Origin: an uncultured Gammaproteobacteria bacterium
GTDB taxonomy: Bacteria; Patescibacteriota; Patescibacteriia; Magasanikbacterales; GWA2-37-8
DNA: 63,313 nucleotides
Direction: 5' to 3'
Assembly: GCA_964536615.1 (NCBI GenBank)
Contig: CAZHYG010000005.1
Location: 1-63,313 of the forward strand
Shown: positions 1 to 63,313 of the stretch, in pieces
How the letters are laid out: each line of letters starts with the position of its first letter
How positions within the stretch are numbered: position 1 is the first letter of the stretch
The notes under the pieces: generated by a model
Database searches by the model: none
What the model was told of the DNA's origin: nothing
The model's input: the letters and a program-made list of their open reading frames with translations, nothing else
Made by a program: the position numbers and the translations under genes

Positions 1-305
1 TTTCCGGGCATAAAGAATAATCCTACCCAAGCCGCCGCCGCCAATACGCCGCCAAATAGAAGTATGCCAAAAAAAGTTTTAAACGCAGAATGTGTTTTTT
101 TGATTTTAATTTTTTTCATATCAGGTAAATGCCCTGACTCGTCTTGGTAAATTTGTGCCAGCTGTTTAGATATTTTTGTTTCTTTTAGACTCTCGCTGGA
201 TCGTGCAGCTGCGGTTTTCACCGCTCGCTTGCGGCGAGGTTTTTTAATTTCTGGTTCTGTATTTTCCGAGAGAGGGGTGGAAGAAAAAGATGGCTCTTCA
301 GGCAT
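1..305 (-). CDS. hypothetical membrane protein, N-terminal part only (runs off the left edge)
   Basis: Hand translation of the minus strand from ATG at 305 stays open to position 1 (MPEEPSFSSTPLSENTEPEIKKPRRKRAVKTAAARSSESLKE...THSAFKTFFGILLFGGVLAAAAWVGLFFMPG). It has a basic N-terminus followed by one TM helix. It lies directly downstream of the DUF4012 gene on the same strand. No clear SD. Confidence 0.4.
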   Translation of the reverse strand, partial: MPEEPSFSSTPLSENTEPEIKKPRRKRAVKTAAARSSESLKETKISKQLAQIYQDESGHLPDMKKIKIKKTHSAFKTFFGILLFGGVLAAAAWVGLFFMPG

Positions 306-331
306 ATATATTAAGGTTAGATAATTTGTAA

Positions 332-2896
332 TTATTCATTTTTTTTCATTACCAAACTCCAGATCTGATCCTGGTTAAGTGTGGTATTTGAGACAGAAAT
401 GCCGTTTGGCGCTGCTAAAACACCAAGGCCGTTATGCCAGGCTGGAGACCAGCTATCTGGGTAAATAACTTGGCTTTCAAATTCGCTATCTACGCCCGAT
501 TGCTTTTGAGCAATAAGCTGGTAGGTGGAGGCAGGATTCTGGTTTTGAAAGATTTTTGTCCAGTTATCAAGGTTCGTGCGAGCATCATCAGACCAGGCTT
601 TAAATGGCAGTTTGTAAATGAATTGCACTTGGGAAGTTTGACCCGGTTCGGTAATGATCCAGTTGCCAAATGAGGTTTTGCCAAATTCATTTATGATTTT
701 TGTTCCGGAGCTTGGGTCTGTGCCCATTTCTTTTTCCATTTGAGATAAGAAAATATCTTTTTGATACCAGTTTTCCGGCGCTTTAAACATTCTCTCGTCT
801 GGCCAGGTAAAACCGCTCGCGCGCACAAGCTCGCTCCCTTGAGGCGTATAAAGCCGTAGGTAGTCTATATTAGTTTGGCCATATAAATCTTCGTCTGGAT
901 TTCCTGTGTGCTTTCTGGTGATAACGACACTGTCTAAAATTGTTCCGTCTGGTTGCACAACGGCTTGATGGCTTATATGCTGTTTAATTTTTGCGTCGCT
1001 TTTTTGTCCCTGGATATTGGTATTTATCACCATCATGTAATCTTGGTTTTCTTGAGTGGCGGAAATTTCACCAGTCCACCCGAATTCATGCATGGTGCGC
1101 TGAGTGTTTTGGTCGGTAAAGTATGATTGGATTTCTTTTTTCTGCAGCGCGTCTTCCAGGTTAATCAGTATTGGCAAAATATCCTGTGGTTTGGTGTGTT
1201 TGAAATTTTCAATAAAAATACCAGCTAAATCTGAAATAATCTGTTTTGGTTTTTTTTCTTTTTTCTCCGGTCCAAATTCTACAATATGCTGTATGGTATC
1301 AAGTGCGTTGTGTTGATCAATCAGCAGATTTCTATCTTCAGAAAGTATAGGGCCGGTAATCTGTAGCAGCCGGTTAAGTACAGTGGCGTTAATAGCAATA
1401 ACACCATCTGCGGTAATATTGCGGCTGTGCCTGTAAAACCAAAGCATTTTTTGAGCGCTGGCGGAAAAATCTGGAAACCAGTTTGCGTCTTGGAATTCCC
1501 AGCGCTTATTGGATAATAATAGCGGGGTAGGAGGGGTAACATATTCGGATAATTGGCCTTGTAAATCATATGATCCGCCAGCTGGAATGTCTATGTTAAC
1601 AATTTGCCCATCTTTGATGTCTGCTAAAGCAAAACTGCCGGCAAATCCTCCAGTAGGACGGATTTCTGCCGGGTTTTGAAATACGAGCAGGTATCGGCGC
1701 AAACCTTTGCCGCCAAATATTTCTTGCACAGCCGTGCTTAATTGGCTAATTTTTTGTAAATCTTGTACGTAGAGGTTAAAAAGTACGCGGAATTCTTTAA
1801 AAGTATCTTGGTATTCAAAAGGTAAAACATCGGAATCAATATCGTTTAAATCGGTGAGAGCGGTATTGTAATGCGGCAGGGAAGCATCAAGATGGTTTTT
1901 GATTAACGTTAGGTTTGCGGTTAGTGTTGAAGATGTGTTTTCTTTGATCTCGGATAGGCCCTTAAGTAGATAGGTGTTGCCTAGAGAAATCTCTTGTCCG
2001 GCTGTAATGAGTTTTTGGCGGCCGGTAATTTCTTTATTGACCACAGGCACGGATGCAACTATTTTTTGTAAAAAATTATATTGGTTGTTGATAGTGCCAA
2101 CAGCTGCATCAAAATTTTGTAATGCCGCAGTAAGCGATGTTTGAGCATCGGATAGGTTGCCGCTCATAAGTGCTGAAGTTGAATCGTGCAACGCCGAAAA
2201 ACCAGCAGTGCTGTTGTTGCTTACCTGGTCTGCAGTATTGCGAAGGTTTGAGTAGTAGGTACGGGCGTGAGTTGGAATAAAAAGCAGGCAGAGCACAGCC
2301 ATGGAAATGCCGACAATATGTTTTGGAGCTACGGATTTTGCAACTGTGTGTACAGTGCGCTGGTGTGCGTTTTTTATATGATATAAAACTTTTTTTAGGT
2401 TTTGTTTGGTGCGAGATGGGCGAGCTGGGTATGTGATGGTCGTCTGAGGTTTTGGGGTGGCGACTGGCGCAGCAGGAATGTGAGGATTTTGTGTTTTTGC
2501 TTTTTCAGCCTCTGCCAAAATTTTGTTTGGAATAAAAGAGATTGCCGGCTGGGGCAGTGTTGTTTTTTTAGGGGTGTCATGGAAGAAATAGAAATCTTTT
2601 TTTTCTGCAGGCGCTGCCGATTCAATGGTGTGATGCAAAGAACTTGTTTGTTCTTTGAGGTTTACCACATGTGGAGACTCGTGATTTTGATATTGCACAT
2701 GATGTACAAAAAAACTGAGCGGTTGGCGCACCGTTTGCCTGGTTGGTTCTGATGCTGTTTCTGTATATAGGGCGTGTGAGTCTTCGCGGTCAATTTTTTG
2801 CTGACAAGTAGATTTGTTATGCCCTGTTTTTTGGCAGAAACCACACCGGCGAACCTGAATTTGCGAGGTTGGCGCAGTTGTTTTTTTCATGAACAA
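332..2896 (-). CDS. DUF4012 domain membrane protein with N-terminal CCHC zinc knuckle
   Basis: 854-aa ORF. It has CX2CX4HX4C near the N-terminus, a low-complexity linker and one TM (ISMAVLCLLFI). A large outer domain follows with YLLVFQNPAEIRPTGGFAGSFA ... ANWFPDF, which I recognise as DUF4012. It sits at the end of the glycosyltransferase cluster. Confidence 0.8.
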   Translation of the reverse strand: MFMKKTTAPTSQIQVRRCGFCQKTGHNKSTCQQKIDREDSHALYTETASEPTRQTVRQPLSFFVHHVQYQNHESPHVVNLKEQTSSLHHTIESAAPAEKKDFYFFHDTPKKTTLPQPAISFIPNKILAEAEKAKTQNPHIPAAPVATPKPQTTITYPARPSRTKQNLKKVLYHIKNAHQRTVHTVAKSVAPKHIVGISMAVLCLLFIPTHARTYYSNLRNTADQVSNNSTAGFSALHDSTSALMSGNLSDAQTSLTAALQNFDAAVGTINNQYNFLQKIVASVPVVNKEITGRQKLITAGQEISLGNTYLLKGLSEIKENTSSTLTANLTLIKNHLDASLPHYNTALTDLNDIDSDVLPFEYQDTFKEFRVLFNLYVQDLQKISQLSTAVQEIFGGKGLRRYLLVFQNPAEIRPTGGFAGSFALADIKDGQIVNIDIPAGGSYDLQGQLSEYVTPPTPLLLSNKRWEFQDANWFPDFSASAQKMLWFYRHSRNITADGVIAINATVLNRLLQITGPILSEDRNLLIDQHNALDTIQHIVEFGPEKKEKKPKQIISDLAGIFIENFKHTKPQDILPILINLEDALQKKEIQSYFTDQNTQRTMHEFGWTGEISATQENQDYMMVINTNIQGQKSDAKIKQHISHQAVVQPDGTILDSVVITRKHTGNPDEDLYGQTNIDYLRLYTPQGSELVRASGFTWPDERMFKAPENWYQKDIFLSQMEKEMGTDPSSGTKIINEFGKTSFGNWIITEPGQTSQVQFIYKLPFKAWSDDARTNLDNWTKIFQNQNPASTYQLIAQKQSGVDSEFESQVIYPDSWSPAWHNGLGVLAAPNGISVSNTTLNQDQIWSLVMKKNE

Positions 2897-2978
2897 AAAA
2901 AGTATTCTACTACCGTATAGTATACACTATTTTTGTGTTTTTGAGGACACTGTTTTTTGCAAAATGCCTGTGTATAAT

Positions 2979-4115
2979 TTAGGCAATTGCCAGAGCTTTT
3001 TTGATATGCTCAATAAATGTTTTTTCAGAGAAACGATCCGCAGTTTTGTAACACTGGGCTTCCATAGCTTGAGCCTTATCTACGGTCATTGATTGTATGG
3101 CATTTTGTAGATCTGTAACGCTAAAATGAGGGGGTAGTAGAGTGCCAGTTTTATCATGGTCAATAATTTCTAATAGTCCGCCTTCAGCCACGCCGATTAC
3201 CGGTTTACCAGCTTTCATGGATTCAACTGCGCTCATGCCAAAATCTTCTCGTATTGGTATGTAAATGGTTGCCAGGCAGTTGCCCAAATAGTGCAGCAAC
3301 TGATCATTATCTATCCATCCAAGAATGGTTATATTATCATGCCCCTGAGCCATTTTTTTAATTTTTTCCAACTCTGGCCCGCCCGAAGCAACCACTAGTT
3401 TTTTATCAGGCATGCGTGTAAAAGCTTCCACGATTTTATCTACGCGTTTTACATCATATAGGCGAGCCCAAGAAAAGAAATAATCGCCATAACCGAGATT
3501 TTTAAACGGCAGCGTATCGCAGGGCGGATATACTATGGTGGAATCAAGACCGAGATATTGCTTGATTCTGCTTTGGGTATTTCGTGAGTTGGTAATAATT
3601 AAGTCGAGCCGTTGAGCGAGTTGTTCAAAACGCCAGCGGTTAAACCGAACAAAAGGGATGAAAATAATTTTTTTCCACCACGGGTATGAATTGAGCCGGT
3701 CTTGATAGGTGTCATACAGATGTCGAGGAGGAGTGTGCATGTAGGCAATGTGCCGAGGAAATGAGATGCCTGTTTTTTTGCGCAATGCTTTGCGAATCAG
3801 CATTGGAATCATGCCGATTAAGCAATCGCCGCTATAGATGATAATATCGTAATGTTTGGCAAAATATGTTTTAAATAAAAAAGATAGCTGAACCTGCAAA
3901 TAGCGGAAGCCAGGCAGGCGCGACCATGATTTTTCTTTGTATAATTCTATAGCTCGGATACCTTCATCGTGGGGGTTAAATGCGTCTTTGGCAATAAAAG
4001 CTGTAGCTATATCGGCCTGTAGATTTTTAGCTAAACTGATTACCAGACGTTCGCCTCCGCCCTTGTAGATGAAATAATCATGCATTATAAGAATACGGGG
4101 TGTGTGGTTCGGCAT
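2979..4115 (-). CDS. glycosyltransferase family 4 (GT-B fold)
   Basis: 378-aa ORF. The N-terminus ILIMHDYFIYKGGGERL and the C-terminal FGMSAVESMKAGKPVIGVAEGGLLEII (E-x7-E motif) are typical of GT4. Confidence 0.85.
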   Translation of the reverse strand: MPNHTPRILIMHDYFIYKGGGERLVISLAKNLQADIATAFIAKDAFNPHDEGIRAIELYKEKSWSRLPGFRYLQVQLSFLFKTYFAKHYDIIIYSGDCLIGMIPMLIRKALRKKTGISFPRHIAYMHTPPRHLYDTYQDRLNSYPWWKKIIFIPFVRFNRWRFEQLAQRLDLIITNSRNTQSRIKQYLGLDSTIVYPPCDTLPFKNLGYGDYFFSWARLYDVKRVDKIVEAFTRMPDKKLVVASGGPELEKIKKMAQGHDNITILGWIDNDQLLHYLGNCLATIYIPIREDFGMSAVESMKAGKPVIGVAEGGLLEIIDHDKTGTLLPPHFSVTDLQNAIQSMTVDKAQAMEAQCYKTADRFSEKTFIEHIKKALAIA

Positions 4116-4172
4116 ACGGAAAAAATTAGTGTGTACAATATTGCGTATTATCCCACAGATATGCTCACTTGT

Positions 4173-5321
4173 TCAAGATTGCGATTCTAGAATTCGTAAA
4201 AAATTTTGAGCGGTATTGCGCCAGTTAAATTGGCTGGCTTGCGCTCTGCTCTTTTCGGAAAGATGTTGGTGAAGGCGTGGGTCAGAGATGATGCGGTTGA
4301 TGGCTTGAGCTATGTCTCCCGGTCTGTTAGGGTCGGTTAAAATTGCGGCATTACCGGTAATTTCCGGCAAGGACGAACGGTTTGAAGTTATAACGGGCGT
4401 GCCACAGCTCATCGCCTCAATTACTGGCAAGCCAAAACCTTCATAGAAGCTGGGGTAAACAAATAAGCGAGATAGCCCATATAAGGCCGGTTTTTCCTGA
4501 GCCTCTACGGAGCCAATAAAATGGATTTTTTCTTTAAAAGGAGAAGATTGATAAGCGTGGTAGATTTGTTGGTTGTTCCAGCCTGGATATCCGGCGATAA
4601 CCAGATGGTATTGAGGGGAGGCGGGAGAGAACAGTTCAAACGCTTTAATGAGTCCTGTAATATTTTTTCTTGGCTCAATAGTGCTTATGCATAAGATAAA
4701 ATTTTTTGGAAGCGCATATTTTTTTGCAATTGATGCAGTATCTGCTGGTTGAATCAGATTTGGGGCGGTGACGCCGGGATATAAAACCTCTATTTTTTCA
4801 GGTGCGATACCGTATTTGGAAATAAGATCTTTTTTTGTATAAAGCGAGGGGGTGAGTATGCGATAGGCTGTTTGGCACTGGGTGCGCGGTGCAATGGCTC
4901 TATGCCATAGGCGCTGCTTGAGTGAAAAGAATTCGGGATACAGCTCAAAAGAAAGATCATGAACGGTTAGAATATGCTTGGTGTTTTTTGAGAGGGCTGT
5001 AAAATTTAAATTGGGAGAAAAGAAAAAATCTAAGGACGCGCCGTTTAATTTTTTGGTGAGCAGCGCATCTATGCGAGGCCGGTGCAATATTTTTGTCGCC
5101 AGGTTGAATACTTTATTTGGCCATGGGTGTGAGATGGTGTAAATAGATGGTTGGCGCCAAACGGGAAGATTCTTGCTGATATCACGATACGAATTATAAA
5201 AGAGGAAATATTCGTGCTGCTTGTCTGTGGTAAACAGAGCGTCAAGAAGTTGAAAGGTAAATTCGCCTACACCGGATCGGATTGGCGACATAAGCGGTCG
5301 TATATCAATGCCGATTCGCAT
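4173..5321 (-). CDS. glycosyltransferase family 4/1
   Basis: 382-aa ORF. YPSFYEGFGLPVIEAMSCGTPVITSNRSSLPEITG is the canonical GT4 donor-binding motif. Confidence 0.85.
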   Translation of the reverse strand: MRIGIDIRPLMSPIRSGVGEFTFQLLDALFTTDKQHEYFLFYNSYRDISKNLPVWRQPSIYTISHPWPNKVFNLATKILHRPRIDALLTKKLNGASLDFFFSPNLNFTALSKNTKHILTVHDLSFELYPEFFSLKQRLWHRAIAPRTQCQTAYRILTPSLYTKKDLISKYGIAPEKIEVLYPGVTAPNLIQPADTASIAKKYALPKNFILCISTIEPRKNITGLIKAFELFSPASPQYHLVIAGYPGWNNQQIYHAYQSSPFKEKIHFIGSVEAQEKPALYGLSRLFVYPSFYEGFGLPVIEAMSCGTPVITSNRSSLPEITGNAAILTDPNRPGDIAQAINRIISDPRLHQHLSEKSRAQASQFNWRNTAQNFLRILESQS

Positions 5322-5322
5322 A

Positions 5323-6450
5323 TTAAGTGGCGGTCGTAAATAACGGCTCCTGTTTTAGATTGCGAGTAAATTCTTCGTATCGGTCGGCAATATATGTCTG
5401 TATACCTTGTTTAAAGTGTTGTGCGTCAAACTGTTTGGCATGTTGCCGTATTTTTGCGCTATCCCATTGTTGATGATTAAAACCAAGCAGGGTATCAAGT
5501 AGCGACTCCCAGGTCTGAGAGTGAAAAAAAATTCCAGTTTCGTTTGGTATGATGGTTTCGCTGGCGCCTCCATGCGCAAATGCAATTACCGGTCGTCCGC
5601 AGGCCATAGCTTCAACCGCGGTGATGCCAAAATCCTCCAGTTGCGGGTGGATAAAAGCGCGAGCACCAGATAGGATGCGGTATTTTTCTTCATCCGAAAT
5701 ATGGCCCAAGAATTCAATATTTGGTTTAGCCATCTTTTGTAAAGATGTTAGTTCTGGTCCGTCTCCAAAAATTTTTAATGGCCAGCGCAATCTGTTAAAT
5801 GCCTGTATCATTAAATCAAATCGTTTGTAGCCAACGAGTCGTCCCCCGCCTACAAAGTAGTCGCCGGGCTTTTCCAAAGAACAGGAGGTAAGTTCTACTG
5901 GAGGGTAAATAACAGTGCTTTCTCGGCGGTAATATTTTTGTATGCGCTGCGAAACAGTGCGTGAATTTGCAATAAAGTGGTCAACTCTATCAACACTCAT
6001 CTTGTCCCATATGCGAAGTCTGTGAATAAAAGAGGGAAGAACATATTTGATTAGACGGCTTTGTTTTAAATCTGTGATATAGGTGTGGTTGTCTGCCCAC
6101 AGAAAACGAGCGGGTGTATGGCAGTAGGAGATATGCAGTGTGTGCGGTCCGGTAATGATGCCCTTGGCGAACATGCTTGAAGTTGAAATAACTATATCAA
6201 AATCAGTTAAGTCGTGCTGTTCGGTAGCGAGCGGCATTAGAGGGAGATACCATTGGTAGGCTGTATTATGGAACGGCAGTTTTGCTAAAAAAGATTCATG
6301 AATATTATTGTGGTTGAGATATGGTATTTTTTCTTTATCATGAAACAAGACAAAAATAGGCGCTTCAGGCCACATGTGATGTAGTGTTTTTAATACGCGC
6401 TCCGCACCTCCGTCTTGCGCCAAATAATCATGTACTAACGCAATTTTCAT
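5323..6450 (-). CDS. glycosyltransferase family 4
   Basis: The ORF-track start at 6537 overlaps the upstream gene. The internal start MKIALVHDYLAQDGGAERV at 6450 gives the usual GT4 N-terminus and removes the overlap. C-terminal motif: EDFGITAVEAMACGRPVIAFAHGGASETI. Confidence 0.85.
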   Translation of the reverse strand: MKIALVHDYLAQDGGAERVLKTLHHMWPEAPIFVLFHDKEKIPYLNHNNIHESFLAKLPFHNTAYQWYLPLMPLATEQHDLTDFDIVISTSSMFAKGIITGPHTLHISYCHTPARFLWADNHTYITDLKQSRLIKYVLPSFIHRLRIWDKMSVDRVDHFIANSRTVSQRIQKYYRRESTVIYPPVELTSCSLEKPGDYFVGGGRLVGYKRFDLMIQAFNRLRWPLKIFGDGPELTSLQKMAKPNIEFLGHISDEEKYRILSGARAFIHPQLEDFGITAVEAMACGRPVIAFAHGGASETIIPNETGIFFHSQTWESLLDTLLGFNHQQWDSAKIRQHAKQFDAQHFKQGIQTYIADRYEEFTRNLKQEPLFTTAT

Positions 6451-6458
6451 ATCATGTG

Positions 6459-7880
6459 TTAAACCACAGAGCCTTTTCGGGTCAAAATAATAAATGGAGT
6501 CTTGATAAGAATTATTAAGTCCATGTATAGGCTCCAATTTTCAATATAAAATGTATCCAAATTTATTTCTTCTTCGTAGCTTAAGTTGCTGCGCCCGGAA
6601 ATTTGCGATAATCCGGTAATGCCAGGTTTGATTGCCAAGACAATTTTATGCTGTCGTTTATATCCTTGTACTTCGCGAGGCTGGTGTGGGCGCGGCCCTA
6701 CTAAACTCATGTCTCCGGCGAGGACATTGAAAAATTGAGGCAGTTCATCAATGCTCCAGCGTCGTAGAAATTTACCTGCCTTGGTAATTCGAGGATCATC
6801 TTTGATTTTATAAATCGGGCCAGACTTAATACTTTGTTTTTCAATAAGTTCTTTTTCTGTCGCCAGCGCATCTTCTCCCTGTTTGCCAAATTGAATGCCC
6901 GTTGAAAATTTTTGGTACATGGTTCTAAATTTGAGCGCGAAGAATTTTTTATCTTCTTGTCCAACCCGTTCATTTTTATAAATTATCGGAAAACCCGTTT
7001 CCAGCGCTACAATAAGAGAGCTGATGATAAATAAAGGTGAAAAAATTATGATAAAAAATATGCTGAGCAAAATATCGACTGCTCGTTTGATTATTCTGCT
7101 CCATCCGGTGAGGCGAGTAAGGCGCAGTTCAATAATGGGTATGCCGCCGAGAGTGCTTACAGCCATGTTGGTGGAGATGGTCGAGAATAAATCAGCTGAG
7201 TAGCGAAATGTAATATGGTGTTCGTTGGCAAAGTCTATGGCTTCTATAGCTTCGTCGCCGTGCGCTTTTGGGTCGGTAAAAATAATTTCATTAGGCCGGT
7301 TTTGCAAGAGAGCGTTTCTGGTATCTAGGGTAAAATGAGGGTAAGTGCCAATAACTTTATATCCCAGGCTTGGGCGCGAAAGAAGAGATTCTTTTATCTG
7401 TTCAGCAATTTTTTCTTTACCGATAATAACAGTAGTGCGCAAGCCAAAGCCCATGATATATAAAAGTTTTTTTAAACCATTCATAGCTATGCGTCCGGCG
7501 CAGACGTAGGTCATAGCCAATATCCATCCGACTAAGATTAGAAAACGCGAATCAAATTTTTGTAGGCTAAAAAATACATATATAGTAATGGCGGCAAAAC
7601 CGGTTGAGCAGGCAAATACCACTTTGGTTAGGTCTCCGGCCAAGGTTCGGTGGTAGCTTGTTTTGTATAGGCCTGACAGTGCAAAAATAAGTATCCACCC
7701 CAAGGCGGTAATGAGTACGAGCGGCCAATATGTTTCCCAAGAAAGGTTAAAAAGCACCGGACGAATATTTTTTGTAAATGCAGTAAAGCGGAGCAGGTAT
7801 GCGGTAAAACCAGCTAGAACGATCAGGATATAGTCAAGCGGCAGTTGAAAAAAAGCAAGGGTGAGATCTAGTTTTTTCAT
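6459..7880 (-). CDS. polyprenyl-phosphate sugar phosphotransferase (WbaP/WcaJ/EpsL-like priming transferase)
   Basis: 473 aa with N-terminal TM helices. The C-terminal bacterial sugar transferase domain reads FRTMY...DPRITKAGKFLRRWSIDELPQFFNVLAGDMSLVGPRP. Confidence 0.9.
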   Translation of the reverse strand: MKKLDLTLAFFQLPLDYILIVLAGFTAYLLRFTAFTKNIRPVLFNLSWETYWPLVLITALGWILIFALSGLYKTSYHRTLAGDLTKVVFACSTGFAAITIYVFFSLQKFDSRFLILVGWILAMTYVCAGRIAMNGLKKLLYIMGFGLRTTVIIGKEKIAEQIKESLLSRPSLGYKVIGTYPHFTLDTRNALLQNRPNEIIFTDPKAHGDEAIEAIDFANEHHITFRYSADLFSTISTNMAVSTLGGIPIIELRLTRLTGWSRIIKRAVDILLSIFFIIIFSPLFIISSLIVALETGFPIIYKNERVGQEDKKFFALKFRTMYQKFSTGIQFGKQGEDALATEKELIEKQSIKSGPIYKIKDDPRITKAGKFLRRWSIDELPQFFNVLAGDMSLVGPRPHQPREVQGYKRQHKIVLAIKPGITGLSQISGRSNLSYEEEINLDTFYIENWSLYMDLIILIKTPFIILTRKGSVV

Positions 7881-7985
7881 ATATTGAAACCAATAGTGTA
7901 TATATTTATCATATTTTATCCTAGTTTTTTGGTTTAAGCAAGAAAAAAATGTCTGTGGCCATGCTGGTTTTTTTGCCTTTGTTTA

Positions 7986-8014
7986 TTGACAAAATGGCCA
8001 AGATATGGTATTCT
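7986..8014 (+). promoter_or_regulatory. sigma70-type promoter TTGACA-17-TATTCT for RNase P RNA
   Basis: TTGACA at 7986-7991, a 17-nt spacer, then TATTCT at 8009-8014. It lies just upstream of the RNase P RNA 5' end. The TTATTGACAAAAT context recurs at 29400. Confidence 0.5.
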
Positions 8015-8018
8015 ATGG

Positions 8019-8416
8019 CCGTAGCGATGATCGCCTTGGCGCAAGCCAGGGAGGAAAGTCCGAACATTCCCTCTGTATAGTCACGCCGGAGGAGAAAAGT
8101 AGCGGGTAACTCCCGTCGCCTCGGGTAATACCGAGATGAGGTGCGAGCAGAGACGTTTCTTTTCGAAAGGAAAGAAAGAGCAAACCTTAAATTCGTGTTA
8201 AATCATGAGTTATTGCTTAGCTCTTAGCGGAGGTAACAAGCTAAGAGGTGAAACGGCTAAATCCTTACTCGAATGCAAGAGCAGCCCTAAATTGGAGTAA
8301 TCCATTTTTTGGAAAAGTTCGCTCGCTTAAGAATGGCGGTAACGCCATCTCTAGATAAATGATCATCTCTCTTAAAAATTTATTTTTAAGAGTTACAAAA
8401 TTCGGCTTAAGCTATA
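8019..8416 (+). ncRNA. rnpB: RNase P RNA (bacterial type A-like)
   Basis: Universal motifs AGGGAGGAAAGTCCGAAC near the 5' end and ACAAAATTCGGCTTAAG near the 3' end (compare GAGGAAAGUCCGGGC and ACAGAACCCGGCUUA). P1 can form as GTAGC/GCTAT and P2 as GATGATC/GATCATC. The segment is a GC-enriched patch in an AT-rich spacer. The ends are approximate. Confidence 0.85.
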
Positions 8417-8420
8417 AAAA

Positions 8421-8450
8421 AATATCCCGGTAATACGGGATATTTTTTTA
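8421..8450. terminator. bidirectional rho-independent terminator (rnpB / dehydrogenase)
   Basis: Stem AATATCCCG / CGGGATATT with loop GTAATA, flanked by an A-run and a T-run. Confidence 0.6.
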
Positions 8451-8451
8451 T

Positions 8452-9462
8452 TTATTTTTTATTTGTTATGTCGTTAGCAGTTTTATTTTTAGAAAATGAT
8501 TGTATATTTTCTATCGTAACATCCAAGATTCGTTGAATGGCCTCGGTGCTGTTGAAAGCGTTATGTGGTGTGACGATGCTATTTGGGTGGTCAATAATAA
8601 TATTGTTGAGCATGGTTGTTTTTATCTTGCAATCATCTTTGCATGATATAACTTCTTCGTAGTTTTGAATTAAATTTTCATCTTCTAAGACATCAAGCCC
8701 AACTCCAGATAAGCGGTTGCTTTGCAAACCCCAGACAATTGCTTCTGGCTCAACTAGTGCGCCGCGAGCCGTGTTAATAAGATATGCCCCCGCTTTAATT
8801 TTTTTGATATTCTTCTTATTTATCAGATGTCGGGTTGAAGGCAAGAGTGGCGTATGCAGGCTTATAATGTCGGAAGAGGCGAGTAGTTTTTCAAGCGTAA
8901 GATAAGTAAAGCCGAATTCTTTTGCCTTATCTTTATTTGGAAACGCATCATAGGCAACAATTTTTGCCTCAAAGCCGGTTAGCATCTTAATTAAATGCAT
9001 GCCAATATGTCCGGTGCCAACTACGCCGATTGTTTTTCCTTTAATATCAATACCTCGTAAGCCATGGAAATCGTACATGCCCTCTTTAACCCTTTTTACA
9101 GATGGAAATAATTTACGTGTTAAACCAAGTATTAGAGCCATCGCATGTTCGGCTACGGTGTTTTCTCCATAGGTTGGTACGTTGCAAACGGGAATACTTC
9201 GATTTTTGGCAGTTTCCAAATCAACATGATCAAACCCCGTACTCATGGTTGCAATCATTTTTAGGTTAGGAAGACTCTCTATAATTTTTTTTGTTACGGG
9301 TGCTTCTACAAATACAGCTAGAATGTTGGTTTGCGGATTAATATTTTTTTCGGTGATTTTTTCCGGGGATGTGAGTACAGAAAAACCTTTGAGTTTTGTT
9401 TTTACATATTCCTGCATTTCAGGCCAGATGCCATAAAATGCAACCGTTGGTTTTTTAGGCAT
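8452..9462 (-). CDS. D-isomer-specific 2-hydroxyacid dehydrogenase (LdhA/PGDH-like)
   Basis: 336 aa. NAD-binding motif GVVGTGHIGMHL, plus NTARG, LDVLEDE and TPHNAF, which are typical of the family. Confidence 0.85.
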   Translation of the reverse strand: MPKKPTVAFYGIWPEMQEYVKTKLKGFSVLTSPEKITEKNINPQTNILAVFVEAPVTKKIIESLPNLKMIATMSTGFDHVDLETAKNRSIPVCNVPTYGENTVAEHAMALILGLTRKLFPSVKRVKEGMYDFHGLRGIDIKGKTIGVVGTGHIGMHLIKMLTGFEAKIVAYDAFPNKDKAKEFGFTYLTLEKLLASSDIISLHTPLLPSTRHLINKKNIKKIKAGAYLINTARGALVEPEAIVWGLQSNRLSGVGLDVLEDENLIQNYEEVISCKDDCKIKTTMLNNIIIDHPNSIVTPHNAFNSTEAIQRILDVTIENIQSFSKNKTANDITNKK

Positions 9463-9472
9463 ATAAAAATTA

Positions 9473-11347
9473 TTATACTTCTATAACCACTGGTAATATC
9501 ATAGGTCTTTTTTCTGTTTTCGTAAATAAGAACTGTCCGACATAATCTCTGATTTTGTTCTTAATATCGTTTGTATCTGCCCATGAAAGCGGGTCAGAAT
9601 CCGTAACTATTTTCTTTACCCGATGACGCAAATCTTCGATGAGTTCTTTATGTTCTTTTAAGAACACAAAGCCGCGAGAGATGATATCTGGATTTTGAAT
9701 GAGTTTGCCTGTTTTACTGTCTACGGTTGCAATAATTACTACCATGCCATCTTCGGCTAGCACTTGCCTATCGCGCAACACAATATTGGTTTCGTGGCTT
9801 ACGCCTAAACCGTCTACGAACACATGATCAGAAGGGATTTTGTTTTTGGTTAAAATACCAGCGCCATGACTAAATTCCATTACTTGTCCGTTGTCTGCGA
9901 TAAAAATATTTGATTTTTGATAACCCATCGCTTCGGCAATTTTTCCATTGTATCTGAGCAAGAAGTGATTACCATGAATTGGCACAAAATATTTTGGATT
10001 GAGCAGGCGAATCATGAGTTTTACATCTTCCATCTTTGCGTGTCCGCCGGCGTGCACATCCATCATTTGGTGATGGATTACTTCGGCGCCTTTGCGGAAC
10101 AATGTATCTTTTAGTCGTTGCACCATGCGTTCGTTGCCGGGAATAACGGAAGAAGAAAATACCACGGTATCTCCTTCAACCAATTTTATTTCTCGGTGTT
10201 CACCATTTGCAATACGCATTAAAGATGCGTTTTTTTCTCCTTGCGCGCCGGTGCAGATAATGACAACTTTGTTATGAGGGTAGTTGTCTAATTGGCGTAA
10301 ATCCACCAGTGTCTTCGGGTTAAATTTCATGTATCCTAGTTCTTTGGCGATTTCCACGTTAGTTTTGATGCTAAAACCGCCTAAGGCTACCACCTTGCCG
10401 ATTTTTTCGGAGACCTCAATAATTTGTTTAATACGAGTAAGCAAGGAAGCAAAGGTGCCGATAATAATGCGTCCTGGGGCTTTAGTAATAATATCTTCAA
10501 GGTTTACGCCGATTTCAGATTCTGAGATTTGATGTCCAGGCTGTGAAGCGTTGGTGCTGTCGGAAAGTAAAGCCAGCACACCTTCGCTGCCGATGCGCGC
10601 AATTTTTTGTAAATCAGCTGGTTGTTCGCCGGTTGGCTGATAGTCAAATTTCCAGTCACCGGTATGGATGAGGGTGCCTTCTGGAGTTCTGATAATAATA
10701 CCCATTGAGTCTGGAATGTTGTGGTTGAGATGGAAAAATTCAAGTTCAAATGAACCAAGCATGAGCTTGTCATTGAGATTTACATTATGAATGTTGAGCG
10801 GTCGTAAATTTTTATAATCTTCTTGTCGTTTTTTAATTACGGCGTTAGTAAGGGGTAGTCCGTAAATAGGCGGATAGCCCAGCATAGGAATGAGGTGGGG
10901 GATGCCGCCAATATGATCGTAGTGAGCGTGGGTAATAATGACACCGCGAATATTTTTTTCTTTTCCTTTTAGGTAGGTCATGTTTGGAATAATATAGTCA
11001 ATTCCAGGCATGTCCTCTTCAGGGAATTGAAGACCCATATCAATTAAAATAATATCGTCTCCGTATTCCATAAGCGTACAGTTTCGGCCGACTTCTTCCA
11101 AGCCACCGATCACTGCCACTTTTAGTTTTTTATCACCTGTTCTGAATCTACCGAAAGAAGGGCCTTCAGGAGCAGGTTTATTTGTGCGCGCGACCGATCT
11201 TCCAGTTTGGAATGATCGGCGCTGTCTTTGAGCCCCGGTACCTTGCTGTGGTTGAGGCTGGTTATAATGTGAGCTTCCTACCCGACCAGTGTGGGGAGTA
11301 AGTGCTTTGTTTTGTCCCTGATTTGGGACAGCTGAATATCTCATCAT
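9473..11347 (-). CDS. rnj: ribonuclease J (beta-CASP metallo-beta-lactamase)
   Basis: 624 aa. It has the HAHYDHIGG metal motif and RNase J-like architecture. About 75 aa of Q/G/R-rich N-terminal extension precede the catalytic core. Confidence 0.9.
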   Translation of the reverse strand: MMRYSAVPNQGQNKALTPHTGRVGSSHYNQPQPQQGTGAQRQRRSFQTGRSVARTNKPAPEGPSFGRFRTGDKKLKVAVIGGLEEVGRNCTLMEYGDDIILIDMGLQFPEEDMPGIDYIIPNMTYLKGKEKNIRGVIITHAHYDHIGGIPHLIPMLGYPPIYGLPLTNAVIKKRQEDYKNLRPLNIHNVNLNDKLMLGSFELEFFHLNHNIPDSMGIIIRTPEGTLIHTGDWKFDYQPTGEQPADLQKIARIGSEGVLALLSDSTNASQPGHQISESEIGVNLEDIITKAPGRIIIGTFASLLTRIKQIIEVSEKIGKVVALGGFSIKTNVEIAKELGYMKFNPKTLVDLRQLDNYPHNKVVIICTGAQGEKNASLMRIANGEHREIKLVEGDTVVFSSSVIPGNERMVQRLKDTLFRKGAEVIHHQMMDVHAGGHAKMEDVKLMIRLLNPKYFVPIHGNHFLLRYNGKIAEAMGYQKSNIFIADNGQVMEFSHGAGILTKNKIPSDHVFVDGLGVSHETNIVLRDRQVLAEDGMVVIIATVDSKTGKLIQNPDIISRGFVFLKEHKELIEDLRHRVKKIVTDSDPLSWADTNDIKNKIRDYVGQFLFTKTEKRPMILPVVIEV

Positions 11348-11376
11348 AGTATAAATTATACGATGTATTTAAAATG

Positions 11377-11458
11377 TGGGCGAAGAGGGACTTGAACCCT
11401 CAAGGATTGCTCCATACGCTTCTGAGACGTACGCGTATACCAGTTCCGCCACTCGCCC
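11377..11458 (-). tRNA. tRNA-Leu (anticodon CAG), type II with long variable arm; CCA not encoded
   Basis: The reverse complement folds as GGGCGAG-TG-GCGGAACTGGTATACGC-G-TACGT-CTCAGAA-GCGTA-long variable arm-GAGGG-TTCAAGT-CCCTC-TTCGCCC-A. It is very similar to the E. coli tRNA-Leu(CAG) layout. Confidence 0.9.
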
Positions 11459-11474
11459 GTTGTAGGTTGAAGTC

Positions 11475-13445
11475 TTAGTTAGATTTGTTCCATTGGCGTT
11501 TTGTTTTAATGTACCAGTGCTCCATGTCGGCAAATCTGCTGGATGGGGAGGGGATAGTTGTAAAAGTAACGCCTTTTATTTCTTTGCTGAACACAAAATT
11601 GTAAATTGGCGTATATAAGAAAATAGCAGGATTGTCTTTAGTTATAATGTCTTGGAACTTGCGATAATTTTCAATTTTAATTTGTTCGGTAGTAGTGGTG
11701 CGAGCATCTTCAAGCAGCTTGTCGGCGGTACGGTCAGAGAACATAGATAAGTTTAGACCTGGATAAGCGGTTTGAGATGAGTGCCAGAACGGAAATGGAT
11801 CAGAGTCTGTGCCGATAATTTCACCGTATAATAAGGCATCATAACTTCGGTTACGCAGCACTTCGCGAGAGATTTGAGTGCTAGCGCTTATATTTATATC
11901 GGTCTTAACCCCTACGGCTCGCCACATTTTTGCAATCTCAGTCGCAACCTGCTGGTATTCAGGGCTGTCCACAGTGGTGATGGTGATATGTAAAATATCA
12001 TTGCTTTTATTTTTTCGATAGAAACTTTGTTCTGGATTCATTTCTTCGCGAATAGATTGAGCGGTTTCTTCTTCTATTTTTTTAATTTGCGCTTCTTGTT
12101 CTTCCGGTGGTGTGGTGGTATTAGATTTAATCGCTGAGATTTCCTCTTCTCTGGTTTTTAGGATGCTGTCGTATTGGGTTTGAAAAAAATCCTCAGGTTG
12201 AATTTTTTTCCAATTTTTATTGAGCGCTTCATTGGCCGCATCTACGTCAAACGCAGTTGTTTTTAATTCAGGATTATAGCCAAGCATTCCTTCAAGAATA
12301 GGGGAATTGATAAGTGTTGCATTTTTTTGTAAAGCATTCTCTATAATTGATTGTTTATCTAAAGCTGCAGCCAGAGCAGTGCGAATGTTGCTGTCTTTAA
12401 GAATAGATGAATCTTCGTTGAAAAATACAGCTGTATATTGAGGCAAGGTAAATGGTTGAGTAACAAAATTTTTACCGATAATTTTTTCAGTTAAATCATT
12501 GGGCAGAAAACTAACAGCATTTACATCTTGGCTTTTAAGGGCTGTGGCAGCCTGAATGAAATCAGGGTAGAACTTAAAGGTAAGTTTTTTTAGATAAGGA
12601 GGTTGTTTGTAGTATGTGGAATTTGGCTCCAAAGCATAGCTTTGAATATTGCCGCTTGCGTCTTTAGTTAGTTTATTGAATTTCCACGGACCGGTACCGA
12701 CGGGCTGTAAGTTTGTTTTAGCTAAACGAACTCCCGAAGGAGGAATAGCTGACCAAATATGTTCTGGTAAAATACCTAGTGTAAGACTGTGTAAAAATGG
12801 AGAAAATGCGTCTTTTAAAGTAAAGCGCATAGAAAAATCATCAATTTTTTCTGCGGTTACACCTTGAAAGGCTGAGATAAGCGGGCTGCCAACTTCTGGA
12901 TCTTGAATAGTTTGAAAAGTGAAGAGCACGTCGTTGGCGGTAAATGGTTCGTTGTCAGACCAAACAACGTTGGGTCGCAGTTTAATATCGTATATTTTTC
13001 CATCCTCGCTAACGGTATAGCTCTCTGCAAGGTCAGGCACAAGTTGTTGTTGGGAGTTATAGGAGAAAAGGCCAGAATACATGAGGGAAGCAATGTCCGC
13101 ATCCACATCGTTAGCGCTCGCAAAAAGAGGGTTGATATATTTTGGTTCTCCGATAAGAGCTTCGGTGTATTCGCCGCCAGTTGCCGGCAGTACAGTTTGG
13201 TGTGAAAAAATCCAGGTTGTGCCTAAAGCAATTGTTGAAAGAATGAAAATTGTAGTAGAAATTCCGACTATTTTTTTTTCTAAGCCAGTTAAAAAATTCC
13301 CCACGTATTTTAGTTGGGACCATTTTGGAATAATGTTAGTGCGAATTCGTTTTACCAATTTTTGGTCAAAGGCGTAAGATGGCCTGGCCGGACGCGAAGC
13401 GCCTTTTTGTTTTTTAATCCAAAAAAATAATTTGGATAATTTCAT
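11475..13445 (-). CDS. ABC transporter substrate-binding protein, family 5 (peptide/nickel, OppA/DppA-like), membrane anchored
   Basis: 656 aa with an N-terminal TM anchor. The SBP_bac_5-like core reads GGEYTEALIGEPKYINPLFA...LVPDLAESYTVSEDGKIYDIKLRPNVVWSD. Confidence 0.8.
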   Translation of the reverse strand: MKLSKLFFWIKKQKGASRPARPSYAFDQKLVKRIRTNIIPKWSQLKYVGNFLTGLEKKIVGISTTIFILSTIALGTTWIFSHQTVLPATGGEYTEALIGEPKYINPLFASANDVDADIASLMYSGLFSYNSQQQLVPDLAESYTVSEDGKIYDIKLRPNVVWSDNEPFTANDVLFTFQTIQDPEVGSPLISAFQGVTAEKIDDFSMRFTLKDAFSPFLHSLTLGILPEHIWSAIPPSGVRLAKTNLQPVGTGPWKFNKLTKDASGNIQSYALEPNSTYYKQPPYLKKLTFKFYPDFIQAATALKSQDVNAVSFLPNDLTEKIIGKNFVTQPFTLPQYTAVFFNEDSSILKDSNIRTALAAALDKQSIIENALQKNATLINSPILEGMLGYNPELKTTAFDVDAANEALNKNWKKIQPEDFFQTQYDSILKTREEEISAIKSNTTTPPEEQEAQIKKIEEETAQSIREEMNPEQSFYRKNKSNDILHITITTVDSPEYQQVATEIAKMWRAVGVKTDINISASTQISREVLRNRSYDALLYGEIIGTDSDPFPFWHSSQTAYPGLNLSMFSDRTADKLLEDARTTTTEQIKIENYRKFQDIITKDNPAIFLYTPIYNFVFSKEIKGVTFTTIPSPSSRFADMEHWYIKTKRQWNKSN

Positions 13446-13525
13446 GTACGTAAATTGAAGTATGAATTACGCATCAGGAATAAACTACTGTTTATGTTCG
13501 TAATGCCTAATTCCTAAATATGCAC

Positions 13526-13777
13526 TTAGATAACTAAACGTGCCAGAGAAATGCTAAAAAAAGCAACTGCGATAACTATTGTAGATAGGTGTAAAATGCG
13601 ATCAACACCTCGTTTGGTGCTGTAGATATTGCTTGATCCGCCAAACACACCGCTTAAACCAGTGCCTTTTTGTTGTAGTAAAATAACGGCGATAAGCAAA
13701 GCTGCCAAAACAAACTGCACGATATTTAAGATTGTTGCGATCATAATTGTAAATAGAAGAATTTTGAGCAAATGCAT
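13526..13777 (-). CDS. secG: preprotein translocase subunit SecG
   Basis: 83 aa with two TM helices and the LLQQKGTGLSGVFGG signature. Confidence 0.8.
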   Translation of the reverse strand: MHLLKILLFTIMIATILNIVQFVLAALLIAVILLQQKGTGLSGVFGGSSNIYSTKRGVDRILHLSTIVIAVAFFSISLARLVI

Positions 13778-13844
13778 TATATCATTGCTGTTTTATTTTG
13801 TCAATGAGATGTATTTATAGTATACTTAACATATATTTTTAAGT

Positions 13845-14579
13845 TTGGTGTGTATGAGATGGTATCAGACGGTTTGGGGGATTGCCTTGCTGGGTGTAGC
13901 CGGTGTAATTATGGTAGGTGTAATCGCTTTTGGGGCCGTAACAGTGCGTTTTTGGTGGCAAATACGCCATGGCGGCGGTGCTGTTTTACAGCAACAGTAT
14001 GGTGGTTTTGATCGGCAGCAGGCCAGTACCCAAGTAGCAAGTATTGATAGATCGGTTTTGGAGAAAGGCGACTTTCCATTTTTGGGTAATCCAAACGCGC
14101 CTATCACTATAGTGTTATTTGGTGATTTTAAATGTCCTAATACAAAAAATGCCTGGCCTATTATGCAGCGGCTTTTGGGCCAATATCCAGATAAGGTAAG
14201 ACTTGTATTTAGACATTTTCCAGGAGAATCCATTCATCCAGGGGCAAATAAACTGGCTCAGCTTGGCGTATGTACTTACAAACAGAGTCAAGAAGCATAT
14301 TGGGGTTTGCATAACTACCTTTTTGCTCACCAGAATGAACTGCCAGTCAGTTTGCCAGATCAGGATCTTGCTAAAATAGCCCAAGAGCTCAATTTGGATA
14401 TCAGTCAATTAAATAGTTGCATGAGTTCAAGCGAAGCATCTCTGGTAAAAATTAATCGTGATTATGCGGATGGAGTGCGGTTTGGTGTCGGGGGTACGCC
14501 AACCTTTTTTGTTAATGGTAAAAAAATTGAGGGTGTGGTGCCGTGGGAGGTTTGGGACGGCTTTGTTAAACAATTTTAA
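13845..14579 (+). CDS. DsbA-family thioredoxin-fold protein (active site CPNT instead of CxxC)
   Basis: 244 aa with an N-terminal TM anchor and a DsbA-like fold (ITIVLFGDFKCPNTKNAWP...GGTPTFFVNGKKIEG). The track start is TTG; ATG at 13854 is an alternative. A TTGTCA-17-TATACT promoter lies just upstream. Confidence 0.75.
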   Translation: MVCMRWYQTVWGIALLGVAGVIMVGVIAFGAVTVRFWWQIRHGGGAVLQQQYGGFDRQQASTQVASIDRSVLEKGDFPFLGNPNAPITIVLFGDFKCPNTKNAWPIMQRLLGQYPDKVRLVFRHFPGESIHPGANKLAQLGVCTYKQSQEAYWGLHNYLFAHQNELPVSLPDQDLAKIAQELNLDISQLNSCMSSSEASLVKINRDYADGVRFGVGGTPTFFVNGKKIEGVVPWEVWDGFVKQF

Positions 14580-14587
14580 TTATATAT

Positions 14588-16186
14588 ATGTCTAGAAAAA
14601 TTATTCTAGCTTTAACTCTGTGTGTTCTGATAATTCCTGGTGTGGCTGGAGCAGCTGTAGATGGGTCAAGTAAAATTCCGGCCCTTAATCCATTTTGTTG
14701 GCATAAAAAGGATTGTATAGAAGTTCGGGGTAAATATGTACTCGGTGACCCGTCAGCCGAAACCTTAGCTAAAGATGGTTTTGTGACTGGGCCAACCGCA
14801 GCGCCGTGTGTGGGTGGTGAAGGTGATGAAGAGTGGGGTCGTTGCTTGCCTGCAGGTGTATCCAAAACAGAAATTTCTTTTGGTGGAGAAAATCGCTTTG
14901 CCAATATAGGAGTGTTTATAGTTTCAATGTATAAATATTTGGTCGGTATTGCCAGTATTGTAGCGGTCATTATGATTATTTTAGCTGGTATACAGTGGGT
15001 TACTTCAGGAGGAAATAGCGAGACAATTAGCGGTGCTAAACACAGAATTTCGGGAGCTGTCATAGGTTTATTCATTGCCTACATGTCTTATTTTATTTTA
15101 AATACTGTTAATCCAGCTTTGGTTAATTTTCGGTTGCCGCAAGTGTGGCTGATTCGTCCTCAGCAGCTGATTCCAAAATTTTGCAAACAATTGGAAGGGG
15201 CTGAAAGCGGTAAGTTGAAATTTAGATTTTATTCCAGAGAAGACGATCAAACGTCGGCTGTGGATATTAAAAAGGCAGGCACAGAAACTATGCCATATGG
15301 ACAAAAGGATACGAATAATTTGGATATATTTAGTTGCGGCCGAAGGTTTTTGCCAGAAGACAGCGGCACTCAAACTTGTTTTGCAGACATCTGTTCTTCC
15401 GAGCGGGGAAATAGAAGCGGGTGTGTTGAAGGTGAGGATAAAAAACTCGCGTGCTATTACGGAGAGCTGTTTTTAAATCTAAGTATTAATACTGAATCAT
15501 TTAGCGCTGGTCAAGATACGCAGGATTATATTGCGGATTCAAGCGTGCCGGTGGTGAGTCAAGTATTTGGGGCATTTGTAAAAAAAGCTCTTAAAACTGA
15601 CTGGAAGTTTGATACCGAAGTTTTTAGAGGTGTGTGTAAGGTGGGGGATACGGTATATTTGGCAAATAAAGGAGGTTCCAAGAGTTGGGATGCAGATTCT
15701 GGCCGTAAATCGGTAGTGCGAAAAGTAAAACCCGACACGTATTATGAATATACAATTGGATATAGAGGCCTTGCAGATCCTGAAGGAGTTGGATGGAGTT
15801 GTGAAAAAGGCGGTGAGTTGGTAGGTTATTTATTGAGAATAGAAACAGACGCAGACCAGTCTGCTTGGGAAAAATTTGGCCCGAATTTAAAAACATTAAT
15901 TCCGGGTTATGGGCAGCTGGATTTTTTAAGCCGAGCGTTTAGTAGTGGGCCTCAGCCAAATTTGAGCGTTGGATATAACCGAAGCACAAAGCAGGCAGTT
16001 TTTGGTACTTTTTCTGATGATGTTAAAACGATTAATAACTACATACCTATAGAAGAGTTAAAAAAAGGCGCGTTGGTTTTGGATATTAATTTAACTTTAA
16101 GTAAGATAATCAGAATGAAAGGTAAAACAAGTCAGAACCCTGATGATTTTCCGGAAAATATAGATCCAGGTGTGTTGGCGCAATAA
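14588..16186 (+). CDS. Cys-rich secreted/membrane protein with TrbC/VirB2 (T4SS-pilin-like) two-TM module and ~340-aa C-terminal extension
   Basis: 532 aa with a signal peptide and the Cys-rich FCWHKKDC...CVGG...WGRC segment. A hydrophobic hairpin follows (GIASIVAVIMIILAGIQWVTSGGNSETISGAKHRISGAVIGLFIAYMSYFILNTVNPAL). It resembles the pilin-like family common in CPR genomes. The family call is from memory. Confidence 0.6.
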   Translation: MSRKIILALTLCVLIIPGVAGAAVDGSSKIPALNPFCWHKKDCIEVRGKYVLGDPSAETLAKDGFVTGPTAAPCVGGEGDEEWGRCLPAGVSKTEISFGGENRFANIGVFIVSMYKYLVGIASIVAVIMIILAGIQWVTSGGNSETISGAKHRISGAVIGLFIAYMSYFILNTVNPALVNFRLPQVWLIRPQQLIPKFCKQLEGAESGKLKFRFYSREDDQTSAVDIKKAGTETMPYGQKDTNNLDIFSCGRRFLPEDSGTQTCFADICSSERGNRSGCVEGEDKKLACYYGELFLNLSINTESFSAGQDTQDYIADSSVPVVSQVFGAFVKKALKTDWKFDTEVFRGVCKVGDTVYLANKGGSKSWDADSGRKSVVRKVKPDTYYEYTIGYRGLADPEGVGWSCEKGGELVGYLLRIETDADQSAWEKFGPNLKTLIPGYGQLDFLSRAFSSGPQPNLSVGYNRSTKQAVFGTFSDDVKTINNYIPIEELKKGALVLDINLTLSKIIRMKGKTSQNPDDFPENIDPGVLAQ

Positions 16187-16199
16187 GTTTTAAAATAAC

Positions 16200-16229
16200 A
16201 GCCTCCGTAAAGCGGAGGCTTTTGCTTTG
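16200..16229 (+). terminator. rho-independent terminator
   Basis: Stem AGCCTCCG / CGGAGGCT, loop TAAAG, then TTTGCTTTG. Confidence 0.6.
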
Positions 16230-16305
16230 TTCTGCTAATTGACATATCGTAAAAACCTGGTACAATATACCACTAATTTACACAGCACACATAACTCGTT
16301 AATTT

Positions 16306-19179
16306 ATGCACGACAAGTTAATTATCAAAGGCGCTCGCGTACATAATTTAAAAAATGTTTCTTTAGAGATTCCGAAAAATAAATTAGTGGTTATTACCGG
16401 CCTCTCAGGTTCGGGAAAATCAAGCTTGGCGTTTGATACTATTTATGCTGAAGGCCAGCGTCGATATGCCGAATCACTTTCCTCGTACGCGCGACAATTT
16501 ATGGAGGTGCGAGACAAGCCTGATGTTGATGCGGTAGAAGGGTTGTCTCCAACCATTGCCATTGATCAAAAAAGCTATACTCAGAATCCGCGCTCCACGG
16601 TTGGTACGGTAACAGAAATTTATGATTACTTACGCTTGTTGTTTGCGCGCGTAGGACAACAGTATTGCCCGGATTGCCATGAGCCGGTGCGAGCATATTT
16701 GCCAGGGGCAATTTTGGAAGAAGTGCGTCGAATTGTGCGAACCACAGCTAGTAATAAAAAGAAGAGCGCTGAGATTTTATTGTTATCTCCATTGGTTAGA
16801 AATGAGCAGGTGCGCAAAGCGAGCGTGGTAGAAAAAGTGGAAAAATCCGGATATGAATGGGTTCGTGTAAACGGAGAAGTAATGAAGATAAATGATTTTG
16901 CTGTTTATAATTTTCTTGATAAGAAAGCCTATTCAATTGAACTCGTTATTGGCAGAATAACTGAAGCTCAAAAACAAGATGTGATGAAAATGGTAGAAAC
17001 AGCATTGGATCTAAGTGATGGAATTTTGGTAGTTTTTGACGGTCAAAAAGAATATGTATTTTCTACTATAGGCTTGTGTTTAAGCTGTGGCAAACGAGTG
17101 CCGCCGCTTGATATGCGTAGTTTTAGCTTTAATAGTCCGTATGGCGCGTGCAGCCGCTGTACCGGTTTGGGTGTTACTCAGGAGGTTGAACCAGAGCTGG
17201 TTATTCCAAATAGTCGTTTAACTTTGGCTGAAGGCGCTATTCAGCCATGGACACGCATTACTGGCAATCAAAATTGGTATCAAAAAATTATGGTAGAAGT
17301 TGCAGTGCGCCATGGTTTTTCCGTACATACTCCAGTTAAAGATTTGGGCGCGAAGATAAGACATATTATTTTGTATGGTACCGGTGAAGATGAGTATGTG
17401 GTAGATGGCAAAAAAACCAAGTTTGCAGGCGTTGTTCCAAATTTGCTTCAGCGGCATTTAGAGACAGATTCTGAATATGTGCGCCGTGAAATTGAACAAT
17501 ATATGCGTGAGGGCGTTTGTCCGGTTTGTAAGGGTAAACGATTGCAAGCAAGTTCGCTGTCCGTTAAAATTGGCGATTTTTCCATTGCTGATTTATCTGC
17601 TTCCAGTATTGAAGATTTGCTCGTGTTATTTTCTGGTGCAGGAACAGCAAAGAAAAATAACCCAGCTATTTTATCTGCGCTGGCTGATCCTCAAAAATTG
17701 GCGATTGCCAAACCGGTTATTAAAGAAATTGTTCAGCGTTTAGAAAGTTTAAGCAAAGTTGGCCTCAGCTATTTATCACTCGACCGATCAATGAATACAT
17801 TGTCGGGTGGTGAAGTAACCAGAACCAGGCTTGCTACCCAGCTTTCTACCGGCTTAATTGGCGTTATATACATTTTAGATGAACCTTCTATTGGTCTGCA
17901 TCCAAAAGATAATGATTTGCTTATTGATAGTTTAAAATCGCTCCGTGATTTAGGTAATAGCGTGATTGTGGTTGAGCATGACAGTGCGATGATGGAAGCG
18001 GCGGATTATATTATTGATGTTGGTCCTGGTGCGGGCGTGGGCGGAGGCCAGATTGTGGCTTCTGGTACGGTGGCACAAATTAAAAAGAATACACATTCTT
18101 TAACAGGTGATTATCTTTCCGGTCGCACAAAAATTACCTGCACGCTTACTGGCAAAAAAACACCGGTAGCTCAGAAAAAAAATTCTAACATGTTGCAGGT
18201 GATAGGCGCTAAAGCGTTTAACTTGCAAAATGTTGATGTTAACATTCCTTTAGGCAAGCTGGTTTGCGTAACCGGTGTCTCAGGTTCGGGTAAATCAACA
18301 CTTGTCATTGATATTTTGGGCAAGGCGCTTACTAAGCATTTTTATCGCGCCAAAGAAGAGCCAGGTGAACATAAGACTATTAAGGGTATAGAACACATTG
18401 ATAAGGTTATTGCTATAGACCAGTCGCCAATTGGTAGAACTCCTCGTTCCAGTCCGGCTACATATACGGGTGTTTTTACCTTGATACGAGATTTATTTGC
18501 GGATTTACCTGAAGCGCGCATGAATAATTACGATGCCGGTAAATTTAGCTTTAATGTAAAGGGCGGCGGCCGATGTGAGGCGTGTGCGGGTGATGGGTAT
18601 ACCAGAATTCCGATGCAATTTTTAGCTGATGTGTATGTGCAGTGTTCAGAGTGTGACGGAGCTCGGTATAATCGCGAAGCCCTGGAAATTCACTATAAAA
18701 ATAAAAATATTGCCGACGTGTTGGCAATGACTGTTGATGAGGCGGCAGTATTTTTTGGCGATGTGCAAAATATTACTGAGAAGCTTTCTATTTTGAAAGA
18801 AGTAGGTCTTGGCTATATGCATCTTGGGCAGCCGGCTACCAAACTGTCTGGTGGTGAGGCGCAGCGCGTAAAGTTGGCTACGGAACTTTCTCGTGTATCT
18901 ACCGGTAAAACATTATATATTTTGGATGAGCCGACCACCGGGTTGCATTTTGAAGACATTAGCCATTTATTGCAGGTGCTGAATCGGTTGGTAAGCAAAG
19001 GCAATACCGTATTGCTTATTGAGCATAATATAGAAATTATTGCATGTTCAGATTGGATTATTGATATGGGTCCGGGTGGAGGCAGGCATGGTGGCAAGGT
19101 GGTTGCACAAGGAACCGTGGCAGAAGTTATGAAAAATAAGCAAAGTTGGACCGGTAAGTTTATCAAGACAATTCGCTAA
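16306..19179 (+). CDS. uvrA: excinuclease ABC subunit A
   Basis: 957 aa. It has two ABC ATPase modules ([14 protein letters not shown] and [10 protein letters not shown]), LSGGE signatures and zinc-finger Cys clusters. Confidence 0.95.
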
Positions 19180-19195
19180 GATACGTCTATACATA

Positions 19196-19230
19196 TTAAA
19201 AAAGACACCGATTTGCGGTGTCTTTTTTTG
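19196..19230. terminator. bidirectional terminator between uvrA and rplS
   Basis: Stem AAAGACACCG / CGGTGTCTTT, loop ATTTG, with A and T runs on both sides. Confidence 0.65.
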
Positions 19231-19240
19231 AAGTAAGGGT

Positions 19241-19582
19241 TTATTTAGTTTTCTTTTCTTCCATCTTTCTTTTGAATTTTGGATCGCGTAAGTAGCCAAG
19301 TTTAGCTCTGCGAACAATATATTCTTTCACTACTTCAATCTTGTCAATAACTGGGGAGTGTATTGGAAAAATTTTCTCTACACCCACACCATTTGATATT
19401 TTGCGAACTGTAATTGTTGCGCCAGCTTCTTTTCCGTGCTTAGCGGCAATAATAGTGCCTTCAAAGACCTGGATACGGTCTTTTTCTTCTCCTTTAGTGT
19501 TCATTTCTTTAATTTTTTGATGAACCTTTACCAGCATGCCTGGTTTGTAGGAGGCCTTATTTTCAGTGGTATTTTCTGACAT
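19241..19582 (-). CDS. rplS: 50S ribosomal protein L19
   Basis: 113 aa. [49 protein letters not shown] is typical of bL19. Confidence 0.95.
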
Positions 19583-19631
19583 ATAGTATATAACGTATAT
19601 TTAGTTGTTTTTATGTAGGGCTTATATTAGC

Positions 19632-20252
19632 CTATTGTTGGTTTTTTGTCAACCCCAAATTGCTCGCATCTTGAGAGATAAGGGTTTGCTGTATTATTTC
19701 GGCTACTTTTGCGATAGTTTCGTCTAATTTACCTTCTATATTTACAATTCTATAAGTGTAATCGACGGAAAGCTCGATTTCATTTTTCGCTATCTCTAGG
19801 CGTTTTTCAATAGCTTCCTGGTCTATACCGCCTCGTTTTTCAATACGCTGCCGTAAAATATCAAGGTTTTCTGGGGCCAGAAAAATAGCTAGGTGGGGAA
19901 AACCCATCTTGTCCAGAGCGTGTTTTCCGGTTACATCAATTTGAGTAAATACTATTTCAAAATTTGCGAGGCAGTCATTGATGATTGATTTTTCTTCGCC
20001 GTAATAATTTCCAGCGTAAATATTGTATTCAAGAAATGCGCCAGCTTCAATGCGGTGCTTAAACTCATCAGCAGTAATAAAATGGTAGTCAACACCATCG
20101 ATGTTACCAGGTCGAGGTGGGCGAGAGGTGGTTGTAATTAGCCGGGTAGAGTTCGGAAAAATTTTTAGAAGAGCGCTAATAACAGTATCTTTTCCGCCTC
20201 CTGAAGGGGAAGATATTATAACAAGTAACCCTTTTTTTTGTTGAGTTGCCAT
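19632..20252 (-). CDS. gmk: guanylate kinase
   Basis: 206 aa. P-loop SSPSGGGKDT and TTTSRPPRPGNIDGVDYHF. Confidence 0.9.
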   Translation of the reverse strand: MATQQKKGLLVIISSPSGGGKDTVISALLKIFPNSTRLITTTSRPPRPGNIDGVDYHFITADEFKHRIEAGAFLEYNIYAGNYYGEEKSIINDCLANFEIVFTQIDVTGKHALDKMGFPHLAIFLAPENLDILRQRIEKRGGIDQEAIEKRLEIAKNEIELSVDYTYRIVNIEGKLDETIAKVAEIIQQTLISQDASNLGLTKNQQ

Positions 20253-20253
20253 A

Positions 20254-21231
20254 CTACCGCAATAGTGTTAAAAAATCAGTTAATTCTTTTGGCAGAGGTA
20301 GTTCAAAGATTTGTTTTTGGTCTTGCAGGTCAATAAATCCAAGTTTGACTGAATGTAGAAAAAGTCTGCCCAGTTTTTCATCCCAGACACGTTTCTGTTT
20401 TTTGTGGAAATAAAGCGGATCGCCAACCAGAGGGTGGTTATAGGCAAATAGGTGAACACGAATTTGGTGCATGCGGCCTGTATGGATTTTTATTCTAAGC
20501 AGAGTGAAATTAGTAAATTGTTTTTCAATCAAAAATTCGGTTTTTGCCTCTTTTGCTCCAGGTGTGTTAATTGCGCCGGGCGGTAAAGCAGCCATTCGTT
20601 CGGCGTTTTCAGAGCGGGCGATAGGGAAGAGGATTTCGCCCCATTCGCGAGCTACTCGGCCGTGTACAAGCGCGCTATATTCTTTTTCAATTGTGCGGTT
20701 CTTAAACTGCTCTTTAAGATGGTCAAACATTTTTTGAGTCTTGGCTACAACGATAAGCCCGGATGCCTCTTTGTCTAAGCGGTGTACAATGCCGGGGCGA
20801 ATTGGATCATCTCCGATTTTTTTGATGCGCGGGTATTTTTTGATAATAAAATCAACCAAGGTATTTTTTTCTTTAGCCATGGTTGGGTGTGTGAGCATGC
20901 CGATAGGTTTATTAAGAACCATATAATCGGCAGTATCGGCAATAACGGTTACCGGAGGGGTTTTTGCAGTAGTTTTTTTAGCAGTGGTGTTGGGTGTTTT
21001 TGGATTGGCTGTGGATTTTAGGGAAGCTTGATTGTTTAAGAAAGTAATAATATCTCCAACCTGTATGCGTTGAGCAGGTTTGGTGGTGTGGTTTTTATTT
21101 ATCAAAACATTGCCCTGTTCAATGGTTTTTTGGGCCTGTGAGCGGCTTATGCCGAGTAATACAGATAGCGCGATATCAAGTCGTTGTCCGGACTGCTCCC
21201 CGGTAATTGTAATTTTTTTTATTGCAGGCAT
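20254..21231 (-). CDS. RluA-family 23S rRNA pseudouridine synthase (RluD-like, S4 domain)
   Basis: 325 aa with an S4-like N-terminus. The catalytic motif is GIVHRLDKEASGLIVVAKT, and GRMHQIRVHL is present. Confidence 0.9.
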   Translation of the reverse strand: MPAIKKITITGEQSGQRLDIALSVLLGISRSQAQKTIEQGNVLINKNHTTKPAQRIQVGDIITFLNNQASLKSTANPKTPNTTAKKTTAKTPPVTVIADTADYMVLNKPIGMLTHPTMAKEKNTLVDFIIKKYPRIKKIGDDPIRPGIVHRLDKEASGLIVVAKTQKMFDHLKEQFKNRTIEKEYSALVHGRVAREWGEILFPIARSENAERMAALPPGAINTPGAKEAKTEFLIEKQFTNFTLLRIKIHTGRMHQIRVHLFAYNHPLVGDPLYFHKKQKRVWDEKLGRLFLHSVKLGFIDLQDQKQIFELPLPKELTDFLTLLR

Positions 21232-21232
21232 G

Positions 21233-21487
21233 TTAGATTTTTGGTTTAAAATTTTGATTTGTTTTTGGCAGGGTTTTTGTTTCAGGGTTTGTGCTGCGAT
21301 TTTTTATAGCGCGGCTAATACTGCTAAAAATTTTACCCGATCGTTCGTTTTGTGCGGTATGGCTAACACTGTCCCCAAACTGGCGAAAGGCAGAGGTTCT
21401 GCCGGTTTGCCTGGCAATGCTGGTGATGCCAGATGGTTTGTTTGGCGATTTTGGTATGCGCAGCGGAGATGTGCTTAAGTTGAGCAT
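21233..21487 (-). CDS. hypothetical small basic protein (doubtful)
   Basis: 84-aa S/T/P/K/R-rich ORF. Its stop lies 1 nt from the rluD-like start and it follows tRNA-Ile on the same strand. It has no SD and no recognisable motif. Confidence 0.3.
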   Translation of the reverse strand: MLNLSTSPLRIPKSPNKPSGITSIARQTGRTSAFRQFGDSVSHTAQNERSGKIFSSISRAIKNRSTNPETKTLPKTNQNFKPKI

Positions 21488-21520
21488 AAATTATATGTAA
21501 GTAACGCTGATTATGCGGAG

Positions 21521-21596
21521 TGGTGCGCCCGGATGGATTTGAACCGTCGACCCCCGCCTTATAAGGGCGGTGCTCTAACCGCTGAGCTACGGGCGC
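21521..21596 (-). tRNA. tRNA-Ile (anticodon UAU), CCA encoded
   Basis: The reverse complement is GCGCCCG-TA-GCTC-AGCGGTTA-GAGC-A-CCGCC-CTTATAA-GGCGG-GGGTC-GACGG-TTCAAAT-CCATC-CGGGCGC-ACCA. This is a 76-nt cloverleaf with one C-A mismatch in the T stem. The anticodon is TAT. Confidence 0.8.
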
Positions 21597-21695
21597 TCAA
21601 CAATAAACCCAAGTATAGCATGTATGATAATAATTTCAACCCTTGTTTGGGCAGCCTTTATATTGTCAAACCACTAGTAAGTTGCTAAAATTAGG

Positions 21696-22250
21696 ATGTG
21701 TTATTGTAGTTCTATGAACGATATAAATACATCTATTTTCTTCGCAATCAATAAGCTGGTCGGCAGATCGCGATTTTTGGATAACTTTGGCCGTGCTGGG
21801 GCTGAGTGGCTTATTGTAGCTATGGGTGCCTGGTATGGAGGGGCAGTGCTGATAGCTCGCATGCCGGAAACAATTAAGGTTATCTGGCCGTTAGTATTTT
21901 TAGTGGCAGGATGGTGTGTAATGTGGCTTATCAATTTAGGTATTGCGTTTTTAGTTCGAGAATCGCGTCCATTTGTTACATATCCGCACATCAAAACATT
22001 ATTTACGCCGCTTATGGCCTGGAAATCTTTTCCTTCCGATCACGCCGCATCTGCGTTTATGATAGTTTTCTTTGCATACATATTTGATTTGCCGGGATCT
22101 TGGGCGCTTATTCCTATGGCCCTCTGGGTATGTTGGGGCAGGGTTTTCGCTGGTGCCCATTATCCGCTTGATATTGTTGGCGGCTTTACGGTTGCATTAT
22201 TTGTTAGTATGATAGCGAGGTATTTAGCAATGTTTTTACATCTAATGTAA
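21696..22250 (+). CDS. PAP2-family phosphatase (undecaprenyl-diphosphatase-like)
   Basis: 184 aa and polytopic. PAP2 motifs are present: RESRPF, PSDHAA and GRVFAGAHYPLD. ATG at 21714 (MNDINTS) is an equally plausible start, given a TTGTCA-16-TAAAAT promoter at 21664-21691. Confidence 0.8.
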   Translation: MCYCSSMNDINTSIFFAINKLVGRSRFLDNFGRAGAEWLIVAMGAWYGGAVLIARMPETIKVIWPLVFLVAGWCVMWLINLGIAFLVRESRPFVTYPHIKTLFTPLMAWKSFPSDHAASAFMIVFFAYIFDLPGSWALIPMALWVCWGRVFAGAHYPLDIVGGFTVALFVSMIARYLAMFLHLM

Positions 22251-22254
22251 TGAT

Positions 22255-22950
22255 ATGAATGCAGTTATTTTATGCGGAGGGCTTTCAACTCGGTTGGGTG
22301 AAATTACAAAAACTGTGCCAAAAGTATTATTGGAAATAAAAGGCAGGACAGTCTTAGATTGGCAGCTGGAAAAATTAAAAAAAATTGGCATATCGGAAGT
22401 GGTTTTAGCAGCGGGGCATTTATCTGAAGTGCTTGAAAAAACCGTGGGCATGCATAGAAATGGCGTTGATATTGTGTATGCGATAGAACAAGAGCGTTTA
22501 GGTACTGGCGGAGCAATTAAGCATGCATGGGAATATGTTTCCAAGCCCGAAGAGCCCGTCATTGTTTTAAATGGGGATGTTTTTACTGGGGTTCATTTGG
22601 AAGATATGGCTCGATATGTGTCGCCGGCAAGTGATGGTATGATTTTGGGTGTGCGAGTTGATGATGCTTCCAGCTACGGCACATTGGAATATGACGCAAA
22701 ATTTCATCTGAAGAGTTTTAAAGAAAAAGAAGGCAAAAAAGAACCGGGGTATATCAATGGCGGCATATATATATTTAATACGTCTGCTAAACAATATTTT
22801 CCCCATAAACAATCGTTTAGCATTGAGTATGATGTATTTCCGCAGATGAAGAATTTATATGTATTTGAATCAAATGATCCATGGGTTGATATTGGTGTGC
22901 CAGACAGATTGGAATGGGCGCGAAAAAATTGGAGTGAGCGCGATGTTTAA
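22255..22950 (+). CDS. sugar-1-phosphate nucleotidyltransferase (NTP_transferase family)
   Basis: 231 aa. It has ILCGGLSTRLG and GTGGAI. The specificity cannot be told from the sequence. Confidence 0.85.
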   Translation: MNAVILCGGLSTRLGEITKTVPKVLLEIKGRTVLDWQLEKLKKIGISEVVLAAGHLSEVLEKTVGMHRNGVDIVYAIEQERLGTGGAIKHAWEYVSKPEEPVIVLNGDVFTGVHLEDMARYVSPASDGMILGVRVDDASSYGTLEYDAKFHLKSFKEKEGKKEPGYINGGIYIFNTSAKQYFPHKQSFSIEYDVFPQMKNLYVFESNDPWVDIGVPDRLEWARKNWSERDV

Positions 22951-22955
22951 TTTTC

Positions 22956-23795
22956 ATGTCTTTTAATCAAAAAACAATATATTTTTCCGTGCTTGTAATT
23001 ATGGCAGCCATAGTCGGCAGTGCTGTTTTTTTTAAAAAAAATACACGCACTCCTGCGCCGATGCTGTTAAAGCCGGAAGTAACGCTTACATTTATTCCTG
23101 GATGGGATTTGCGAGAAGTGGCTGAATATATAGTGCAAAAAGGCTTCGCTTCCAGTACGGAAGATGTATATCGGCTTACGGGTTATCCTGCCTATGATTA
23201 TCGTGTAACGGCCGCCACACTACCTCGTGTCGGAACCGGAGCAATTGTGTCTGATAAGCCGGGGCATGCTTCGTATGAAGGATATTTGGCGCCGGAAACG
23301 TATCGTTTCTTTGCTGATGCTAGTGTTGAAGATATTATACGCAAATTAGTTGATCAACGAGATGGTGAGATAAGCGAACAAATAAGAGCTGACATAAAAC
23401 GCAGCAACCATTCCGTGCATGAGATTATTATTATGGCAAGTATTTTGGAAAAAGAAGTGCAAAAACCGGAGGATAAGGCCAAGGTGTCAGATATTTTATG
23501 GCGGCGTCTTGAAAAGAATTGGGCGCTGCAAGTGGATTCAAGCGTGCATTATATTGTAGACCGATCCGGAGATGTGTTTACGCGTGAAAAAGAGCGGCAG
23601 ATTGATTCGCCATGGAATACATATAAATATCCGGGTCTGCCGCTTGGTCCAATTTCTAACCCCGGAGTCGCTTCAATAAAAGCCGCGGTGTATCCAGAAA
23701 AAAATTCATACTGGTATTTTTTAACAGGCAAAGACGGCACAGTGCATTATGCGCAAACACTTGAGCAGCACGCAGCTAATAAAAAATATTTATAA
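22956..23795 (+). CDS. mltG: endolytic murein transglycosylase MltG (YceG-like)
   Basis: 279 aa with an N-terminal TM. YceG motifs: EGYLAPETY, ASILEKE and NTYKYPGLPLGPISNPG. Confidence 0.85.
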   Translation: MSFNQKTIYFSVLVIMAAIVGSAVFFKKNTRTPAPMLLKPEVTLTFIPGWDLREVAEYIVQKGFASSTEDVYRLTGYPAYDYRVTAATLPRVGTGAIVSDKPGHASYEGYLAPETYRFFADASVEDIIRKLVDQRDGEISEQIRADIKRSNHSVHEIIIMASILEKEVQKPEDKAKVSDILWRRLEKNWALQVDSSVHYIVDRSGDVFTREKERQIDSPWNTYKYPGLPLGPISNPGVASIKAAVYPEKNSYWYFLTGKDGTVHYAQTLEQHAANKKYL

Positions 23796-23796
23796 T

Positions 23797-24891
23797 ATGC
23801 ACACAACTGACTTTGATTACTATTTGCCGAAAGAATTGATTGCTCAAATGCCAGCTGAGCCGCGCGACAGCTCTCGTTTAATGGTTGTAAATAGGCAGAA
23901 AAAAAATATTATTCACCATCATTTTTCAGATATTGTAAATTTTTTACAAGCTGGAGATTTGTTGGTGTGGAATAATACCAAGGTGTTTAAGGCGCGCTTG
24001 AAAGGGAAGATAATGTTGGACGAGCAGATTATTAAGCCGCAGATTGATGTGCCTATATCCGATAAAATTTTAAATGTTGCTCCGGTTGAGATTTTTTTGG
24101 TAAAGCCGATGGAAAACAACACGGTGTGGAAAGTGCTGGCCAAGCCGGGGCGCAAGCTTCGTTTGGGCATGAAGGTGGTGTTTGCCAAAGATTTTGAAGC
24201 CGAAGTGATTTTGAAAGAAAATGACGGAACATATCTAATTCAGTTTGCCGAAGATGATATGTCGGTGCGAGCTAAAGCCAATAAATATGGCGAAGTGCCA
24301 ACACCCCCATACATCGAACAGGCTCAAGAACAGACCGATGTTGTGGATCGGTATCAGACTGTATATGCAAAAGAGGAAGGGTCTGTGGCTGCGCCAACCG
24401 CTGGGTTTCATTTTACACCCGAACTAATTGAAGCGTTAAAACAAAAAGGAGTAGAGTTTGCCGAAGTTACATTGCATGTGGGGCTCGGTACGTTTTTGCC
24501 GGTAAAAACAGATGTTATTGAAGATCATAAAATGCACAGTGAGTGGGTTGAGATTACTGCAAAAAATGCGGATGTGATCAATCAGGCAAAATCTGAAGGC
24601 AGGCGAGTTGTGGCGGTGGGTACAACTACCGTGCGAGTGTTGGAAGGGGTTGTAAAAACAGAAGGGCTGCTGCGTCCATATGCAGGTGATATAAATATTT
24701 TTATTTACCCCGGTTTTGAGTTTAAGATAGTGGATGCTTTAATTACCAATTTTCATTTACCAAAATCAACATTATTAATGCTTGTATCCGCATTTGCTGG
24801 AGACAGAGAGTTTGTATTACAATGCTACCAAAAGGCGGTAGAAGAAAAATATAGATTCTTTAGTTTTGGAGATGCGATGCTAATTTTTTAA
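23797..24891 (+). CDS. queA: S-adenosylmethionine:tRNA ribosyltransferase-isomerase
   Basis: The start was moved to MHTTDFDYYLPKELIAQ (the canonical QueA N-terminus). This avoids overlap with mltG. TAGFHFT and FFSFGDAML are present. Confidence 0.9.
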   Translation: MHTTDFDYYLPKELIAQMPAEPRDSSRLMVVNRQKKNIIHHHFSDIVNFLQAGDLLVWNNTKVFKARLKGKIMLDEQIIKPQIDVPISDKILNVAPVEIFLVKPMENNTVWKVLAKPGRKLRLGMKVVFAKDFEAEVILKENDGTYLIQFAEDDMSVRAKANKYGEVPTPPYIEQAQEQTDVVDRYQTVYAKEEGSVAAPTAGFHFTPELIEALKQKGVEFAEVTLHVGLGTFLPVKTDVIEDHKMHSEWVEITAKNADVINQAKSEGRRVVAVGTTTVRVLEGVVKTEGLLRPYAGDINIFIYPGFEFKIVDALITNFHLPKSTLLMLVSAFAGDREFVLQCYQKAVEEKYRFFSFGDAMLIF

Positions 24892-24894
24892 TAT

Positions 24895-25395
24895 ATGACA
24901 AAATCAGAACGAGGAGAGGTAGTTTTTGACATAGAGAGCCAAAATATTTCCGAGCAAGACCGCATAACAATAAAATCCCTTGTTGAGCTTAGAAACATCG
25001 TTAAAAATGGCTGGCCAGATGAAACAGAGATTCAGCCCCAAGAAGTTTTGGTGGCAGAGCAGGCGGTTGATAGGTTTTTGGCTGGCCAGGGACGCGAAGC
25101 ATGGATGCGGCAAAAGCTGGATGCGTTAAGCCCAGAGCAGCGCACGCGAGTGGTGCGGCGATTTGTGTACAGTTTGACTGGGCAAGGCAAGCCAGAAAAA
25201 GCTGTACAGTTAAATAAGTACGAGTTAAATCAAAAAGAAACAGATTTAAATATAGTGCTTATGGCACTGTGCTATGAGCAAAAAGAGTCGTTTGAAAAGG
25301 CTGCTGAATTGCTTAATCAAGTGTCAGATGATGAATTGCGCGAAGATATGCTTAAAATTATTCAGCAGAATAAAAATTATCGCCTTGTTAATTAG
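24895..25395 (+). CDS. hypothetical protein
   Basis: 166-aa ORF, tightly packed after queA and followed by a terminator. No motif recognised. Confidence 0.55.
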   Translation: MTKSERGEVVFDIESQNISEQDRITIKSLVELRNIVKNGWPDETEIQPQEVLVAEQAVDRFLAGQGREAWMRQKLDALSPEQRTRVVRRFVYSLTGQGKPEKAVQLNKYELNQKETDLNIVLMALCYEQKESFEKAAELLNQVSDDELREDMLKIIQQNKNYRLVN

Positions 25396-25411
25396 TTTAT
25401 GCCAGTAAAAC

Positions 25412-25440
25412 AAAAAAGCTCCCTAATCGGAGCTTTTTTG
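25412..25440. terminator. bidirectional terminator
   Basis: AAAAAAGCTCC-CTAATC-GGAGCTTTTTT. Confidence 0.65.
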
Positions 25441-25452
25441 TTTTTAATATTT

Positions 25453-25878
25453 TTAGCCTTCGATGGTAACACCCATATTTCTGGCAGTGCCTTCCACCAT
25501 TTTCATCGCCGCTTCAACAGTGTGGGCGTTAAGGTCAGGCATTTTCTTTTCCGCAATTTCTCTCACCTGAGCTTTGGTCAATTTGCCAACTTTATCTTGC
25601 AATGGCTTTGAAGAGCCTTTGGAGATTTTGGCTGCTTTTTTGATAAGCTCTGGAACCGGAGCGGTTTTCATGATGAAATCAAATGTGCGGTCAGCGTATA
25701 CGGAAATAACAATTGGCACAACTTCACCTTTTTTATCTTGAGTTTTGTCATTAAACTCCTTGCAGAAAGCTTGGATGTTTAAGCTGTGCTGGCCAAGCGC
25801 TGGGCCAACTGGTGGCGCTGGATTTGCAGCTCCTCCGACAATCTGTAACTTGATTTGTGTGACTAATTTTTTAGCCAT
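25453..25878 (-). CDS. rplK: 50S ribosomal protein L11
   Basis: 141 aa. [34 protein letters not shown] is canonical uL11. Confidence 0.95.
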
Positions 25879-25943
25879 ATATATGTATTATATTCTAGAC
25901 AGAGAAGCTCCCAATAATCGGGACAGTCTAGTGAATTAATAAA

Positions 25944-26489
25944 TTAACTCTTTTTAACCTGCATTGCATCCAGCTCAACCGGCGTTTCGCGTCCAAACAT
26001 GGTGATAAGAACTTTGATTTTGCCGCGTTCTTGATCAACATTGTTTATCTTACCTTCAAAATTCTTGAATGGTCCGTCATTGATGCGTACGGTGTCGCCA
26101 ACTTCCATATCAATTTTGTGCTGAGGCTCGGTGGCGGACATGCGTCGCAGCAACGAGTCAACCTCGGATTGGTCAATTGGAGTAGGGGTAGTACCAGAAC
26201 CAACAAAGCCGGTAACATTTGGAGTGTTGCGCACAACATACCAAGAATCATCGGTAACAATCATTTCTACCAGCACGTATCCTGGAAATATTTTTTCTTC
26301 CACCACAGAACGTTTGCTGTTTTTAATTTTAATCTTTTTTTCTTTTGGAACCAAAACACTAAAAATCTTATCTTGCATGGCAAAAGATTCAATACGTTGT
26401 TCCAAATTGCTTTTTACATTTTCTTCGTAACCGCTGTACGTGTGGAGCACATACCAGCGTCTGCCTAAATTAAGTGTCTGTTTTGCCAT
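25944..26489 (-). CDS. nusG: transcription termination/antitermination protein NusG
   Basis: 181 aa. It has the WYVLHTYSGYE NGN domain and a C-terminal KOW (GDTVRINDGPFKNFEGKI). The secE-nusG-rplK order is conserved. Confidence 0.95.
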   Translation of the reverse strand: MAKQTLNLGRRWYVLHTYSGYEENVKSNLEQRIESFAMQDKIFSVLVPKEKKIKIKNSKRSVVEEKIFPGYVLVEMIVTDDSWYVVRNTPNVTGFVGSGTTPTPIDQSEVDSLLRRMSATEPQHKIDMEVGDTVRINDGPFKNFEGKINNVDQERGKIKVLITMFGRETPVELDAMQVKKS

Positions 26490-26524
26490 ACGAGAATGAG
26501 TTTATATGGGCTTTAGCCCTTGTG

Positions 26525-26713
26525 CTATTTTAAAAATACGGAAGTAATACCCAAGTTGAAAATGTAGTCTAAAACGCCTAAAAACAAAGCCATGCCAACA
26601 CTGAGACCGATTACCAAAGCGCTATAGTTGATGGTCTGACTTTTGGTAGGCCAGGTAACTTTTCTCATTTCTTGGTATGATCCGACAAAGTAGTTTTTGA
26701 TAGCGGTAAACAT
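26525..26713 (-). CDS. secE: preprotein translocase subunit SecE
   Basis: 62 aa. It has the EMRKVTWPTK motif plus one TM, and lies upstream of nusG. Confidence 0.8.
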   Translation of the reverse strand: MFTAIKNYFVGSYQEMRKVTWPTKSQTINYSALVIGLSVGMALFLGVLDYIFNLGITSVFLK

Positions 26714-26905
26714 AATGTAATAGGTTATTTGATTTTAATCTGTAGTAGAAATCGAGGTTCGTTTAGAAGTGTTTAAGCAAGTTCTTCGCCTCGCTCGCTC
26801 GCTTGGTTTTTAAAACAGCCTTTGCGGGCTGCTTTAAATGTATATTCTAAGTATAGTTTAAATGACTGAAAAAGTCAAGTGCTTGTCCACAGGTTTTGAG
26901 CTAGT

Positions 26906-29059
26906 TTATATATCCAAATTACTGACGCTTTTGGCGTGGGTTTGGATAAAGCTTTTGCGAGGGCCAACTTCGTCACCCATAAGCACCTCAAAGACTTCAT
27001 TGGCTAGCTCGGCGTCTTCAATAGTAACCCGCTTCATCATACGGTTTTGCGGGTTCATAGTGGTTTCCCAGAGTTGTTCAGGGTTCATTTCTCCCAAACC
27101 TTTATAGCGTTGAATGTTGACCTTAACGCCATTTATTTCCAAACCTTGAATGCTATCATCTCCATTTTCTGCTTCTGCTCCAGCTTCGGTTTTTTCTTCG
27201 GATTTGGATTTCTTTGCTGTATTTTTTGCTGCTGTGCCAGGTTGTGATTTGGAGATTTCAGCAAGAATTTTTTCTTTTTCTTCATCATTATATGCGTATT
27301 TCATGTTTTTGCCGTACTTCAAACTGTATAGTGGAGGTTGGGCAATTAAGACGTGCCCGCCCGTAATTAGGGCAGGGTAGTAGCGATAGAAGAAAGTAAG
27401 AAGCAGGGTGCGGATATGCGCGCCGTCTACATCGGCATCGGTCATGATAACCAGACGGTGATAACGTAATTTTGAGATATCAAATTGTTCGCCAATGTTT
27501 GTGCCCATGGCAATGATAAGAGATTTTAATTCATTGTTTGCCAAAATTTTATCTAAGCGAGCGCGTTCCACGTTGAGCACTTTACCGCGAAGAGGCAGGA
27601 TGGCCTGGTGTTCACGGTCGCGTCCTTGTTTGGCACTGCCGCCAGCCGAGTCACCCTCTACAATGAATAGCTCAGACTCTTCAGCGTGCCGGCTGCTGCA
27701 GTCGGCCAATTTACCAGGCAAAGTAAATCCTTCCAAAGCGCCTTTGCGTAAAATGGTGTCGCGTGCCATTTTGGCAGCGTTGCGGGCGCGAGCGGACAGC
27801 AAGCATTTTTCCACAATACCTTCCGCATCTTTTGGATGTTCTTCTAAAAATACTAAAAACGCTTCGCTCATTACAGTTTCTACCGCAGCTTTTACTTCGG
27901 TGTTGCCGAGCTTGGCTTTGGTTTGACCTTCAAATTGAGGCTCGGTTACTTTTATAGAGATAATACAAACTAAACCTTCACGCACATCTTCACCAGTAAG
28001 ATTAGAATCTTTTTCTTTTAAGAATCCTTTGTTACGAGCATAGCTGTTTAGACTGCGGGTAAGAGCAGTGCGAAAACCGGCCACATGCGTGCCGCCTTCA
28101 GGATTGTAGATATTGTTGGTGAAAGCAAATAATGATTCACTAAATTCATCGCTGTATTGCAGAGCAACTTCAACTTTAACATTGTCTTGTTCTTTTTCTA
28201 TATAAAAAACATTTTCATTTTTTACTTCTTTATTTTGATTGAGGTGTCGAACGTATGAAGCGACGCCGCCTTCAAAGTAAAAACTGTATGTTGGGTTTGG
28301 AAACGCGATAGCGGTCTTATCCTGGGCTTTTTCTTCGCCTTCACGTTTATCGGTAATGGAAATACGAATACCTTTGGAAAGGTAGGCTTGTTGGCGGATG
28401 TGGTCTATAATTGTTTTCCAATCATAATCGATAGTTTCAAAAATTGTGTCATCAGCACGAAAAGTAATGGTAGTGCCGGTGTCTTTACATGTGCCAACTT
28501 CTTTGGCTTTTTTTACCGGTTTGCCCCCATCTCTAAATTCTTGAACCCAGATTTTTCCATCGCGATGCACCTCCGCTTTGGTGTGAGTGGATAGCGCGTT
28601 TACAACCGAAACACCCACGCCGTGCAAACCGCCTGATACTTTATAACTTCCGGAATCAAATTTACCGCCGGCGTGCAGTTTGGTCATTACCACTTCAAGA
28701 GCGCTAACGCCCATTTGCGGATGAATGTCAACGGGAATACCGCGGCCATTATCTTTTACTTCTATATAATGATCGGGGAGCAGAGCAATATCTATTTGGT
28801 TACAAAAACCAGCCATGGATTCATCTATGGAGTTGTCTACCACTTCCCAAATAAGGTGGTGTAAGCCAACTGGTCCGGTTGAACCGATGTACATGCCCGG
28901 ACGGCGGCGAACAGCTTCTAAACCTTCCAGAACAGTAATACTTTGTGCGCTATAAGCTCCGGTTGGTTTATCAGATACTTTTGCTTTGGTTTTTACAGGC
29001 GCTGGTTTTTCTTCTGGTGCTGTTTCAATCCTCCCTTTTTCAACTTTTTTGGTGGGCAT
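26906..29059 (-). CDS. gyrB: DNA gyrase subunit B
   Basis: 717 aa. Motifs: LEGLEAVRRRPGMYIG, GGLHGVG, the Toprim EGDSAGG and PLRGKVLNVE. About 35 aa of K/E/P-rich N-terminal extension. Confidence 0.95.
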   Translation of the reverse strand: MPTKKVEKGRIETAPEEKPAPVKTKAKVSDKPTGAYSAQSITVLEGLEAVRRRPGMYIGSTGPVGLHHLIWEVVDNSIDESMAGFCNQIDIALLPDHYIEVKDNGRGIPVDIHPQMGVSALEVVMTKLHAGGKFDSGSYKVSGGLHGVGVSVVNALSTHTKAEVHRDGKIWVQEFRDGGKPVKKAKEVGTCKDTGTTITFRADDTIFETIDYDWKTIIDHIRQQAYLSKGIRISITDKREGEEKAQDKTAIAFPNPTYSFYFEGGVASYVRHLNQNKEVKNENVFYIEKEQDNVKVEVALQYSDEFSESLFAFTNNIYNPEGGTHVAGFRTALTRSLNSYARNKGFLKEKDSNLTGEDVREGLVCIISIKVTEPQFEGQTKAKLGNTEVKAAVETVMSEAFLVFLEEHPKDAEGIVEKCLLSARARNAAKMARDTILRKGALEGFTLPGKLADCSSRHAEESELFIVEGDSAGGSAKQGRDREHQAILPLRGKVLNVERARLDKILANNELKSLIIAMGTNIGEQFDISKLRYHRLVIMTDADVDGAHIRTLLLTFFYRYYPALITGGHVLIAQPPLYSLKYGKNMKYAYNDEEKEKILAEISKSQPGTAAKNTAKKSKSEEKTEAGAEAENGDDSIQGLEINGVKVNIQRYKGLGEMNPEQLWETTMNPQNRMMKRVTIEDAELANEVFEVLMGDEVGPRKSFIQTHAKSVSNLDI

Positions 29060-29192
29060 ACGATGTTAGGTTATAAAACAAATCTGTTTAATTTTATAAA
29101 AATTTCATGTATAGTATTTTATCATAGTACCATGCGCAGGGCAAGAGAAAATACTCTGCGCTGGCGCACCTGTCAACTCTAGGGAGGGAGAA

Positions 29193-29306
29193 ATGGAGTT
29201 CGCGCTTGAATTGTGCGCGGTGGTTGGTGCAGGGCCGTTGTGCCTGTACCTGGTGATTGTTCTTTATGTTCGGCTTTGGCCGAGGAAGGAGTCCGAAAAC
29301 GTCTAG
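29193..29306 (+). CDS. candidate 37-aa hydrophobic peptide (MEFALELCAVVGAGPLCLYLVIVLYVRLWPRKESENV)
   Basis: It is below the ORF-track cutoff and was found by hand. The SD AGGGAGGGAG ends 2 nt before the ATG. It has a single TM-like core, lies in a GC-rich patch, and is followed by a hairpin terminator. An ncRNA alternative is not excluded. Confidence 0.4.
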   Translation: MEFALELCAVVGAGPLCLYLVIVLYVRLWPRKESENV

Positions 29307-29324
29307 GCGTACGCCTGGCGGGGC

Positions 29325-29365
29325 GGCCGGTGCACGCATAAGAGGGGCGCCGGCCTTTGTTGTTT
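29325..29365 (+). terminator. rho-independent terminator
   Basis: Stem GGCCGGTGC / GCGCCGGCC (one G-U pair), a 13-nt loop, then TTTGTTGTTT. Confidence 0.55.
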
Positions 29366-29402
29366 ATAGAGCCAAAAAAATGTTTACAGAGATGCAAAGT
29401 TA

Positions 29403-29431
29403 TTGACAAAATCACGTAAGTATAGTAACCT
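29403..29431 (+). promoter_or_regulatory. putative promoter TTGACA-17-TAACCT
   Basis: It sits in the same TTATTGACAAAAT context as the rnpB promoter. The -10 element is weak. Confidence 0.4.
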
Positions 29432-29642
29432 GTGTATACGATTTGCTCTTTTTATTAAGTAGTCAGATGAAGACAAGATGGTCGGTATATTATGGTTAGG
29501 ATGTCGTTGCTTTTATACTAAGACCATGTAGAGAATTTATCTCTACATGGATTGAGGGAAAAGGGTAATATCATCCTAAACATAGCCGGCACACATGCTG
29601 TGTGTTTGGTTAATGGCTGATTGTTCTTCATAGGGGGCTTTG

Positions 29643-29858
29643 ATGAGGAATCGTTTCTGGTTGTCGGCAGGGTGCATGCCTAGTGGGTCCAACACCGATT
29701 GTGCCACAAAGGACACCCGTCTCTCAATCCCATACCACCCGAAGCCGTCGGTGTCACCGCCGGCGACCGAGGCCGATTCGGAAGCGCCACCGCCGGCGAC
29801 CGAGGCCGATTCGGAAGCGCCGTCCAAGCACGGCATCCCGAAGGCTGTCATCCGATGA
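29643..29858 (+). CDS. candidate 71-aa acidic Pro-rich protein with 11-aa tandem repeat (coding strand uncertain)
   Basis: The SD AGGGGG lies 5 nt upstream of the ATG. GC is high at third codon positions, but the antisense 91-aa ORF (29576-29851) shares the same third positions. Composition therefore cannot choose the strand. The + strand is favoured by the promoter, the SD, the ATGA coupling to the next ORF and the + oriented terminators. Confidence 0.35.
   Translation: MRNRFWLSAGCMPSGSNTDCATKDTRLSIPYHPKPSVSPPATEADSEAPPPATEADSEAPSKHGIPKAVIR
29755..29820. repeat. perfect tandem duplication, 2 x 33 bp (CACCGCCGGCGACCGAGGCCGATTCGGAAGCGC)
   Basis: Copies at 29755-29787 and 29788-29820 are identical base for base. 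Confidence 0.95.
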
Positions 29859-29980
29859 TCGTGGTGATGTGTTCGTGGAGGTGTTGGCGAATACCGAGGG
29901 CACCTCTTCGGTGTATTGGGGCGGAGAACGTCCCCAAGATCCCAATCCTCGTCTTCGCCTACTGCTACTTCTACGGCTGA
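29855..29980 (+). CDS. candidate 41-aa Cys/aromatic-rich peptide (MIVVMCSWRCWRIPRAPLRCIGAENVPKIPILVFAYCYFYG)
   Basis: Its ATG overlaps the TGA of the previous candidate ORF (ATGA). The last 16 codons all end in C or G. This frame-specific bias is not shared with any long antisense ORF. Confidence 0.35.
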   Translation: MIVVMCSWRCWRIPRAPLRCIGAENVPKIPILVFAYCYFYG

Positions 29981-30002
29981 GCGACTTGTCGCCAGCCGCC
30001 AC

Positions 30003-30047
30003 GGCTGTCTATCTGTCCCGCATGCGGGCAGGAGGGGATAGACAGCC
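30003..30047 (+). other. long GC-rich compound stem-loop
   Basis: The outer stem GGCTGTCTATC / GATAGACAGCC is perfect over 11 bp. It encloses the palindrome CCCGCATGCGGG. No T-run follows directly. Confidence 0.7.
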
Positions 30048-30091
30048 GAATTCGTTGCCGTGTCTTTAAAATTTTTGAAGCCAGTGCAAAA

Positions 30092-30128
30092 AACACAACT
30101 CTACAAAATAGAGTTGTGTTTTATTTTT
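30092..30128 (+). terminator. rho-independent terminator
   Basis: Stem AACACAACTCT / AGAGTTGTGTT, loop ACAAAAT, then TTATTTTT. Confidence 0.65.
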
Positions 30129-30231
30129 AGTGTGCATAAAAGGCTTTGGCAACTATTGCATAAAAATTGTTTTTGATGTGTAGTCTTGTTATACTTTATG
30201 ACAAAACGTTTTTATTCATTAATACACATTT

Positions 30232-33200
30232 ATGCGTCATGCATATATGCGCTTTGCGGCAATAGTTGCAGTTGTTGTCGCGGCGTTTGGTGTAAGTACT
30301 GCTGCCCGTGCAGCCGATACTACACCGCCAGTAACAAATGTTACTGTGCCTGTTGCCGGTTCGGCAGTGGCGGGAACTGCGCTTACTCTTACAGCTACCG
30401 CGTCTGATGCGGTAGGAGTAATTGGTGTTCAGTTTATTTTAGACGAAACAGTTAGTTTAGGAGCTGAAGATGTTGTTGCTCCATATACAATGACATGGGA
30501 TTCCACGTCTGTGTCAAATGGCTTGCATACAATTTCTGCCAAAACTCGTGATGCAGCTCGAAATTATGCGGTAAGTATTATTAATATTACTGTAGACAAT
30601 GATGTACCTGCAGCCGGAACTATTCTTATTAATGGCGGTGCGGCATTTACCAAAAGCACAGCCGTAACCTTAACCTTGTCTGCTACTGACGCAGTTACCT
30701 CAATTACGCAAATGCGTTTTTCAAATAATGGAACCAGCTTTAATGCTGCCGTTGCGTATAATACAACTGCATCTTGGACGCTCACAACTGGTGCGGGCAC
30801 TAAAACTGTATACGCACAGTTTAAAGATGCAGCTGGGAATTGGTCGCCTGTTTCAACTGCCACAATTATTCTTGATACAACCGCGCCAACTATTTCAGCA
30901 GTAGCTACAAGTAGTATTACCGGCACCAGTGTTACTATTACCTGGACCACAAATGAACCGGCAACTTCTCAAGCAAATTATGGTTTAACTACTAGTTACG
31001 GTACAACCACAACACTTGACACAACGCTCGTAACTTCTCACTCTATTACTTTAACCGGTCTTAATCCAAATACTACATATAATTTTCGAGTTCGTTCTAA
31101 AGATGGAGCTGGAAATGAGCGAGTAGGTACTAATTTTACTTTTAAAACCGCTTCAGCGACCGATACCACTGCTCCGTCAGTGCCAACCAACTTAACTGCT
31201 GCAGCCATGTCAAGTGCTCAAATAGATTTGTCATGGACTGCTTCTACGGATAATGTCGGTGTTGTAGGGTACGAAGTATTTCAGGATGGCGTGCAGGTTG
31301 GCACAACCGCAAATACATTCTTTAGTAATTTTGGCTTGAGTCCTGCAACTGCCTATACTTTTGCTGTGCGTGCTTATGATGCTGCTGGCAATCGTTCTGG
31401 TTTTTCTGCTTCAGCCATAACAAGTACAACACAGGTGCCAACTTCAACAGGGGCTGCTTCTTTAGGCGCACACACTTTAGCGTGGTTAGCTTGTGGTAGT
31501 AACGGTCCGATAACGACCTCTCCAATTACCACACAAAGTTCAAATAGCACTTTGCTTGCTTGGGTTGCACGAGGAAATATTAATGACTTTACTGCAAGTA
31601 CAATTCCTACTGACAATAAAGGTAATGTGCTTAGTATGATTGGAACGGTTCACGATTATACCCCATACTGGGCTAATTCAGGAGAAGCAATGTATCAAAT
31701 AGCTTCTGCCAATGGCGGAGCAAATCACATCTTTACAGCTCCACTACCAACAGCAGATGAAGTTACTATGGCTGTGGTAGAAGTGAAAAATGGCGGTGTT
31801 ATTGCGGATGCGCAGTGGGTTAAGACAGTCGGCAGCGCCCCAAATACCAGCGCCAATGTAACAGTAAATGGTCCGGCAACTCTAGTTGCTTTATGGGCCG
31901 GAGATGGTGCTGATGTAAATATGACAGCTGTGCCAGATAGTGGCTTTACTGTTATTGATTCACAACTTGTTAATACTACTTGTGCTATCCAAACCGTGGT
32001 GGCTGTAAAAGAAGTAACTGCGGCAGGTACATATAACGTAACTTGGACTGCTTCTCCAGTGCAAGGTGCTCATCTATGGCTCATAGCGGTGCAATCTGCA
32101 GCTCCAGACACCACAACTCCTTCAGTTCCCGCAAGTTTAACAGCCGTTCCAGTTTCCGATACCCAAATTAATCTTTCTTGGACTGCTTCCACAGATAATG
32201 TTGGAGTAACTGGCTACCAAGTTTTCCGCAACGGCAGCACTACTCCAGTTGCAACCCCATCAACAAATTCTTACAGTGATACTGGTCTTACTGCCTCTAC
32301 ACTGTATACGTATACAGTTAAAGCAGTAGATGCAGCCGGAAATGTTTCTGGTACATCTTCGCCTGTGTCAACTACAACTTTATCTGTACCGCCACCAGAC
32401 ACCACTCCGCCAGTAGTTGTTATTACAGCACCATTACAGGGCGCTGTATTATCATCAGGAACAACTGCCACAACACTTAGTGTGAGTACAAATGAAAGCT
32501 CTACGTGTGCATACGCAACTACTGCCGGTACTCCGTTTGGTTCTATGACAGTATTTGGTACCACCGGAGCTGTGGCTCACAGCACTACACTTTCTGGTTT
32601 AACAAATGGTAGTGCATATACCTATTATGTAAAATGCAGTGATGTGTCTGCAAATGTTTCCAGCGATACATCCACCTCATTTTCAGTGGCAAATCCTGGC
32701 AGCGGAGTATTGGCACAAACAAATATTCAAAGCCAGCTCTTAACTGAATCAACTAATGCTCCAATCTCAGTAACAGGCGCAACCTTTACACCTCCAAGCA
32801 ACTCGTTGTTGGTTGTAAGTACGCTTATGATGAGCAATCAAGCTAATGGTACCGAAACTGTATCGGGCGGAGGCTTGACCTGGACAAAGCGCATGTCTTT
32901 TGTGTCTCCAATACATCCATCTGGTTATGAATATACTCAAGAAATTTGGACTGCCCCAGTAAGTACAGCTTCTTCAATGGCGGTGACTGTAGACTCTACC
33001 GGTACTTCGGGAACAGATCCGACCCGTGTAAATTTACAAATTATTGCTTTCACTGGTTATGATACAGTAGCGCCAATCGGCGCCACTGCCAGTGGTTCCA
33101 GCTTAGGTTCTGGCACTGCAACCATTACCTTGTCTGCCGCACCTGCCACTAACAGTGTGGTGGTTGCTACCAAAGGCACTGCTGATGTTAATAACACCAA

Positions 33201-33396
33201 CAGTTTAGCTACTCCTGGTACAGGCTGGACAGAAGTATTTGACCAAGCAACTTCTTACGGATATGGTGATATGGAAACAGAAGTTCGTACCGGCAGTAAT
33301 TCTACAGCCGTAACTTGGAACGATATGGCAGATCCTGCAGGCGCATCTTTATGGGAAGCAAGCGCGCTTGCATTGGAAATAAAAGCCGCAAATTAA
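30232..33396 (+). CDS. large secreted surface protein with Ig-like and fibronectin type III repeats
   Basis: 1054 aa. The signal peptide is MRFAAIVAVVVAAFGVSTAARA/AD, with a likely start at 30247. Several T/S/A-rich beta-sandwich repeats are present. These include FN3-like units such as PSVPTNLTAAAMSSAQIDLSWTASTDNVGVVGYEVF and PSVPASLTAVPVSDTQINLSWTASTDNVGVTGYQVF. Confidence 0.8.
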   Translation: MRHAYMRFAAIVAVVVAAFGVSTAARAADTTPPVTNVTVPVAGSAVAGTALTLTATASDAVGVIGVQFILDETVSLGAEDVVAPYTMTWDSTSVSNGLHTISAKTRDAARNYAVSIINITVDNDVPAAGTILINGGAAFTKSTAVTLTLSATDAVTSITQMRFSNNGTSFNAAVAYNTTASWTLTTGAGTKTVYAQFKDAAGNWSPVSTATIILDTTAPTISAVATSSITGTSVTITWTTNEPATSQANYGLTTSYGTTTTLDTTLVTSHSITLTGLNPNTTYNFRVRSKDGAGNERVGTNFTFKTASATDTTAPSVPTNLTAAAMSSAQIDLSWTASTDNVGVVGYEVFQDGVQVGTTANTFFSNFGLSPATAYTFAVRAYDAAGNRSGFSASAITSTTQVPTSTGAASLGAHTLAWLACGSNGPITTSPITTQSSNSTLLAWVARGNINDFTASTIPTDNKGNVLSMIGTVHDYTPYWANSGEAMYQIASANGGANHIFTAPLPTADEVTMAVVEVKNGGVIADAQWVKTVGSAPNTSANVTVNGPATLVALWAGDGADVNMTAVPDSGFTVIDSQLVNTTCAIQTVVAVKEVTAAGTYNVTWTASPVQGAHLWLIAVQSAAPDTTTPSVPASLTAVPVSDTQINLSWTASTDNVGVTGYQVFRNGSTTPVATPSTNSYSDTGLTASTLYTYTVKAVDAAGNVSGTSSPVSTTTLSVPPPDTTPPVVVITAPLQGAVLSSGTTATTLSVSTNESSTCAYATTAGTPFGSMTVFGTTGAVAHSTTLSGLTNGSAYTYYVKCSDVSANVSSDTSTSFSVANPGSGVLAQTNIQSQLLTESTNAPISVTGATFTPPSNSLLVVSTLMMSNQANGTETVSGGGLTWTKRMSFVSPIHPSGYEYTQEIWTAPVSTASSMAVTVDSTGTSGTDPTRVNLQIIAFTGYDTVAPIGATASGSSLGSGTATITLSAAPATNSVVVATKGTADVNNTNSLATPGTGWTEVFDQATSYGYGDMETEVRTGSNSTAVTWNDMADPAGASLWEASALALEIKAAN

Positions 33397-33417
33397 AAAT
33401 ATAAAGAAAAAGCATTT

Positions 33418-33445
33418 TAGCCCTGGCAACAGGGCTATTTTGTTT
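33418..33445 (+). terminator. rho-independent terminator
   Basis: Stem TAGCCCTG / CAGGGCTA, loop GCAA, then TTTTGTTT. Confidence 0.65.
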
Positions 33446-33624
33446 GATTTTTTATTGCTTCCGGTTATAATCAATAAAAGGGGGCAATCATGCGCAATCA
33501 CATTATTGTGGCAATTTTCCTAACAGGGTTGTTTACGTGTTCGGGAAACGCGCACATACATATTAAACAGTGCAGGATTGTCTGTTTTAAATATGATTTT
33601 TAGAGTATACTATGAACATAAGAA

Positions 33625-34590
33625 ATGGGCAGTAAAATATGTATGTTTAATATCTATAATTTTAAAAATAGAAATAATCAGGAGGGCGCTGGCGATTTGC
33701 TAACAAAAAAAATTGTAGAAAAACCGTCCGGTTTTATTACGTATCAAGATCCAAATAAAGACTTTACCTCTCAAGAGTTGCGAGTAAGTTTGTGGTATTT
33801 AAAAAATAAATCTTTGTTATATAAAATTACAGTGTTTGTTTTATTGTTTTTAGTTGTTTGTCTAATAGGTTTCAGCATATGGAAATGGACAGTGTTTATA
33901 ATTGGCTTTCCGGCAGCGCAGCGGGTGGATAGCGGTGCGGTACGTTTTGTAAATTATACACAAATTAACACTCGCTTTGCTGCGCAGCCAGTGCAGGTGG
34001 TGAGAACGCAGGTTTTGGCAGGTCGGTCAGGGAGTTATGATGTGGTTGCAGAGTTGGTCAATCCAAATGATCGTTTTTTTGTTTCATTTGAATATTATTT
34101 TGTCATTGATGGTAAAAAAACCGAAGTGCAAAAAACATTTTTACTGCCAGCAGAAAGCAGGTTTGTGCCGGCTCTTGGTGTTAAAGAAACAGGCGCAGGC
34201 ACGCCGGCCGTGGTGCTAGAGCATGTTGAATACACAAGAATCTCTAACAGAGAAATTCCTGATATTGCCACTTGGCAACAATACAGGCTTAATTTTACGG
34301 TGAGCGATTTTGTTTTTTCTCGAGGCTTAGCTCAAGCAGGCGATAATCCTGATGCAGTGCAATTTAAATTAACCAACAACAGTCCATATAATTTTGTTGG
34401 CGCAGATTTTTACGTGGTATTATTACAAACTGGCCAGTCGGTTGGTGTGCTGCCGTTGCATATTGATAGAATAAATTCGCTGGAATCAAAACAAATTGAT
34501 CTGCGCAATTTTGCGCCAAATATAAATGTGACAGAAATAGCTTTGTACCCTGTTATCAATATTTACGATGATGCGGTATATGCGCCGTAA
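33625..34590 (+). CDS. hypothetical membrane-anchored protein
   Basis: 321-aa ORF with one TM (ITVFVLLFLVVCLIGFSIW). It lies immediately upstream of rodA/ftsW. The start is uncertain and no motif was recognised. Confidence 0.6.
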   Translation: MGSKICMFNIYNFKNRNNQEGAGDLLTKKIVEKPSGFITYQDPNKDFTSQELRVSLWYLKNKSLLYKITVFVLLFLVVCLIGFSIWKWTVFIIGFPAAQRVDSGAVRFVNYTQINTRFAAQPVQVVRTQVLAGRSGSYDVVAELVNPNDRFFVSFEYYFVIDGKKTEVQKTFLLPAESRFVPALGVKETGAGTPAVVLEHVEYTRISNREIPDIATWQQYRLNFTVSDFVFSRGLAQAGDNPDAVQFKLTNNSPYNFVGADFYVVLLQTGQSVGVLPLHIDRINSLESKQIDLRNFAPNINVTEIALYPVINIYDDAVYAP

Positions 34591-34604
34591 TCCGTCTGTT
34601 TTCT

Positions 34605-35699
34605 ATGTTGCGTCTTGATAAATTATCTCCTCGCAGTTTTGATTGGCAGCTATTTATTTGCGTTGTATTTTTGGTTTTAATGGGATTGGCATCTGTGTAT
34701 AGTGTTGATTTGTCTCGAGGTTCGGAATTGTTTTATTTTAAAAAACAGCTTATTTCATTTGGAATCGGGTTGGGGCTGCTGTTGTTTGCCAGTATAAATC
34801 AGCACACGTTATGGCGATATGTGGCAAAGTGGGGGTATGCTTTTGCGGTTCTATTGTTAGCCGGAGTGTTGATTTTTGGACAAACTATCCGCGGTACTCA
34901 AGGCTGGTTTTCTTTTTTTGGATTCTCTTTTCAGCCGGTAGAGGTGGCAAAAGTGGCGCTTATTTTTATGATTGCATATATTGTTTCGCGGTTTGGCCGG
35001 CGGTTTGATCGTCCGTTATTTTTTTTCGGAACCGGGTTAGTGGCGTTTGCATGTATTGGCCTTGTAATGGCGCAGCCGGATTTGGGTTCGGCGCTGCTGT
35101 TAACATCCATTTGGTTTGGCATGATCTGGGCTGTGGGTGCCCGTCGACTTTATTTGGCAGGGTTTGTGGCGGCGGTTGCGGTATCAGCCGTGTTAGGTTG
35201 GTTTTTCTTTTTGCAAGATTATCAAAAAGATAGAGTATTGAACTTCATCGATCCATCGCGCGATCCGCTCGACAGCGGGTATAATATCGCTCAATCTACT
35301 ATTGCCATTGGTGCTGGACAGGTATTTGGTCGCGGGCTTGGTTTTGGCTCTCAGAGTCAGTTGAGATTTTTACCAGAAGCGCAAACCGACTTTGTGTTCT
35401 CTGTAATTGGTGAAGAACTTGGTTTTGCAGGGGTTATAGCTATGTTTTCTTTATTTGCGGTGCTATTTTGGCGATTGCTCCGTATTATACAAAAAACTGA
35501 AGATGATTTTGTAGCTACTACCGCCACAGGTGTTTTAATATTATTTTTTGTGCAGCTTATGACTAATGTTGGAGCTAACCTGGGGCTTTTGCCGATTACA
35601 GGGGTCACTTTGCCTTTTGTCAGCTACGGAGGGTCATCCTTGATTGTAAACATGTTTTTGGTGGGCGTAGTTGAAAGCATGACGGTGCGGAAGTACTAA
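34605..35699 (+). CDS. SEDS-family peptidoglycan glycosyltransferase (RodA/FtsW)
   Basis: 364 aa and polytopic. SEDS motifs are present: FQPVEVAKVALIF, PDLGSALL, LPEAQTDFVFSVIGEELGF and TGVTLPFVSYGGSS. Confidence 0.9.
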   Translation: MLRLDKLSPRSFDWQLFICVVFLVLMGLASVYSVDLSRGSELFYFKKQLISFGIGLGLLLFASINQHTLWRYVAKWGYAFAVLLLAGVLIFGQTIRGTQGWFSFFGFSFQPVEVAKVALIFMIAYIVSRFGRRFDRPLFFFGTGLVAFACIGLVMAQPDLGSALLLTSIWFGMIWAVGARRLYLAGFVAAVAVSAVLGWFFFLQDYQKDRVLNFIDPSRDPLDSGYNIAQSTIAIGAGQVFGRGLGFGSQSQLRFLPEAQTDFVFSVIGEELGFAGVIAMFSLFAVLFWRLLRIIQKTEDDFVATTATGVLILFFVQLMTNVGANLGLLPITGVTLPFVSYGGSSLIVNMFLVGVVESMTVRKY

Positions 35700-35826
35700 C
35701 TCTCATGCGCACATCTTGACATTTTCTTTAAAATAATTTAGTATTAGTCCATATATTTAGCACCGAAAGGCTGCGGTATTCGTTCTAAGTAAAGAGCGGG
35801 TATGCTCTTTTTCTTATCATTATAGT

Positions 35827-36189
35827 ATGTCGGCACATAATGGCAAGCACGATTCTTGGCGGAAAACGGTACAGTTGATAAGCCATTGTCCGGTTTGCAA
35901 TTTGGGGTATCCGGCAGATGCAATTAGGGTTTTTTCGGATGAACATGAGACAAAATTTGTTCACTTTACTTGTCCTAATTGCCGTACTTATTTTATGGCT
36001 ATTTTTATACCAATGCCAAAAGGTATTAGTACGGTAGGTATGGTTACGGATCTGAGTTTTGAGGATATGAAAAAGCTGTACTCGTTACCCTCAATTTCAG
36101 TGGATGAAATGATTGAAGGAAGACAATTTATTAATAAAGATTTTATTTTACCGGTCAATTCCGGAAAAAATGATTTAATTCAACAATAA
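35827..36189 (+). CDS. hypothetical zinc-ribbon protein
   Basis: 120 aa with CPVCN ... CPNC (a four-Cys ribbon). Its stop lies 1 nt before the bL25 start. Confidence 0.55.
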   Translation: MSAHNGKHDSWRKTVQLISHCPVCNLGYPADAIRVFSDEHETKFVHFTCPNCRTYFMAIFIPMPKGISTVGMVTDLSFEDMKKLYSLPSISVDEMIEGRQFINKDFILPVNSGKNDLIQQ

Positions 36190-36190
36190 T

Positions 36191-36874
36191 ATGACATTGC
36201 AATTAGCAGCTCAGAAACGAGAAGCGCGCGGCGAACAAGTTCGTACTAAAACTGTACTTCCAGCCGTCGTATATGGTATGGGTGGCGCATCAACCTCCAT
36301 CACTTTAAATCATGACGAATTTGTTCGTTTATACAAACAGGCCGGCGAAGCAAGTTTAATTGATTTGTCTTTGGACGGTAAAGATGAGGGTAAAGTTTTG
36401 ATTCATGATATTGCCTACGATCCAGTATCTGATGCAGTTATTCATGTTGATTTGCGCCGCATTGATATGAATAAGCCAATGACTGCTACAGTAGAATTGC
36501 GCTTTGTGGGCGAACCACCAGTAATTAAAGAGCAGGGCGGTACCTTAATGCATAATATTTCAGAGGTAGAAGTTAAGTGTTTGCCAAAAGATTTGATTTC
36601 TCATATTGATGTTGATGTTTCTGTTTTAAAAACATTTGACGATCTAATTAAAGTTAAGGATTTAGCCGTGCCTGGATCGGTAGTAATTACCAGTCCTCAA
36701 TCTGAAGATTTGGTAGCAAAAGCAACTCCAGCAATCAGTGAAGCCGAGCTGAAGGCAATGGAAGATGCAGCAAAATCCGCTGTAGACTTGAGCAAGATTG
36801 AAACTGCTGGTAAGAAGAAAGAAGACGAAGAAGCTGCTGACGCAGCCGCAGAACCTGCAGCTAAAAAAGAGTAG
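36191..36874 (+). CDS. 50S ribosomal protein L25 / general stress protein Ctc
   Basis: 227 aa. LPAVVYG ... IHDIAYDPVSDAVIHVDLRRI is typical of the bL25/Ctc family. The tail is acidic and Ala-rich. Confidence 0.9.
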   Translation: MTLQLAAQKREARGEQVRTKTVLPAVVYGMGGASTSITLNHDEFVRLYKQAGEASLIDLSLDGKDEGKVLIHDIAYDPVSDAVIHVDLRRIDMNKPMTATVELRFVGEPPVIKEQGGTLMHNISEVEVKCLPKDLISHIDVDVSVLKTFDDLIKVKDLAVPGSVVITSPQSEDLVAKATPAISEAELKAMEDAAKSAVDLSKIETAGKKKEDEEAADAAAEPAAKKE

Positions 36875-36887
36875 TATACACATATTA

Positions 36888-36925
36888 AAAACTACCAGAC
36901 ATAAGTCTGGTAGTTTTGTTTTTGG
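36888..36925 (+). terminator. rho-independent terminator
   Basis: Stem AAAACTACCAGAC / GTCTGGTAGTTTT, loop ATAA, then a T-run. Confidence 0.65.
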
Positions 36926-36942
36926 TTTGTTATCATATATCT

Positions 36943-37983
36943 ATGAAATTAAATTTTTCAAAATCAATGGTATATGGTGTGTTAGGACTGGTGATAGTAA
37001 CTGGCAGTATTTTTGCGTATACATTAAGGCGGGTGGTAAGTACGGGCCAGCCAGTTTCGTCTGGTTCTTTTAAAAAAATATTGCATACTCCGATTATTAT
37101 TAGTCCTCTTGATGGTTTGCCTGCCAGTAGTTCTGCGGCTCAGGTAATCGGAGTTATGATTGACAATCATCCTGATGCGCGCCCGCAGTCGGGAGTGGCG
37201 CAAGCAAAAATTGTCTACGAAACTATGGTGGAAGGTGGTATTACTCGGTATTTTGCTTTGTATGATGCGGCTCAGCAAGTTGATCAGATAGGTCCAGTGC
37301 GCAGTGCGCGATTATATTTTTTGGACTGGATTCAAGAATACGGTGATGGTTTGTATGTACACTCCGGCGGCTCCCCACAAGCGCTGGCGGCAATTAAGCC
37401 GCGGCATGTATTTGATGCAAATGAATTTTTTTGGGGAAGATATTTCTGGCGCGACGATCGTAATTTTGCTCCGCATAATTTATATACTAGTACTGAAAAA
37501 TTACGCGCCATGATTGAGTATAGAGGCGTTAGCACTACGCTATTTACGCAAGAAGATGCTTGGAAATATGGAACAGATAACACAGCCGCCTCAAGCAGCG
37601 CCGGAGTATCAATAGATTTTAACTCCGCATATCAGGTGCAGTGGAGGTATGATCCCGACCTATCTTTATATCAGCGTGTGCGCAACGGTAGAACTGAAAA
37701 AGATTCTGACGATAAACTGGTTCAGGCGCACAATGTGATTGTGCAAATAGCTGATGTAGATGATATTGCTAATGATGATAAGGGACGGCAAGAAATTGCA
37801 ACAGTGGGAAGTGGGGAGGCATGGGTATTTAAGAAGGGTATAGTTATTCACGGTACTTGGAAAAAGAAAACGACTGCCGGCCGTACCAGGTTTTTTGATG
37901 ATGTTGGTAAAGAAATTATGCTTACACCGGGCAATACATGGGTAGAGGTTGCGCCAAAAGAAGCTGTGGTAAATTTTAAATAA
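36943..37983 (+). CDS. DUF3048 domain protein (YerB-like)
   Basis: The start was moved to ATG at 36943 (MKLNFSK), because the track start lies inside the upstream terminator. It has a TM anchor and VMIDNHPDARPQSGVAQAKIVYETMVEGGITRYFALY, typical of DUF3048. Confidence 0.8.
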   Translation: MKLNFSKSMVYGVLGLVIVTGSIFAYTLRRVVSTGQPVSSGSFKKILHTPIIISPLDGLPASSSAAQVIGVMIDNHPDARPQSGVAQAKIVYETMVEGGITRYFALYDAAQQVDQIGPVRSARLYFLDWIQEYGDGLYVHSGGSPQALAAIKPRHVFDANEFFWGRYFWRDDRNFAPHNLYTSTEKLRAMIEYRGVSTTLFTQEDAWKYGTDNTAASSSAGVSIDFNSAYQVQWRYDPDLSLYQRVRNGRTEKDSDDKLVQAHNVIVQIADVDDIANDDKGRQEIATVGSGEAWVFKKGIVIHGTWKKKTTAGRTRFFDDVGKEIMLTPGNTWVEVAPKEAVVNFK

Positions 37984-37985
37984 TA

Positions 37986-38843
37986 TTATCCTTGTAGTTT
38001 TATAATCACTAGCCGATCAAAACCTGATAGGTCTTTTTTAATTTCTATGCTCGCGTATGGCAGGTAATGTTGGATAAGTTCAATGATTGCCACAGATTGA
38101 GAGGGGTCAATTTCGAGCAAAACAAAAAGTTGGCAAGCTGGCGGCAAAGTTCGTATCTGAGATAATAAGCTGTTGTATGCAGCTAAGCCATTATGTTCAG
38201 CTACGAGTGCGATTTTTGGCTCTCGCTGAATAGAAGGTTCGGATTTAAATTGAGCTTCGCTTAAATATGGGAGGTTGGCGGTAATTACTACAAAACACGG
38301 CGTACCCAGCAAGGCCTGTTTTTTAAGCAATGGTTCAAGTAGGTTGCCATGAAAAAATTGTATCGGCGCATTGTATTTGCGCGCATTTTTTTTGGCCACT
38401 GTAAGCGCTTTAGTAGAAATGTCAATGGCAAAAATGCGAGCTAATTGCGGTGTGGCGTGAGAAACCGAAATAGGAATGCAGCCGCTGCCAGTGCCAACAT
38501 CAATATATATAATATCCGTTTTCTTTGCTTCCAGCTCATGCCTGATTAGGCGGATTGCTTCTTCAGCCATTATTTCTGTATCGGGACGGGGGATAAGAAC
38601 ATGTTTGTTTACAAAAAAATCAAGTCCTAAAAATTCTTTGTGTTTTAGAATCGCGGCCACAGAGTATCCTCGGCGATACTTAGATATGTAAAAATTGAAT
38701 CGAATTGATTCAATCCATGAGAGTTTGTATTTTGGAGAAGAGTATAAAAATTCTTTTGGTTTTTGTGTGGCGCCTGCCAGCAAAACATCAATATCAAGGA
38801 GCGGCAGCGTGTGAAATTTTGTTTGTATTTCACGTACAGTCAT
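37986..38843 (-). CDS. prmC: peptide chain release factor N5-glutamine methyltransferase
   Basis: 285 aa. The SAM motif is IDVGTGSGCI. The catalytic tetrapeptide reads NLPY instead of NPPY. It lies immediately downstream of prfA. Confidence 0.85.
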   Translation of the reverse strand: MTVREIQTKFHTLPLLDIDVLLAGATQKPKEFLYSSPKYKLSWIESIRFNFYISKYRRGYSVAAILKHKEFLGLDFFVNKHVLIPRPDTEIMAEEAIRLIRHELEAKKTDIIYIDVGTGSGCIPISVSHATPQLARIFAIDISTKALTVAKKNARKYNAPIQFFHGNLLEPLLKKQALLGTPCFVVITANLPYLSEAQFKSEPSIQREPKIALVAEHNGLAAYNSLLSQIRTLPPACQLFVLLEIDPSQSVAIIELIQHYLPYASIEIKKDLSGFDRLVIIKLQG

Positions 38844-38845
38844 AT

Positions 38846-39928
38846 TTATTCTTCGTCTGATTCTGCTTCTTCCATATCAAACCCATGAAGTTCGGCAATG
38901 CGAACAGTTTCGATAATTTGACCTATGTCGCCATCAAGAATTTTTGGAATATTGTTCCAGTTTTGATGAATGCGGTGGTCGGTGATGCGGTCTTGAGGAA
39001 AGTTGTAGGTGCGAATTTTTTCACTGCGATCACCGGTGCCAATTTGGGAGCGGCGTTTTTCAGTGATGGCTTTCATTTGCTCTTCGCGCTGAGCCGCATA
39101 GATGCGGGAACGTAAAACCGCCATTGCTTTTTCTTTGTTGGCAGTCTGTGAACGTTCATCTTGGCACTGTACCATAATGTTGGTTGGAATATGGATGATA
39201 CGCACGGCCGAATAGGTGGTATTTACGCTTTGGCCTCCGGCACCACCTGAACAGAATGTATCAATGCGTAAATCTTTTGGCTCAATTTTAATTTCTGTTT
39301 CTTCAATTTCTGGCAATACAGCTACGGTTACGGTTGAAGTGTGAATGCGGCCGGATTTTTCCGTATCAGGTACGCGCTGTACGCGGTGTACGCCCATTTC
39401 GTATTTTAAATCTTTATAAACATTTCTGCCTTTAATAGAAAAAATTACTTCTTTAAAACCGCCGATGCCAATGCGGTTGGCATCAAGCATTTGGGTTTTC
39501 CATCCTTGGCTGTCAGCGTATCGATTGTACATGCGGTAGAGCTCTGCGGAAAATAAAGCGGATTCATCACCGCCCACGCCGGCGCGGATTTCCATAATAA
39601 CATCTTTTTTATCAAATGGATCTTGCGGGCGAGTGAGCTCCTCTAGTTGAGATTCCAGCTCGGTTTTTTTCTGCTGCAATTCTGGCAGCTCCGCCGCAGC
39701 CAATTCTTTCATTTGCGGGTCAGATTCGGTTTCTATAATTGCCTGGGTTTGTGACAAGTTTTTTTCCGTAGTTGCCAATATTTGAACAAGATCTGCCACC
39801 GGTTTAAGTTCGGTATATTCTTGAGAGACTTCTTTTATTTTTTTAGGATCATTAAGCACAGCCGGGCTTTGCAGATCGGTTTCAAGTTGTTTAAATTTTT
39901 GTTCTATGTCCAGGTATTTTTTTTGCAT
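38846..39928 (-). CDS. prfA: peptide chain release factor 1
   Basis: 360 aa. It has GGQ ([12 protein letters not shown]), the RF1-type TVAVLPE and [17 protein letters not shown]. No frameshift site is present. Confidence 0.95.
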
Positions 39929-39946
39929 ACGGATATAAGCTGAATA

Positions 39947-39997
39947 ATTTCATTAAAAAAACAGACTAAACATGAGAAGTATTATAGTCTGTTTTTT
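39947..39997. terminator. bidirectional hairpin between prfA and rpmE
   Basis: AAAAAACAGACTA ... TAGTCTGTTTTTT with a 16-nt loop. Confidence 0.5.
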
Positions 39998-40010
39998 GAG
40001 ATTATCAAAG

Positions 40011-40307
40011 CTAGGCTTTTTTGTCGGCAGCTTTCTTAGCGGTTTTTTTAGCGGCAATAGCAGCCTTTTTAACTTTTTGTCCTTTGCGTACGGCTGCAGC
40101 TGCGCTTTTCTTATCAGTGCGTTCTTGGAATTTCTCTACGCGGCGAGCAGTGTCAACAAATTTCTGTTTGCCGGTATAGAACGGGTGGCATTGGTTGCAG
40201 AGCTCAATACGAATTGATTTGAGGGTGCTGCCGGTAGTAAATTTGTTACCGCAAGCACAGATTACTTCCGTATCATTGTGGTATTCTGGGTGAATGTCCT
40301 TTTTCAT
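40011..40307 (-). CDS. rpmE: 50S ribosomal protein L31 (Zn-binding type) with Lys/Ala-rich C-terminal tail
   Basis: The start was moved to [10 protein letters not shown]. It has CxC ... [10 protein letters not shown]. About 35 aa of K/A-rich extension follow. Confidence 0.9.
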
Positions 40308-40403
40308 AAATATGTTAAACACTATGTATAAGTGGTAATATACTAGCATTATCCCCGTGTCTTGTCAAGGATTTTATGGTATTTCGTGTTGCGGGTAGAT
40401 AGC

Positions 40404-40432
40404 TTGACTTTTTTCAGCCGTTACTATATAAT
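40404..40432 (+). promoter_or_regulatory. consensus promoter TTGACT-17-TATAAT for rpsB-tsf
   Basis: Exact hexamers with a 17-nt spacer, about 85 nt upstream of the rpsB ATG. Confidence 0.6.
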
Positions 40433-40517
40433 CCACCCATCATTTATTCTCGCTAGCTATCTTTTTCCTCCCTTGGACCACTCCGGGGCAAAGCTAGGAG
40501 GCAATAATAAGGAAAAT

Positions 40518-41312
40518 ATGTCAAAGAAAATGCCAACATTGTTGGAAATGTTAAAGGCCGGTGTTCACTTCGGTCATCAAAAATCACGCTGGCACCCAAA
40601 GATGGAGCAGTTCATTTTTGGCGTACGCAACGGCGTGCACATTATTGACTTGGAAAAAACCCAAGCTCAACTTGAAAAAGCGTTGGAATATACCAAAAAC
40701 TTGGCCGCAAAAGGTCATGTTATTTTATTTGTGGGCACAAAACGACAAGCTCGCGAAGCTATCAGAGAAGCCGCGCTTTCATGCGAAATGCCATATTTGG
40801 TAGAGCGCTGGATTGGTGGTTTGTTAACTAACTTTGAAGAAGTAAAACGCCGCTTGAAGAAATATAAGAATTTGAAAGACATGTTTGACAGCGGTGAAAT
40901 TGAAAAATACACCAAAAAAGAACAAGTGGTAATGAAAAAACAATTGGAAAAGTTGGATAAATATCTTATCGGTTTGACTGGTTTGGAAAAATTGCCAGAT
41001 GCAGTATATATTGCCGACATGAGAACGGAAAAAACTGCTTTGGCCGAAACCGACAGAACCGATGTGCCAACCGTGGCTGTGTGCGATACTAATACCAACC
41101 CAACTAAAGTACATTATCCAATTCCTGCCAACGATGATTCTGTAAACTCAATTAAAATGATCGCCGATATGATGGCTGAAGCTGTTAAAGAAGGCAGAAA
41201 AGAATTTGAAAAGAAAAAATTAGAAAAAGCCAAAGAAGAGCCGGCAAAACACCGTGTTGAAAAAGAAGAAAAGACTGAACGCAGAGCTCTTAAGAAAGAA
41301 GAATCCGTATAA
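40518..41312 (+). CDS. rpsB: 30S ribosomal protein S2
   Basis: The start was moved to ATG at 40518 (MSKKMPTLLEMLKAGVHFGHQ), which follows an AGGAGG SD. The C-terminal tail is K/E-rich. Confidence 0.95.
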   Translation: MSKKMPTLLEMLKAGVHFGHQKSRWHPKMEQFIFGVRNGVHIIDLEKTQAQLEKALEYTKNLAAKGHVILFVGTKRQAREAIREAALSCEMPYLVERWIGGLLTNFEEVKRRLKKYKNLKDMFDSGEIEKYTKKEQVVMKKQLEKLDKYLIGLTGLEKLPDAVYIADMRTEKTALAETDRTDVPTVAVCDTNTNPTKVHYPIPANDDSVNSIKMIADMMAEAVKEGRKEFEKKKLEKAKEEPAKHRVEKEEKTERRALKKEESV

Positions 41313-41381
41313 CAGGGTGCGCGCTTGCGCGCGATTTGCTATACTATACGGTATCAATAAATCATTTATCATCATACATAT

Positions 41382-42254
41382 ATGTCAATTACTGCCTCAG
41401 ATGTTGCCCAGCTTCGATCTCTTACTGGTGCGGGCATGATGGATTGCAAAAAAGCGCTTGATGAAGCAGCTGGCGACATGGAAAAAGCTGCGGAAATTTT
41501 ACGCAAAAAAGGTATTGTTAAAGCTGCTAAGCGCGCTGATAAAGTTGCTGCCGAAGGCGTTACCCAAGTTGTGGTAGATGGAAATACTGCCGTGATTGCG
41601 GAAGTAAATTCCGAAACAGACTTTGTGGCGCAAAATGAAGACTTTAAACAAATGGTGAGCAATATTACAGCTGCGCTACTTGCCAACAAGCCAGCTAATT
41701 TGGAACAGGCCATGTCTGTAACAGCTGATGGTGTGGCTTTGCAAGATGTTCTTAATAACTTTACCGCAAAAATTGGCGAGAAGATTTCTTTGCGTCGTTT
41801 TGCTGTGGTTGAAAAAACAGATGCCGATGCCTTTGGCGCATATTCGCACTTGGGCGGTAGAATCTCTGTTCTGGTAGTTTTGAAAAACAGCACTCATGCT
41901 GGTTTGGCTGCCGATATCGCCATGCATGCAGCTGCTTCAAATCCAAAATATATTAGCCGCGATCAAGTGCCTGCCGAAGTGGTAGAAAAAGAAAAAGAAA
42001 TTTATACTGAACAGCTTAAGCAGCAAGGCAAGCCGGAAGCAGCTATCGCTAATATTTTGAAAGGCAAACTTGATAAATATTACAGTGAAATCTGTTTGCT
42101 TGAACAAGCATTCATCAAAGATGAAGAAAAAACCATTCAAAATCTATTGGGCGAGCAAGTAGCTATATCTCAGATGGTTCGCTTTGAACTGGGAGAAGGC
42201 TTGGAAAAAGCCGTAACCGATTTTGCGGCAGAAGTGGAAGCTCAGTTAAAATAA
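41382..42254 (+). CDS. tsf: elongation factor Ts
   Basis: 290 aa. VAQLRSLTGAGMMDCKKAL is the UBA-like N-terminus, and EVNSETDFVA is present. Confidence 0.95.
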   Translation: MSITASDVAQLRSLTGAGMMDCKKALDEAAGDMEKAAEILRKKGIVKAAKRADKVAAEGVTQVVVDGNTAVIAEVNSETDFVAQNEDFKQMVSNITAALLANKPANLEQAMSVTADGVALQDVLNNFTAKIGEKISLRRFAVVEKTDADAFGAYSHLGGRISVLVVLKNSTHAGLAADIAMHAAASNPKYISRDQVPAEVVEKEKEIYTEQLKQQGKPEAAIANILKGKLDKYYSEICLLEQAFIKDEEKTIQNLLGEQVAISQMVRFELGEGLEKAVTDFAAEVEAQLK

Positions 42255-42362
42255 AAATCTTGTAATTATAACCAAAATACCCGGCCATTGCGCTGGGTAT
42301 TTTGTTCTTGTATTATATGGCATAACTTTGGTATACTCTACTCACAGATTCAATATATTTTT

Positions 42363-43550
42363 ATGACTACTCTTATTGTTCATAGGCAGAGAATAGGGCC
42401 GGTGCTAGGCAGGCATCCCTGGGTGTTTTCCGGTGCATTAAAAAATATTCCAGATGGTCTGGAAAGCGGCACGCCGGTGCGGTTGGTAAATGAAGAAGGC
42501 GGTTTTTTGGCGCAAGGATATTTTAATTCATATTCGCAGATTGCGGTTCGTTTGTGGAGCTGGGATGAAAACGAAACTGTTGATGAAAAGTTTTTTGAGA
42601 AAAAAATTAGCGATGCCTATGCGCTGAGAAAACAGCTAGTGGCAAGTAAAAAAACCGATTCATATCGCTTGGTGCATAGTGAAAATGATTTGTTGCCCGG
42701 TCTTATTGTTGATAAATATGGCGAGTATTTGGTTTTGCAATTTCATACAACCGGCATAGAGTTTTGGAAAGAAGCCATTGTTAAAGCGCTAAAAAAAGTG
42801 CTTGAACCGACAGGTATATATGAGCGATCGGATGTGCGCACGCGCGGCATAGAGGGTGCTGAGAAAAAAGCAGGCTTGTTGTTTGGCAAAGTGCCGGAAC
42901 GCATAAAAATCTCTGAGAACGGCTATAAATTTTGGGTAGATGTCATTGGCGGCCAAAAGACCGGTTTCTTTTTGGACCAGCGCGACAAGCGTCAGGCGCT
43001 TGTCAAATATGCAGAAGATAAAACCGTGCTTAATTGTTTTTCGTATTCCGGTGGTTTTAGCGTGTATGCGCTCGGCGCCGGGGCAAAGCATGTGGTCAGT
43101 GTAGATGCGTCTGAAAGCGCTTTGGAGTTAGCGGTAGAAAATGTGAAGCTTAATAAACTGGATGTTAAAAAATGCGACTTTGTCTGCGGCGATGTAAAAC
43201 AATACTTGTTTGATGCGAACCAAGAAGAAAAGAAAAAGTTTGATGTAATAATTTTGGATCCGCCGGCTTTTGTTAAAGACAGGCACAAAGTAAAAGAAGG
43301 GTTAATGGGCTATAAAAAAATAAACGAAATGGCTTTGCGGATTTTGCCGCCTAATGGCGTGCTGGTTTCCGCGTCTTGTTCGGCGCACGTTACCTTATCT
43401 GATTTTAGATATATGCTATCCGAATCTGCCGGCCATACCCGCCGCAGTTTGCAGGTTTTGGAAACCTACACGCACGGCATAGATCATCCGGAGCTTGTTT
43501 CCTTTATGGAAGGGGAGTATCTCAAATGCGTGTTTGCGAGAGTGGTATAA
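42363..43550 (+). CDS. class I SAM-dependent rRNA (cytosine-C5) methyltransferase, RlmI-like (PUA + MTase)
   Basis: The start was moved to ATG at 42363. Motifs: HPWVFSGAL, QKTGFFLDQR and IILDPPAF. Confidence 0.85.
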   Translation: MTTLIVHRQRIGPVLGRHPWVFSGALKNIPDGLESGTPVRLVNEEGGFLAQGYFNSYSQIAVRLWSWDENETVDEKFFEKKISDAYALRKQLVASKKTDSYRLVHSENDLLPGLIVDKYGEYLVLQFHTTGIEFWKEAIVKALKKVLEPTGIYERSDVRTRGIEGAEKKAGLLFGKVPERIKISENGYKFWVDVIGGQKTGFFLDQRDKRQALVKYAEDKTVLNCFSYSGGFSVYALGAGAKHVVSVDASESALELAVENVKLNKLDVKKCDFVCGDVKQYLFDANQEEKKKFDVIILDPPAFVKDRHKVKEGLMGYKKINEMALRILPPNGVLVSASCSAHVTLSDFRYMLSESAGHTRRSLQVLETYTHGIDHPELVSFMEGEYLKCVFARVV

Positions 43551-43570
43551 AACCGCTATAATAATTTTAT

Positions 43571-43885
43571 ATGAATAACAAATTACTTGGTCGGGCGGCG
43601 GTTCATGCCGGTCTGGCATTTGCCTATATTTTTTGCATTGCATTAGGTTTGCGGTTTACTGCCAAAGATGGGTTTAGCAGCGTGCCAGATTTTTTTGCTC
43701 CGATTATCATGTTAACTCTGCTTGTGTTATCGGCAGCAATTATGGCGGTTTTAATTTTTGGCAAACCGGTTTTATTGTATTTAGATAATCAAAAGAAAGA
43801 TGCAATAACCTTGTTGTTTTATACGCTTGGTTGTTTGGCGGCTATTTTTGTTGCCGTGGTGTTGGTGTTAATAATGGTTTATTAG
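43571..43885 (+). CDS. hypothetical membrane protein
   Basis: 104 aa with three hydrophobic helices. No motif recognised. Confidence 0.5.
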   Translation: MNNKLLGRAAVHAGLAFAYIFCIALGLRFTAKDGFSSVPDFFAPIIMLTLLVLSAAIMAVLIFGKPVLLYLDNQKKDAITLLFYTLGCLAAIFVAVVLVLIMVY

Positions 43886-43939
43886 TTTTTTACTCATTTC
43901 GTATATATTAAAGTTATAATTAATTTTTTAGAGTTATAT

Positions 43940-44932
43940 ATGAATATTGCAATTAATGGTTTTGGCAGAATTGGCCGTCAGGCATTTAAAGTCGCTTTTG
44001 CTAAAAAACATAAAATTGTCGGCATTAATGATTTGACCGACACCAAAACTTTGGCTCATTTATTAAAATATGATACCGCGTACGGCACCTATGATATGCC
44101 GGTAGAATATGATGAAAAAAATTTAATTGTAAAAGGCAAAAAAATTCCGGTGTTTGCCGAAAAAGATCCAAGCTTGTTGCCGTGGGCAAAGTTGAAAGTG
44201 GATGTGGTTCTAGAATGCACAGGCAGGTTTACTGATAAAGCCGGCGCCGAGCAACATGTAAAAGCCGGTGCTAAAAAAGTAGTTATCAGTGCGCCAGCCA
44301 AAGGCGGTGATGTGCCAACCTATGTGCGCGCTGTCAATTGCGCCAAGTGTAAAAAAGAAACAAGTAAGGTTATTAATAATGCATCCTGCACCACCAATAG
44401 TATCGGTCCGGTAATGGCAGTTTTAAACGAAAAGTTTGGTATTGAAAAAGCTATGATGAGTACGGTGCACGGGTATACCGCTGATCAAAATTTGCAAGAC
44501 GGTCCGCACAAAGATTTGCGCCGCGCCAGAGCTGCTGCTGAAAATATTGTGCCAACCACCACCGGCGCCGCCATTGCGGTTACCGAAGTTATTCCCGCCA
44601 TACAGGGTGTGTTTGATGGGCTAGCTTTGCGAGTACCGGTGCCAACAGTTTCGTTATCCGATATGACAGTATTATTAAAGAAAAATGTTACCAAAGAAGA
44701 GATAAATAAAGCCTTGATTGACGCAAGTAAAACAGAGCGTTTTAAAGGAGTGCTTGGCACTACCACTGAACAATTGGTGTCTTCCGATTTTATCGGCAAC
44801 ACTAATTCTTCTACGGTTGATTTGAGCTTGACAAATGTTGTGGGTGGAAATTTGGTAAAAGTCGTTGCCTGGTATGATAATGAAGTGGGGTATGCAAATA
44901 GATTAGTGGAGATTGCGGAGATGTACGTTTAA
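43940..44932 (+). CDS. gap: type I glyceraldehyde-3-phosphate dehydrogenase
   Basis: 330 aa. Motifs: INGFGRIGR, SCTTNS and WYDNEVGY. Confidence 0.95.
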   Translation: MNIAINGFGRIGRQAFKVAFAKKHKIVGINDLTDTKTLAHLLKYDTAYGTYDMPVEYDEKNLIVKGKKIPVFAEKDPSLLPWAKLKVDVVLECTGRFTDKAGAEQHVKAGAKKVVISAPAKGGDVPTYVRAVNCAKCKKETSKVINNASCTTNSIGPVMAVLNEKFGIEKAMMSTVHGYTADQNLQDGPHKDLRRARAAAENIVPTTTGAAIAVTEVIPAIQGVFDGLALRVPVPTVSLSDMTVLLKKNVTKEEINKALIDASKTERFKGVLGTTTEQLVSSDFIGNTNSSTVDLSLTNVVGGNLVKVVAWYDNEVGYANRLVEIAEMYV

Positions 44933-44938
44933 ATTTGT

Positions 44939-45304
44939 ATGAATAACGAAAGTCCGTCTTTTAATCCAGAGAGAAAAGTGGCTCGCACTAAGGAAGAGCT
45001 GCCGCCGTTAATGCATGATCATATTCGGTTGGTCCATCTCACTGCAAAAGAACTTGCAGAAAAAATACTTAAAACAGGATTAGATTATAGCAGGCATGGG
45101 ATGCTTCAGTCTGTGGCTAGAGGCTGGAGTGATGAAAAAATAGTAGAATTTTCTAGCGAAGATCCGCGGTTTAACGGTGAGGGGGTGGTGGCAGTAGTGC
45201 TGGATATGCCGTTTGATGAGCATAGAAAGCATGAAAGATCTGGACAGTCGCCAGGAGTAGTTCCGTCTGAATATATTGTAGGTATAATTCCAAGTGAGAA
45301 ATAA
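44939..45304 (+). CDS. hypothetical protein
   Basis: 121-aa ORF packed between gap and aspS. No motif recognised. Confidence 0.5.
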   Translation: MNNESPSFNPERKVARTKEELPPLMHDHIRLVHLTAKELAEKILKTGLDYSRHGMLQSVARGWSDEKIVEFSSEDPRFNGEGVVAVVLDMPFDEHRKHERSGQSPGVVPSEYIVGIIPSEK

Positions 45305-45320
45305 TATTAAGATAGAAAAT

Positions 45321-46709
45321 ATGAGAATTCTTTCAACCGAAACAACAGATAAGGTGGGGCAGGAGGTATTGCTTAAGGGCTGGGTAAACGCTCGCCGCAA
45401 TATGGGTAAGATTGTTTTTTTGGATTTGCGCGACCGAAACGGTATTGTGCAGGTTGTGGGCGTGCCATCCGAACTGGATGAAGCTTCAAACGAAAGTTTG
45501 AAAGAAGTGCGTCCTGAATGGGTGTTACAGATTAAAGGAATTGTAAAAGAGCGCGGTGAAAAACAAAAAAATCCAGATATGCCAACCGGAACCGTTGAAA
45601 TTTTAATGAAGGAACTTGTGGTGCTTAATACCGCCGAAACTCCGCCATTTGAAATAGATAAAGATACCAAAGGCATCAATGAAGAGTTGCGCCTTAAATA
45701 TAGATATTTGGATTTGCGTTCCGAAAGAATGCTAAGAAATCTGGTTTTGCGCGATAAGGTAGAAACTTTTTTTCGCGAATATTTGCATGCCAAAAATTTT
45801 ATTGAAGTTGAAACTCCAAATTTAACAAAAGGCACTCCGGAAGGATCGCGAGAATTTTTAGTGCCGTCTCGCGTGCACTCTGGCAAGATGTATGTGCTGC
45901 CTCAATCGCCCCAGCAATTCAAACAGTTGCTTATGGTGGGCGGTGTAGAAAAATATTTTCAAGTTGCCAGATGTTTTCGCGATGAAGATCAGCGCGGAGA
46001 CAGACAGCCGGAGTTTACGCAGCTGGATTTGGAAATGAGTTTTGTTGAACAAGAAGATGTTCTTAATCTGGTTGAGGGTATGATGATAGAACTGGTTGCC
46101 AAAGTGGCTCCAGAAAAAAAGATTCAAACCGTGCCATTTCCAAGAATTTCTTATAAAGAAGCGATGGAAAAATATAATAGCGATAAACCGGATTTGCGTG
46201 AAGACAAAAATGATCCAAATTTATTTGCGTTTGAATGGGTGGTAGATTTTCCAATGTTTGAAAAAGCAGATGATGGCTCTGTGCAAGCAGTGCATCATCC
46301 GTTTACTTCTCCGCGCGCCGAAGATGCAGATAAGCTGGACTCTGATCCGTTTAGTGTGCGCGCCAACGCCTATGATTTGGTGTTAAATGGCAATGAAATT
46401 TTTGGCGGCAGTATTCGTATTCACAAGCGTGAATTGCAAAATAAAGTGTTTGAATTATTGGGATTAGATGAGCAAACTATCCAAGAGCGTTTTGGCCATA
46501 TGTTGGAAGCGTTTACATTTGGCGCGCCTCCACATGGCGGTATTGCATCAGGTATTGATCGTATTTTAATGTTGCTTGCCAATGAAGAAAATATCCGTGA
46601 AGTTATTCCGTTTCCAAAGACTGGCGATGCTAGAGATTTGATGATGAACGCGCCGTCGGAAATGCCGGATAAAGCGCTGAAAGATGTGCATATAAAATTA
46701 GACAAGTAA
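45321..46709 (+). CDS. aspS: aspartyl-tRNA synthetase, bacterial-type core without the GAD insertion domain
   Basis: About 462 aa from ATG at 45321 (the track start at 45294 is GTG). Motifs: LPQSPQQFKQLLM, FRDEDQRGDRQPEFTQLD, HHPFTSP and GGIASGIDR. The DKPDLR motif is followed after about 10 residues by WVVDFPMFE. Confidence 0.9.
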   Translation: MRILSTETTDKVGQEVLLKGWVNARRNMGKIVFLDLRDRNGIVQVVGVPSELDEASNESLKEVRPEWVLQIKGIVKERGEKQKNPDMPTGTVEILMKELVVLNTAETPPFEIDKDTKGINEELRLKYRYLDLRSERMLRNLVLRDKVETFFREYLHAKNFIEVETPNLTKGTPEGSREFLVPSRVHSGKMYVLPQSPQQFKQLLMVGGVEKYFQVARCFRDEDQRGDRQPEFTQLDLEMSFVEQEDVLNLVEGMMIELVAKVAPEKKIQTVPFPRISYKEAMEKYNSDKPDLREDKNDPNLFAFEWVVDFPMFEKADDGSVQAVHHPFTSPRAEDADKLDSDPFSVRANAYDLVLNGNEIFGGSIRIHKRELQNKVFELLGLDEQTIQERFGHMLEAFTFGAPPHGGIASGIDRILMLLANEENIREVIPFPKTGDARDLMMNAPSEMPDKALKDVHIKLDK

Positions 46710-46713
46710 CTCA

Positions 46714-47406
46714 ATGCCTACAGAATTAAAGCTGGAAAAATTTGAAGGTCCTTTGGATTTGCTTTTGCAGCTGATAGATCAAGAGAAGATGGATATTAGC
46801 GAAATTGCTTTGTCTAAAATAACAGAGCAATTTTTTGCATATTTGGACAAGTTGGAACAAAACCGACCTGAAGAGCTGGCTGATTTTTTGGTGATAGCTG
46901 CTCGCCTTATTTACTTGAAGTCCCATCATTTGCTACAATATGCAAACCCATCCGAAGAAACCGGGCCCGATTTGGCGGATCAGCTTAAGTTGTATAAGCA
47001 ATATGTAGAGGCCAGTAAAAAAATAAATGCAATGTGGCAGGTTGGGTCGGTGGCGTATGGCAGGGTGGAGCCCCCAATTAAAGCTACGGAATTTATCATG
47101 CCGTCCAATGCAGCAGCGCGCAATCTGCATGCGGCCATGACTTCCATTATTCGCCGTCTCAAGCCGGTTGATCCGTTGCCAAAAGTAACTATTGATCATT
47201 CGCTTTCCGTAAAACAAAAAATAGACAGCATTCGGCATCTGCTAAAAAATTCTAAAGAGTTCAACTTTACGCATATTATACAAGCTGCAAAGAATAAGAC
47301 AGAAATAATCGTGAGCTTTTTGGCAATTTTGGAATTAATTAAAGAAAAAACCGTTTCCGTAAAACAGGATTTAGCGTTTGATGATATGGTAATTGTTAGG
47401 CGTTAA
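46714..47406 (+). CDS. scpA: segregation and condensation protein A
   Basis: 230 aa. FEGPLDLLLQLIDQEKMDISEIALSKITEQF is the canonical ScpA N-terminus. Confidence 0.9.
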   Translation: MPTELKLEKFEGPLDLLLQLIDQEKMDISEIALSKITEQFFAYLDKLEQNRPEELADFLVIAARLIYLKSHHLLQYANPSEETGPDLADQLKLYKQYVEASKKINAMWQVGSVAYGRVEPPIKATEFIMPSNAAARNLHAAMTSIIRRLKPVDPLPKVTIDHSLSVKQKIDSIRHLLKNSKEFNFTHIIQAAKNKTEIIVSFLAILELIKEKTVSVKQDLAFDDMVIVRR

Positions 47407-47418
47407 TATTTTTCGCGT

Positions 47419-47952
47419 ATGAATATTTCATCACAAATCGAATCAATATTATTTGTTGCTTCCAAGCCGCTTACTGCAAAAAAAATTGCGGCTGTGTTGC
47501 AGGTGCCAGAAGCAGATGTAGATCAGGCATTACAGCAGTTGCGCTCCACTTACAGTCTTGAATCATCGGGCATTGTTTTGTTGCAAAACAATAATGAATG
47601 GCAGATGACAACCAATCCGGAAAATAAAGCGCTGGCGGAAAATTTTATGAAAGCGGAAATCTCGGGAGAATTAACCAGGCCTCAATTGGAAACACTTACG
47701 GTAATTTCATATTGCGGACCAATTACCAAGCCGGAGTTAGAGCAAATTCGTGGCGTCAATTGCGCTCTTATTTTGCGCAACCTCATGATGCGCGGTATGG
47801 TAAAAGAAAATGAAGACAGTGTCAGTTTGTTGCCGACATACGAAACAACTATGGAATACTTGCGCCATATGGGCGTAAGCAGTTTGTCTGAATTGCCGGA
47901 GTATCAGGAGTTGCACCAACACCCATATATTAAAAATATTGTTACTGAATAG
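47419..47952 (+). CDS. scpB: segregation and condensation protein B
   Basis: 177 aa. It has IESILFVASKPL and LTRPQLETLTVISYCGPITKPELEQIRGV. Confidence 0.9.
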   Translation: MNISSQIESILFVASKPLTAKKIAAVLQVPEADVDQALQQLRSTYSLESSGIVLLQNNNEWQMTTNPENKALAENFMKAEISGELTRPQLETLTVISYCGPITKPELEQIRGVNCALILRNLMMRGMVKENEDSVSLLPTYETTMEYLRHMGVSSLSELPEYQELHQHPYIKNIVTE

Positions 47953-47955
47953 TCT

Positions 47956-48978
47956 ATGTTTGAAAAATACAGAGATTTTTTGTCTTCTTTTGGGATAATG
48001 CTGCTTGGTGTTTTGCTTTTATTTTTTTCTTCCGTATATTTTGGTTCTGAAAAAAATTTTTCATTCGCACGGTTTCCGCGTAGCGATAAACGAGTGATAG
48101 AAGGGGGAGACGTGCAGGTGCAGGCGTTGCCGGTTAGTAAACCATCGGTGCCGTTACTAGATAAAACTGTGGCTGACGATGGTTCAATTTCTGGGCGCCT
48201 TACCGCTGTTGCCGCAGTTGTACTGGATGCTAAAACAAAAACTGTTTTGTTTAATAAAAATGCAGCCGATGTGCGTCCGCTTGCTAGTATTACCAAGCTT
48301 ATGACCGCGATGGTACTCATTGATTCTTCGCTTAATTGGAATACTGTTGCAACGGTGAGCGCTGAAGATATAGAAGGAGATCACCATATTGAAGCCGGTG
48401 AACAATTTACACTCGAAGATCTGTGGAACATTGCTTTAATCGGTTCTTCCAATTCTGCTATCAATACTCTGGTGCGCAGCGCTGGTTTTTCTCGGGAAGA
48501 TTTTGCTGTAAAGATGAATCAGAAAGCGCAGGCGCTGAGGCTTTTATCAGCTCGTTTTGTGGAACCGACCGGACTCTCAGAAAATAATATGGCTAGTGCC
48601 GCGGATACTGCAAAAATGCTGATTGACGCGTTGAAATTTGATAAAATTTTTACCACAGTACAGGTGGGAGAATATTATGCTCATCCGCTTGGCAGTAAAA
48701 AGGCGCGGCGAGTATGGACAACTAATTGGTTGTTGACCAATTGGGTGCCAAATAAGTTTAAGGCTGAAAATATTGCCGGCAAAACGGGGTATATAGAAAG
48801 CTCTGGGTATAATTTCGCCGTAAGTTTAAGCGATGAATACTCTCATTCAATTGCGGTGGTAGTGTTAGGCGCATCTGGAAATGAACAGCGTTTTAGCGAG
48901 GCGCGCGATTTGGCTGAGTGGACATTTGCGCATTTTGTCTGGCCTGACGAAGAAGGGTATAGCGCTCTGGCGGAATAA
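47956..48978 (+). CDS. D-alanyl-D-alanine carboxypeptidase (peptidase S11, PBP5-like)
   Basis: 340 aa. It has SxxK (ASITKLMT), SxN (SSNSA) and KTG (AGKTGY). Confidence 0.85.
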   Translation: MFEKYRDFLSSFGIMLLGVLLLFFSSVYFGSEKNFSFARFPRSDKRVIEGGDVQVQALPVSKPSVPLLDKTVADDGSISGRLTAVAAVVLDAKTKTVLFNKNAADVRPLASITKLMTAMVLIDSSLNWNTVATVSAEDIEGDHHIEAGEQFTLEDLWNIALIGSSNSAINTLVRSAGFSREDFAVKMNQKAQALRLLSARFVEPTGLSENNMASAADTAKMLIDALKFDKIFTTVQVGEYYAHPLGSKKARRVWTTNWLLTNWVPNKFKAENIAGKTGYIESSGYNFAVSLSDEYSHSIAVVVLGASGNEQRFSEARDLAEWTFAHFVWPDEEGYSALAE

Positions 48979-49034
48979 ATAATTACCTCGTGTTATTTTT
49001 TGTGGTATAATGTATAGCGATAAGAGCGCATACC

Positions 49035-50207
49035 ATGAATATTAAACATTTTGATCAAGCGGGAAAAATATCTGGAAAGACCGTTTTAGTGCGGGCTGAT
49101 TTTAATGTTCCAATTATAGGTAAAAAAATTAAAGATAACTATAAAATTAAAAAAGGTTTGGCAACTATTCAGTCGTTAGTAGAAAAAGGCGCAAAAGTGG
49201 TTATAGCATCCCATTTGGGTCGTCCTAAAAAAAATGAAAAAGCACTCAGTTTAAAACCTGTAGCCGAAGAGTTGGGTAGATTTTTGCAAAAAAAGATTGC
49301 TCTTCTTGATGTAGTTGATTTGAAAAAAACTAAACAATATATTGAGCAGCTGCCAATGCGGTCGGTGGTGATGTTGGAAAATATCAGATTTTTAAAAGGA
49401 GAGGCTGTGAACGCGCCGTCCCTTGCAAAAGCATTAGCTGGACTGGCTGACATATTTGTCTTGGATGGCTTTGCTGTGGCGCATCGCGATGCCGCTTCAG
49501 TTTCCGGAGTAGCCGCTTATATACCTGCTTATGCCGGTACGCTTCTGGCGGAAGAGGTGCGTGGTTTAGACAGGGCTCTTAATCATCCCAAAAAACCGTT
49601 TGTAGCTGTTCTGGGAGGTATTAAAATGGAAACAAAAATTCCAGTTTTAAAGAATTTTTTAGAGAAAGCCGATTATATTTTGGTAGGCGGCGGTATTGCC
49701 AATACATACATGTGGGCCAAGGGTGAAAAAGTTGGCGCTTCTTTGGTTGATGCTGGTTTTAAAAAACAAATTCTTGCGTTGTGCGCTAAGAAAAAAGTAA
49801 TTATGCCTATTGATTTTGTGGTAGGGCAGAAGAATGGGAAAAAAGCGCGTATCGTACCTGCAAAACAAATGATGCTTAAAAAGACCGAAGGAATATTTGA
49901 TATTGGTCCGGCCACTATTATGATGTTTGCGTCCTATATTAAGAAAGCAAAAACAGTTGTTTGGAATGGAGCTATGGGTAATTTTGAACAGCGACCATAT
50001 CAATACGGCACTTATTCCATTGCACATGTGGTGGCAGCTCGTTCTCGAGGCAGAGCCTATGGCGTAGCTGGTGGAGGTGAAACAATTGAGGTTCTTAAGA
50101 AATTGCAGATACTCAATGATATTGACATGGCTTCAACTGGAGGCGGATCTATGCTAGAATATATGGGAGGCAAGAAATTGCCCGGTTTGGAAATATTAAA
50201 AAAATAA
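49035..50207 (+). CDS. pgk: phosphoglycerate kinase
   Basis: 390 aa. Motifs: VRADFNVP, SHLGRPK and STGGGSMLE. Confidence 0.95.
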   Translation: MNIKHFDQAGKISGKTVLVRADFNVPIIGKKIKDNYKIKKGLATIQSLVEKGAKVVIASHLGRPKKNEKALSLKPVAEELGRFLQKKIALLDVVDLKKTKQYIEQLPMRSVVMLENIRFLKGEAVNAPSLAKALAGLADIFVLDGFAVAHRDAASVSGVAAYIPAYAGTLLAEEVRGLDRALNHPKKPFVAVLGGIKMETKIPVLKNFLEKADYILVGGGIANTYMWAKGEKVGASLVDAGFKKQILALCAKKKVIMPIDFVVGQKNGKKARIVPAKQMMLKKTEGIFDIGPATIMMFASYIKKAKTVVWNGAMGNFEQRPYQYGTYSIAHVVAARSRGRAYGVAGGGETIEVLKKLQILNDIDMASTGGGSMLEYMGGKKLPGLEILKK

Positions 50208-50266
50208 TTTTACTTACTTAATAATGATAGTTTTGTTCTTACACAAAACTATCCGGAGGATTTTAT

Positions 50267-51112
50267 ATGGGGCTTATGCCAGAGGGAAAAAATAAAACAG
50301 AACAGATGATGGATTGTTGTAGTTTGCGCGGTGGTTACGGTCATGCGCATGGTTTTGGAAAAAAGTTGTTATGTACCCTGGTTGGTATTTTAATGGTGTA
50401 CGGCATCTTTTATGTTGGTACTTTGATAAGCAATAACATAAAAAAGAATGCGTTTATCGGTCGTGCCGATCGTATGGAGCGCACGGTAGTTATAAATGGT
50501 TTTGGCAAGGTAAATGGTAAAAACGATATTGCCATGACCACTATCGGTTACTCTAACACCGATAAAGATGTTTCAAAAGCTCAGGCAGATAATAAAAAAG
50601 TGATGGATCAAATTTATGCCGATCTTAAACAGATGGGCGTAGAAGAAAAAGATTTGCAGAGCAGCTATAACATTTATCCAGAATATAATTATACGCAAGA
50701 AAAGGGTCAGGAGCTAAAAGGTTATAGAGTTTCAAACAGCCTGACAGTAAAAATCAGAGATTTGAGCAAGGTCAGCAATATCTTGGCTTTGGCTGGAAAA
50801 TATGGCGCTACTGAAGTTAACGGTTTGAGCTTTACTATAGATGATACCGAGAATTTGAAAGCGCAAGCCAGAGAGAAGGCATTAGCAGACGCCAAATTAA
50901 AAGCGCTTAAGACAGCTCAGGCGCTGGGTCTTCGCCTTGGTTCGGTGGTGAGCTATAACGAATATGAAACCAGTCCTAATTATGATTATGGTTATCCTCG
51001 TTATGCAGAAGCAACCGGTATGGGTGGTGGCGGTTCAGCTCCAACTGCGGTTTCTGGCGGGAGTATGGATGTAAGTATGAATGTAAGTATTATCTACGAA
51101 ATTGTTCAATAA
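50267..51112 (+). CDS. SIMPL/DUF541 domain protein
   Basis: 281 aa. A GGAGGA SD precedes it, and it has a TM anchor. GYRVSNSLTVKIRDLSKVSNILALAGKYGATEVNGLSFTIDD is typical of SIMPL. Confidence 0.8.
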   Translation: MGLMPEGKNKTEQMMDCCSLRGGYGHAHGFGKKLLCTLVGILMVYGIFYVGTLISNNIKKNAFIGRADRMERTVVINGFGKVNGKNDIAMTTIGYSNTDKDVSKAQADNKKVMDQIYADLKQMGVEEKDLQSSYNIYPEYNYTQEKGQELKGYRVSNSLTVKIRDLSKVSNILALAGKYGATEVNGLSFTIDDTENLKAQAREKALADAKLKALKTAQALGLRLGSVVSYNEYETSPNYDYGYPRYAEATGMGGGGSAPTAVSGGSMDVSMNVSIIYEIVQ

Positions 51113-51120
51113 AATTTAAT

Positions 51121-51148
51121 AAAGGAGCCCGAGGAGGGCTCTTTTTTG
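51121..51148 (+). terminator. rho-independent terminator
   Basis: Stem GAGCCC / GGGCTC, loop GAGGA, then a T-run. Confidence 0.6.
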
Positions 51149-51199
51149 TTAGCAGAGAGTGTGGTACAATTCTTCAACAAATAACCTATCATACCAATT

Positions 51200-52453
51200 A
51201 TGAAAATTAAGCAAGTAATAGCCAGAGAAATTTTGGATTCTCGCGGCAATCCTACAATTGAAGCAAAAATAGCGCTTGAAAACGGCCTTACAGCGGTAGC
51301 AAAAGTACCATCTGGAGCATCTACTGGCGCGCATGAGGCGTGGGAGTTGCGCGATGGTGGAAAACGATATGATGGCAAAGGTGTTCTCAAAGCCGTTAAG
51401 CATGTTAATGTTGATATTGCGCGTGCGGTGGTCGGTATGGAAGTATTTGATATAGAAAAAATTGACGCGGCCATGATTGCTTTAGATGGTACATCGAATA
51501 AATCAAAGTTAGGAGCAAATGCTATTTTAGCGGTTTCTTTGGCCGCGGTGCGTGCCGGTGCTGTGGCTGCAAGCAAGCCTCTGTATGCTTATATCAGACA
51601 GGCATACCGATTGCCGGAAAAAGAATATCGCTTGCCGGTATTGGGAATGAATATTATAAATGGCGGACGTCATGCTGATAATGGTCTTTCGGTGCAAGAA
51701 TTTATGATTATGCCAAAACATAAATTATTGCGTGAGCGCGTACGCATGGGCGCGCAAATTTTTCATGCTTTGGCAGGTTTGTTGCATGAAAAAGGTTTTG
51801 TAACCGGAGTAGGAGACGAAGGCGGTTTTGCGCCTGAGCTTCTTAATAATGAAAAAGCAATTCAATATATTATGCAAGCTATCAAGTTGGCTGGTTGGGA
51901 GCCTGGCAAGCATGTATTTTTGGCTTTAGATGTGGCGGCTTCAGAGTTTTATAGAAATAAAAAATATTATTTTTTAGGAAAAAAACAAGCTTGGAGCGCC
52001 AGCGACATGGTTAGTAATATTAAAAATTGGATTAAAAAATATCCGATTGTTTCAGTGGAAGATGGCTTGGCGGAGGATGATTGGTCCAATTGGGCAACAC
52101 TTACCAAAGAAGTTGGTAAAAACGTGGCGTTAGTCGGTGATGATTTATTTGTTACCAACCCTGATCGTATTGCAAAGGGGATTGCCGAACATGTAGCCAA
52201 TACCGTGCTTATCAAAATTAATCAAATTGGCACTGTTTCAGAGACAATTAAGGCTGTGCGATTGGCTCGGCAGCATAACTATAGTATATTTGTATCTCAT
52301 CGCAGCGGAGAAACGGCCGATACGTTTATCGCGGATCTGGCAGTGGCGGTAAATGCGGAATATATGAAAACTGGATCCCTGTCTCGTTCTGAGCGAATTG
52401 AAAAATATAATCGTTTAATGGAAATTGAGCAAGAATTAGAATCAGTTCTATGA
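51200..52453 (+). CDS. eno: enolase
   Basis: 417 aa. Motifs: REILDSRGNPT, SHRSGETED-like (SHRSGETAD) and IKINQIGT. Confidence 0.95.
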   Translation: MKIKQVIAREILDSRGNPTIEAKIALENGLTAVAKVPSGASTGAHEAWELRDGGKRYDGKGVLKAVKHVNVDIARAVVGMEVFDIEKIDAAMIALDGTSNKSKLGANAILAVSLAAVRAGAVAASKPLYAYIRQAYRLPEKEYRLPVLGMNIINGGRHADNGLSVQEFMIMPKHKLLRERVRMGAQIFHALAGLLHEKGFVTGVGDEGGFAPELLNNEKAIQYIMQAIKLAGWEPGKHVFLALDVAASEFYRNKKYYFLGKKQAWSASDMVSNIKNWIKKYPIVSVEDGLAEDDWSNWATLTKEVGKNVALVGDDLFVTNPDRIAKGIAEHVANTVLIKINQIGTVSETIKAVRLARQHNYSIFVSHRSGETADTFIADLAVAVNAEYMKTGSLSRSERIEKYNRLMEIEQELESVL

Positions 52454-54000
52454 AACATCAAAAACAAACCGTACTTGTTATAGTAGACGGATGGGGAATA
52501 GGGAGTCCAAAAGATCCAGGTAATCCGGTTACCGTTAAAACGGCTCCGCACTATTTTTCGTATCTGGAAAAATATCCTAACACGCAATTAAAAGCCAGTG
52601 GTGAAAATGTTGGGCTTTTTAAAGGGCAAGAAGGAAATAGTGAAGCCGGGCATCTTAATCTGGGAGCGGGCCGAATTGTAAAACAAGATGCTTTGTATAT
52701 CTCAGAAGCCATAAAAGATGGGTTATTTTTTAAGAATAATGCCTTTCATGAGGCAATGCATTATGTGAAAAAGCATGACTCCGCTGTTCATTTGATGGGT
52801 TTGCTTTCAAACCATAACAGTGCCCATTCTTGCCCTGAACATCTGTATGCGTTGCTGGAATTGTTGCATAGAGAAAGAATTAAAAAGGTCTATCTGCATT
52901 TATTTACGGACGGCCGTGATTCCAGCCAGTTTGAAGCGGCACGGCATTTTAAAAATTTAGAGAAGCATTTTTATGGCAATGAAAAAGTGGCAACAGTCAT
53001 GGGCAGATTTTATGCTATGGATAGAAATAAAAGCTGGGCTCGCATCAAACGAGCGTATGATGCGCTGGTGCTTGGTTCGGGCAACAAGGCCGTAAACGTG
53101 AGTGATGCATTGCGTGAATCATACAATAAAGGCGATAGCGATGAGTTTATTGAGCCTACAGTTATTGTGGAAAAAGGAAAACCTGTGGCCACGATTAAAG
53201 ATCACGATGCTATTTTCTTTTTTAATTTGCGTAGTGATCGGGCGCGTGAGTTGACTAAAGCATTTGTGCAGCCTAATTTTAAAGAGCTTAATCCCGGCGC
53301 GTTTACTCGTTCCCGATGCCCAAAACATATTCAGTTTGTAGCGTTAACAGATTTTGGTCCGGATTTGCCTGGTATTTTAACTGCATTTCCAAGTCGAGAT
53401 GTGCCAAACAGTTTAGTACAGGCGCTTTGTCCAAAAAAACAATTGTATATTGCCGAGTCTGAAAAATTTGCTCACATTACATATTTTTTAAACGGCGGTT
53501 ACGCGCAGCATTTTTGCGATGAAAATTGGGTAAAAATTTCTTCTGTGGAATTAAAAGATTATGCCAATAAGCCCGAAATGAGCGCTAAGCAAATTGCAGA
53601 TTATGCTATCGGTGCGATTAAATCAGAAAGCTACGAGTTTATTGCTTTAAATTTTGCCAATATGGATATGGTTGGCCACACCGGAAATTTTGCAGCCGGT
53701 CAAAAAGCAGTGAAGGCGGTAGATGCGGCTATAGACCGTATTGCTCAAGTTGTGTTAAAACATAAAGGCCAGCTTATCATTACGGCCGATCATGGAAACA
53801 TTGAAGAAATGATCAACGCAGAAACTGGTGAGCCTAACACAGAACATTCAACCAATCCAGTGCCGTTTATTTTGATTACCGATGATAAAAAGATTCCGCG
53901 ATCTTTGCGGCAAGGCAAGCTCGCCAATGTAGCTCCGACTATTCTTAAATTGATGGGTGTGGCTAAACCTGCTGAAATGACAGCCAAAAGTTTGGTTTAA
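52450..54000 (+). CDS. gpmI: 2,3-bisphosphoglycerate-independent phosphoglycerate mutase, copy 1
   Basis: 516 aa. Its ATG overlaps the eno stop (ATGA). Motifs: DGWG, GNSEAGHLNLGAGR (catalytic Ser), NMDMVGHTG and TADHGN. Confidence 0.9.
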   Translation: MKHQKQTVLVIVDGWGIGSPKDPGNPVTVKTAPHYFSYLEKYPNTQLKASGENVGLFKGQEGNSEAGHLNLGAGRIVKQDALYISEAIKDGLFFKNNAFHEAMHYVKKHDSAVHLMGLLSNHNSAHSCPEHLYALLELLHRERIKKVYLHLFTDGRDSSQFEAARHFKNLEKHFYGNEKVATVMGRFYAMDRNKSWARIKRAYDALVLGSGNKAVNVSDALRESYNKGDSDEFIEPTVIVEKGKPVATIKDHDAIFFFNLRSDRARELTKAFVQPNFKELNPGAFTRSRCPKHIQFVALTDFGPDLPGILTAFPSRDVPNSLVQALCPKKQLYIAESEKFAHITYFLNGGYAQHFCDENWVKISSVELKDYANKPEMSAKQIADYAIGAIKSESYEFIALNFANMDMVGHTGNFAAGQKAVKAVDAAIDRIAQVVLKHKGQLIITADHGNIEEMINAETGEPNTEHSTNPVPFILITDDKKIPRSLRQGKLANVAPTILKLMGVAKPAEMTAKSLV

Positions 54001-54027
54001 TTTTTTAGGAAGTTTTACAATGATGTT

Positions 54028-55605
54028 ATGCCAAAGCGACCGATAGTATTAATTATAATGGATGGATGGGGTGTTGCGCCGCATGTTGAAGGTAATGCGG
54101 TTTTTAGAGCTGAAACTCCAAATTTTAATAAATTTATTACCAATTATCCGGCCATGACATTGCATGCATCTGGTACGGAGGTTGGTCTTTTGTTTGGTGA
54201 AATGGGGAATTCCGAAGTAGGCCACCTAAATATTGGCGCAGGCAGAGTGTATTATCAAAGTTGTCCACGCATCAATCGCGCCATTGAAGACGGAAGTTTT
54301 TTTGAGAATGAAGCGCTGTGCGCCGCAATTGATCATGCCAAAAAAAATAACTCAAATTTACATTTGGTTGGGTTGGTGAGTTCGGGTAATGTCCACTCCA
54401 GCAACCAGCATTTGTACGCATTGCTTGATTTGTGCAAAAGAAAAAAGTTTACAAAAAATGTATTTATTCACGCGGTGCTTGATGGTCGTGATGCTTTGTA
54501 TAATTCCGGACGTGAATTTATTGTGGAAGCGGAAAAAAAGATTTCGGAATATAAAATCGGAGAAATTGTCACGTTGTCCGGGCGATATTTTGCCATGGAT
54601 AGAGATAACAGATGGGACAGGTGTGAAAAGGCATATCGAGCAATTGCCGAAGGCAAAGCAGATCGGTATGAGCAAGATCCGATTACGGCTATAGAAAAAT
54701 CGTATGAGCAAAAAATATATGATGAAGAATTTATTCCAACTGTCATAACACGCAAAGATAAACCAGTAGCCGTGGTGGGGGAAAAAGACGCAGTTATCTT
54801 TTTTAATTTTAGACCTGATCGCGCTCGACAATTGACCGAAGCATTTGCGCTGCCTTCATTTAATAAATTTGCCAAAACATATTCAAAAGATTTGTTTGTG
54901 GCCACGATGACGGAATATGAAAAAGATTTGCCTGTAGCCGTGGCGTTTGCGCCGGTGGTAGTGCATAATTGTTTGGCTGAAGTGATAAGCAAAGCAGGGT
55001 TAAAGCAAATACATATAGCTGAAACAGAAAAATATGCTCATGTTACATTTTTTTTAAACGGTACAGTTGAAGAACCTTTCCCCGGTGAAGATAGAATTTT
55101 AATTCCTTCACCGCATGTATCTAGTTATGATCAGCAGCCAGAAATGTCGGCTTTAGAAATTGCTAAAGAAGCGGGCAAGGCGATAGACAGCGGCAAGTAT
55201 GATCTTATAGTTCTCAATATTGCCAATGCGGACATGGTGGGGCACACCGGTAATCTTGAAGCCGGAATAAAAGCATGCAAAATTGTTGATAAATGCCTGG
55301 GTGATATTGCGGATCATGCTTTGTCTCAAAATGGTGTAGTGGTAATTACAGCGGATCACGGCAATGCCGAAGAAATGACCAACTTGCAAACTGGGGATAT
55401 TGATAAGGAGCATTCCACCAATCCGGTACCTTTAATTATTATCGGTAAAGAATTTTTAGGTCAAGCCGGTCCTTCAGGAGACCCTCCGGAAGGCGACCTA
55501 AGTTTGTTGCAGCCTGCGGGGATTTTGGCAGATGTTGCCCCAACTGTTCTTTCGTTGTTGGGAGTGTCTCAGCCGGAAGATATGACAGGTGCAACACTTA
55601 TCTAG
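54028..55605 (+). CDS. gpmI: 2,3-bisphosphoglycerate-independent phosphoglycerate mutase, copy 2
   Basis: 525 aa. Motifs: DGWG, GNSEVGHLNIGAGR, NADMVGHTG and TADHGN. Confidence 0.9.
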   Translation: MPKRPIVLIIMDGWGVAPHVEGNAVFRAETPNFNKFITNYPAMTLHASGTEVGLLFGEMGNSEVGHLNIGAGRVYYQSCPRINRAIEDGSFFENEALCAAIDHAKKNNSNLHLVGLVSSGNVHSSNQHLYALLDLCKRKKFTKNVFIHAVLDGRDALYNSGREFIVEAEKKISEYKIGEIVTLSGRYFAMDRDNRWDRCEKAYRAIAEGKADRYEQDPITAIEKSYEQKIYDEEFIPTVITRKDKPVAVVGEKDAVIFFNFRPDRARQLTEAFALPSFNKFAKTYSKDLFVATMTEYEKDLPVAVAFAPVVVHNCLAEVISKAGLKQIHIAETEKYAHVTFFLNGTVEEPFPGEDRILIPSPHVSSYDQQPEMSALEIAKEAGKAIDSGKYDLIVLNIANADMVGHTGNLEAGIKACKIVDKCLGDIADHALSQNGVVVITADHGNAEEMTNLQTGDIDKEHSTNPVPLIIIGKEFLGQAGPSGDPPEGDLSLLQPAGILADVAPTVLSLLGVSQPEDMTGATLI

Positions 55606-55620
55606 TTTATATTACAAATT

Positions 55621-55649
55621 TTGACAGCGATTTTTTTGTCGTGTAGAGT
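55621..55649 (+). promoter_or_regulatory. putative promoter TTGACA-17-TAGAGT
   Basis: Perfect -35 and 17-nt spacer, about 155 nt upstream of the first GC-rich orphan gene. Confidence 0.4.
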
Positions 55650-55803
55650 TGTGTTTAAGAAGAGCTGTTTTTAAATGTCTCAGTTTTCTATTTGATTTAC
55701 TTTCATATAAAAAAGTAGGTTAACCTGAAGGCTGGAACAATATCCGGTCTTCTCTTGGCCCTTTTGGTCGAGATCGTCCCCCACTTTGGGGAGAAGGCAA
55801 GTC

Positions 55804-56517
55804 ATGCGGGATCGTACGGCTTCATTCAAAGCTCTGGCGAAGATTGTTGCTAATCTCTCCGATGAGGAGCAGCTTGCCATTATAGATCATCCGAAGCGAT
55901 TCGGGGATCTGATGTGCCAATTCGCTGCTGAAGTTGCTTCAAGTACCTACGTGATTCCTGTTCACGATAAGGACGTGCCGCTGCCACACAGGGCAGCTGC
56001 CAGAACTTGGCGTCAGTATGCTCGTGCACACGACTACAATGGCCCTATCGCTTGGAGGGTCAAGGAAGGCTTCACCCTCAGGAGTCATGCCCAGACGGCT
56101 GGTCCGTGCTCAGGTCTGAGGTATATCTCGTATTGGGACGAGATCACAGGCGATGCACCTACGGACAAATGTATCGTGTTCTGGGTGCCACGTTTGGTTA
56201 GTAGTTCTATGGACAAGACCTTTGTCCAGATGGAGGAACGCCGTGAAGAGGCAAAAAGATGTCTCGAGCTGCCAGACAACCATGCTACCAGTTTTGGGGG
56301 TATTTCACTCCTCTTTGCGCTCGTTTTGGCCCATTTTAAGCGAGTAGGTGAGCGCGTACCGCTCAAGGAGTTTTTTGCAGTAAGCGACTCCTTGGGTGTG
56401 GAAGGGAACCGCTTGATTGTGGGTGGTTTCAATAAGAGCGGGTTGCAGTGCGCCAATACGGTCGGTAAGCCTCGCTATGACGTAGGGTTCTTCCTCTTGG
56501 GAGTGGAGTTGCTCTAG
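55804..56517 (+). CDS. GC-rich orphan protein (237 aa), unknown function
   Basis: The start was moved to ATG at 55804, which follows a GGAGAAGG SD. The uninterrupted 238-codon frame lies in DNA of about 55% GC, against about 40% for the neighbours. I recognise no family motif. Confidence 0.6.
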   Translation: MRDRTASFKALAKIVANLSDEEQLAIIDHPKRFGDLMCQFAAEVASSTYVIPVHDKDVPLPHRAAARTWRQYARAHDYNGPIAWRVKEGFTLRSHAQTAGPCSGLRYISYWDEITGDAPTDKCIVFWVPRLVSSSMDKTFVQMEERREEAKRCLELPDNHATSFGGISLLFALVLAHFKRVGERVPLKEFFAVSDSLGVEGNRLIVGGFNKSGLQCANTVGKPRYDVGFFLLGVELL

Positions 56518-56547
56518 TAACTGGTGCCAAACGTCGAGCCTTCGCAG

Positions 56548-56610
56548 TTCGCCGCCTAACACCGCTTTGTAAAGATGTATACTTTTTATAAAGCGGTGCG
56601 GCGAATTTTA
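56548..56610 (+). terminator. long hairpin terminator after first orphan gene
   Basis: TTCGCCGC..CACCGCTTTGTAAAG / CTTTTTATAAAGCGGTG..GCGGCGAA, then TTTT. A second hairpin (AAAAAGACTCTTA / TAAGGGTCTTTTT) lies at 56619-56649. Confidence 0.6.
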
Positions 56611-56697
56611 TATAATTCAAAAAGACTCTTATTAACTAAGGGTCTTTTTGTATATTTATAGCGCAACACTTATCTAAAATAAAAAATAAACAGAGGG

Positions 56698-56724
56698 TTG
56701 ACATGCCCTCTGTTTTGGTATACT
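56698..56724 (+). promoter_or_regulatory. extended -10 promoter (TTGACA ... TGgTATACT)
   Basis: TTGACA at 56698-56703 and TGGTATACT at 56716-56724. The spacer is short (15 nt) but the TGn extension is present. The same TTTGGTATACT occurs upstream of the rlmI-like gene. Confidence 0.5.
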
Positions 56725-56763
56725 GTTTTGTATTCCGCACACACGCGGAAAAAGGAGGATATC

Positions 56764-57225
56764 ATGTCGACCAATTCGTTTGGCGATGTCTGCCAAGCGG
56801 TGATGCGCTTGTTTCCGCCTACTCTGGAGATCGACCCTTCTGTCTGTGATTTGGGGTTGGTTCCAGACTTGGACAAGCTGCATGCCTACCAGTTTGCGCG
56901 TCCAAGGCTTGACGGCACTGTCCCTGAGGTTGTCGAAAACGACTTCTGGTACATGGCCTTGCAGGGCGGCTATGACCGGTATGGGCTGGGGTTGTTGAAT
57001 CGGCTATGGAATGTGCCGTATATGGAATGGCCGGCATCGTTGATGTCAGTGGGTGACACGCTCGTGTTTGGTGGTGCCAAGTTGCGGCGCAAGGGCATGT
57101 TGTTTGTGGCCACTCTTGCGATTCAGTATGATTTGCGTACCGAGAGGTTGGTGCCTGTGGTTGGTGCCAAGTGGACAGGGTCTCCGTACTGGCCGTATCA
57201 GGCTGGGCTAGTGTGTGAAGCGTAG
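56764..57225 (+). CDS. GC-rich orphan protein (153 aa), unknown function
   Basis: The start was moved to ATG at 56764, which lies 6 nt after a perfect AGGAGG. The composition is GC-rich and no family motif was recognised. Confidence 0.6.
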   Translation: MSTNSFGDVCQAVMRLFPPTLEIDPSVCDLGLVPDLDKLHAYQFARPRLDGTVPEVVENDFWYMALQGGYDRYGLGLLNRLWNVPYMEWPASLMSVGDTLVFGGAKLRRKGMLFVATLAIQYDLRTERLVPVVGAKWTGSPYWPYQAGLVCEA

Positions 57226-57260
57226 TCGCCACGTTGCGGCGCGCTTCGGAAACGTGTGGT

Positions 57261-57300
57261 GGCCGCAGGCTTGGGAGAAGCCGGCGGCCTTTGTTGTTTT
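57261..57300 (+). terminator. rho-independent terminator
   Basis: Stem GGCCGCAGGCTT / AAGCCGGCGGCC (one mismatch), then TTTGTTGTTTT. Confidence 0.6.
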
Positions 57301-57303
57301 AAA

Positions 57304-57342
57304 TAAAAAATACCGCGTTTGCTATAAAATGCACGCGGTATT
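57304..57342 (-). terminator. rho-independent terminator of the DHH gene
   Basis: On the minus strand: stem ATACCGCG / CGCGGTAT followed by TTTTTT. Confidence 0.55.
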
Positions 57343-58487
57343 TAGATGGTTTGCAATAATTTTTTTATTTTTTCCGTAACTTCGATTTCAACCTCTTTAA
57401 TGGATTTGCCGGATATAGAAAATGATGCGGATCGTTTGCTGCCCTCGGGTTTTAATCCTTGAAGCAGTTCTTTTGCGTCGTGCTGCTTGTCTGTGCAAAG
57501 TAATCCGTGCACCGCATGTTCTCCTTTTGTATCTTCGTGCAGTAAAAGCACAATACGCGCTTCAGGAGAGTTATGCATCAGCTCATCTGTAAGATCTTTT
57601 AATTCATCTTCGCTGGCGCCGGCTCTGGCAAAATCTTCTCTGGTAATAGTAGTCCATACAAAACCGGTTTTAGGATCGTTTTCCATGTGGGTAAGTGCAA
57701 TACCCCAAATGCGCATAGATGAGATGCTTTTTGTTCTGTATAAATTTTTGACAATTTTTTCTCTGTCTGCCCCCAAATTCATAAGGGTGCTGGCGGTGTT
57801 GAGTGTATCCGGACTTACATTGGCAGTTTTAAAACTTTGAGTTTGGCTAATCATGCCGGTAAGCAGATAGTTGGCCATTTCTGCGTCAATTTCTTGCGGA
57901 TAAAGACGCGATAAAGTTTTAAAAACAATCTCGGAAATTGATGTAGCGCTTAATTGTACAACATTGATCTGCCCGAAATGTTCATTGCCTGGGTTGTGGT
58001 CAAAATTTACCAGAGGAACTTTGTAAAACAAATCGGTGTTGTGCAAGAAAATATTTCCTAATGATTCCAAATCCTGAGCGTTAATTGCAATAATCAAATC
58101 ATATTTTAAACCAGAGTGCGCCGTGCGCAATTCATTTTTGGTGATGATGCCTTGTTTGGGAGTGATGTAAATGGAAAGCCAATTATCTTTAATGTCGTAG
58201 CTCAGGCTATCTACTTTTACATTACTCACATCAACTTTGAGAATAAATTTTTGCACGTTTGATATAATGGGTTGAATTTCTTCCAGGCCTTTTAAAAAAC
58301 GAAGCGGTTTTGGAATAGAAAAATTTTCCGCAATAATATCGGCCTGTTTATGATGCCTTTCCAGGATTTTTTTCCAAGCCATGGCAGCGCAAATTGCATC
58401 TGTGTTATGGTTGGCATTTGTAACAAGTAATATATGCTGGCTGGATTCAATTATGTGTCGGAGTTGTTCCGTTTCGTTAAGCGACAT
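57342..58487 (-). CDS. DHH/DHHA1-family phosphoesterase-like protein (NrnA-like) with substituted catalytic motifs
   Basis: 381 aa with NrnA-like length and layout. However, motif I reads NANHNTDA, the DHH motif reads FDHNPGN, and no GGGH motif is visible in the DHHA1 part. Confidence 0.75.
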   Translation of the reverse strand: MSLNETEQLRHIIESSQHILLVTNANHNTDAICAAMAWKKILERHHKQADIIAENFSIPKPLRFLKGLEEIQPIISNVQKFILKVDVSNVKVDSLSYDIKDNWLSIYITPKQGIITKNELRTAHSGLKYDLIIAINAQDLESLGNIFLHNTDLFYKVPLVNFDHNPGNEHFGQINVVQLSATSISEIVFKTLSRLYPQEIDAEMANYLLTGMISQTQSFKTANVSPDTLNTASTLMNLGADREKIVKNLYRTKSISSMRIWGIALTHMENDPKTGFVWTTITREDFARAGASEDELKDLTDELMHNSPEARIVLLLHEDTKGEHAVHGLLCTDKQHDAKELLQGLKPEGSKRSASFSISGKSIKEVEIEVTEKIKKLLQTI

Positions 58488-58531
58488 ACCCTAGTAAGTT
58501 TTTTAGCTCGTGTTTATTAAAATAACACGCT

Positions 58532-58560
58532 ATTCTAGCAGAGATATAGGCTCTTGTCAA
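58532..58560 (-). promoter_or_regulatory. consensus promoter TTGACA-17-TAGAAT for the DHH gene
   Basis: Read on the minus strand: TTGACA agagcctatatctctgc TAGAAT. Confidence 0.55.
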
Positions 58561-58585
58561 ATATGCAGCCCCAGTCGGTTTTAGC

Positions 58586-58619
58586 GCAAAAAACACACCT
58601 TTTTTCGGTGTGTTTTTTT
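58586..58619. terminator. bidirectional terminator
   Basis: AAAAAACACACC-TTTTTTC-GGTGTGTTTTTT. Confidence 0.65.
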
Positions 58620-58705
58620 ATGTATTTTCTGACCGCTCGCGTTGTGTATGCGCAATATTTTGTGTATACAAAGCGAAAAACGAGCGGTCGGTCAAGGGGG
58701 TGGCG

Positions 58706-58912
58706 TCATCGGCGTGTGGGCCGGTGCGAGCGTGCCCCGCTGCAGATTGGCGCAGCCGCGTTGATTGGCAGCTGAAGCGCCGGCAGAATCCGGTCTTCGT
58801 TCCGGAAGTTCAGTTGGTAGGCGTTTTTTGGCCCTGGTAGCCAGAGCACGGCAATGGCCGCTATAGTAGCGGACACAATGAGCGCAAGCGCCCACTGCAA
58901 TGGCGTTTTCAT
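58706..58912 (-). CDS. GC-rich small membrane-anchored protein (68 aa)
   Basis: The SD AAGGAG lies 8 nt upstream of the ATG. It has an N-terminal TM (LQWALALIVSATIAAIAVLWL), a GC-rich composition and an ATTGACAAAA -35 context upstream. No homology recognised. Confidence 0.5.
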   Translation of the reverse strand: MKTPLQWALALIVSATIAAIAVLWLPGPKNAYQLNFRNEDRILPALQLPINAAAPICSGARSHRPTRR

Positions 58913-59020
58913 GGCAGTTGCTCCTTCTCGGGTTGATATGGTACTGGTACCATGCCTCGGATAGTTTTGTCAATGGGGTTTGGTTTGATTTTTTTATTTA
59001 ACTTTAGTACAATAAGAGCC

Positions 59021-62000
59021 ATGAAAAAAGAACTTGCCAAGGCATACGAACCTTCAATTTACGAAGATGCCATATACAAAAAATGGGAAGAGTCAGGGTT
59101 GTTTAACCCTGATATTTGCGTAGCACAACATATTGCCGAACCGGAGGCGCCATATTTTTCTGTGGTACTTCCTCCGCCAAATGTAACAGGCACATTGCAT
59201 ATGGGTCATGCGGTTATGCTTGCTGTACAAGATGCCATGGTGCGGTATCATCGCATGAAAGGCGAGCGTACATTATGGGTGCCTGGTACCGATCATGCCG
59301 CCATTGCTACGCAAGCAAAAGTTGAAAAATTAGTCATGGAAAAAGAAAAAAAGACTAAATATGATTTAGGACGATCTGAATTTTTAAAGCGGGTAGAACA
59401 GTTTGCGCAAGAAAGCCACGACACTATTGTTAATCAGGCGCGAAAAATGGGCGCATCGCTTGATTGGAGCCGTGAAGCATATACATTAGACGAGCAGCGC
59501 AATTTAGCTGTACGCACCGTGTTTAAAAAAATGTATGATGACGGCCTTATCTATCGCGGCTATCGCGTAATCAACTGGTCTGTACAAGGCCAGTCTACTA
59601 TCAGCGATGATGAAATTGTGCATGTTGAACGCCCGGCCAAGTTATATTATTTTAAATATTCCAAAGATTTTCCAATTACCATTGCCACCACCAGGCCCGA
59701 AACAAAATTAGGCGATACGGCTGTGGCGGTTAATCCAAATGACGAGCGGTATAAAAAATATATCGGACAAGAATTTACGGTTGATGTCGGCGCTCTTGAA
59801 CCTCTTAAAATAAAAATTATCGGCGAAGATACGGTCGATCCTGCTTTTGGTACAGGCGCGCTCGGCGTTACTCCCGCTCATAGTGCCGCAGACTTTGAGA
59901 TGTATCAAAAACAAAAAGCGGCCGGAAACGAGATTGGCTTTATTCAGGTAATTGGCGAAGATGGAAGGATGACCGCATCTGCAGGCAAACAATACGCTGG
60001 TCTCTCGGCTTTGGAAGCAAGGAAAAAATTTGTGGCATTTTTGGTAGATAATAACTTGTTGGAAAAAGAAGAAGATATTGTTCAAAATGTTGGTACATCC
60101 GACAGGTTTGGCGATGTGGTGGAGCCGTTGCCAAAAACACAGTGGTTTATTGATGTAAACAAGCCGGTTGCAGCTCGCGGCGGCAAAACTCTTAAAGAGT
60201 TAATGCAAGAAGCGGTGCAAAGCAAACAAATTGCAATCGTGCCGGATCGTTTTGAAAAAACATATTTCCACTGGATAGATAATTTGCGCGACTGGTGTAT
60301 TAGTCGTCAGATTTGGTTTGGACACCAGATACCTGTGTGGTACAAAGATGAGAAAATATATTGCGGTGTGCAAGCGCCTGCAGGCGACGGTTGGGTGCAA
60401 GATCCAGACACGCTAGACACATGGTTTTCTTCGGGTTTATGGACATTTTCTACATTAGGATGGCCGCTTACTACAGTTGGTTTTGTGCGTCATGGTGAAG
60501 CAGAAAATAATGTGTCTTTAACTGTAAGCAACGACGTAGATAAATATCCTCTTACTGAAAAAGGCAGAAAGCAGATTGCTGATTTAGCAAAAGAGTTGCG
60601 CGGCCAAGGATATGAACGCATTATCGCGTCGCCAATTTTGCGTACCAAACAAACCGCAGAAATTTTATCAGATGCATTGGGTCTTCCGCTAGAATTTGAT
60701 GATCGTATTAAAGAAGTTGGATTTGGAGAATATAATCATCATGCAGAAATTGAAATAGAAGAACAGCGAGCTCGCAATGGCTGGATGGTTAAGACTCCGT
60801 TTAATATGGAATCATATGCATCGTTGCGTCAGCGTACGCATGCGTGTATGGCCGATGTAACGGCACGCTATGCGGGCCAAAAAATACTTATGGTTTCTCA
60901 CGGTGATACGCTGGCGGTGTTAAAACAGTTTGGCACCGATGTCTATACCAACGAGTTGGGTGTGTTGCAAAAACGCGGCACCTGCGACATGCGGCAGTTT
61001 GATACCAGCGGACGGCAGGCAAGTGATTTGGCAGCGTTTCATCCAACATCGGTTATGGAAACCGGCTATGATATTTTGTTTTTCTGGGTAGCGCGCATGA
61101 TACTTATGACCACCTATACGCTGGGAGAGGTTCCATTTAAGACAGTGTATTTGCATGGCTTGGTGCGCGATGAACAGGGAAGAAAAATGAGCAAATCATT
61201 GGGTAATATTATTGATCCGCTAGACATGATTGCAAAATATGGCACTGACGCTACCAGATTGTCGCTGCTTTTAGGCAATACGCCAGGCAATGATATGAAA
61301 TTATCCGAAGAAAAAATTGCCGGCTTTAGAAATTTTACCAATAAATTGTGGAACATTTCTCGGTTTATGCTGCTTAATATTGAAGAGCCGAACATGAATG
61401 TTCAAGAGCCAAAAGCAAAAACGTTGGCAGACACATGGATATTGGAAAAATTACAATCTATTGTTGTTAAAACTTCCGAGCATATTGAAAAGTTTAATTT
61501 TTCTATGGCTGGCGAAGAGTTACGCGATTTTACTTGGGGAGATCTGGCGGACTGGTATTTGGAAATTGCCAAAGTAGAGGGGGGTAAATCAGAGATTTTA
61601 AATTATATTTTAAATACAATATTAAAACTCTGGCATCCATACATGCCGTTTGTAACCGAAACTATTTGGCAGGAAGTGTATGGGCACGAGCGCATGATGA
61701 TGGTAGAGAAGTGGCCAATTGCAGTGACGCATAAAAAAACTGAAGGCGATGATTTTGAGTTGATACGTTCAATTATTACCGGCATACGTTCTTTGCGCGC
61801 GGAAAATAAGATAGAGCCAGCCAAAAAAATTGGCGCGCGTTTAAATATTGGAGATAGAAAAAAATTAATACAAAAAAATGAAGAGGCTATAAAGGCCCTG
61901 GCTCGGTTGGAAAAATTAGAGTTTGCAGATTCGGGAGCCGAGATCGCTTTGGATTTGGCCGGAGCAGTAGATGTGGAAAAAGAAAAACCAAGGCTGGAAA

Positions 62001-62170
62001 AAGAAATAGCCGAACTTGTCAAATATATTTCTGGATTAGAAAATAAATTGTCTAATCAAGAATTTGTAAATAATGCGCCAAAGCCGGTGGTAGAAAAAGA
62101 ACAGGCCAAGTTAAGTGAAGCAAAAATAAAAGTAGAAAAATTACAACAGCAACTTGAGAATTTAAAATAA
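59021..62170 (+). CDS. valS: valyl-tRNA synthetase carrying an internal histidine-phosphatase domain
   Basis: The start was moved to MKKELAKAYEP at 59021. It has HIGH (LHMGHA), the CP1 editing domain (TTRPETKLGDTAV), KMSKS and a C-terminal coiled coil. A foreign domain of about 188 codons lies at 60467-61030. Confidence 0.95.
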   Translation: MKKELAKAYEPSIYEDAIYKKWEESGLFNPDICVAQHIAEPEAPYFSVVLPPPNVTGTLHMGHAVMLAVQDAMVRYHRMKGERTLWVPGTDHAAIATQAKVEKLVMEKEKKTKYDLGRSEFLKRVEQFAQESHDTIVNQARKMGASLDWSREAYTLDEQRNLAVRTVFKKMYDDGLIYRGYRVINWSVQGQSTISDDEIVHVERPAKLYYFKYSKDFPITIATTRPETKLGDTAVAVNPNDERYKKYIGQEFTVDVGALEPLKIKIIGEDTVDPAFGTGALGVTPAHSAADFEMYQKQKAAGNEIGFIQVIGEDGRMTASAGKQYAGLSALEARKKFVAFLVDNNLLEKEEDIVQNVGTSDRFGDVVEPLPKTQWFIDVNKPVAARGGKTLKELMQEAVQSKQIAIVPDRFEKTYFHWIDNLRDWCISRQIWFGHQIPVWYKDEKIYCGVQAPAGDGWVQDPDTLDTWFSSGLWTFSTLGWPLTTVGFVRHGEAENNVSLTVSNDVDKYPLTEKGRKQIADLAKELRGQGYERIIASPILRTKQTAEILSDALGLPLEFDDRIKEVGFGEYNHHAEIEIEEQRARNGWMVKTPFNMESYASLRQRTHACMADVTARYAGQKILMVSHGDTLAVLKQFGTDVYTNELGVLQKRGTCDMRQFDTSGRQASDLAAFHPTSVMETGYDILFFWVARMILMTTYTLGEVPFKTVYLHGLVRDEQGRKMSKSLGNIIDPLDMIAKYGTDATRLSLLLGNTPGNDMKLSEEKIAGFRNFTNKLWNISRFMLLNIEEPNMNVQEPKAKTLADTWILEKLQSIVVKTSEHIEKFNFSMAGEELRDFTWGDLADWYLEIAKVEGGKSEILNYILNTILKLWHPYMPFVTETIWQEVYGHERMMMVEKWPIAVTHKKTEGDDFELIRSIITGIRSLRAENKIEPAKKIGARLNIGDRKKLIQKNEEAIKALARLEKLEFADSGAEIALDLAGAVDVEKEKPRLEKEIAELVKYISGLENKLSNQEFVNNAPKPVVEKEQAKLSEAKIKVEKLQQQLENLK

Positions 62171-62174
62171 TTAT

Positions 62175-63313
62175 ATGCCAGTTAATACCGATTCACAAAA
62201 AATAAAAGAACTCCTGGAGAGAGGTGTAGAAAACATTTACCCTAAAAAGGAATTTTTGGAGGCACAGCTTAAGTCTGGCAAACAGCTGACGCTTTATACT
62301 GGCTATGATCCAACTGCGCCAACTTTGCATATTGGCCATGGCATTACTATGCTTAAACTTCGCCAATTTCAGGATCTGGGGCATAAAATTATTATGCTTA
62401 TTGGTGATTTTACGGGCATGATTGGCGATCCGACAGATAAAACTTCTGCTAGACAAAAATTGACTCGCAAACAAGTGCTGGAAAATTGCAAAAATTATAA
62501 AAAACAGGCTGCGGCAGTGTTGAATTTTTCTGGCAAAAATCCGGTGCAGGTAAAATTTAATAGCAAATGGCTGGCTAAAATGAGTTTTGCCGATGTAGTA
62601 GAGCTGTCCTCGCATTTTACCGTTCAACGAATGATGGAGCGAGATATGTTTGAAAATCGCATGAAAGAAGAAAAGCCAATTTATCTCCACGAATTTTTGT
62701 ATCCTTTAATGCAAGGTTATGATAGTGTGGCTATGGATGTGGATGGTGAAATTGGCGGTAATGATCAGACCTTCAACATGCTGGCTGGTCGAACCTTGAT
62801 GAAAGATTTAAAAAATAAAGAAAAATTTGTTTTAACAACCAAATTGTTAGTTGATTCTTCCGGTAAAAAAATGGGTAAAACCGAAGGTAACATGGTGGCG
62901 TTTGCTGACAAGCCCGAAGATATGTTCGGTAAAGTAATGAGCTGGACCGATGGCATGATAGCAAACGGATTTGAGTTGTGTACCACTTTGCCGATGGCTG
63001 AAATTCAAAAATTACAAACCGAAACTGCCAATCCGCGCGACCTTAAAATGCGTTTGGCGTACGAAGTGGTAAAAACATTTTTGGGAGAAAAGTATGCAAA
63101 AATCGCCTCCGATCATTTTAGTAAAGTTTTCCAAGAAAAAGCTAAGCCGCAGGATATTCCAGAACTCAAACCGAGCGCGTTAGATATTATTACAGTCTTG
63201 GTTGAATCTAATATTTGTAAAAGCAAATCCGAAGCGCGGCAAGTAGTGGGGCAGGGCGGGGTAAAAATAAATGATGAAAAAGTAACGGCAATTGATGCGC
63301 AAGTAAAACCGGG
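62175..63313 (+). CDS. tyrS: tyrosyl-tRNA synthetase (3' end beyond window)
   Basis: It is absent from the ORF track because it is open at the right edge; I translated it by hand. It reads MPVNTDSQKIKELLERG...YTGYDPTAPTLHIGHG...KMGKT..., with the start of a C-terminal S4 domain (SKSEARQVVGQGGVKIN). Confidence 0.9.
   Translation, partial: MPVNTDSQKIKELLERGVENIYPKKEFLEAQLKSGKQLTLYTGYDPTAPTLHIGHGITMLKLRQFQDLGHKIIMLIGDFTGMIGDPTDKTSARQKLTRKQVLENCKNYKKQAAAVLNFSGKNPVQVKFNSKWLAKMSFADVVELSSHFTVQRMMERDMFENRMKEEKPIYLHEFLYPLMQGYDSVAMDVDGEIGGNDQTFNMLAGRTLMKDLKNKEKFVLTTKLLVDSSGKKMGKTEGNMVAFADKPEDMFGKVMSWTDGMIANGFELCTTLPMAEIQKLQTETANPRDLKMRLAYEVVKTFLGEKYAKIASDHFSKVFQEKAKPQDIPELKPSALDIITVLVESNICKSKSEARQVVGQGGVKINDEKVTAIDAQVKP

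What the first reader, a model, noticed from the sequence alone, without database searches (positions are those of the whole stretch)
29403..30128. GC-rich cassette upstream of the giant surface protein: two translationally coupled mini-ORFs or a ~500-nt structured RNA
A host-type promoter (TTATTGACAAAAT context, identical to the rnpB promoter context) is followed by an AT-rich leader of about 200 nt. A strongly GC-rich block follows at 29580-30060. On the + strand it can encode a 71-aa acidic Pro-rich protein (SD AGGGGG). A 41-aa Cys/aromatic peptide, MIVVMCSWRCWRIPRAPLRCIGAENVPKIPILVFAYCYFYG, follows, and its ATG overlaps the first stop (ATGA). The last 16 codons of the peptide all end in G or C, which is a frame-specific signal. 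The block ends in an 11-bp perfect outer stem enclosing CCCGCATGCGGG, followed by a canonical terminator. It also contains many local hairpins, for example CCGGCACACA-TGC-TGTGTGTTTGG and AATACCGAG...CTTCGGTGTATT. In AT-rich genomes, GC-rich non-rRNA patches are often structured RNAs. A novel large ncRNA is therefore a live alternative. Either way it is unannotatable by anything I recognise.
Basis: partly seen in the sequence, partly recalled or inferred. Interest (0 to 1): 0.65.

Follow-up and report, generated by a model that had tools for sequence, protein, structure and literature searches.

The report
Hypervariable small membrane-protein gene, structured leader
The GC-rich patch is a small protein-coding gene, not a large RNA: it belongs to a tiny family found only in some Magasanikbacteria, its untranslated ends (including a previously undescribed folded leader) are better conserved than its coding part, and the copy in this window is an interrupted allele.

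Summary
The window comes from a Candidatus Magasanikbacteria (Patescibacteria) contig. In 13 related loci the same cassette sits divergently upstream of gyrB. Each has a TTGAC[AT]-17-TAnnnT promoter and a 170-270-nt AT-rich 5'UTR with a conserved stem-loop element. That element shows 96.6% pairing, seven pairs with compensatory changes, and no Rfam match. An SD follows, then an ORF with GC3 of 0.77-0.95 in a genome whose genes have GC3 of 0.28-0.41, then a structured 3'UTR with a conserved AU-rich element and a terminator. The ORFs encode 37-133-aa proteins with a disordered N-domain, often carrying an NTDC..DTR..PYxPxPS motif, and one transmembrane helix at the very C-terminus. An exhaustive HMMER search finds only a handful of members, with no Pfam or PADLOC match. 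Window ORF1 is homologous to these proteins, and the differences are largely synonymous, so the block is coding. A ~500-nt structured RNA is rejected. The coding part is hypervariable. A co-circulating strain has flanks 237/238 and 163/164 identical but a different, intact 95-aa allele. At least one more allele exists. The window allele stops early, lacks a full anchor, and carries the anchor's last residues in the -1 frame (ORF2). It is probably a decayed or split allele. Function is unknown.

The parts
29403..29431 (+). Sigma-70-type promoter: -35 TTGACA (29403-29408), 17-nt spacer, -10 TAACCT (29426-29431). The transcription start is inferred to lie near 29438.
   Evidence: All 12 homologous cassettes have TTGAC[AT]-17-TAnnnT at the same position. 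The same -35 context precedes rnpB.
29438..29642 (+). AT-rich 5'UTR of about 205 nt (GC 0.37).
   Evidence: It is 237/238 identical between the window and the allele-B strain L099. Metatranscriptome contigs cover 29431-29637.
29494..29581 (+). Conserved leader stem-loop element. P1 pairs 29494-29503 with 29572-29581. P2 pairs 29507-29514 with 29561-29568. The apical P3 pairs 29524-29533 with 29541-29550. Invariant bases are UGGU...GU.RUU.C..UUA...AGGGUAA.A.
   Evidence: On 12 sequences 96.6% of cells are paired, against 44-48% when partners are slid, and 7 pairs change on both sides. RNAalifold recovers the same helices on whole 5'UTRs. The covariance model scores 92 bits on + and 49 on -. Nucleotide identity between species equals that of gyrB. 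There is no Rfam hit.
29584..29618 (+). Hairpin P4 (AGCC..CACACA-TGC-TGTGTG..GGCT) between the leader element and the SD.
   Evidence: A hairpin of unrelated sequence occupies the same place in every relative. I read these by eye; they are not formally scored.
29633..29637 (+). Shine-Dalgarno GGGGG, 5 nt before the ATG. It also marks the 5' border of the allele-variable block.
   Evidence: GGGGG, GGGAG or GGAGG lies 3-14 nt before the start codon in all relatives. Alleles diverge right after 29637.
29643..29858 (+). ORF1, 71 aa. It is the N-terminal disordered domain of the family protein, with the motif NTDCATKDTRLSIPYHPKPS, and it ends at a premature TGA where relatives begin their membrane helix (..PKAVIR* against ..PKAVVTAA.. 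or ..NKAFVMVLM..).
   Evidence: tblastn gives E 2e-15 to L004 and 1e-13 to P0005. I count eight synonymous third-position differences in codons 17-37 against L004 (sequences). GC3 is 0.73. The best 19-residue hydrophobicity is -0.05, so there is no TM segment.
29755..29821 (+). Exact 33-nt x 2 tandem duplication, in frame with ORF1 (PPATEADSEAP twice).
   Evidence: Tandem Repeats Finder reports 100% match. Assemblies break here.
29855..29980 (+). ORF2, 41 aa, in the -1 frame with an ATGA overlap. Its last 13 residues (IPILVFAYCYFYG) are homologous to the end of the membrane anchor of allele B (ASILVFFVFYFYG). Its start (MIVVMCSW) resembles the start of the anchor in L004-type proteins.
   Evidence: Alleles A and B are aligned, with translations. 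Period-3 GC switches frame three times between 29844 and 29982. The best 19-residue hydrophobicity is 1.07, below a TM threshold.
29638..29964 (+). Allele-variable block of 327 nt. It is replaced by an unalignable 278-nt block (allele B) in strains with otherwise identical flanks. At least one further allele (C) exists, plus a 94%-identical variant (A').
   Evidence: Contigs in X10, X13 and X16 skip 327 nt and carry 278 nt between the same borders. Loose ends of alleles B and C appear in X5, X7, X9, X11, X12, X14, X17 and X18. The full allele B sequence comes from L097 and L099.
29983..30047 (+). GC-rich part of the 3'UTR: a small hairpin GCGAC-TT-GTCGC (29983-29994) and the 11-bp-stem hairpin (30003-30047).
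   Evidence: Read from the sequence. Relatives have other GC-rich hairpins here, plus a CUUCCUUC motif that the window lineage lacks.
30056..30089 (+). Conserved AU-rich 3'UTR element (consensus CATTGTTTTTAAtTTTTTTGArrNCAGyG.AAAAA).
   Evidence: Alignment of 11 3'UTRs.
30090..30128 (+). Intrinsic terminator: a 14-bp stem, flanked by an A-run upstream and a T-run downstream.
   Evidence: Found by the terminator scan. The stem covaries among relatives. RNA contigs end at 30111 and 30113 with no RNA cover over 30140-30240, while DNA contigs run through.

Best explanation
The region is one monocistronic small-protein gene cassette on the + strand.

A host-type promoter drives an mRNA of about 690 nt. 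Its 205-nt 5'UTR carries a conserved, covarying stem-loop element, which is a cis-regulatory RNA motif not in Rfam. Its coding part belongs to an orphan family of tail-anchored membrane proteins with a disordered cytoplasmic N-domain and one C-terminal helix. This family is restricted to a sub-clade of Magasanikbacteria. Its 3'UTR holds GC-rich hairpins, a conserved AU-rich element and a terminator.

The GC-richness is a coding property, seen as GC-ending codons. The coding block is hypervariable both within and between species, while the UTRs are conserved.

The window carries a derived allele in which the ORF is interrupted. ORF1 is the N-domain, cut off just where the anchor should start. 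ORF2, in the -1 frame, keeps only the last 13 residues of the anchor. This allele is most likely decayed, or at best makes a soluble fragment plus a coupled peptide.

Shown here: homology, coding signature, leader structure, allele replacement, and presence in RNA libraries.

Inferred: the UTRs control translation or stability of the mRNA, possibly through a GAAGGAAG/CUUCCUUC 5'-3' pairing in relatives. The locus is under diversifying or balancing selection. Recombination-associated GC-biased repair, or selection on mRNA folding, keeps GC3 high.
For: Organism and synteny:
- The cassette lies upstream of gyrB in L003-L008, L010, L015, L022, L093, L094, L096 and L128.

Coding evidence:
- ORF1 matches L004, P0005 and P0006 with E 2e-15 to 2e-12.
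- Differences from L004 in the conserved motif are mostly synonymous.
- GC3 is 0.73-0.95 in the ORFs, against 0.28-0.41 in window genes.
- All 12 relatives and alleles have a TM segment 0-8 residues from the C-terminus.
- AlphaFold2 gives a confident helix only at residues 70-93.

Leader evidence.

The promoter is conserved. The 3'UTR and terminator are conserved.

Hypervariability:
- Window against L099: 5'UTR 237/238 identical, 3' end 163/164, downstream 103/103, and the ORF unalignable.
- Alleles A, A', B and C occur in public runs, several within one sample.
- dN/dS is 0.4-1.2.
- ORF identity between species is 23-49%, while gyrB is 73-80% and the leader 73-88%.

Interruption:
- Allele B is an intact 95-aa ORF.
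- The window ORFs lack a TM segment.
- The reading frame switches along the block.

RNA evidence:
- Metatranscriptome contigs cover the leader, allele B's ends and the 3'UTR, and end at the terminator.
- One RNA contig covers allele A-specific 29866-30046.

The family is an orphan.
Against: - No peptide or ribosome data exist.
- The RNA evidence comes from assembled contigs, which carry no strand information and have low depth. For allele A it is a single 181-nt contig.
- The leader's function is untested, and no expression platform or consistent SD sequestration was found.
- The covariation rests on 12 sequences from a few lineages.
- The interrupted allele A is identical in samples from 2018 and 2025. 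This fits a stable functional variant as well as a neutral pseudogene.
- The 5'-3' pairing motif is conserved in sequence, so it shows no covariation. The window lineage lacks it.
Confidence: 0.8

Rival explanations
1. This allele is a functional two-gene unit. ORF1 (71 aa, soluble) and ORF2 (41 aa, Cys/aromatic, short hydrophobic tail) are translated by termination-reinitiation at ATGA.
For: The ATGA overlap has a weak SD-like GAAGG 10 nt upstream. The ORF2 frame shows strong G/C-ending codons in its last 20 codons. Allele A is identical in samples years apart and appears in one RNA contig.
Against: No relative or other allele has the split. ORF2's conserved part is only the tail of the ancestral anchor. 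The middle of ORF2 has its G/C-ending signal in a different frame. Neither ORF has a full TM segment. ORF2 has no homologues of its own.
Confidence: 0.15
2. The GC-rich block is a large structured non-coding RNA of about 500 nt.
For: The folding energy is far below that of shuffles, and there are many local hairpins. GC-rich patches in AT-rich genomes are often RNAs.
Against: The antisense strand folds equally well. There is no Rfam match even at E 10, apart from a sub-threshold tRNA-like hit on the minus strand inside the tandem repeat. The block is unalignable between alleles and species, so no structure can be conserved. GC excess is at codon position 3, and homology is at the protein level with synonymous changes.
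Confidence: 0.03
3. Functionally the cassette is a type-I-toxin-like or abortive-infection-like module. A membrane-inserting small protein is kept silent by its folded mRNA (leader element, 5'-3' pairing). It evolves fast and decays often because it is costly or is in an arms race with phages.
For: The product is a small single-helix membrane protein with long, conserved, structured UTRs. GAAGGAAG in the 5'UTR and CUUCCUUC in the 3'UTR occur in 10 of 10 relatives, pair in the full-length minimum-energy fold in 4 of 7, and are lost together in the window lineage. dN/dS is near 1, several alleles coexist, and one allele is interrupted.
Against: The helix is at the C-terminus, after 15-110 hydrophilic residues, unlike known type I toxins. 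No antisense RNA promoter is conserved. There is no PADLOC or Pfam hit. The locus is in a core-gene neighbourhood (gyrB, ftsW, ribosomal genes). It is absent from viral contigs.
Confidence: 0.2
4. The real gene is the 91-aa minus-strand ORF at 29576-29851 that the assembly's gene caller annotated.
For: It was called in two ENA assemblies and is the longest minus-strand ORF.
Against: It has no family match. The corresponding antisense ORF is truncated to 49 aa in allele B and varies without pattern in relatives. It lacks an SD and promoter context, whereas the + strand has a conserved promoter, SD, start codon (MR..) and terminator.
Confidence: 0.02

Closest known systems
Type I toxin mRNAs (hok/Sok, AapA1/IsoA1, TisB/IstR, TxpA/RatA); comparison from general knowledge
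   Same: A small membrane-helix protein. A long, highly structured mRNA with conserved UTRs. A predicted pairing between the 5' and 3' ends. A strong terminator. Frequent decay of copies.
   Different: No sequence similarity. The helix is C-terminal behind a disordered domain of up to about 110 aa. No antisense RNA was found. There is a single copy at a fixed core-genome position.
Bacterial tail-anchored membrane proteins such as E. coli ElaB/YqjD/YgaM (DUF883); comparison from general knowledge
   Same: A hydrophilic cytoplasmic N-domain, one TM helix within a few residues of the C-terminus, and no signal peptide.
   Different: No Pfam match. The N-domain is disordered, Pro/Ala-rich and hypervariable. 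The family is confined to a few Magasanikbacteria.
Curated cis-regulatory leader and riboswitch-candidate RNA motifs (Rfam 15)
   Same: A conserved stem-loop with covariation, at a fixed position in the 5'UTR of one gene family.
   Different: It matches none of the 4227 Rfam models. No ligand, protein partner or expression platform is evident. It comes in two forms, with and without the apical P3 hairpin.
Multi-allelic loci under diversifying selection with conserved flanks (for example pheromone, pilin or immunity genes); comparison from general knowledge
   Same: Sharp borders between near-identical flanks and unalignable coding alleles. Several alleles occur in one community.
   Different: The variable part is predicted to face the cytoplasm. 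No silent donor copies or template repeat lie nearby. No partner gene was identified.

Membership tests
Any Rfam 15 RNA family (including large ncRNAs such as OLE, GOLLD, HEARO, ROOL, raiA) | The covariance-model score reaches the family's gathering threshold. | tested here: not met
   The whole window at gathering threshold gives only two tRNAs. Region 28900-30400 at E<=10 gives only sub-threshold chance-level hits. Five related loci give nothing at E<=0.01.
Large structured non-coding RNA (generic) | Sequence and structure of the block are conserved among relatives, with covariation and no conserved reading frame. | tested here: not met
   The block is unalignable between alleles and 23-49% identical between species. 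A conserved reading frame with protein-level homology is present.
cis-regulatory 5'UTR RNA motif (generic) | Conserved secondary structure with compensatory changes, on the sense strand, at a fixed position upstream of homologous genes. | tested here: met
   96.6% paired; 7 pairs with double changes; slid controls give 44-48%. An independent RNAalifold run recovers the helices. There is one copy per locus, and the sense strand scores far higher.
cis-regulatory 5'UTR RNA motif (generic) | A demonstrated effect on expression, or a known ligand or partner. | not testable with these tools
   Folding predictions show no consistent SD sequestration.
Tail-anchored small membrane protein class | A single hydrophobic helix within about 10 residues of the C-terminus, and no N-terminal signal peptide. 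| tested here: met
   This is met in all 12 relatives and alleles: Kyte-Doolittle 19-residue maximum 1.8-3.1, lying 0-8 residues from the end, and an AlphaFold2 helix at 70-93. It is NOT met by the window's own ORF1 (-0.05) or ORF2 (1.07).
Type I toxin-antitoxin system | A hydrophobic toxin peptide, usually under 60 aa. | tested here: inconclusive
   Products are 37-133 aa. Three are 37-56 aa (L022, L008, L010). The helix is C-terminal.
Type I toxin-antitoxin system | A cis-encoded antisense RNA overlapping the toxin mRNA. | tested here: inconclusive
   The minus-strand promoter-like sites in the window (30152-30123, 29727-29698) are not conserved in relatives. No strand-specific RNA data were available.
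Type I toxin-antitoxin system | Toxicity on overexpression, neutralised by the RNA. | not testable with these tools
   This needs an experiment.
Known protein families and defence systems (Pfam-A, PADLOC) | A profile HMM match. | tested here: not met
   Zero families at E<=1 for nine proteins in both libraries.
Diversity-generating retroelement target or silent-cassette gene conversion | A template repeat or donor copy similar to the variable block, plus a reverse transcriptase nearby. | tested here: not met
   No second copy of block A in the 63-kb window, and none of block B in 12-15 kb of the allele-B strain. The differences include indels and affect all bases. The rest of the genome could not be searched.

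The most novel reading that the evidence does not exclude
The locus is an 'allelic cassette' system. Highly conserved UTRs (the leader element, the 3' AU-rich element and the terminator) serve both as a post-transcriptional lock on a potentially harmful tail-anchored membrane effector and as the homology arms through which very divergent coding alleles are exchanged within the population. Frequent recombination, through GC-biased repair, would have driven GC3 to about 0.8 in a 42%-GC genome. The effector would act in phage defence or in host/competitor interaction in these episymbiotic bacteria.
Probability: 0.15. Interest if true: 0.75.

Novelty: new variant of a known kind. Interest (0 to 1): 0.5.

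Why it matters
Candidate Phyla Radiation bacteria are uncultured, and most of their lineage-specific genes are unannotated. In this case automatic gene calling even picked the wrong strand. This locus gives three testable things:
- a new conserved 5'UTR RNA element, as conserved as gyrB, with clear covariation;
- an orphan family of tail-anchored small proteins;
- a natural example in which UTRs are under much stronger constraint than the coding sequence, and very divergent alleles coexist in one community.

It also shows that a GC-rich patch in an AT-rich genome can be a codon-level signature of a fast-evolving gene rather than a structured RNA. If the regulation or the protein relates to phage defence or host interaction, it would be a rare functional handle on Magasanikbacteria. 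If not, it is an ordinary orphan small gene with an unusually well-defined leader.

Tried and rejected
- Rfam at gathering and permissive thresholds gave nothing for the region. A 29-bit mascRNA/tRNA-like hit on the minus strand at 29753-29800 lies inside the tandem repeat and is below threshold.
- A tmRNA/tRNA scan found only two tRNAs elsewhere.
- The metagenome pattern scan with the leader motif re-found only the L005 element (L085, L092). The other eight loci, and all 21 viral-contig hits, are a chance match inside an unrelated phage gene. The type-B leader pattern gave no viral hit.
- The leader covariance model found no second copy in the window or in 80 gyrB-anchored loci. The hit at 56690-56777 (E 0.61) is noise beside an unrelated GC-rich gene.
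- I tested whether the SD is consistently sequestered, using full-length folds of 12 mRNAs. There is no consistent partner.
- A window-specific 5'-3' pairing (GACAAG/CUUGUC) is only 6 bp and is broken in L003. I rejected it.
- A short uORF starting at the invariant NUGG of P1 has neither conserved length nor an SD. I rejected it.
- Programmed frameshifting at the ORF1/ORF2 junction: I saw no slippery heptamer in the sequence.
- An antisense RNA promoter: none is conserved.
- A template repeat or silent cassette: none was found.
- Literature searches for Magasanikbacteria small proteins, Patescibacteria type I toxins and CPR RNA motifs returned nothing relevant.
- Structure prediction gave only the TM helix, so I ran no fold search.
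Full report
**Observation**

- The block 29600-30070 reaches 0.59-0.67 GC, in a window of 0.418 GC.
- It is preceded by TTGACA-17-TAACCT (29403-29431) and an AT-rich stretch.
- It contains SD GGGGG (29633-29637), ORF1 (29643-29858, 71 aa) and ORF2 (29855-29980, 41 aa, ATGA overlap).
- It also holds an exact 33-nt x 2 tandem duplication (29755-29821) and an 11-bp-stem hairpin (30003-30047).
- It ends in a terminator (30090-30122 plus a T-run).
It shares the TTATTGACAAAAT promoter context.
- Nineteen of the last 20 ORF2 codons end in G or C, not strictly all of the last 16.
- The region folds far better than shuffles, but equally so on both strands. This does not discriminate between models.

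**Origin and relatives**

GyrB (26906-29059, minus strand) places the window in Candidatus Magasanikbacteria (Patescibacteria), on a wastewater metagenome contig. Loci anchored on gyrB, plus loci reached through protein hits, show the same cassette divergently upstream of gyrB. It occurs in L003-L008, L010, L015, L022, L093, L094, L096 and L128.

Every cassette has the following parts:
- TTGAC[AT]-17-TAnnnT;
- a 170-270-nt AT-rich 5'UTR;
- an SD (GGGGG, GGGAG or GGAGG);
- a GC-rich ORF;
- a 150-180-nt 3'UTR whose last ~70 nt (an AU-rich element plus a terminator with a covarying stem) are conserved.

More distant Magasanikbacteria (GyrB below about 80% identity) lack the cassette.

**The GC-rich block is coding**

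The ORFs encode 37-133-aa proteins. All 12 relatives and alleles have a hydrophobic segment with a 19-residue Kyte-Doolittle score of 1.8-3.1, lying 0-8 residues from the C-terminus. AlphaFold2 predicts only that helix with confidence, and the N-domain is disordered.

Most share M[RK]..N[TI][DE]C..DTR...PY[HY]P.PS near the N-terminus. Window ORF1 aligns to them with E 2e-15 to 2e-12. In codons 17-37 against L004 I count eight synonymous third-position changes and four replacements (sequences).

The GC excess is a codon-position effect. GC3 is 0.73-0.95 in the ORFs, against 0.28-0.41 in five other window genes. Positively charged residues precede the helix. From this I infer N-in, tail-anchored proteins.

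The family has no Pfam or PADLOC match. The word-index search found six members. An exhaustive HMMER pass over 1.84 billion representatives found three true ones, including a new one, P0009. The minus-strand 91-aa ORF that the assembly pipeline called is an artefact.

**The structured RNA is in the leader, not the GC block**

The most conserved part of the locus is an 88-nt element at 29494-29581. It forms three helices:
- P1, 10 bp;
- P2, 8 bp;
- P3, a 10-bp apical hairpin present in one of the two forms of the element.

On 12 sequences, 96.6% of cells are paired, against 44-48% when partners are slid. Seven pairs change on both sides, six of them in P1, and no shuffle reaches these values. 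RNAalifold on complete 5'UTRs recovers exactly these helices. A covariance model scores the sense strand at 92 bits and the antisense at 49, and finds one copy per locus.

Between species, the element's nucleotide identity (73-88%) equals or exceeds that of gyrB (73-80%). The ORF is 23-49% identical. The element matches no Rfam family, either in the window or in relatives.

Downstream, a hairpin of variable sequence (P4, 29584-29618) precedes the SD.

Ten of ten relatives carry GAAGGAAG in the 5'UTR and its exact complement CUUCCUUC in the 3'UTR. These pair in the full-length minimum-energy fold of 4 of 7 mRNAs. Both motifs are absent from the window lineage. This is suggestive, but there is no covariation to support it. 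I found no consistent SD sequestration, so the regulatory mechanism is inferred, not shown.

**Hypervariable coding block, and the state of the window allele**

Public runs that hold this organism show near-identical flanks but different coding blocks. Contigs in X10, X13 and X16 replace 29638-29964 (327 nt) with 278 other nucleotides. Loose ends of the same allele B, and of a third allele C, occur in eight further runs, often beside allele A. A 94%-identical variant A' also exists.

I recovered allele B in full from L097 and L099. Against L099, the window is 237/238 identical in the 5'UTR, 163/164 at the 3' end and 103/103 downstream. The ORFs share only short patches: N[TI][DE]C, PKAV, and ILVF..YFYG*.

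Allele B is one intact 95-aa ORF with the family motif and a terminal helix (GYILIFASILVFFVFYFYG). The closest genome in the species collection, L003, has a 100-N assembly gap exactly here. dN/dS among closer alleles is 0.4-1.2. No donor copy or template repeat lies nearby.

In the window, ORF1 stops (..PKAVIR*) exactly where relatives continue into the anchor. The G/C-ending signal then jumps frames three times. ORF2 keeps only the last 13 anchor residues, and neither ORF has a full TM segment.

The simplest reading is an allele broken by at least one frameshift, with further rearrangement of the anchor region. Coupled translation of ORF2 cannot be excluded. Allele A is identical in samples from 2018 and 2025.

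**Expression**

Two wastewater metatranscriptomes contain contigs covering 29431-29637 plus the start of allele B, and the end of allele B plus 29965-30111 and 29965-30113. These contigs stop in the terminator, and nothing covers 30140-30240, although DNA contigs run through. A third RNA library holds a contig specific to allele A, at 29866-30046. Contigs carry no strand information and depth is low, so this is supportive only.

**Comparison with known systems and verdict**

The cassette works most like a structured-mRNA small membrane-protein gene, with type I toxin mRNAs as the nearest analogy. It fails or cannot be tested on their defining features: peptide architecture, antisense RNA and toxicity. 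It belongs to no curated RNA or protein family.

The combination of four features is unusual but narrowly distributed:
- a new conserved leader;
- an orphan tail-anchored protein;
- extreme GC3 in an AT-rich genome;
- multiple unalignable alleles between identical UTRs.

I rate it a new variant of a known kind, with interest 0.5.

Noticed in passing
window 29193-29306 (+), terminator 29343-29358: A second GC-rich mini-gene lies between gyrB and the cassette. It encodes a 37-aa hydrophobic ORF (MEFALELCAVVGAGPLCLYLVIVLYVRLWPRKESENV) with SD GGGAGGGAG and its own terminator. The frame is kept in L003 and L099 despite many amino-acid changes. Analogous 30-39-aa ORFs sit there in L093 and L096, and 150-170-aa membrane proteins in L006, L007, L008 and L010. 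Its terminator stem is a polymorphism hot spot.
   Followed up: partly
window 8021-8419 (+), promoter 7983-8012: This is rnpB (bacterial RNase P class A). It scores 76.5 bits, below Rfam's gathering score of 100 (E 3e-23), so it is missed by a default scan. This is typical of divergent CPR RNase P RNA.
   Followed up: partly
window 55786-56517 (+), 56765-57225 (+), 58706-58912 (-): There are three further GC-rich (0.59-0.65) ORFs of unknown function in this 42%-GC window. At least one has a GC-rich terminator of the same GGCCG..CGGCC-TTTGTTGTTT type as the one at 29343. GC-rich accessory genes seem to be a general feature of this genome.
   Followed up: no
L006 about 2020-2045, L007 about 4830-4850, L010 about 4870-4895 (minus strand of loci), L093 45-70: A conserved CCCGGCCCCGGGGAAUGGGG element lies just upstream of the gene that precedes the cassette in relatives. 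It has no Rfam match and is absent from the window.
   Followed up: partly
window 29576-29851 (-): The public assemblies' gene caller annotated a 91-aa antisense ORF here and missed the real + strand gene. This is an example of mis-annotation caused by stop-poor GC-rich sequence.
   Followed up: yes
window 30232-33396 (+) against L094, L128, L006-L010: The gene after the cassette differs between lineages. It is a 1054-aa Big_7/fn3 surface protein in the window lineage, and a ~200-aa lipoprotein with a weak Peptidase_M10 match in relatives. L099 has an extra 251-aa gene after the surface protein. The gyrB-ftsW interval is a variable island in a core neighbourhood.
   Followed up: no
window 29914 and 29922: Run X7 carries an allele-A variant with T>C and C>T at these sites. 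In the ORF2 frame and in the third frame alike, one change is synonymous and the other a replacement. The first breaks the AAUACCGAG/UCGGUGUAUU hairpin. Neither coding nor structure is clearly protected there.
   Followed up: partly

Follow-up and report, generated by a model that had tools for sequence, protein, structure and literature searches.

A stand-alone protein of a diversity-generating retroelement target family, apparently retired, behind a structured leader RNA in a Patescibacteria genome segment

Introduction

Mismatches between the variable region (VR) and the template repeat (TR) that are biased towards template adenines are a hallmark of diversity-generating retroelements (DGRs), and remote targets are known for these systems. 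The described proteins closest to the one studied here are the DGR variable proteins, among them Mtd of a Bordetella phage, TvpA of Treponema and those of Patescibacteria DGR clade 2 (PMC8144416), which it resembles through relatives that have a C-terminal VR, a TR differing from it at adenines, an IMH, Avd and a reverse transcriptase (RT) of about 334 aa. Among Patescibacteria, DGRs occur unusually often, and the DGR targets of these CPR bacteria are small, carry neither transmembrane segments nor known domains, and are functionally opaque (PMC8144416). Unusual GC content has been taken to indicate DGR transfer (PMC5758913).

The RNA that precedes the gene of this study resembles riboswitch-like leaders and attenuators such as the nadA and Fibro-purF motifs: it is a multi-hairpin RNA associated with one gene family only, it shows covariation, one of its hairpins abuts the Shine-Dalgarno sequence (SD), and two of its pairings (P0 and P1) are mutually exclusive. 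It differs from such leaders in that the gene downstream is a DGR target, in that no binding-pocket-like conserved core was identified in it and in its absence from Rfam 15; the DGR papers that we consulted describe no leader dedicated to targets. The neighbouring gene compares best with lineage-specific orphan genes (ORFans), being short, fast-evolving, confined to one genus and without family or fold assignment, but unlike ORFans in general it is stably syntenic beside a DHH gene, and its GC excess of 12–14 points has persisted through deep divergence.

Here, we describe the locus that holds both genes, in a window of 63,313 nucleotides (the whole stretch of DNA analysed) that is a segment of a Patescibacteria (CPR) genome. 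An earlier note on this DNA had seen in the region between gpmI and the DHH gene a GC-rich island of two orphan genes, suggested to be foreign in origin and wired to host-type promoters, and had proposed it as an undescribed accessory module.

Results

ORF237 belongs to a family of DGR targets

Two open reading frames occupy the slot between gpmI and the DHH gene, both on the plus strand, to which all coordinates below refer unless stated otherwise: ORF237 (237 aa, 55804..56517) and ORF153 (153 aa, 56764..57225). The earlier note had recognised neither protein, and indeed neither has a match in a named family, with nothing meaningful returned for either from Pfam, PHROGs, NCBIfam and PADLOC. 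Homologues of ORF237 were recovered in large numbers, 89 of them full-length in a word-indexed search and 318 representative clusters (at 50% identity) in an exhaustive profile search; they align over the full length at 38–63% identity, with E-values down to 1e-91 and without frameshifts, and the named ones all come from Patescibacteria, including Magasanikbacteria, Uhrbacteria and Buchananbacteria. The family has no Pfam model, its longer members carry no fused Pfam domains, and PDB sequence searches, whether the query was a profile or only the C-terminal half of ORF237, yielded nothing relevant.

The genomic surroundings of the homologues were informative. At locus L037, the 3' end of the homologue (P0024) is repeated downstream of the gene in a 116-nt copy with 82% identity, and after it come an Avd-like gene on the opposite strand and a 334-aa RVT_1 reverse transcriptase. 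A layout of this kind recurred in four further loci from a genome scan, with TR, Avd and RT downstream in 5 of the first 16 loci, and, once a metagenome scan had been added, in 10 of the 30 informative loci, an informative locus being a distinct one for which 2 kb or more of sequence downstream was available. Across five loci (L020, L022, L025, L027 and L037), 97 of the 102 mismatches between VR and TR lie at template adenines; TR/VR identity in the family is 79–86%, and at L027 a single TR serves two targets.

The adjoining TR, avd and RT and the adenine-biased mismatch pattern identify the family as the target family of a Patescibacteria DGR lineage. Judged by sequence, ORF237 is a member of this DGR target (variable-protein) family, its homologues including P0024 and others with complete cassettes, and like the CPR targets already described, the proteins of the family lack a transmembrane segment and any recognisable domain. 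The proposal of an undescribed accessory module thus stands as regards the word accessory, whereas the kind of system, for ORF237, is a known one.

An AF2 model of ORF237 reached a pLDDT of 90.8. Foldseek comparison of this model with the PDB and with viral models gave nothing significant; the weak matches, at probabilities of 0.04–0.51 and E-values of at least 0.03, were to Mtd, Dectin-2, the TSG-6 link module, DUF1566 and viral lectins, hints from which the scaffold of the family may be C-type-lectin-like. In comparison with CLec variable proteins, however, the fold of ORF237 matches weakly, and its family is outside Pfam.

The copy in the window looks like a retired target

Aligned as protein with the VR and TR at L037, ORF237 has its VR-homologous segment at 56404..56508, closed by a degenerate IMH, TTGGGAGTGGAG (56497–56508), where active copies have CTGGGGGTGGAG. 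In contrast to described DGR targets, ORF237 has no TR, Avd or RT within the 63-kb window, where a tblastn search with the RT and Avd of L037 gave nothing better than E = 1.3 and a blastn search found no TR. Four metagenomes that hold the locus, at depths of up to 24x, likewise contained no TR-like contig at 80% likeness or more; this comparison used assembled contigs, and since TR/VR identity in the family spans the 80% threshold, a TR could have been overlooked in it.

The IMH core, TGGGGGTGG / CTGGGGGTGGA, is intact in all 17 copies for which there is TR or RT evidence. In the window it reads TTGGGAGTGG, and the G-run, which does not vary among the 17 DGR-linked copies, has two substitutions there. 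Degenerate cores occur in 12 copies, the window included, and neither a TR nor an RT accompanies any of these 12 (Fisher p = 0.001, with kinship ignored; among the copies compared, those of the window, L038 and L039 belong to a single clade).

The VR of the window also differs from those of described targets in evolving like ordinary coding sequence. Strain variants place 7 of 46 nucleotide differences within the VR, which makes up 15% of the gene, so that the differences are proportional to length and show no excess in the VR. An orthologue at L038, 63% identical to ORF237, occupies the same gpmI/DHH slot in a lineage in which the DHH protein is only 75% identical. Of the 15 positions open to mutation in active cassettes, the two ORF237 proteins agree at 8, and at adenine-free codons both have changed W to T and A to P. 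Taken as a whole, ORF237 looks like a retired DGR target with a frozen VR.

The chief rival to this conclusion is that ORF237 is still an active remote target, whose 56404–56508 segment an RT, Avd and TR encoded elsewhere rewrite in trans. About two thirds of the family have no adjacent DGR, yet most of these copies keep an intact IMH, which fits remote targeting in those genomes; the service of two targets by one TR at L027 is in line with it, and our search for RT, Avd and TR covered 63 kb of the genome. For the window copy itself, however, the substituted G-run, a VR conserved between lineages as far apart as their DHH proteins indicate, the even spread of strain differences and the outcome of the metagenome contig search all speak against continued rewriting, and we consider remote activity improbable, though the least so of the alternatives. 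The frozen VR therefore remains our preferred reading of ORF237.

A structured leader RNA precedes nearly every family member

A leader of about 100 nt is conserved upstream of nearly every member of the family, whether linked to a DGR or not. In the window it spans 55707..55806 and folds with z = -3.56; covariance model R1 scores this copy at 74.1 bits (E = 3e-12). Run over 431 kb of related loci, R1 gave 49 matches, every one of which ends at the start codon of a family member.

The leader comprises hairpins P1 (55727–55752), P2 (55751–55773) and P3 (55779–55791), the last abutting the SD (55790–55797). P2 and P3, of 7 and 5 bp, are paired in 95.8% of cases and show two-sided changes in 9 of their 12 pairs, with a joint score that none of 500 shuffles reached and that slid controls fell far below. 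In 22 sequences, a further helix of 23 bp, P0, lies just upstream of the P1–P3 element; it is 94.6% paired, with two-sided changes in 10 of 23 pairs, and again none of 500 shuffles matched its score. The 3' arm of P0 is the 5' arm of P1, an alternative hairpin seen on folding the 3' 90 nt by themselves. For P1, a register-free permutation test on covariation was not significant, 137 of 2000 permutations reaching the observed value, which leaves it with pairing potential only. The many G-U pairs indicate that it is the sense RNA that folds in this way. Nearby, at 55692–55723, is a hairpin confined to the window clade.

Rfam (Rfam 15), searched at gathering and E-value thresholds, has no family for the leader or for the GC-rich segments. 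A weak R1 match 5' of ORF153 (19 bits, E = 0.18 across the window) was rejected as chance, since it covers a P1-like hairpin and the SD and skips P2 and P3. From the pattern of conservation and covariation, we infer that the leader acts as a cis-regulatory RNA switch on translation or transcription.

Signals flanking the two genes

The SDs that the earlier note had reported are present, GGAGAAGG for ORF237 and AAGGAGG (56752–56758) for ORF153, as are hairpins 3' of both genes. Downstream of ORF237, the 3' region folds with z = -5.9: a long interrupted hairpin of about 25 bp begins 29 nt past the stop (56546..56606), is kept in L038 and shows a compensatory change between the window and L038 (TTCGCCGC/GCGGCGAA versus TTTGCCGC/GCGGCAAA), and it is followed by an intrinsic-terminator-like hairpin with a T-rich tail (56619..56649). 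ORF153 is followed by a GC-rich hairpin and then TTTGTTGTTTT (57261..57299), an arrangement kept in L001; a second hairpin at 57310–57341 serves the convergent DHH gene.

The promoter-like hexamers that the earlier note had assigned to the two genes are present. A candidate site, TTGACA-17-TAGAGT, lies 5' of ORF237 (55621..55649), matching at 10 of 12 positions, and another lies 5' of ORF153 (56695..56724), with TTGACA at 56699–56704, a 15-nt spacer and TGgTATACT, and is kept in L001 and L007. A scan of the region, whose spacer range does not extend to the 15 nt of the ORF153 site, found 2 promoter-like sites where 1.9 are expected by chance, so the hexamers alone are no evidence of promoters. 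Metatranscriptome contigs map onto both ORF237 and ORF153, and both genes are probably expressed, as the earlier note had supposed.

A GC contrast that does not imply a foreign origin

The composition contrast from which the earlier note had started is real. GC in the window averages 41.8% (sd 4.2% in 300-nt windows), and the flanking gpmI, DHH and valS genes have 39–42%, against 52.5% for ORF237 (GC3 56%) and 55.4% for ORF153 (GC3 66%). Sliding-window GC peaks at 54.7% (55751–56300) and 58% (56701–57350), each more than 2.5 sd above the mean, and tetranucleotide composition deviates with z = 3.3–3.7 for ORF237 and 2.7–2.9 for ORF153, both among the top 18 of 627 windows. Between the two genes (56518–56763), GC is down to 38%, which makes the contrast one of two separate GC-rich gene bodies and not of a single block. 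Three other GC-rich spots were seen in the window, at 27.5 kb (inside gyrB), 29.2–30.1 kb and 58.55–59.0 kb.

Over 36 loci, the GC of ORF237 homologues is on average 14.5 points higher than that of their flanks, and in 33 of these loci the difference is more than 5 points. Gene GC stays at about 0.52–0.65 across hosts with GC from 0.33 to 0.64, and GC3 is 0.53–0.91 in most copies, the lowest being 0.31. In complete cassettes, the part of the target outside the VR is GC-rich, whereas RT and avd do not exceed the GC of the host. With an excess that runs through the family whatever the host GC, and with RT and avd not enriched, the GC contrast does not imply foreign origin, and simple recent transfer followed by amelioration does not fit the data. 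GC3 is lower in copies with a degenerate IMH (0.57 versus 0.73, p = 0.0013, with kinship ignored). Avoidance of adenine was considered as a cause of the high GC and rejected, as A and T are equally depleted.

The slot itself was compared across relatives. In L001–L006, at about 88–92% nucleotide identity to the window, and in the more distant L007–L012, gpmI, ORF153 and DHH are present without ORF237; in L038, the same slot has ORF237 without ORF153, and only the window clade carries both. The empty site that the earlier note had asked for between gpmI and the DHH gene is therefore found for ORF237, with ORF153 still in place, and the notion of a two-gene island is not borne out. The missing segment amounts to 1072 nt between the starts of two exact copies of a 14-nt direct repeat, GCAACACTTATCTA, one over the last gpmI-2 codons and into the stop (55591..55604) and the other at 56663..56676, and alignment with the relatives places the edges of the indel at these repeats. 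Between them lie the promoter-like site, the leader, ORF237, the long hairpin and the terminator. Two further copies of the 14-mer, each with one mismatch, have no flanking similarity in common. A recombination breakpoint at the slot was considered and rejected, since identity to L001 is 87–89% on the left and about 90% on the right, without a sharp step.

The cassette may have arisen as an insertion with duplication or may have been lost elsewhere by deletion between repeats; the outgroup orthologue in L038 argues for long residence in the slot or a strong preference for it. The same gene order, gpmI-ORF237-ORF153-DHH, recurs in five independent assemblies, which removes the concern that the locus is an assembly chimera.

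The earlier note's own explanation, a recent foreign island of two genes from a GC-rich donor that was later given host promoters, can be weighed against these observations. The deviations in GC and tetranucleotides are genuine, atypical GC has served as a sign of DGR transfer (PMC5758913), and the ORF237 cassette has features of a genomic island, being missing from relatives of about 90% identity (and from L001–L012 as a whole), bounded by direct repeats and atypical in GC. It has no mobility genes, however, neither an integrase nor a transposase being found among its neighbours, and it sits in the same slot in an outgroup whose protein is 63% identical. The homologues of ORF237 all come from Patescibacteria, and ORF153 was found only in its own genus; ORF153, moreover, is syntenic down to 48% identity with its GC excess kept, and the enrichment of ORF237 is family-wide and not matched by the co-located RT and avd. 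We give such an island little likelihood.

ORF153 is an unrelated, probably older resident of the slot

ORF153 is a far rarer protein. Among 5.8 billion proteins, its homologues, sought with a profile query as well, make up two clusters, at 90% and 48% identity, both from the same genus and the same slot; the gene is syntenic in L001–L012, and in L010 it keeps its DHH neighbour despite a different left neighbour. Its GC excess is 12–14 points in both lineages, including the 48%-identical one. A nonsynonymous proxy of 0.41, compared with 0.10–0.16 in neighbouring genes, characterises ORF153, from its sequence, as coding but weakly constrained and fast-evolving. By inspection it has no signal peptide or transmembrane segment, and its AF2 model (pLDDT 48) is of too low a quality for its fold to be compared with that of ORF237. 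We conclude that ORF153 is a soluble, genus-restricted orphan, probably an older resident of the gpmI/DHH slot, and unrelated to ORF237; a link to the DHH phosphoesterase is a guess. The distant paralogy of the two proteins that had been suggested from a loose C-terminal pattern found no support in hhalign, which gave a probability of 0.15% over 15 aligned columns.

That ORF237 and ORF153 instead form a functional pair, such as a toxin-antitoxin or defence module, is suggested by their adjacency on the same strand and by both being small and uncharacterised. Each is found without the other in related genomes, though, a separate promoter-like site and terminator accompany each gene, the neighbours of ORF237 homologues vary, and neither protein matches PADLOC, all of which makes a functional pair very unlikely and leaves two independent genes as the better description.

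That both frames exist as genes, as the earlier note had held, is well supported. Differences between strains fall at codon positions 1, 2 and 3 in numbers of 14, 5 and 27 for ORF237 and 12, 10 and 27 for ORF153, and both have the periodicity GC1 > GC2 < GC3; the periodicity, the third-position excess and the protein homologues together establish that ORF237 and ORF153 are coding. RNA genes account for many GC-rich islands in AT-rich genomes, and GC-rich DNA contains few stop codons, but spurious frames over GC-rich non-coding RNAs have next to no chance of being the explanation here, given the strong three-base periodicity with homologue GC3 up to 0.91, the excess of third-position substitutions, protein conservation without frameshifts, the confident AF2 model and the absence of an Rfam match.

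Discussion

The account that we consider likely for the locus as a whole is that ORF237 is a stand-alone member of a DGR target family with a fixed VR, expressed behind a leader switch and carried on a 1072-nt indel, next to the unrelated ORF153. In active cassettes of the family, the gene ends in a VR of about 110–120 nt, which a TR 300–450 nt downstream, together with Avd and RT, rewrites by adenine-specific mutagenic retrohoming; the product of this diversification would be small and soluble, and its ligand-binding face hypervariable. In the window copy, the DGR machinery would have been lost or would never have been close by; the VR would be passed on like the rest of the gene, with the IMH homing signal decayed. 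A VR that is ordinarily inherited and an IMH that has decayed suggest that ORF237 may now be a binding protein of fixed specificity.

Expression of the family would run through the leader, whose P3 abuts the SD, and in most members P0 would compete with the alternative hairpin P1. More tentatively, the leader could represent an RNA switch of a new class that serves DGR targets alone and couples their expression to some signal, and the GC enrichment of the target, which RT and avd lack and which fades with loss of the IMH, may reflect an undescribed requirement or by-product of DGRs; we regard this extension as possible, but as the less probable outcome. New here are the structured leader peculiar to the family and the GC signature peculiar to the targets, while a DGR target is a known kind of system.

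These results add a concrete family of DGR targets, with 318 clusters at 50% identity and a confident structure model, to a group of proteins that has been hard to approach, and the family-specific leader makes the regulation of DGR targets experimentally approachable. The signature of a GC-rich target beside RT and avd that are not could help to find orphan or remote targets in AT-rich genomes; for annotation, the case also cautions against taking a GC-rich island as proof of foreign DNA. ORF237 itself appears to be a natural target that has left diversification and been kept with a fixed VR, and it offers a contrast for asking what such proteins bind.

Gene neighbourhood of ORF237 and ORF153

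Upstream of ORF237 lie two tandem gpmI paralogues of 516 and 525 amino acids (52450–55605), preceded by pgk, a gene with a SIMPL domain, and eno. The first gpmI copy is split into two separate ORFs in L003 and L004, two of the related loci that carry ORF153 without ORF237. In another such locus, L010 (2626–4374), the ORF153 homologue still has the convergent DHH gene on its right, while its left neighbours are MazG and thymidylate kinase genes, unlike the gpmI context of the window.

Between DHH and valS lies a GC-rich intergenic region (58490–58950), in which nucleotide identity to L001 falls to about 80%. It contains a minus-strand ORF of 68 amino acids (58706–58912) with an N-terminal hydrophobic helix, conserved at 60% identity in L001 and 43% in L007 and L010; it is a third gene beside DHH that is small, GC-rich and fast-evolving. 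The adjacent valS gene (58952–62170) encodes a valyl-tRNA synthetase with an inserted histidine-phosphatase domain (His_Phos_1, residues 511–657), which is present in the L001 lineage (1055 aa) and absent in the L007 lineage (866 aa). Its 3' part (61.2–62.1 kb) is unusually divergent among relatives (62–73% in L003).

GC-rich stretch between gyrB and a surface-protein gene

Elsewhere in the window, a GC-rich stretch of about 0.9 kb (29160–30060), with GC content peaking at 63%, lies between gyrB on the minus strand and a large fn3/Big surface-protein gene on the plus strand. This stretch is a strong outlier in tetranucleotide composition and includes a tandem duplication of 36 nt (about 29756–29827); at 29352–29365 it contains GGCCTTTGTTGTTT, identical to the tail of the ORF153 terminator (57286–57299). 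We found no credible ORF within 29160–30060, and an Rfam search of the same interval returned no match; it may hold one or two non-coding RNAs.

Repeats, duplications and flanks in the ORF237 family

The 14-mer GCAACACTTATCTA, whose exact direct repeats bound the ORF237 cassette, has two more copies in the window (1967–1980 and 12307–12320, minus strand), each intragenic and with one mismatch, giving four matches against 0.03 expected. Because their flanks show no similarity to those of the repeat pair, these additional copies probably arose by chance.

Among ORF237 relatives, duplication takes several forms: two target paralogues matching one template repeat in the DGR locus L027 (2277–2846 and 6001–6714), tandem paralogues without a reverse transcriptase in L021 and L049, and internal duplication of the whole domain in protein P0117. 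Most members carry the motif TAGGAYCCTTGG directly after the stop codon (for example L019, L020, L028 and L031), followed by repeated CTTGG-like pentamers and then a terminator; this arrangement is absent from the clade of the window and its orthologue L038, where a long hairpin (56546–56606) takes its place.

tRNA genes

The window encodes a tRNA-Ile with a TAT anticodon (21521–21596); reading of AUA by such a tRNA is uncommon in bacteria. Near several family loci, tRNA genes are also found, in L013 (6422–6503), L058 (2577–2649 and 3115–3196) and the DGR locus L037 (7731–7804 and 8502–8573), one of the latter directly 3' of the reverse transcriptase. Such proximity is perhaps a hint of integration hot spots.

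Follow-up and report, generated by a model that had tools for sequence, protein, structure and literature searches.

Few enzymes are as conserved as the aminoacyl-tRNA synthetases, and the accessory domains of the bacterial synthetases are usually RNA-binding or editing modules. The canonical valyl-tRNA synthetase (ValRS; 1GAX) consists of a Rossmann fold with the HIGH and KMSKS signatures, the CP1 editing domain, CP2 and CP3, an anticodon-binding domain and a C-terminal coiled coil. All of these are shared by the ValRS encoded in the window, by which we mean the whole 63,313-nt stretch of DNA analysed here. However, the window ValRS has ≈181 extra residues at a point where the canonical enzyme has a loop of 4–10 residues in the alignment; the flanks are thus nearly adjacent in canonical ValRS, as the initial annotation had claimed. 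The extra residues make up a histidine phosphatase domain, and an unrelated enzyme of metabolic type inside the Rossmann core is an unusual accessory for a synthetase.

PhoE/YhfR (1H2E), PspA (4IJ5) and CobC (6E4B) share with the insert the fold (Foldseek E-values of 1e-11 to 1e-12), the catalytic residues R-H-R-E-H and a length of ≈180–200 residues. In contrast to these proteins, to which it is 20–29% identical, the insert falls below the equivalog cut-offs, is spliced into a synthetase and has a conserved C-terminal segment, KQFGT…Q.R.T.D.R.F, that is specific to its clade. Two described fusions are also comparable. The ileS_w_GNAT protein (NF040702), which has its own curated NCBI model, likewise combines a class Ia synthetase with an extra enzyme domain, but the fold and chemistry of that domain are different, and the model coordinates suggest another position in the protein. 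The Rv2228c-type RNase H/CobC-like acid phosphatase (NF005567) joins a His_Phos domain to a nucleic-acid enzyme; however, this is an end-to-end fusion with another partner rather than an internal insertion, and the insert scores 79 bits against the phosphatase half of the model, compared to a cut-off of 326.

The isoleucyl-tRNA synthetases (IleRS) of Patescibacteria that carry His_Phos domains in CP3 have in common with the window ValRS the phosphatase lineage, in which the two groups are sisters in the domain tree, a class Ia host, intact catalytic residues and the same super-phylum. They differ in that the phosphatase lies in the variable CP3 and not in the Rossmann core, is often present in tandem, with amplification to up to four copies, and is far commoner (60 of the 80 species-representative Patescibacteria IleRS loci sampled). 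These IleRS are present in public genomes, and we found no description of them.

In the literature searched, there was no published account of a ValRS or IleRS with a histidine phosphatase, and the NCBIfam matches to such proteins included no curated family model for His_Phos-containing synthetases. One JGI record has been automatically named “valyl-tRNA synthetase/broad specificity phosphatase PhoE”. The initial annotation had known of no described ValRS with this insertion; no description was indeed found, but the insert is not unique to the window, being carried by many metagenome-derived ValRS. The window ValRS belongs to a wider, undescribed association of such phosphatases with Ile-, Val- and Arg-tRNA synthetases across the Patescibacteria/CPR.

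The synthetase and the boundaries of its insert

The valS gene lies in one uninterrupted open reading frame (58952..62170, plus strand) without a stop or frameshift. An upstream in-frame ATG at 58952 would yield an alternative product of 1072 residues; because homologues open with MKELPKAYEP, the start is probably the methionine at 59021. The gene and its parts are as follows:

59021..62170, plus strand: valS coding sequence, 1049 residues plus stop codon (open reading frame listing, NCBIfam NF004349, AF2)
59198..59209, plus strand: HIGH signature (HMGH, residues 60–63), with H60, G62 and H63 invariant in 76 ValRS
59687..59899, plus strand: CP1 editing motifs TTRPET (residues 223–228) and GTGALGVTPAHSAADFE (residues 277–293)
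60284..60406, plus strand: CP2-3 linker (LRDWCISRQIWFG) and short CP3 hairpin, together “site B”
60407..60433, plus strand: DTLDTWFSS motif in the second Rossmann half, with D463–S470 invariant in 76 ValRS
60467..61036, plus strand: histidine-phosphatase insert, “site A”, residues 483–672 (PF00300, indel alignment, AF2, Foldseek, dN/dS)
61184..61198, plus strand: KMSKS signature (residues 722–726), with K722, M723, S724 and K725 invariant in 76 ValRS
61430..61828, plus strand: anticodon-binding domain (residues 804–936; Pfam Anticodon_1, 4.8e-34)
61970..62167, plus strand: C-terminal coiled-coil tRNA-binding arm (residues 984–1049; Pfam Val_tRNA-synt_C, 1.5e-16)

In the whole protein, Pfam found tRNA-synt_1 (5.5e-124), Anticodon_1, Val_tRNA-synt_C and His_Phos_1 (PF00300), the last with an E-value of 2.9e-33 over residues 488–634. 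The valS equivalog NF004349 scored 968.5 bits against a cut-off of 704, in a match that the insert broke into two stretches, and TIGR00422 scored 885.7 bits (NCBIfam cut-off 612.1). The GTG..H..D editing motif was found in CP1, where T223, R225, P226, E227, T228, H287 and D291 are invariant in the 76-ValRS alignment. The AF2 model of the full-length enzyme (pLDDT 85) had the T. thermophilus ValRS–tRNA complex as its best PDB match in Foldseek (1gax_A, TMt 0.81), and long helices over residues 985–1048 form the C-terminal arm. The HIGH motif, the editing domain and KMSKS, which had been described as intact, could all be located, together with the anticodon-binding domain and the C-terminal arm. 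Judged by these motifs and profile scores, the gene probably encodes a working valyl-tRNA synthetase, likely the housekeeping enzyme of the cell. An Rfam scan for structured RNA in the GC-rich region upstream of valS returned only sub-threshold noise.

The insert is flanked by STLGWP and FHPTSV; relatives carry a short loop of ≈9 residues here, which joins a helix to a strand in the second Rossmann half. DTLDTWFSS is followed directly by the helix that leads up to the insertion point; the insert begins three residues past this helix, which starts at the substrate-binding motif (DTWFSS), and is attached by very short linkers. Alignment with relatives that lack the insert shows a net insertion of 543 nt, an in-frame block with clean edges at the DNA level, and the trailing DLAAF of the window ValRS aligns with the DLKNY loop of these relatives. 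The span first given for the insert, 60467–61030, has the correct start, but since FHPTSV begins at 61037, the quoted sequence ending in SDLAA extends to 61036. Definitions of the CP2-3 linker and CP3 were taken from IleRS structures (PMC7955072, PMC7191050). Site B holds no insert in the window ValRS; it is occupied in other ValRS and in most Patescibacteria IleRS.

The patchy distribution of the insert (see below) is what might be seen with an assembly chimera, a pseudogene or a self-splicing, intein-like mobile element. However, identical junctions are found in independent assemblies from JGI, ENA, Logan and NCBI, which argues that the insert is neither an artefact nor a pseudogene, and no stop or frameshift interrupts the frame. 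The base composition is like that of the host, as had been stated (GC 0.443 and GC3 0.367 in the insert, 0.416 and 0.382 in the rest of the gene), and the codon-usage distance of 0.094 is inside the range of host chunks, which has a maximum of 0.101. Between the window and locus L001, dN/dS is 0.043 for the insert and 0.105 for the ValRS core; purifying selection is thus stronger on the insert than on the enzyme around it. An intein or mobile element was ruled out by the junction residues, as the insert starts with Leu (LTTV) and ends SDLAA followed by F, with no His-Asn and then Cys, Ser or Thr, and by the absence of Hint and LAGLIDADG endonuclease domains from the Pfam matches to the ValRS. 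The probability that the insert is a chimera, a pseudogene or an intein is therefore close to negligible, and the view of the initial annotation that the gene does not look like a pseudogene is borne out.

Catalytic residues, fold and family of the insert

The catalytic residues of the insert, and two nearby genes that bear on its family assignment, are:

60488..60496, plus strand: RHG, with Arg490, the nucleophile His491 and Gly492, invariant in 18/18 site-A inserts and in standalone homologues
60641..60643, plus strand: second phosphate-binding Arg, R59 of the insert (residue 541, in SPILRT), invariant
60713..60715, plus strand: putative proton-donor Glu, E83 of the insert (residue 565, in KEVGFG), invariant
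60899..60901, plus strand: second catalytic His, H145 of the insert (residue 627, in SHGD), invariant
52450–54000 and 54028–55605: two iPGM genes, 3.4 kb upstream of valS

The motifs noted from the first reading of the sequence are at 60488–60499 (RHGE), 60629–60646 (SPILRT) and 60896–60907 (SHGD), and both catalytic histidines are present (H491 and H627). The profile search that had been suggested as a check gave 120.4 bits (E=9.8e-35) for the isolated 188-residue segment against PF00300, well over the Pfam gathering score of 21.7. The AF2 model of the insert alone (pLDDT 80.8, pTM 0.79) matched PspA (4ij5/4ij6), PhoE (1h2e) and CobC (6e4b) best in Foldseek, with a probability of 1.00; all of the top matches are small-molecule phosphatases. 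By profile, catalytic core and fold, the insert is a member of the histidine phosphatase superfamily, branch 1 (PF00300), and a complete domain of this kind is present in frame inside the ValRS, as originally reported.

Assignment to a specific family is another matter. Among NCBIfam models, the archaeal dPGM model NF038349 matches the insert best, which would favour the idea that the insert is the cofactor-dependent phosphoglycerate mutase of the cell, fused to ValRS. However, the score of 109.8 bits is far below the cut-off of 225; TIGR01258 (pgm_1) reached 16.5 bits, compared to a cut-off of 81.7, and other dPGM models no more than 18 bits. Furthermore, the insert has SHGD and not the HGN motif that is typical of dPGM mutases, and the domain has only ≈185 residues. 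The two iPGM genes upstream also make a glycolytic PGM role unlikely; with these genes nearby and the dPGM scores below cut-off, that role was rejected, and we consider the fused mutase extremely improbable. The insert did not reach the curated NCBIfam cut-offs for CobC (81.9 bits/cut-off 162.9), PspA (54.8/350), SixA (35.2/74.5) or GpmB (67.8/261) either. Of the original label “PGM-like”, the histidine phosphatase part was upheld and the PGM part was not; with the dPGM, CobC, PspA and SixA models all below cut-off, “phosphatase-like” fits.

R490/H491, R541, E565 and H627 do not vary among the 18 site-A inserts or in a comparison with 20 standalone homologues. The site-A inserts share the invariant motifs F.RHGEAEN, SP..R, EVG.G and V.HGD. 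The full R-H-R-E-H set is retained by 18/18 site-A inserts and, in IleRS, by 41/43 single and 18/20 tandem inserts, fractions that are inflated because the embedded domains were sampled by similarity to an intact query. From its residues, the inserted domain is apparently an active enzyme. Among the nine site-B inserts in ValRS, four have lost the R of RHG or the second His, with VHS replacing RHG in P0061 and P0086, and ASSG replacing SHG in P0067 and P0085. Thus, catalysis is not required in every lineage.

The retention of these degenerate copies would be consistent with a non-catalytic sensor, in which a phosphometabolite bound in the His_Phos pocket allosterically tunes aminoacylation through the helix to DTWFSS, and the start of the insert three residues after this helix is suitably placed for such a role. 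However, in the site-A clade the invariance of the catalytic residues in 18/18 inserts, together with a dN/dS below that of the host, argues for retained catalysis, and a purely sensory role is very unlikely.

Distribution and gene order of the phosphatase lineage

The same site-A insert was found in 18 of the 120 ValRS closest to that of the window, and unrelated His_Phos copies ≈40 residues upstream, in CP3 (site B), in nine of the 120. A word-indexed search with the insert alone returned 21 weak standalone matches and missed the ValRS relatives, and an exhaustive search of representative proteins was used instead. The 150 best matches of the insert among 1.84 billion representative proteins included 53 domains in IleRS and seven in ValRS; these 60 were all of the domains inside larger recognised proteins among the best 150, with no other type of host. 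The same phosphatase family also occurs as standalone and as tandem di-domain proteins.

In a tree of the domains, those from site A form one tight clade, and those from site B of ValRS fall into two to three other clades. Site A thus has a single origin, and there have been at least three independent insertion events into ValRS. The site-A clade is sister to IleRS-embedded and P0121-type domains, in a neighbor-joining tree from a 163-column alignment whose deep branching is only indicative. We propose that the insert belongs to a Patescibacteria-specific, synthetase-associated His_Phos lineage. This lineage would occur in four arrangements: standalone in the argS block; in CP3 of the IleRS of the same block; in CP3 of ValRS; and in the Rossmann loop of ValRS, as in the clade of the window.

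The closest standalone homologues of the insert are found in a conserved block with the order argS, small membrane open reading frame, histidine phosphatase (HP), ileS and recO. In 5/5 genomes examined, the standalone P0121 family is situated between argS and an ileS that lacks an insert; in L115, it lies immediately upstream of ileS. HP is standalone in all six loci with an insert-less ileS. Where HP is embedded in IleRS, argS is upstream in 45/60 loci and recO downstream in 42/60, and a standalone HP is found beside the HP-embedded IleRS in 0/60. At the argS–ileS–recO locus, standalone and embedded HP are mutually exclusive states, and through the argS/ileS gene order the phosphatase lineage is genetically tied to class I synthetases. 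For the argS–HP–ileS order, sampling covered a single related group (Moranbacteria/Minisyncoccota, with HPs 56–63% identical), and the conservation of this order could in part be due to common descent.

The variable neighbours of the standalone HP loci include NYN nuclease, HIT and NUDIX genes. An operon precursor of the fusion near valS was considered and rejected, as 21 related loci, examined up to 6 kb from valS, contained no standalone His_Phos gene, and the window has none either.

Probable movement and proposed function of the insert

The insert is present in some and absent in other valS genes that are >90% identical. Insert-bearing and insert-less ValRS are paired as sisters at 99–100%, and the hosts of the site-A insert were never monophyletic (0/100 bootstraps). 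The valS genes are mosaic: P0006 is a CP1 mosaic, and P0028 and the insert-less P0114 have identical flanks. Since presence and absence flip and the genes are mosaic, the insert is probably moved by recombination. It would be an accessory element that valS alleles of near-identical sequence acquire or lose, with homologous recombination via the strongly conserved flanks as the most likely route. Near-identical allele pairs in which only one member has the insert provide a natural experiment on the entry and exit of whole domains by recombination in an essential gene.

The flips among near-identical valS genes imply that the insert is dispensable for ValRS, as would be the case if it were an ordinary housekeeping phosphatase, acting on phosphoserine or, with broad specificity, on sugar phosphates, that had settled in a surface loop tolerant of insertions, in an essential gene with constitutive expression, and had no mechanistic link to aminoacylation. 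The nearest structures in Foldseek, PspA, PhoE, CobC, GpgP and TIGAR, are metabolic phosphatases, and the occurrence of the family in standalone and tandem di-domain proteins is compatible with such an origin. Class I synthetases are known as permissive insertion hosts (PMC13114784, a 2026 domain-insertion survey). A permissive loop, however, fits poorly with the extreme host specificity of the domain (60/60 embedded relatives among the best 150 are in IleRS or ValRS), with at least three independent insertions into ValRS in addition to those into IleRS, and with the location of HP between argS and ileS even as a separate gene. We therefore regard an unconnected passenger as unlikely.

The reading that we favour, and hold with moderate confidence, is that of a working ValRS with an accessory small-molecule phosphatase from a synthetase-tied lineage, spread by recombination. 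The ValRS would carry a second, independent catalytic module of ≈185 residues, a histidine phosphomonoesterase of the PhoE/PspA/CobC type, fixed in the Rossmann loop by the very short linkers. Its likely substrate would be a phosphomonoester on a small molecule whose turnover may be linked to aminoacylation, with nucleotide-type by-products or a phosphorylated metabolite as the foremost candidates. The module would have no part in Val-AMP or Val-tRNA chemistry itself. Synthetases have repeatedly recruited a phosphatase that is catalytically intact, as judged by its residues: ValRS at least three times, and IleRS as well. Otherwise the phosphatase is kept beside argS and ileS, and this pattern points to phosphate-ester chemistry coupled to tRNA charging in a huge, uncultured, genome-reduced radiation. 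The ValRS insert is a directly testable recombinant target.

We also considered that the domain might act on a macromolecule, as a repair or immunity module protecting translation in an epibiotic CPR cell. It could remove a phosphate from the tRNA 3′ end, left there by toxSAS-type (pyro)phosphorylation or by nuclease damage, or it could take off a phosphate that a toxin kinase had placed on the synthetase, in the manner of HipA or HipT. HipA and HipT phosphorylate the KMSKS loops of class I synthetases, and the His_Phos fold includes protein phosphatases, such as SixA, PGAM5 and Sts-1. The exclusive tie to tRNA-handling enzymes would be in keeping with such a module, as would the very short linkers, which imply a fixed geometry of the phosphatase on the synthetase, and the NYN nuclease, HIT and NUDIX genes near standalone loci; fast gain and loss and tandem amplification to up to four copies are the pattern of a conflict system. 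However, the site-A inserts have a net negative charge (mean −4.9), unlike RNA-binding modules, which is weak evidence against direct binding of tRNA; the closest structures are those of small-molecule enzymes, and the presence of the domain in just two or three of the twenty synthetase types is odd for general tRNA repair, which makes this role of the insert quite doubtful.

A broader form of the proposal, in which embedded phosphatases in general are built-in translation repair or immunity devices that clear a blocking phosphate or pyrophosphate group from the synthetase or from the 3′ end of the tRNA, or destroy a phosphorylated inhibitor that mimics an aminoacyl-adenylate, with conflict driving their exchange between alleles by recombination, is rather unlikely; if true, it would add a layer to the biology of aminoacyl-tRNA synthetases that has so far gone unrecognised.

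The synthetase and its inserted phosphatase domain

The window valS is a single unbroken ORF on the + strand (58952..62170), encoding a ValRS of 1049 aa from the Met at 59021 (MKKELAKAYEP), the same start point as in homologues. Pfam assigned tRNA-synt_1 (5.5e-124), Anticodon_1 and Val_tRNA-synt_C to the protein, together with His_Phos_1 (PF00300) at aa 488-634, and the NCBIfam valS equivalog matched at 968 bits (cut-off 704), the match being cut in two by the insert. The 188-aa insert segment alone scored 120 bits against PF00300 (E=9.8e-35; gathering score 21.7), as expected if the histidine-phosphatase (HP) domain proposed in the initial annotation was real. The motifs named there were all found in place:

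59198-59209, + strand: HIGH motif of valS
60488-60499, + strand: RHGE motif of the insert
60629-60646, + strand: SPILRT motif of the insert
60896-60907, + strand: SHGD motif of the insert
61184-61198, + strand: KMSKS motif of valS

The insert text quoted in the initial annotation was correct, but its downstream edge was not: FHPTSV starts at 61037, so the quoted text stops at 61036 rather than 61030. The same stretch reads STLG(W/Y)P-xxxx-DLxxFHPTSV in insert-less relatives, and DNA alignment with three insert-less loci showed a clean difference of 543 nt, in agreement with an in-frame insertion into an unbroken ORF. GC, GC3 and codon usage of the insert were all within the range of the remaining gene, and the base composition is therefore like that of the host, as had been suggested.

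Alignment with 20 standalone phosphatases showed that the insert covers a small His_Phos domain in full, down to the last strand, with R8, H9, G10, R59, E83 and H145 invariant, supporting the earlier description of a complete phosphatase. HIGH, KMSKS and the CP1 editing residues all fell in invariant columns common to the window ValRS and 75 other ValRS; with the valS model score above its cut-off, the synthetase is intact, as had also been proposed. AlphaFold2 (AF2) modeled the insert alone with a pLDDT of 80.8 and a pTM of 0.79, and the whole ValRS with a pLDDT of 85 and a pTM of 0.77, the junction blocks being confident (81-91). Foldseek neighbours of the insert model were PspA (4ij5/4ij6), PhoE (1h2e), CobC (6e4b) and GpgP, while the whole-protein model matched Thermus thermophilus ValRS (1gax_A, TMt 0.81).

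Independent assemblies from JGI, ENA, Logan and NCBI, with contigs of up to 754 kb in some cases, encode proteins with identical junctions, as do the GTDB genomes L001 and L003. Between the window and L001, dN/dS was 0.043 for the insert and 0.105 for the ValRS core, consistent with the previous view that this is not a pseudogene. Chimeric, pseudogene and intein origins were rejected because of these shared junctions, the low dN/dS, the invariant catalytic residues, the confident models and the intact ValRS. The window gene combines a bona fide, intact ValRS with a phosphatase domain of the small-molecule type that is likewise intact and under selection, and that is a genuine branch-1 histidine phosphatase. 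No family cut-off was reached by the insert among specific histidine-phosphatase family models.

Distribution and probable exchange of the insert among ValRS genes

PF00300 was present in 27 of the 120 closest ValRS, all of which belong to Candidatus Magasanikbacteria or other Patescibacteria wherever the source gives a name. In 18 of the 27, the domain occupies the position seen in the window, between STLGWP and FHPTSV (site A), as the alignment to related ValRS called for in the initial annotation revealed. In the other nine it lies ≈40 residues upstream, directly after IPVWYK (site B). In IleRS structures, the name CP3 is given to the topologically variable subdomain that follows the 'WCISRQ..WG' CP2-3 linker (PMC7955072, PMC7191050), and by this nomenclature site B is within CP3. 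Site A lies in the Rossmann fold itself, in its second half; the window's form, which breaks the Rossmann core and not CP3, is the more unusual ValRS form of the two. Site-B inserts vary in form, one being located within a CxxC…CxxC zinc knuckle. Some ValRS (P0031, P0041 and P0155) carry a different insertion of ≈80-97 aa (LGGPHQAKHFN…WIEQN…) in site B/CP3, which makes CP3 a general insertion hot spot; in P0031 and P0155 it coexists with a site-A phosphatase.

In a core alignment of 847 columns with the insert taken out, insert-bearing ValRS were dispersed among insert-less ones, each with a very close insert-less neighbour: P0028_A and P0114 (92.9% core identity), P0081_B and P0090 (93.8%), P0088_B and P0058 (91.7%), and the window protein P0001_A and P0007 (86.0%). 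Site-A hosts were never monophyletic in 100 bootstraps, mixed sister pairs had 99-100% support, and one clade with 100% support mixes site-A, site-B and insert-less genes. The insert is thus dispensable for ValRS function across short evolutionary distances. Insert and core identity were weakly correlated (r=0.49), with the expected order reversed in some pairs. The valS genes are clearly mosaic. P0006 resembles the window protein throughout, except for a CP1 segment (core columns ≈140-340) nearly identical to that of insert-less P0037, showing that recombination takes place within the gene of an essential synthetase. Between P0028 and P0114 the flanks are the same, all differences being confined to the CP3 hairpin and the insert. 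Most simply, the module would be gained and lost when strongly conserved flanking sequences undergo homologous recombination ([20 protein letters not shown], [21 protein letters not shown]).

Relatives of the domain and the argS–ileS–recO block

Searched exhaustively with phmmer, 1.84 billion representative proteins gave 12,898 matches to the insert at E<1e-3. Among the best 150 of these, 53 were embedded in IleRS (10 of them in two copies) and seven in ValRS (in four copies in one case, in two copies in another), while 25 were standalone tandem di-domain proteins and 65 standalone proteins of about 180-220 aa. NCBIfam upheld the IleRS identity of all eight putative IleRS proteins submitted. 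Tandem amplification inside synthetases was observed in the ValRS P0142 (four copies) and P0248 (two) and in the IleRS P0145, P0152, P0153 and P0159 (two each; 1379-1468 aa); the standalone di-His_Phos proteins are about 420 aa long.

In a neighbor-joining tree of 230 domains, all site-A inserts grouped tightly in a single clade; their nearest relatives were P0146 and P0151, which are more distant, and the sister group consisted mostly of IleRS-embedded domains. Site-B domains fell into two or three other clades, implying at least three acquisitions of His_Phos by ValRS and a single origin for site A. The catalytic pentad was intact in 18/18 site-A inserts, 41/43 single and 18/20 tandem IleRS inserts, and 5/9 site-B inserts; some of the latter have lost catalytic residues, and in their lineages the domain may serve for binding only.

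When GTDB species representatives were scanned with a single IleRS-HP protein, 80 IleRS loci were recovered, nearly all from Patescibacteria (Nealson-, Yanofsky-, Harrison-, Ryan-, Giovannoni-, Falkowbacteria and others, the complete genome CP179889.1 among them); 60 of the 80 have the HP domain within IleRS. P0121, the closest standalone homologue, is one of a family whose >360 clusters bear the names Moranbacteria, Minisyncoccota or Patescibacteria. In 5/5 genomes examined, this family resides in a conserved same-strand block, in the order argS, small ORF, HP, one or more variable genes (NYN, hemerythrin, AOX, HIT, sigma/NrdD), insert-less ileS and recO. At locus L115, an HP gene ends 29 nt ahead of an insert-less ileS. 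HP-embedded IleRS loci occupy the same block, with argS upstream in 45/60, often directly abutting, and recO downstream in 42/60, and none of the 60 has a standalone HP in its flanks. Here, therefore, the phosphatase is encoded either by a gene of its own beside ileS or by ileS itself. Gene fusion and conserved gene order, as independent kinds of genomic evidence, both tie the phosphatase lineage to class I synthetases, specifically to the IleRS, ValRS and ArgRS genes.

The small ORF (46-52 aa), conserved and always found between argS and the standalone gene, encodes a protein that is basic at its N-terminus (…PRKYR.KYK.K..WDEEL…), contains a single hydrophobic TM helix (…LFF..A.G.D.Y..FH) and may be a partner protein or leader:

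L181, 5825-5980: small ORF in the argS–HP gap
L186, ≈5840-5995: same
L187, 5856-5996: same
L188, 5845-5994: same
L189, 5839-5997: same

The IleRS-HP architecture, abundant in public Patescibacteria genomes, is the closest analogue of the window ValRS. We found no description of it in the literature searched and no curated NCBIfam model among the matches, whereas IleRS-with-GNAT has its own model. The ValRS form has been picked up by automatic annotation, a JGI record being named 'valyl-tRNA synthetase/broad specificity phosphatase PhoE'.

Likely function and genomic surroundings

We infer that the insert may act as an autonomous second active site, which would hydrolyse a phosphomonoester with a turnover important for tRNA charging; a tRNA end or a protein could also be the substrate. 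Direct binding to the tRNA backbone is not favoured, since the site-A domains are acidic (mean net charge -4.9). A glycolytic phosphoglycerate mutase role is unlikely, because the insert scored under the cut-off of every NCBIfam model for the cofactor-dependent enzyme, and because two tandem paralogous genes for the cofactor-independent enzyme (iPGM_N + Metalloenzyme; 516 and 525 aa) are located at 52450-54000 and 54028-55605 (+), ≈3.4 kb upstream of valS. Small CPR genomes do not usually carry such a duplication.

Immediately upstream of valS is a divergent gene for a DHH-family (NrnA-like) protein (57342-58487, -), whose relation to the phosphatase insert is probably coincidental. GC-rich patches (0.58 vs 0.42 for the window) occur at 57000-57300 and, just upstream of valS, at 58650-58950, the latter overlapping an ORF of 68 aa on the minus strand (58706-58912) whose product is hydrophobic at its N-terminus; Rfam gave nothing above noise. 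Elsewhere, the window encodes a DUF4012 protein (332-2896, -), a protein with a T4SS-pilin-like domain (14588-16186, +) and a large fn3/Big_7 surface protein (30232-33396, +), which we take to resemble the cell-surface and epibiont gene sets of CPR. Many TPA MAGs (loci L001-L003, L006, L010, L012-L015, L097 and L100) bear the title 'uncultured Gammaproteobacteria' or 'uncultured Candidatus Saccharibacteria'. These organism labels look unreliable, since the ValRS and IleRS of the MAGs so titled are most similar to records named Magasanikbacteria or Parcubacteria.
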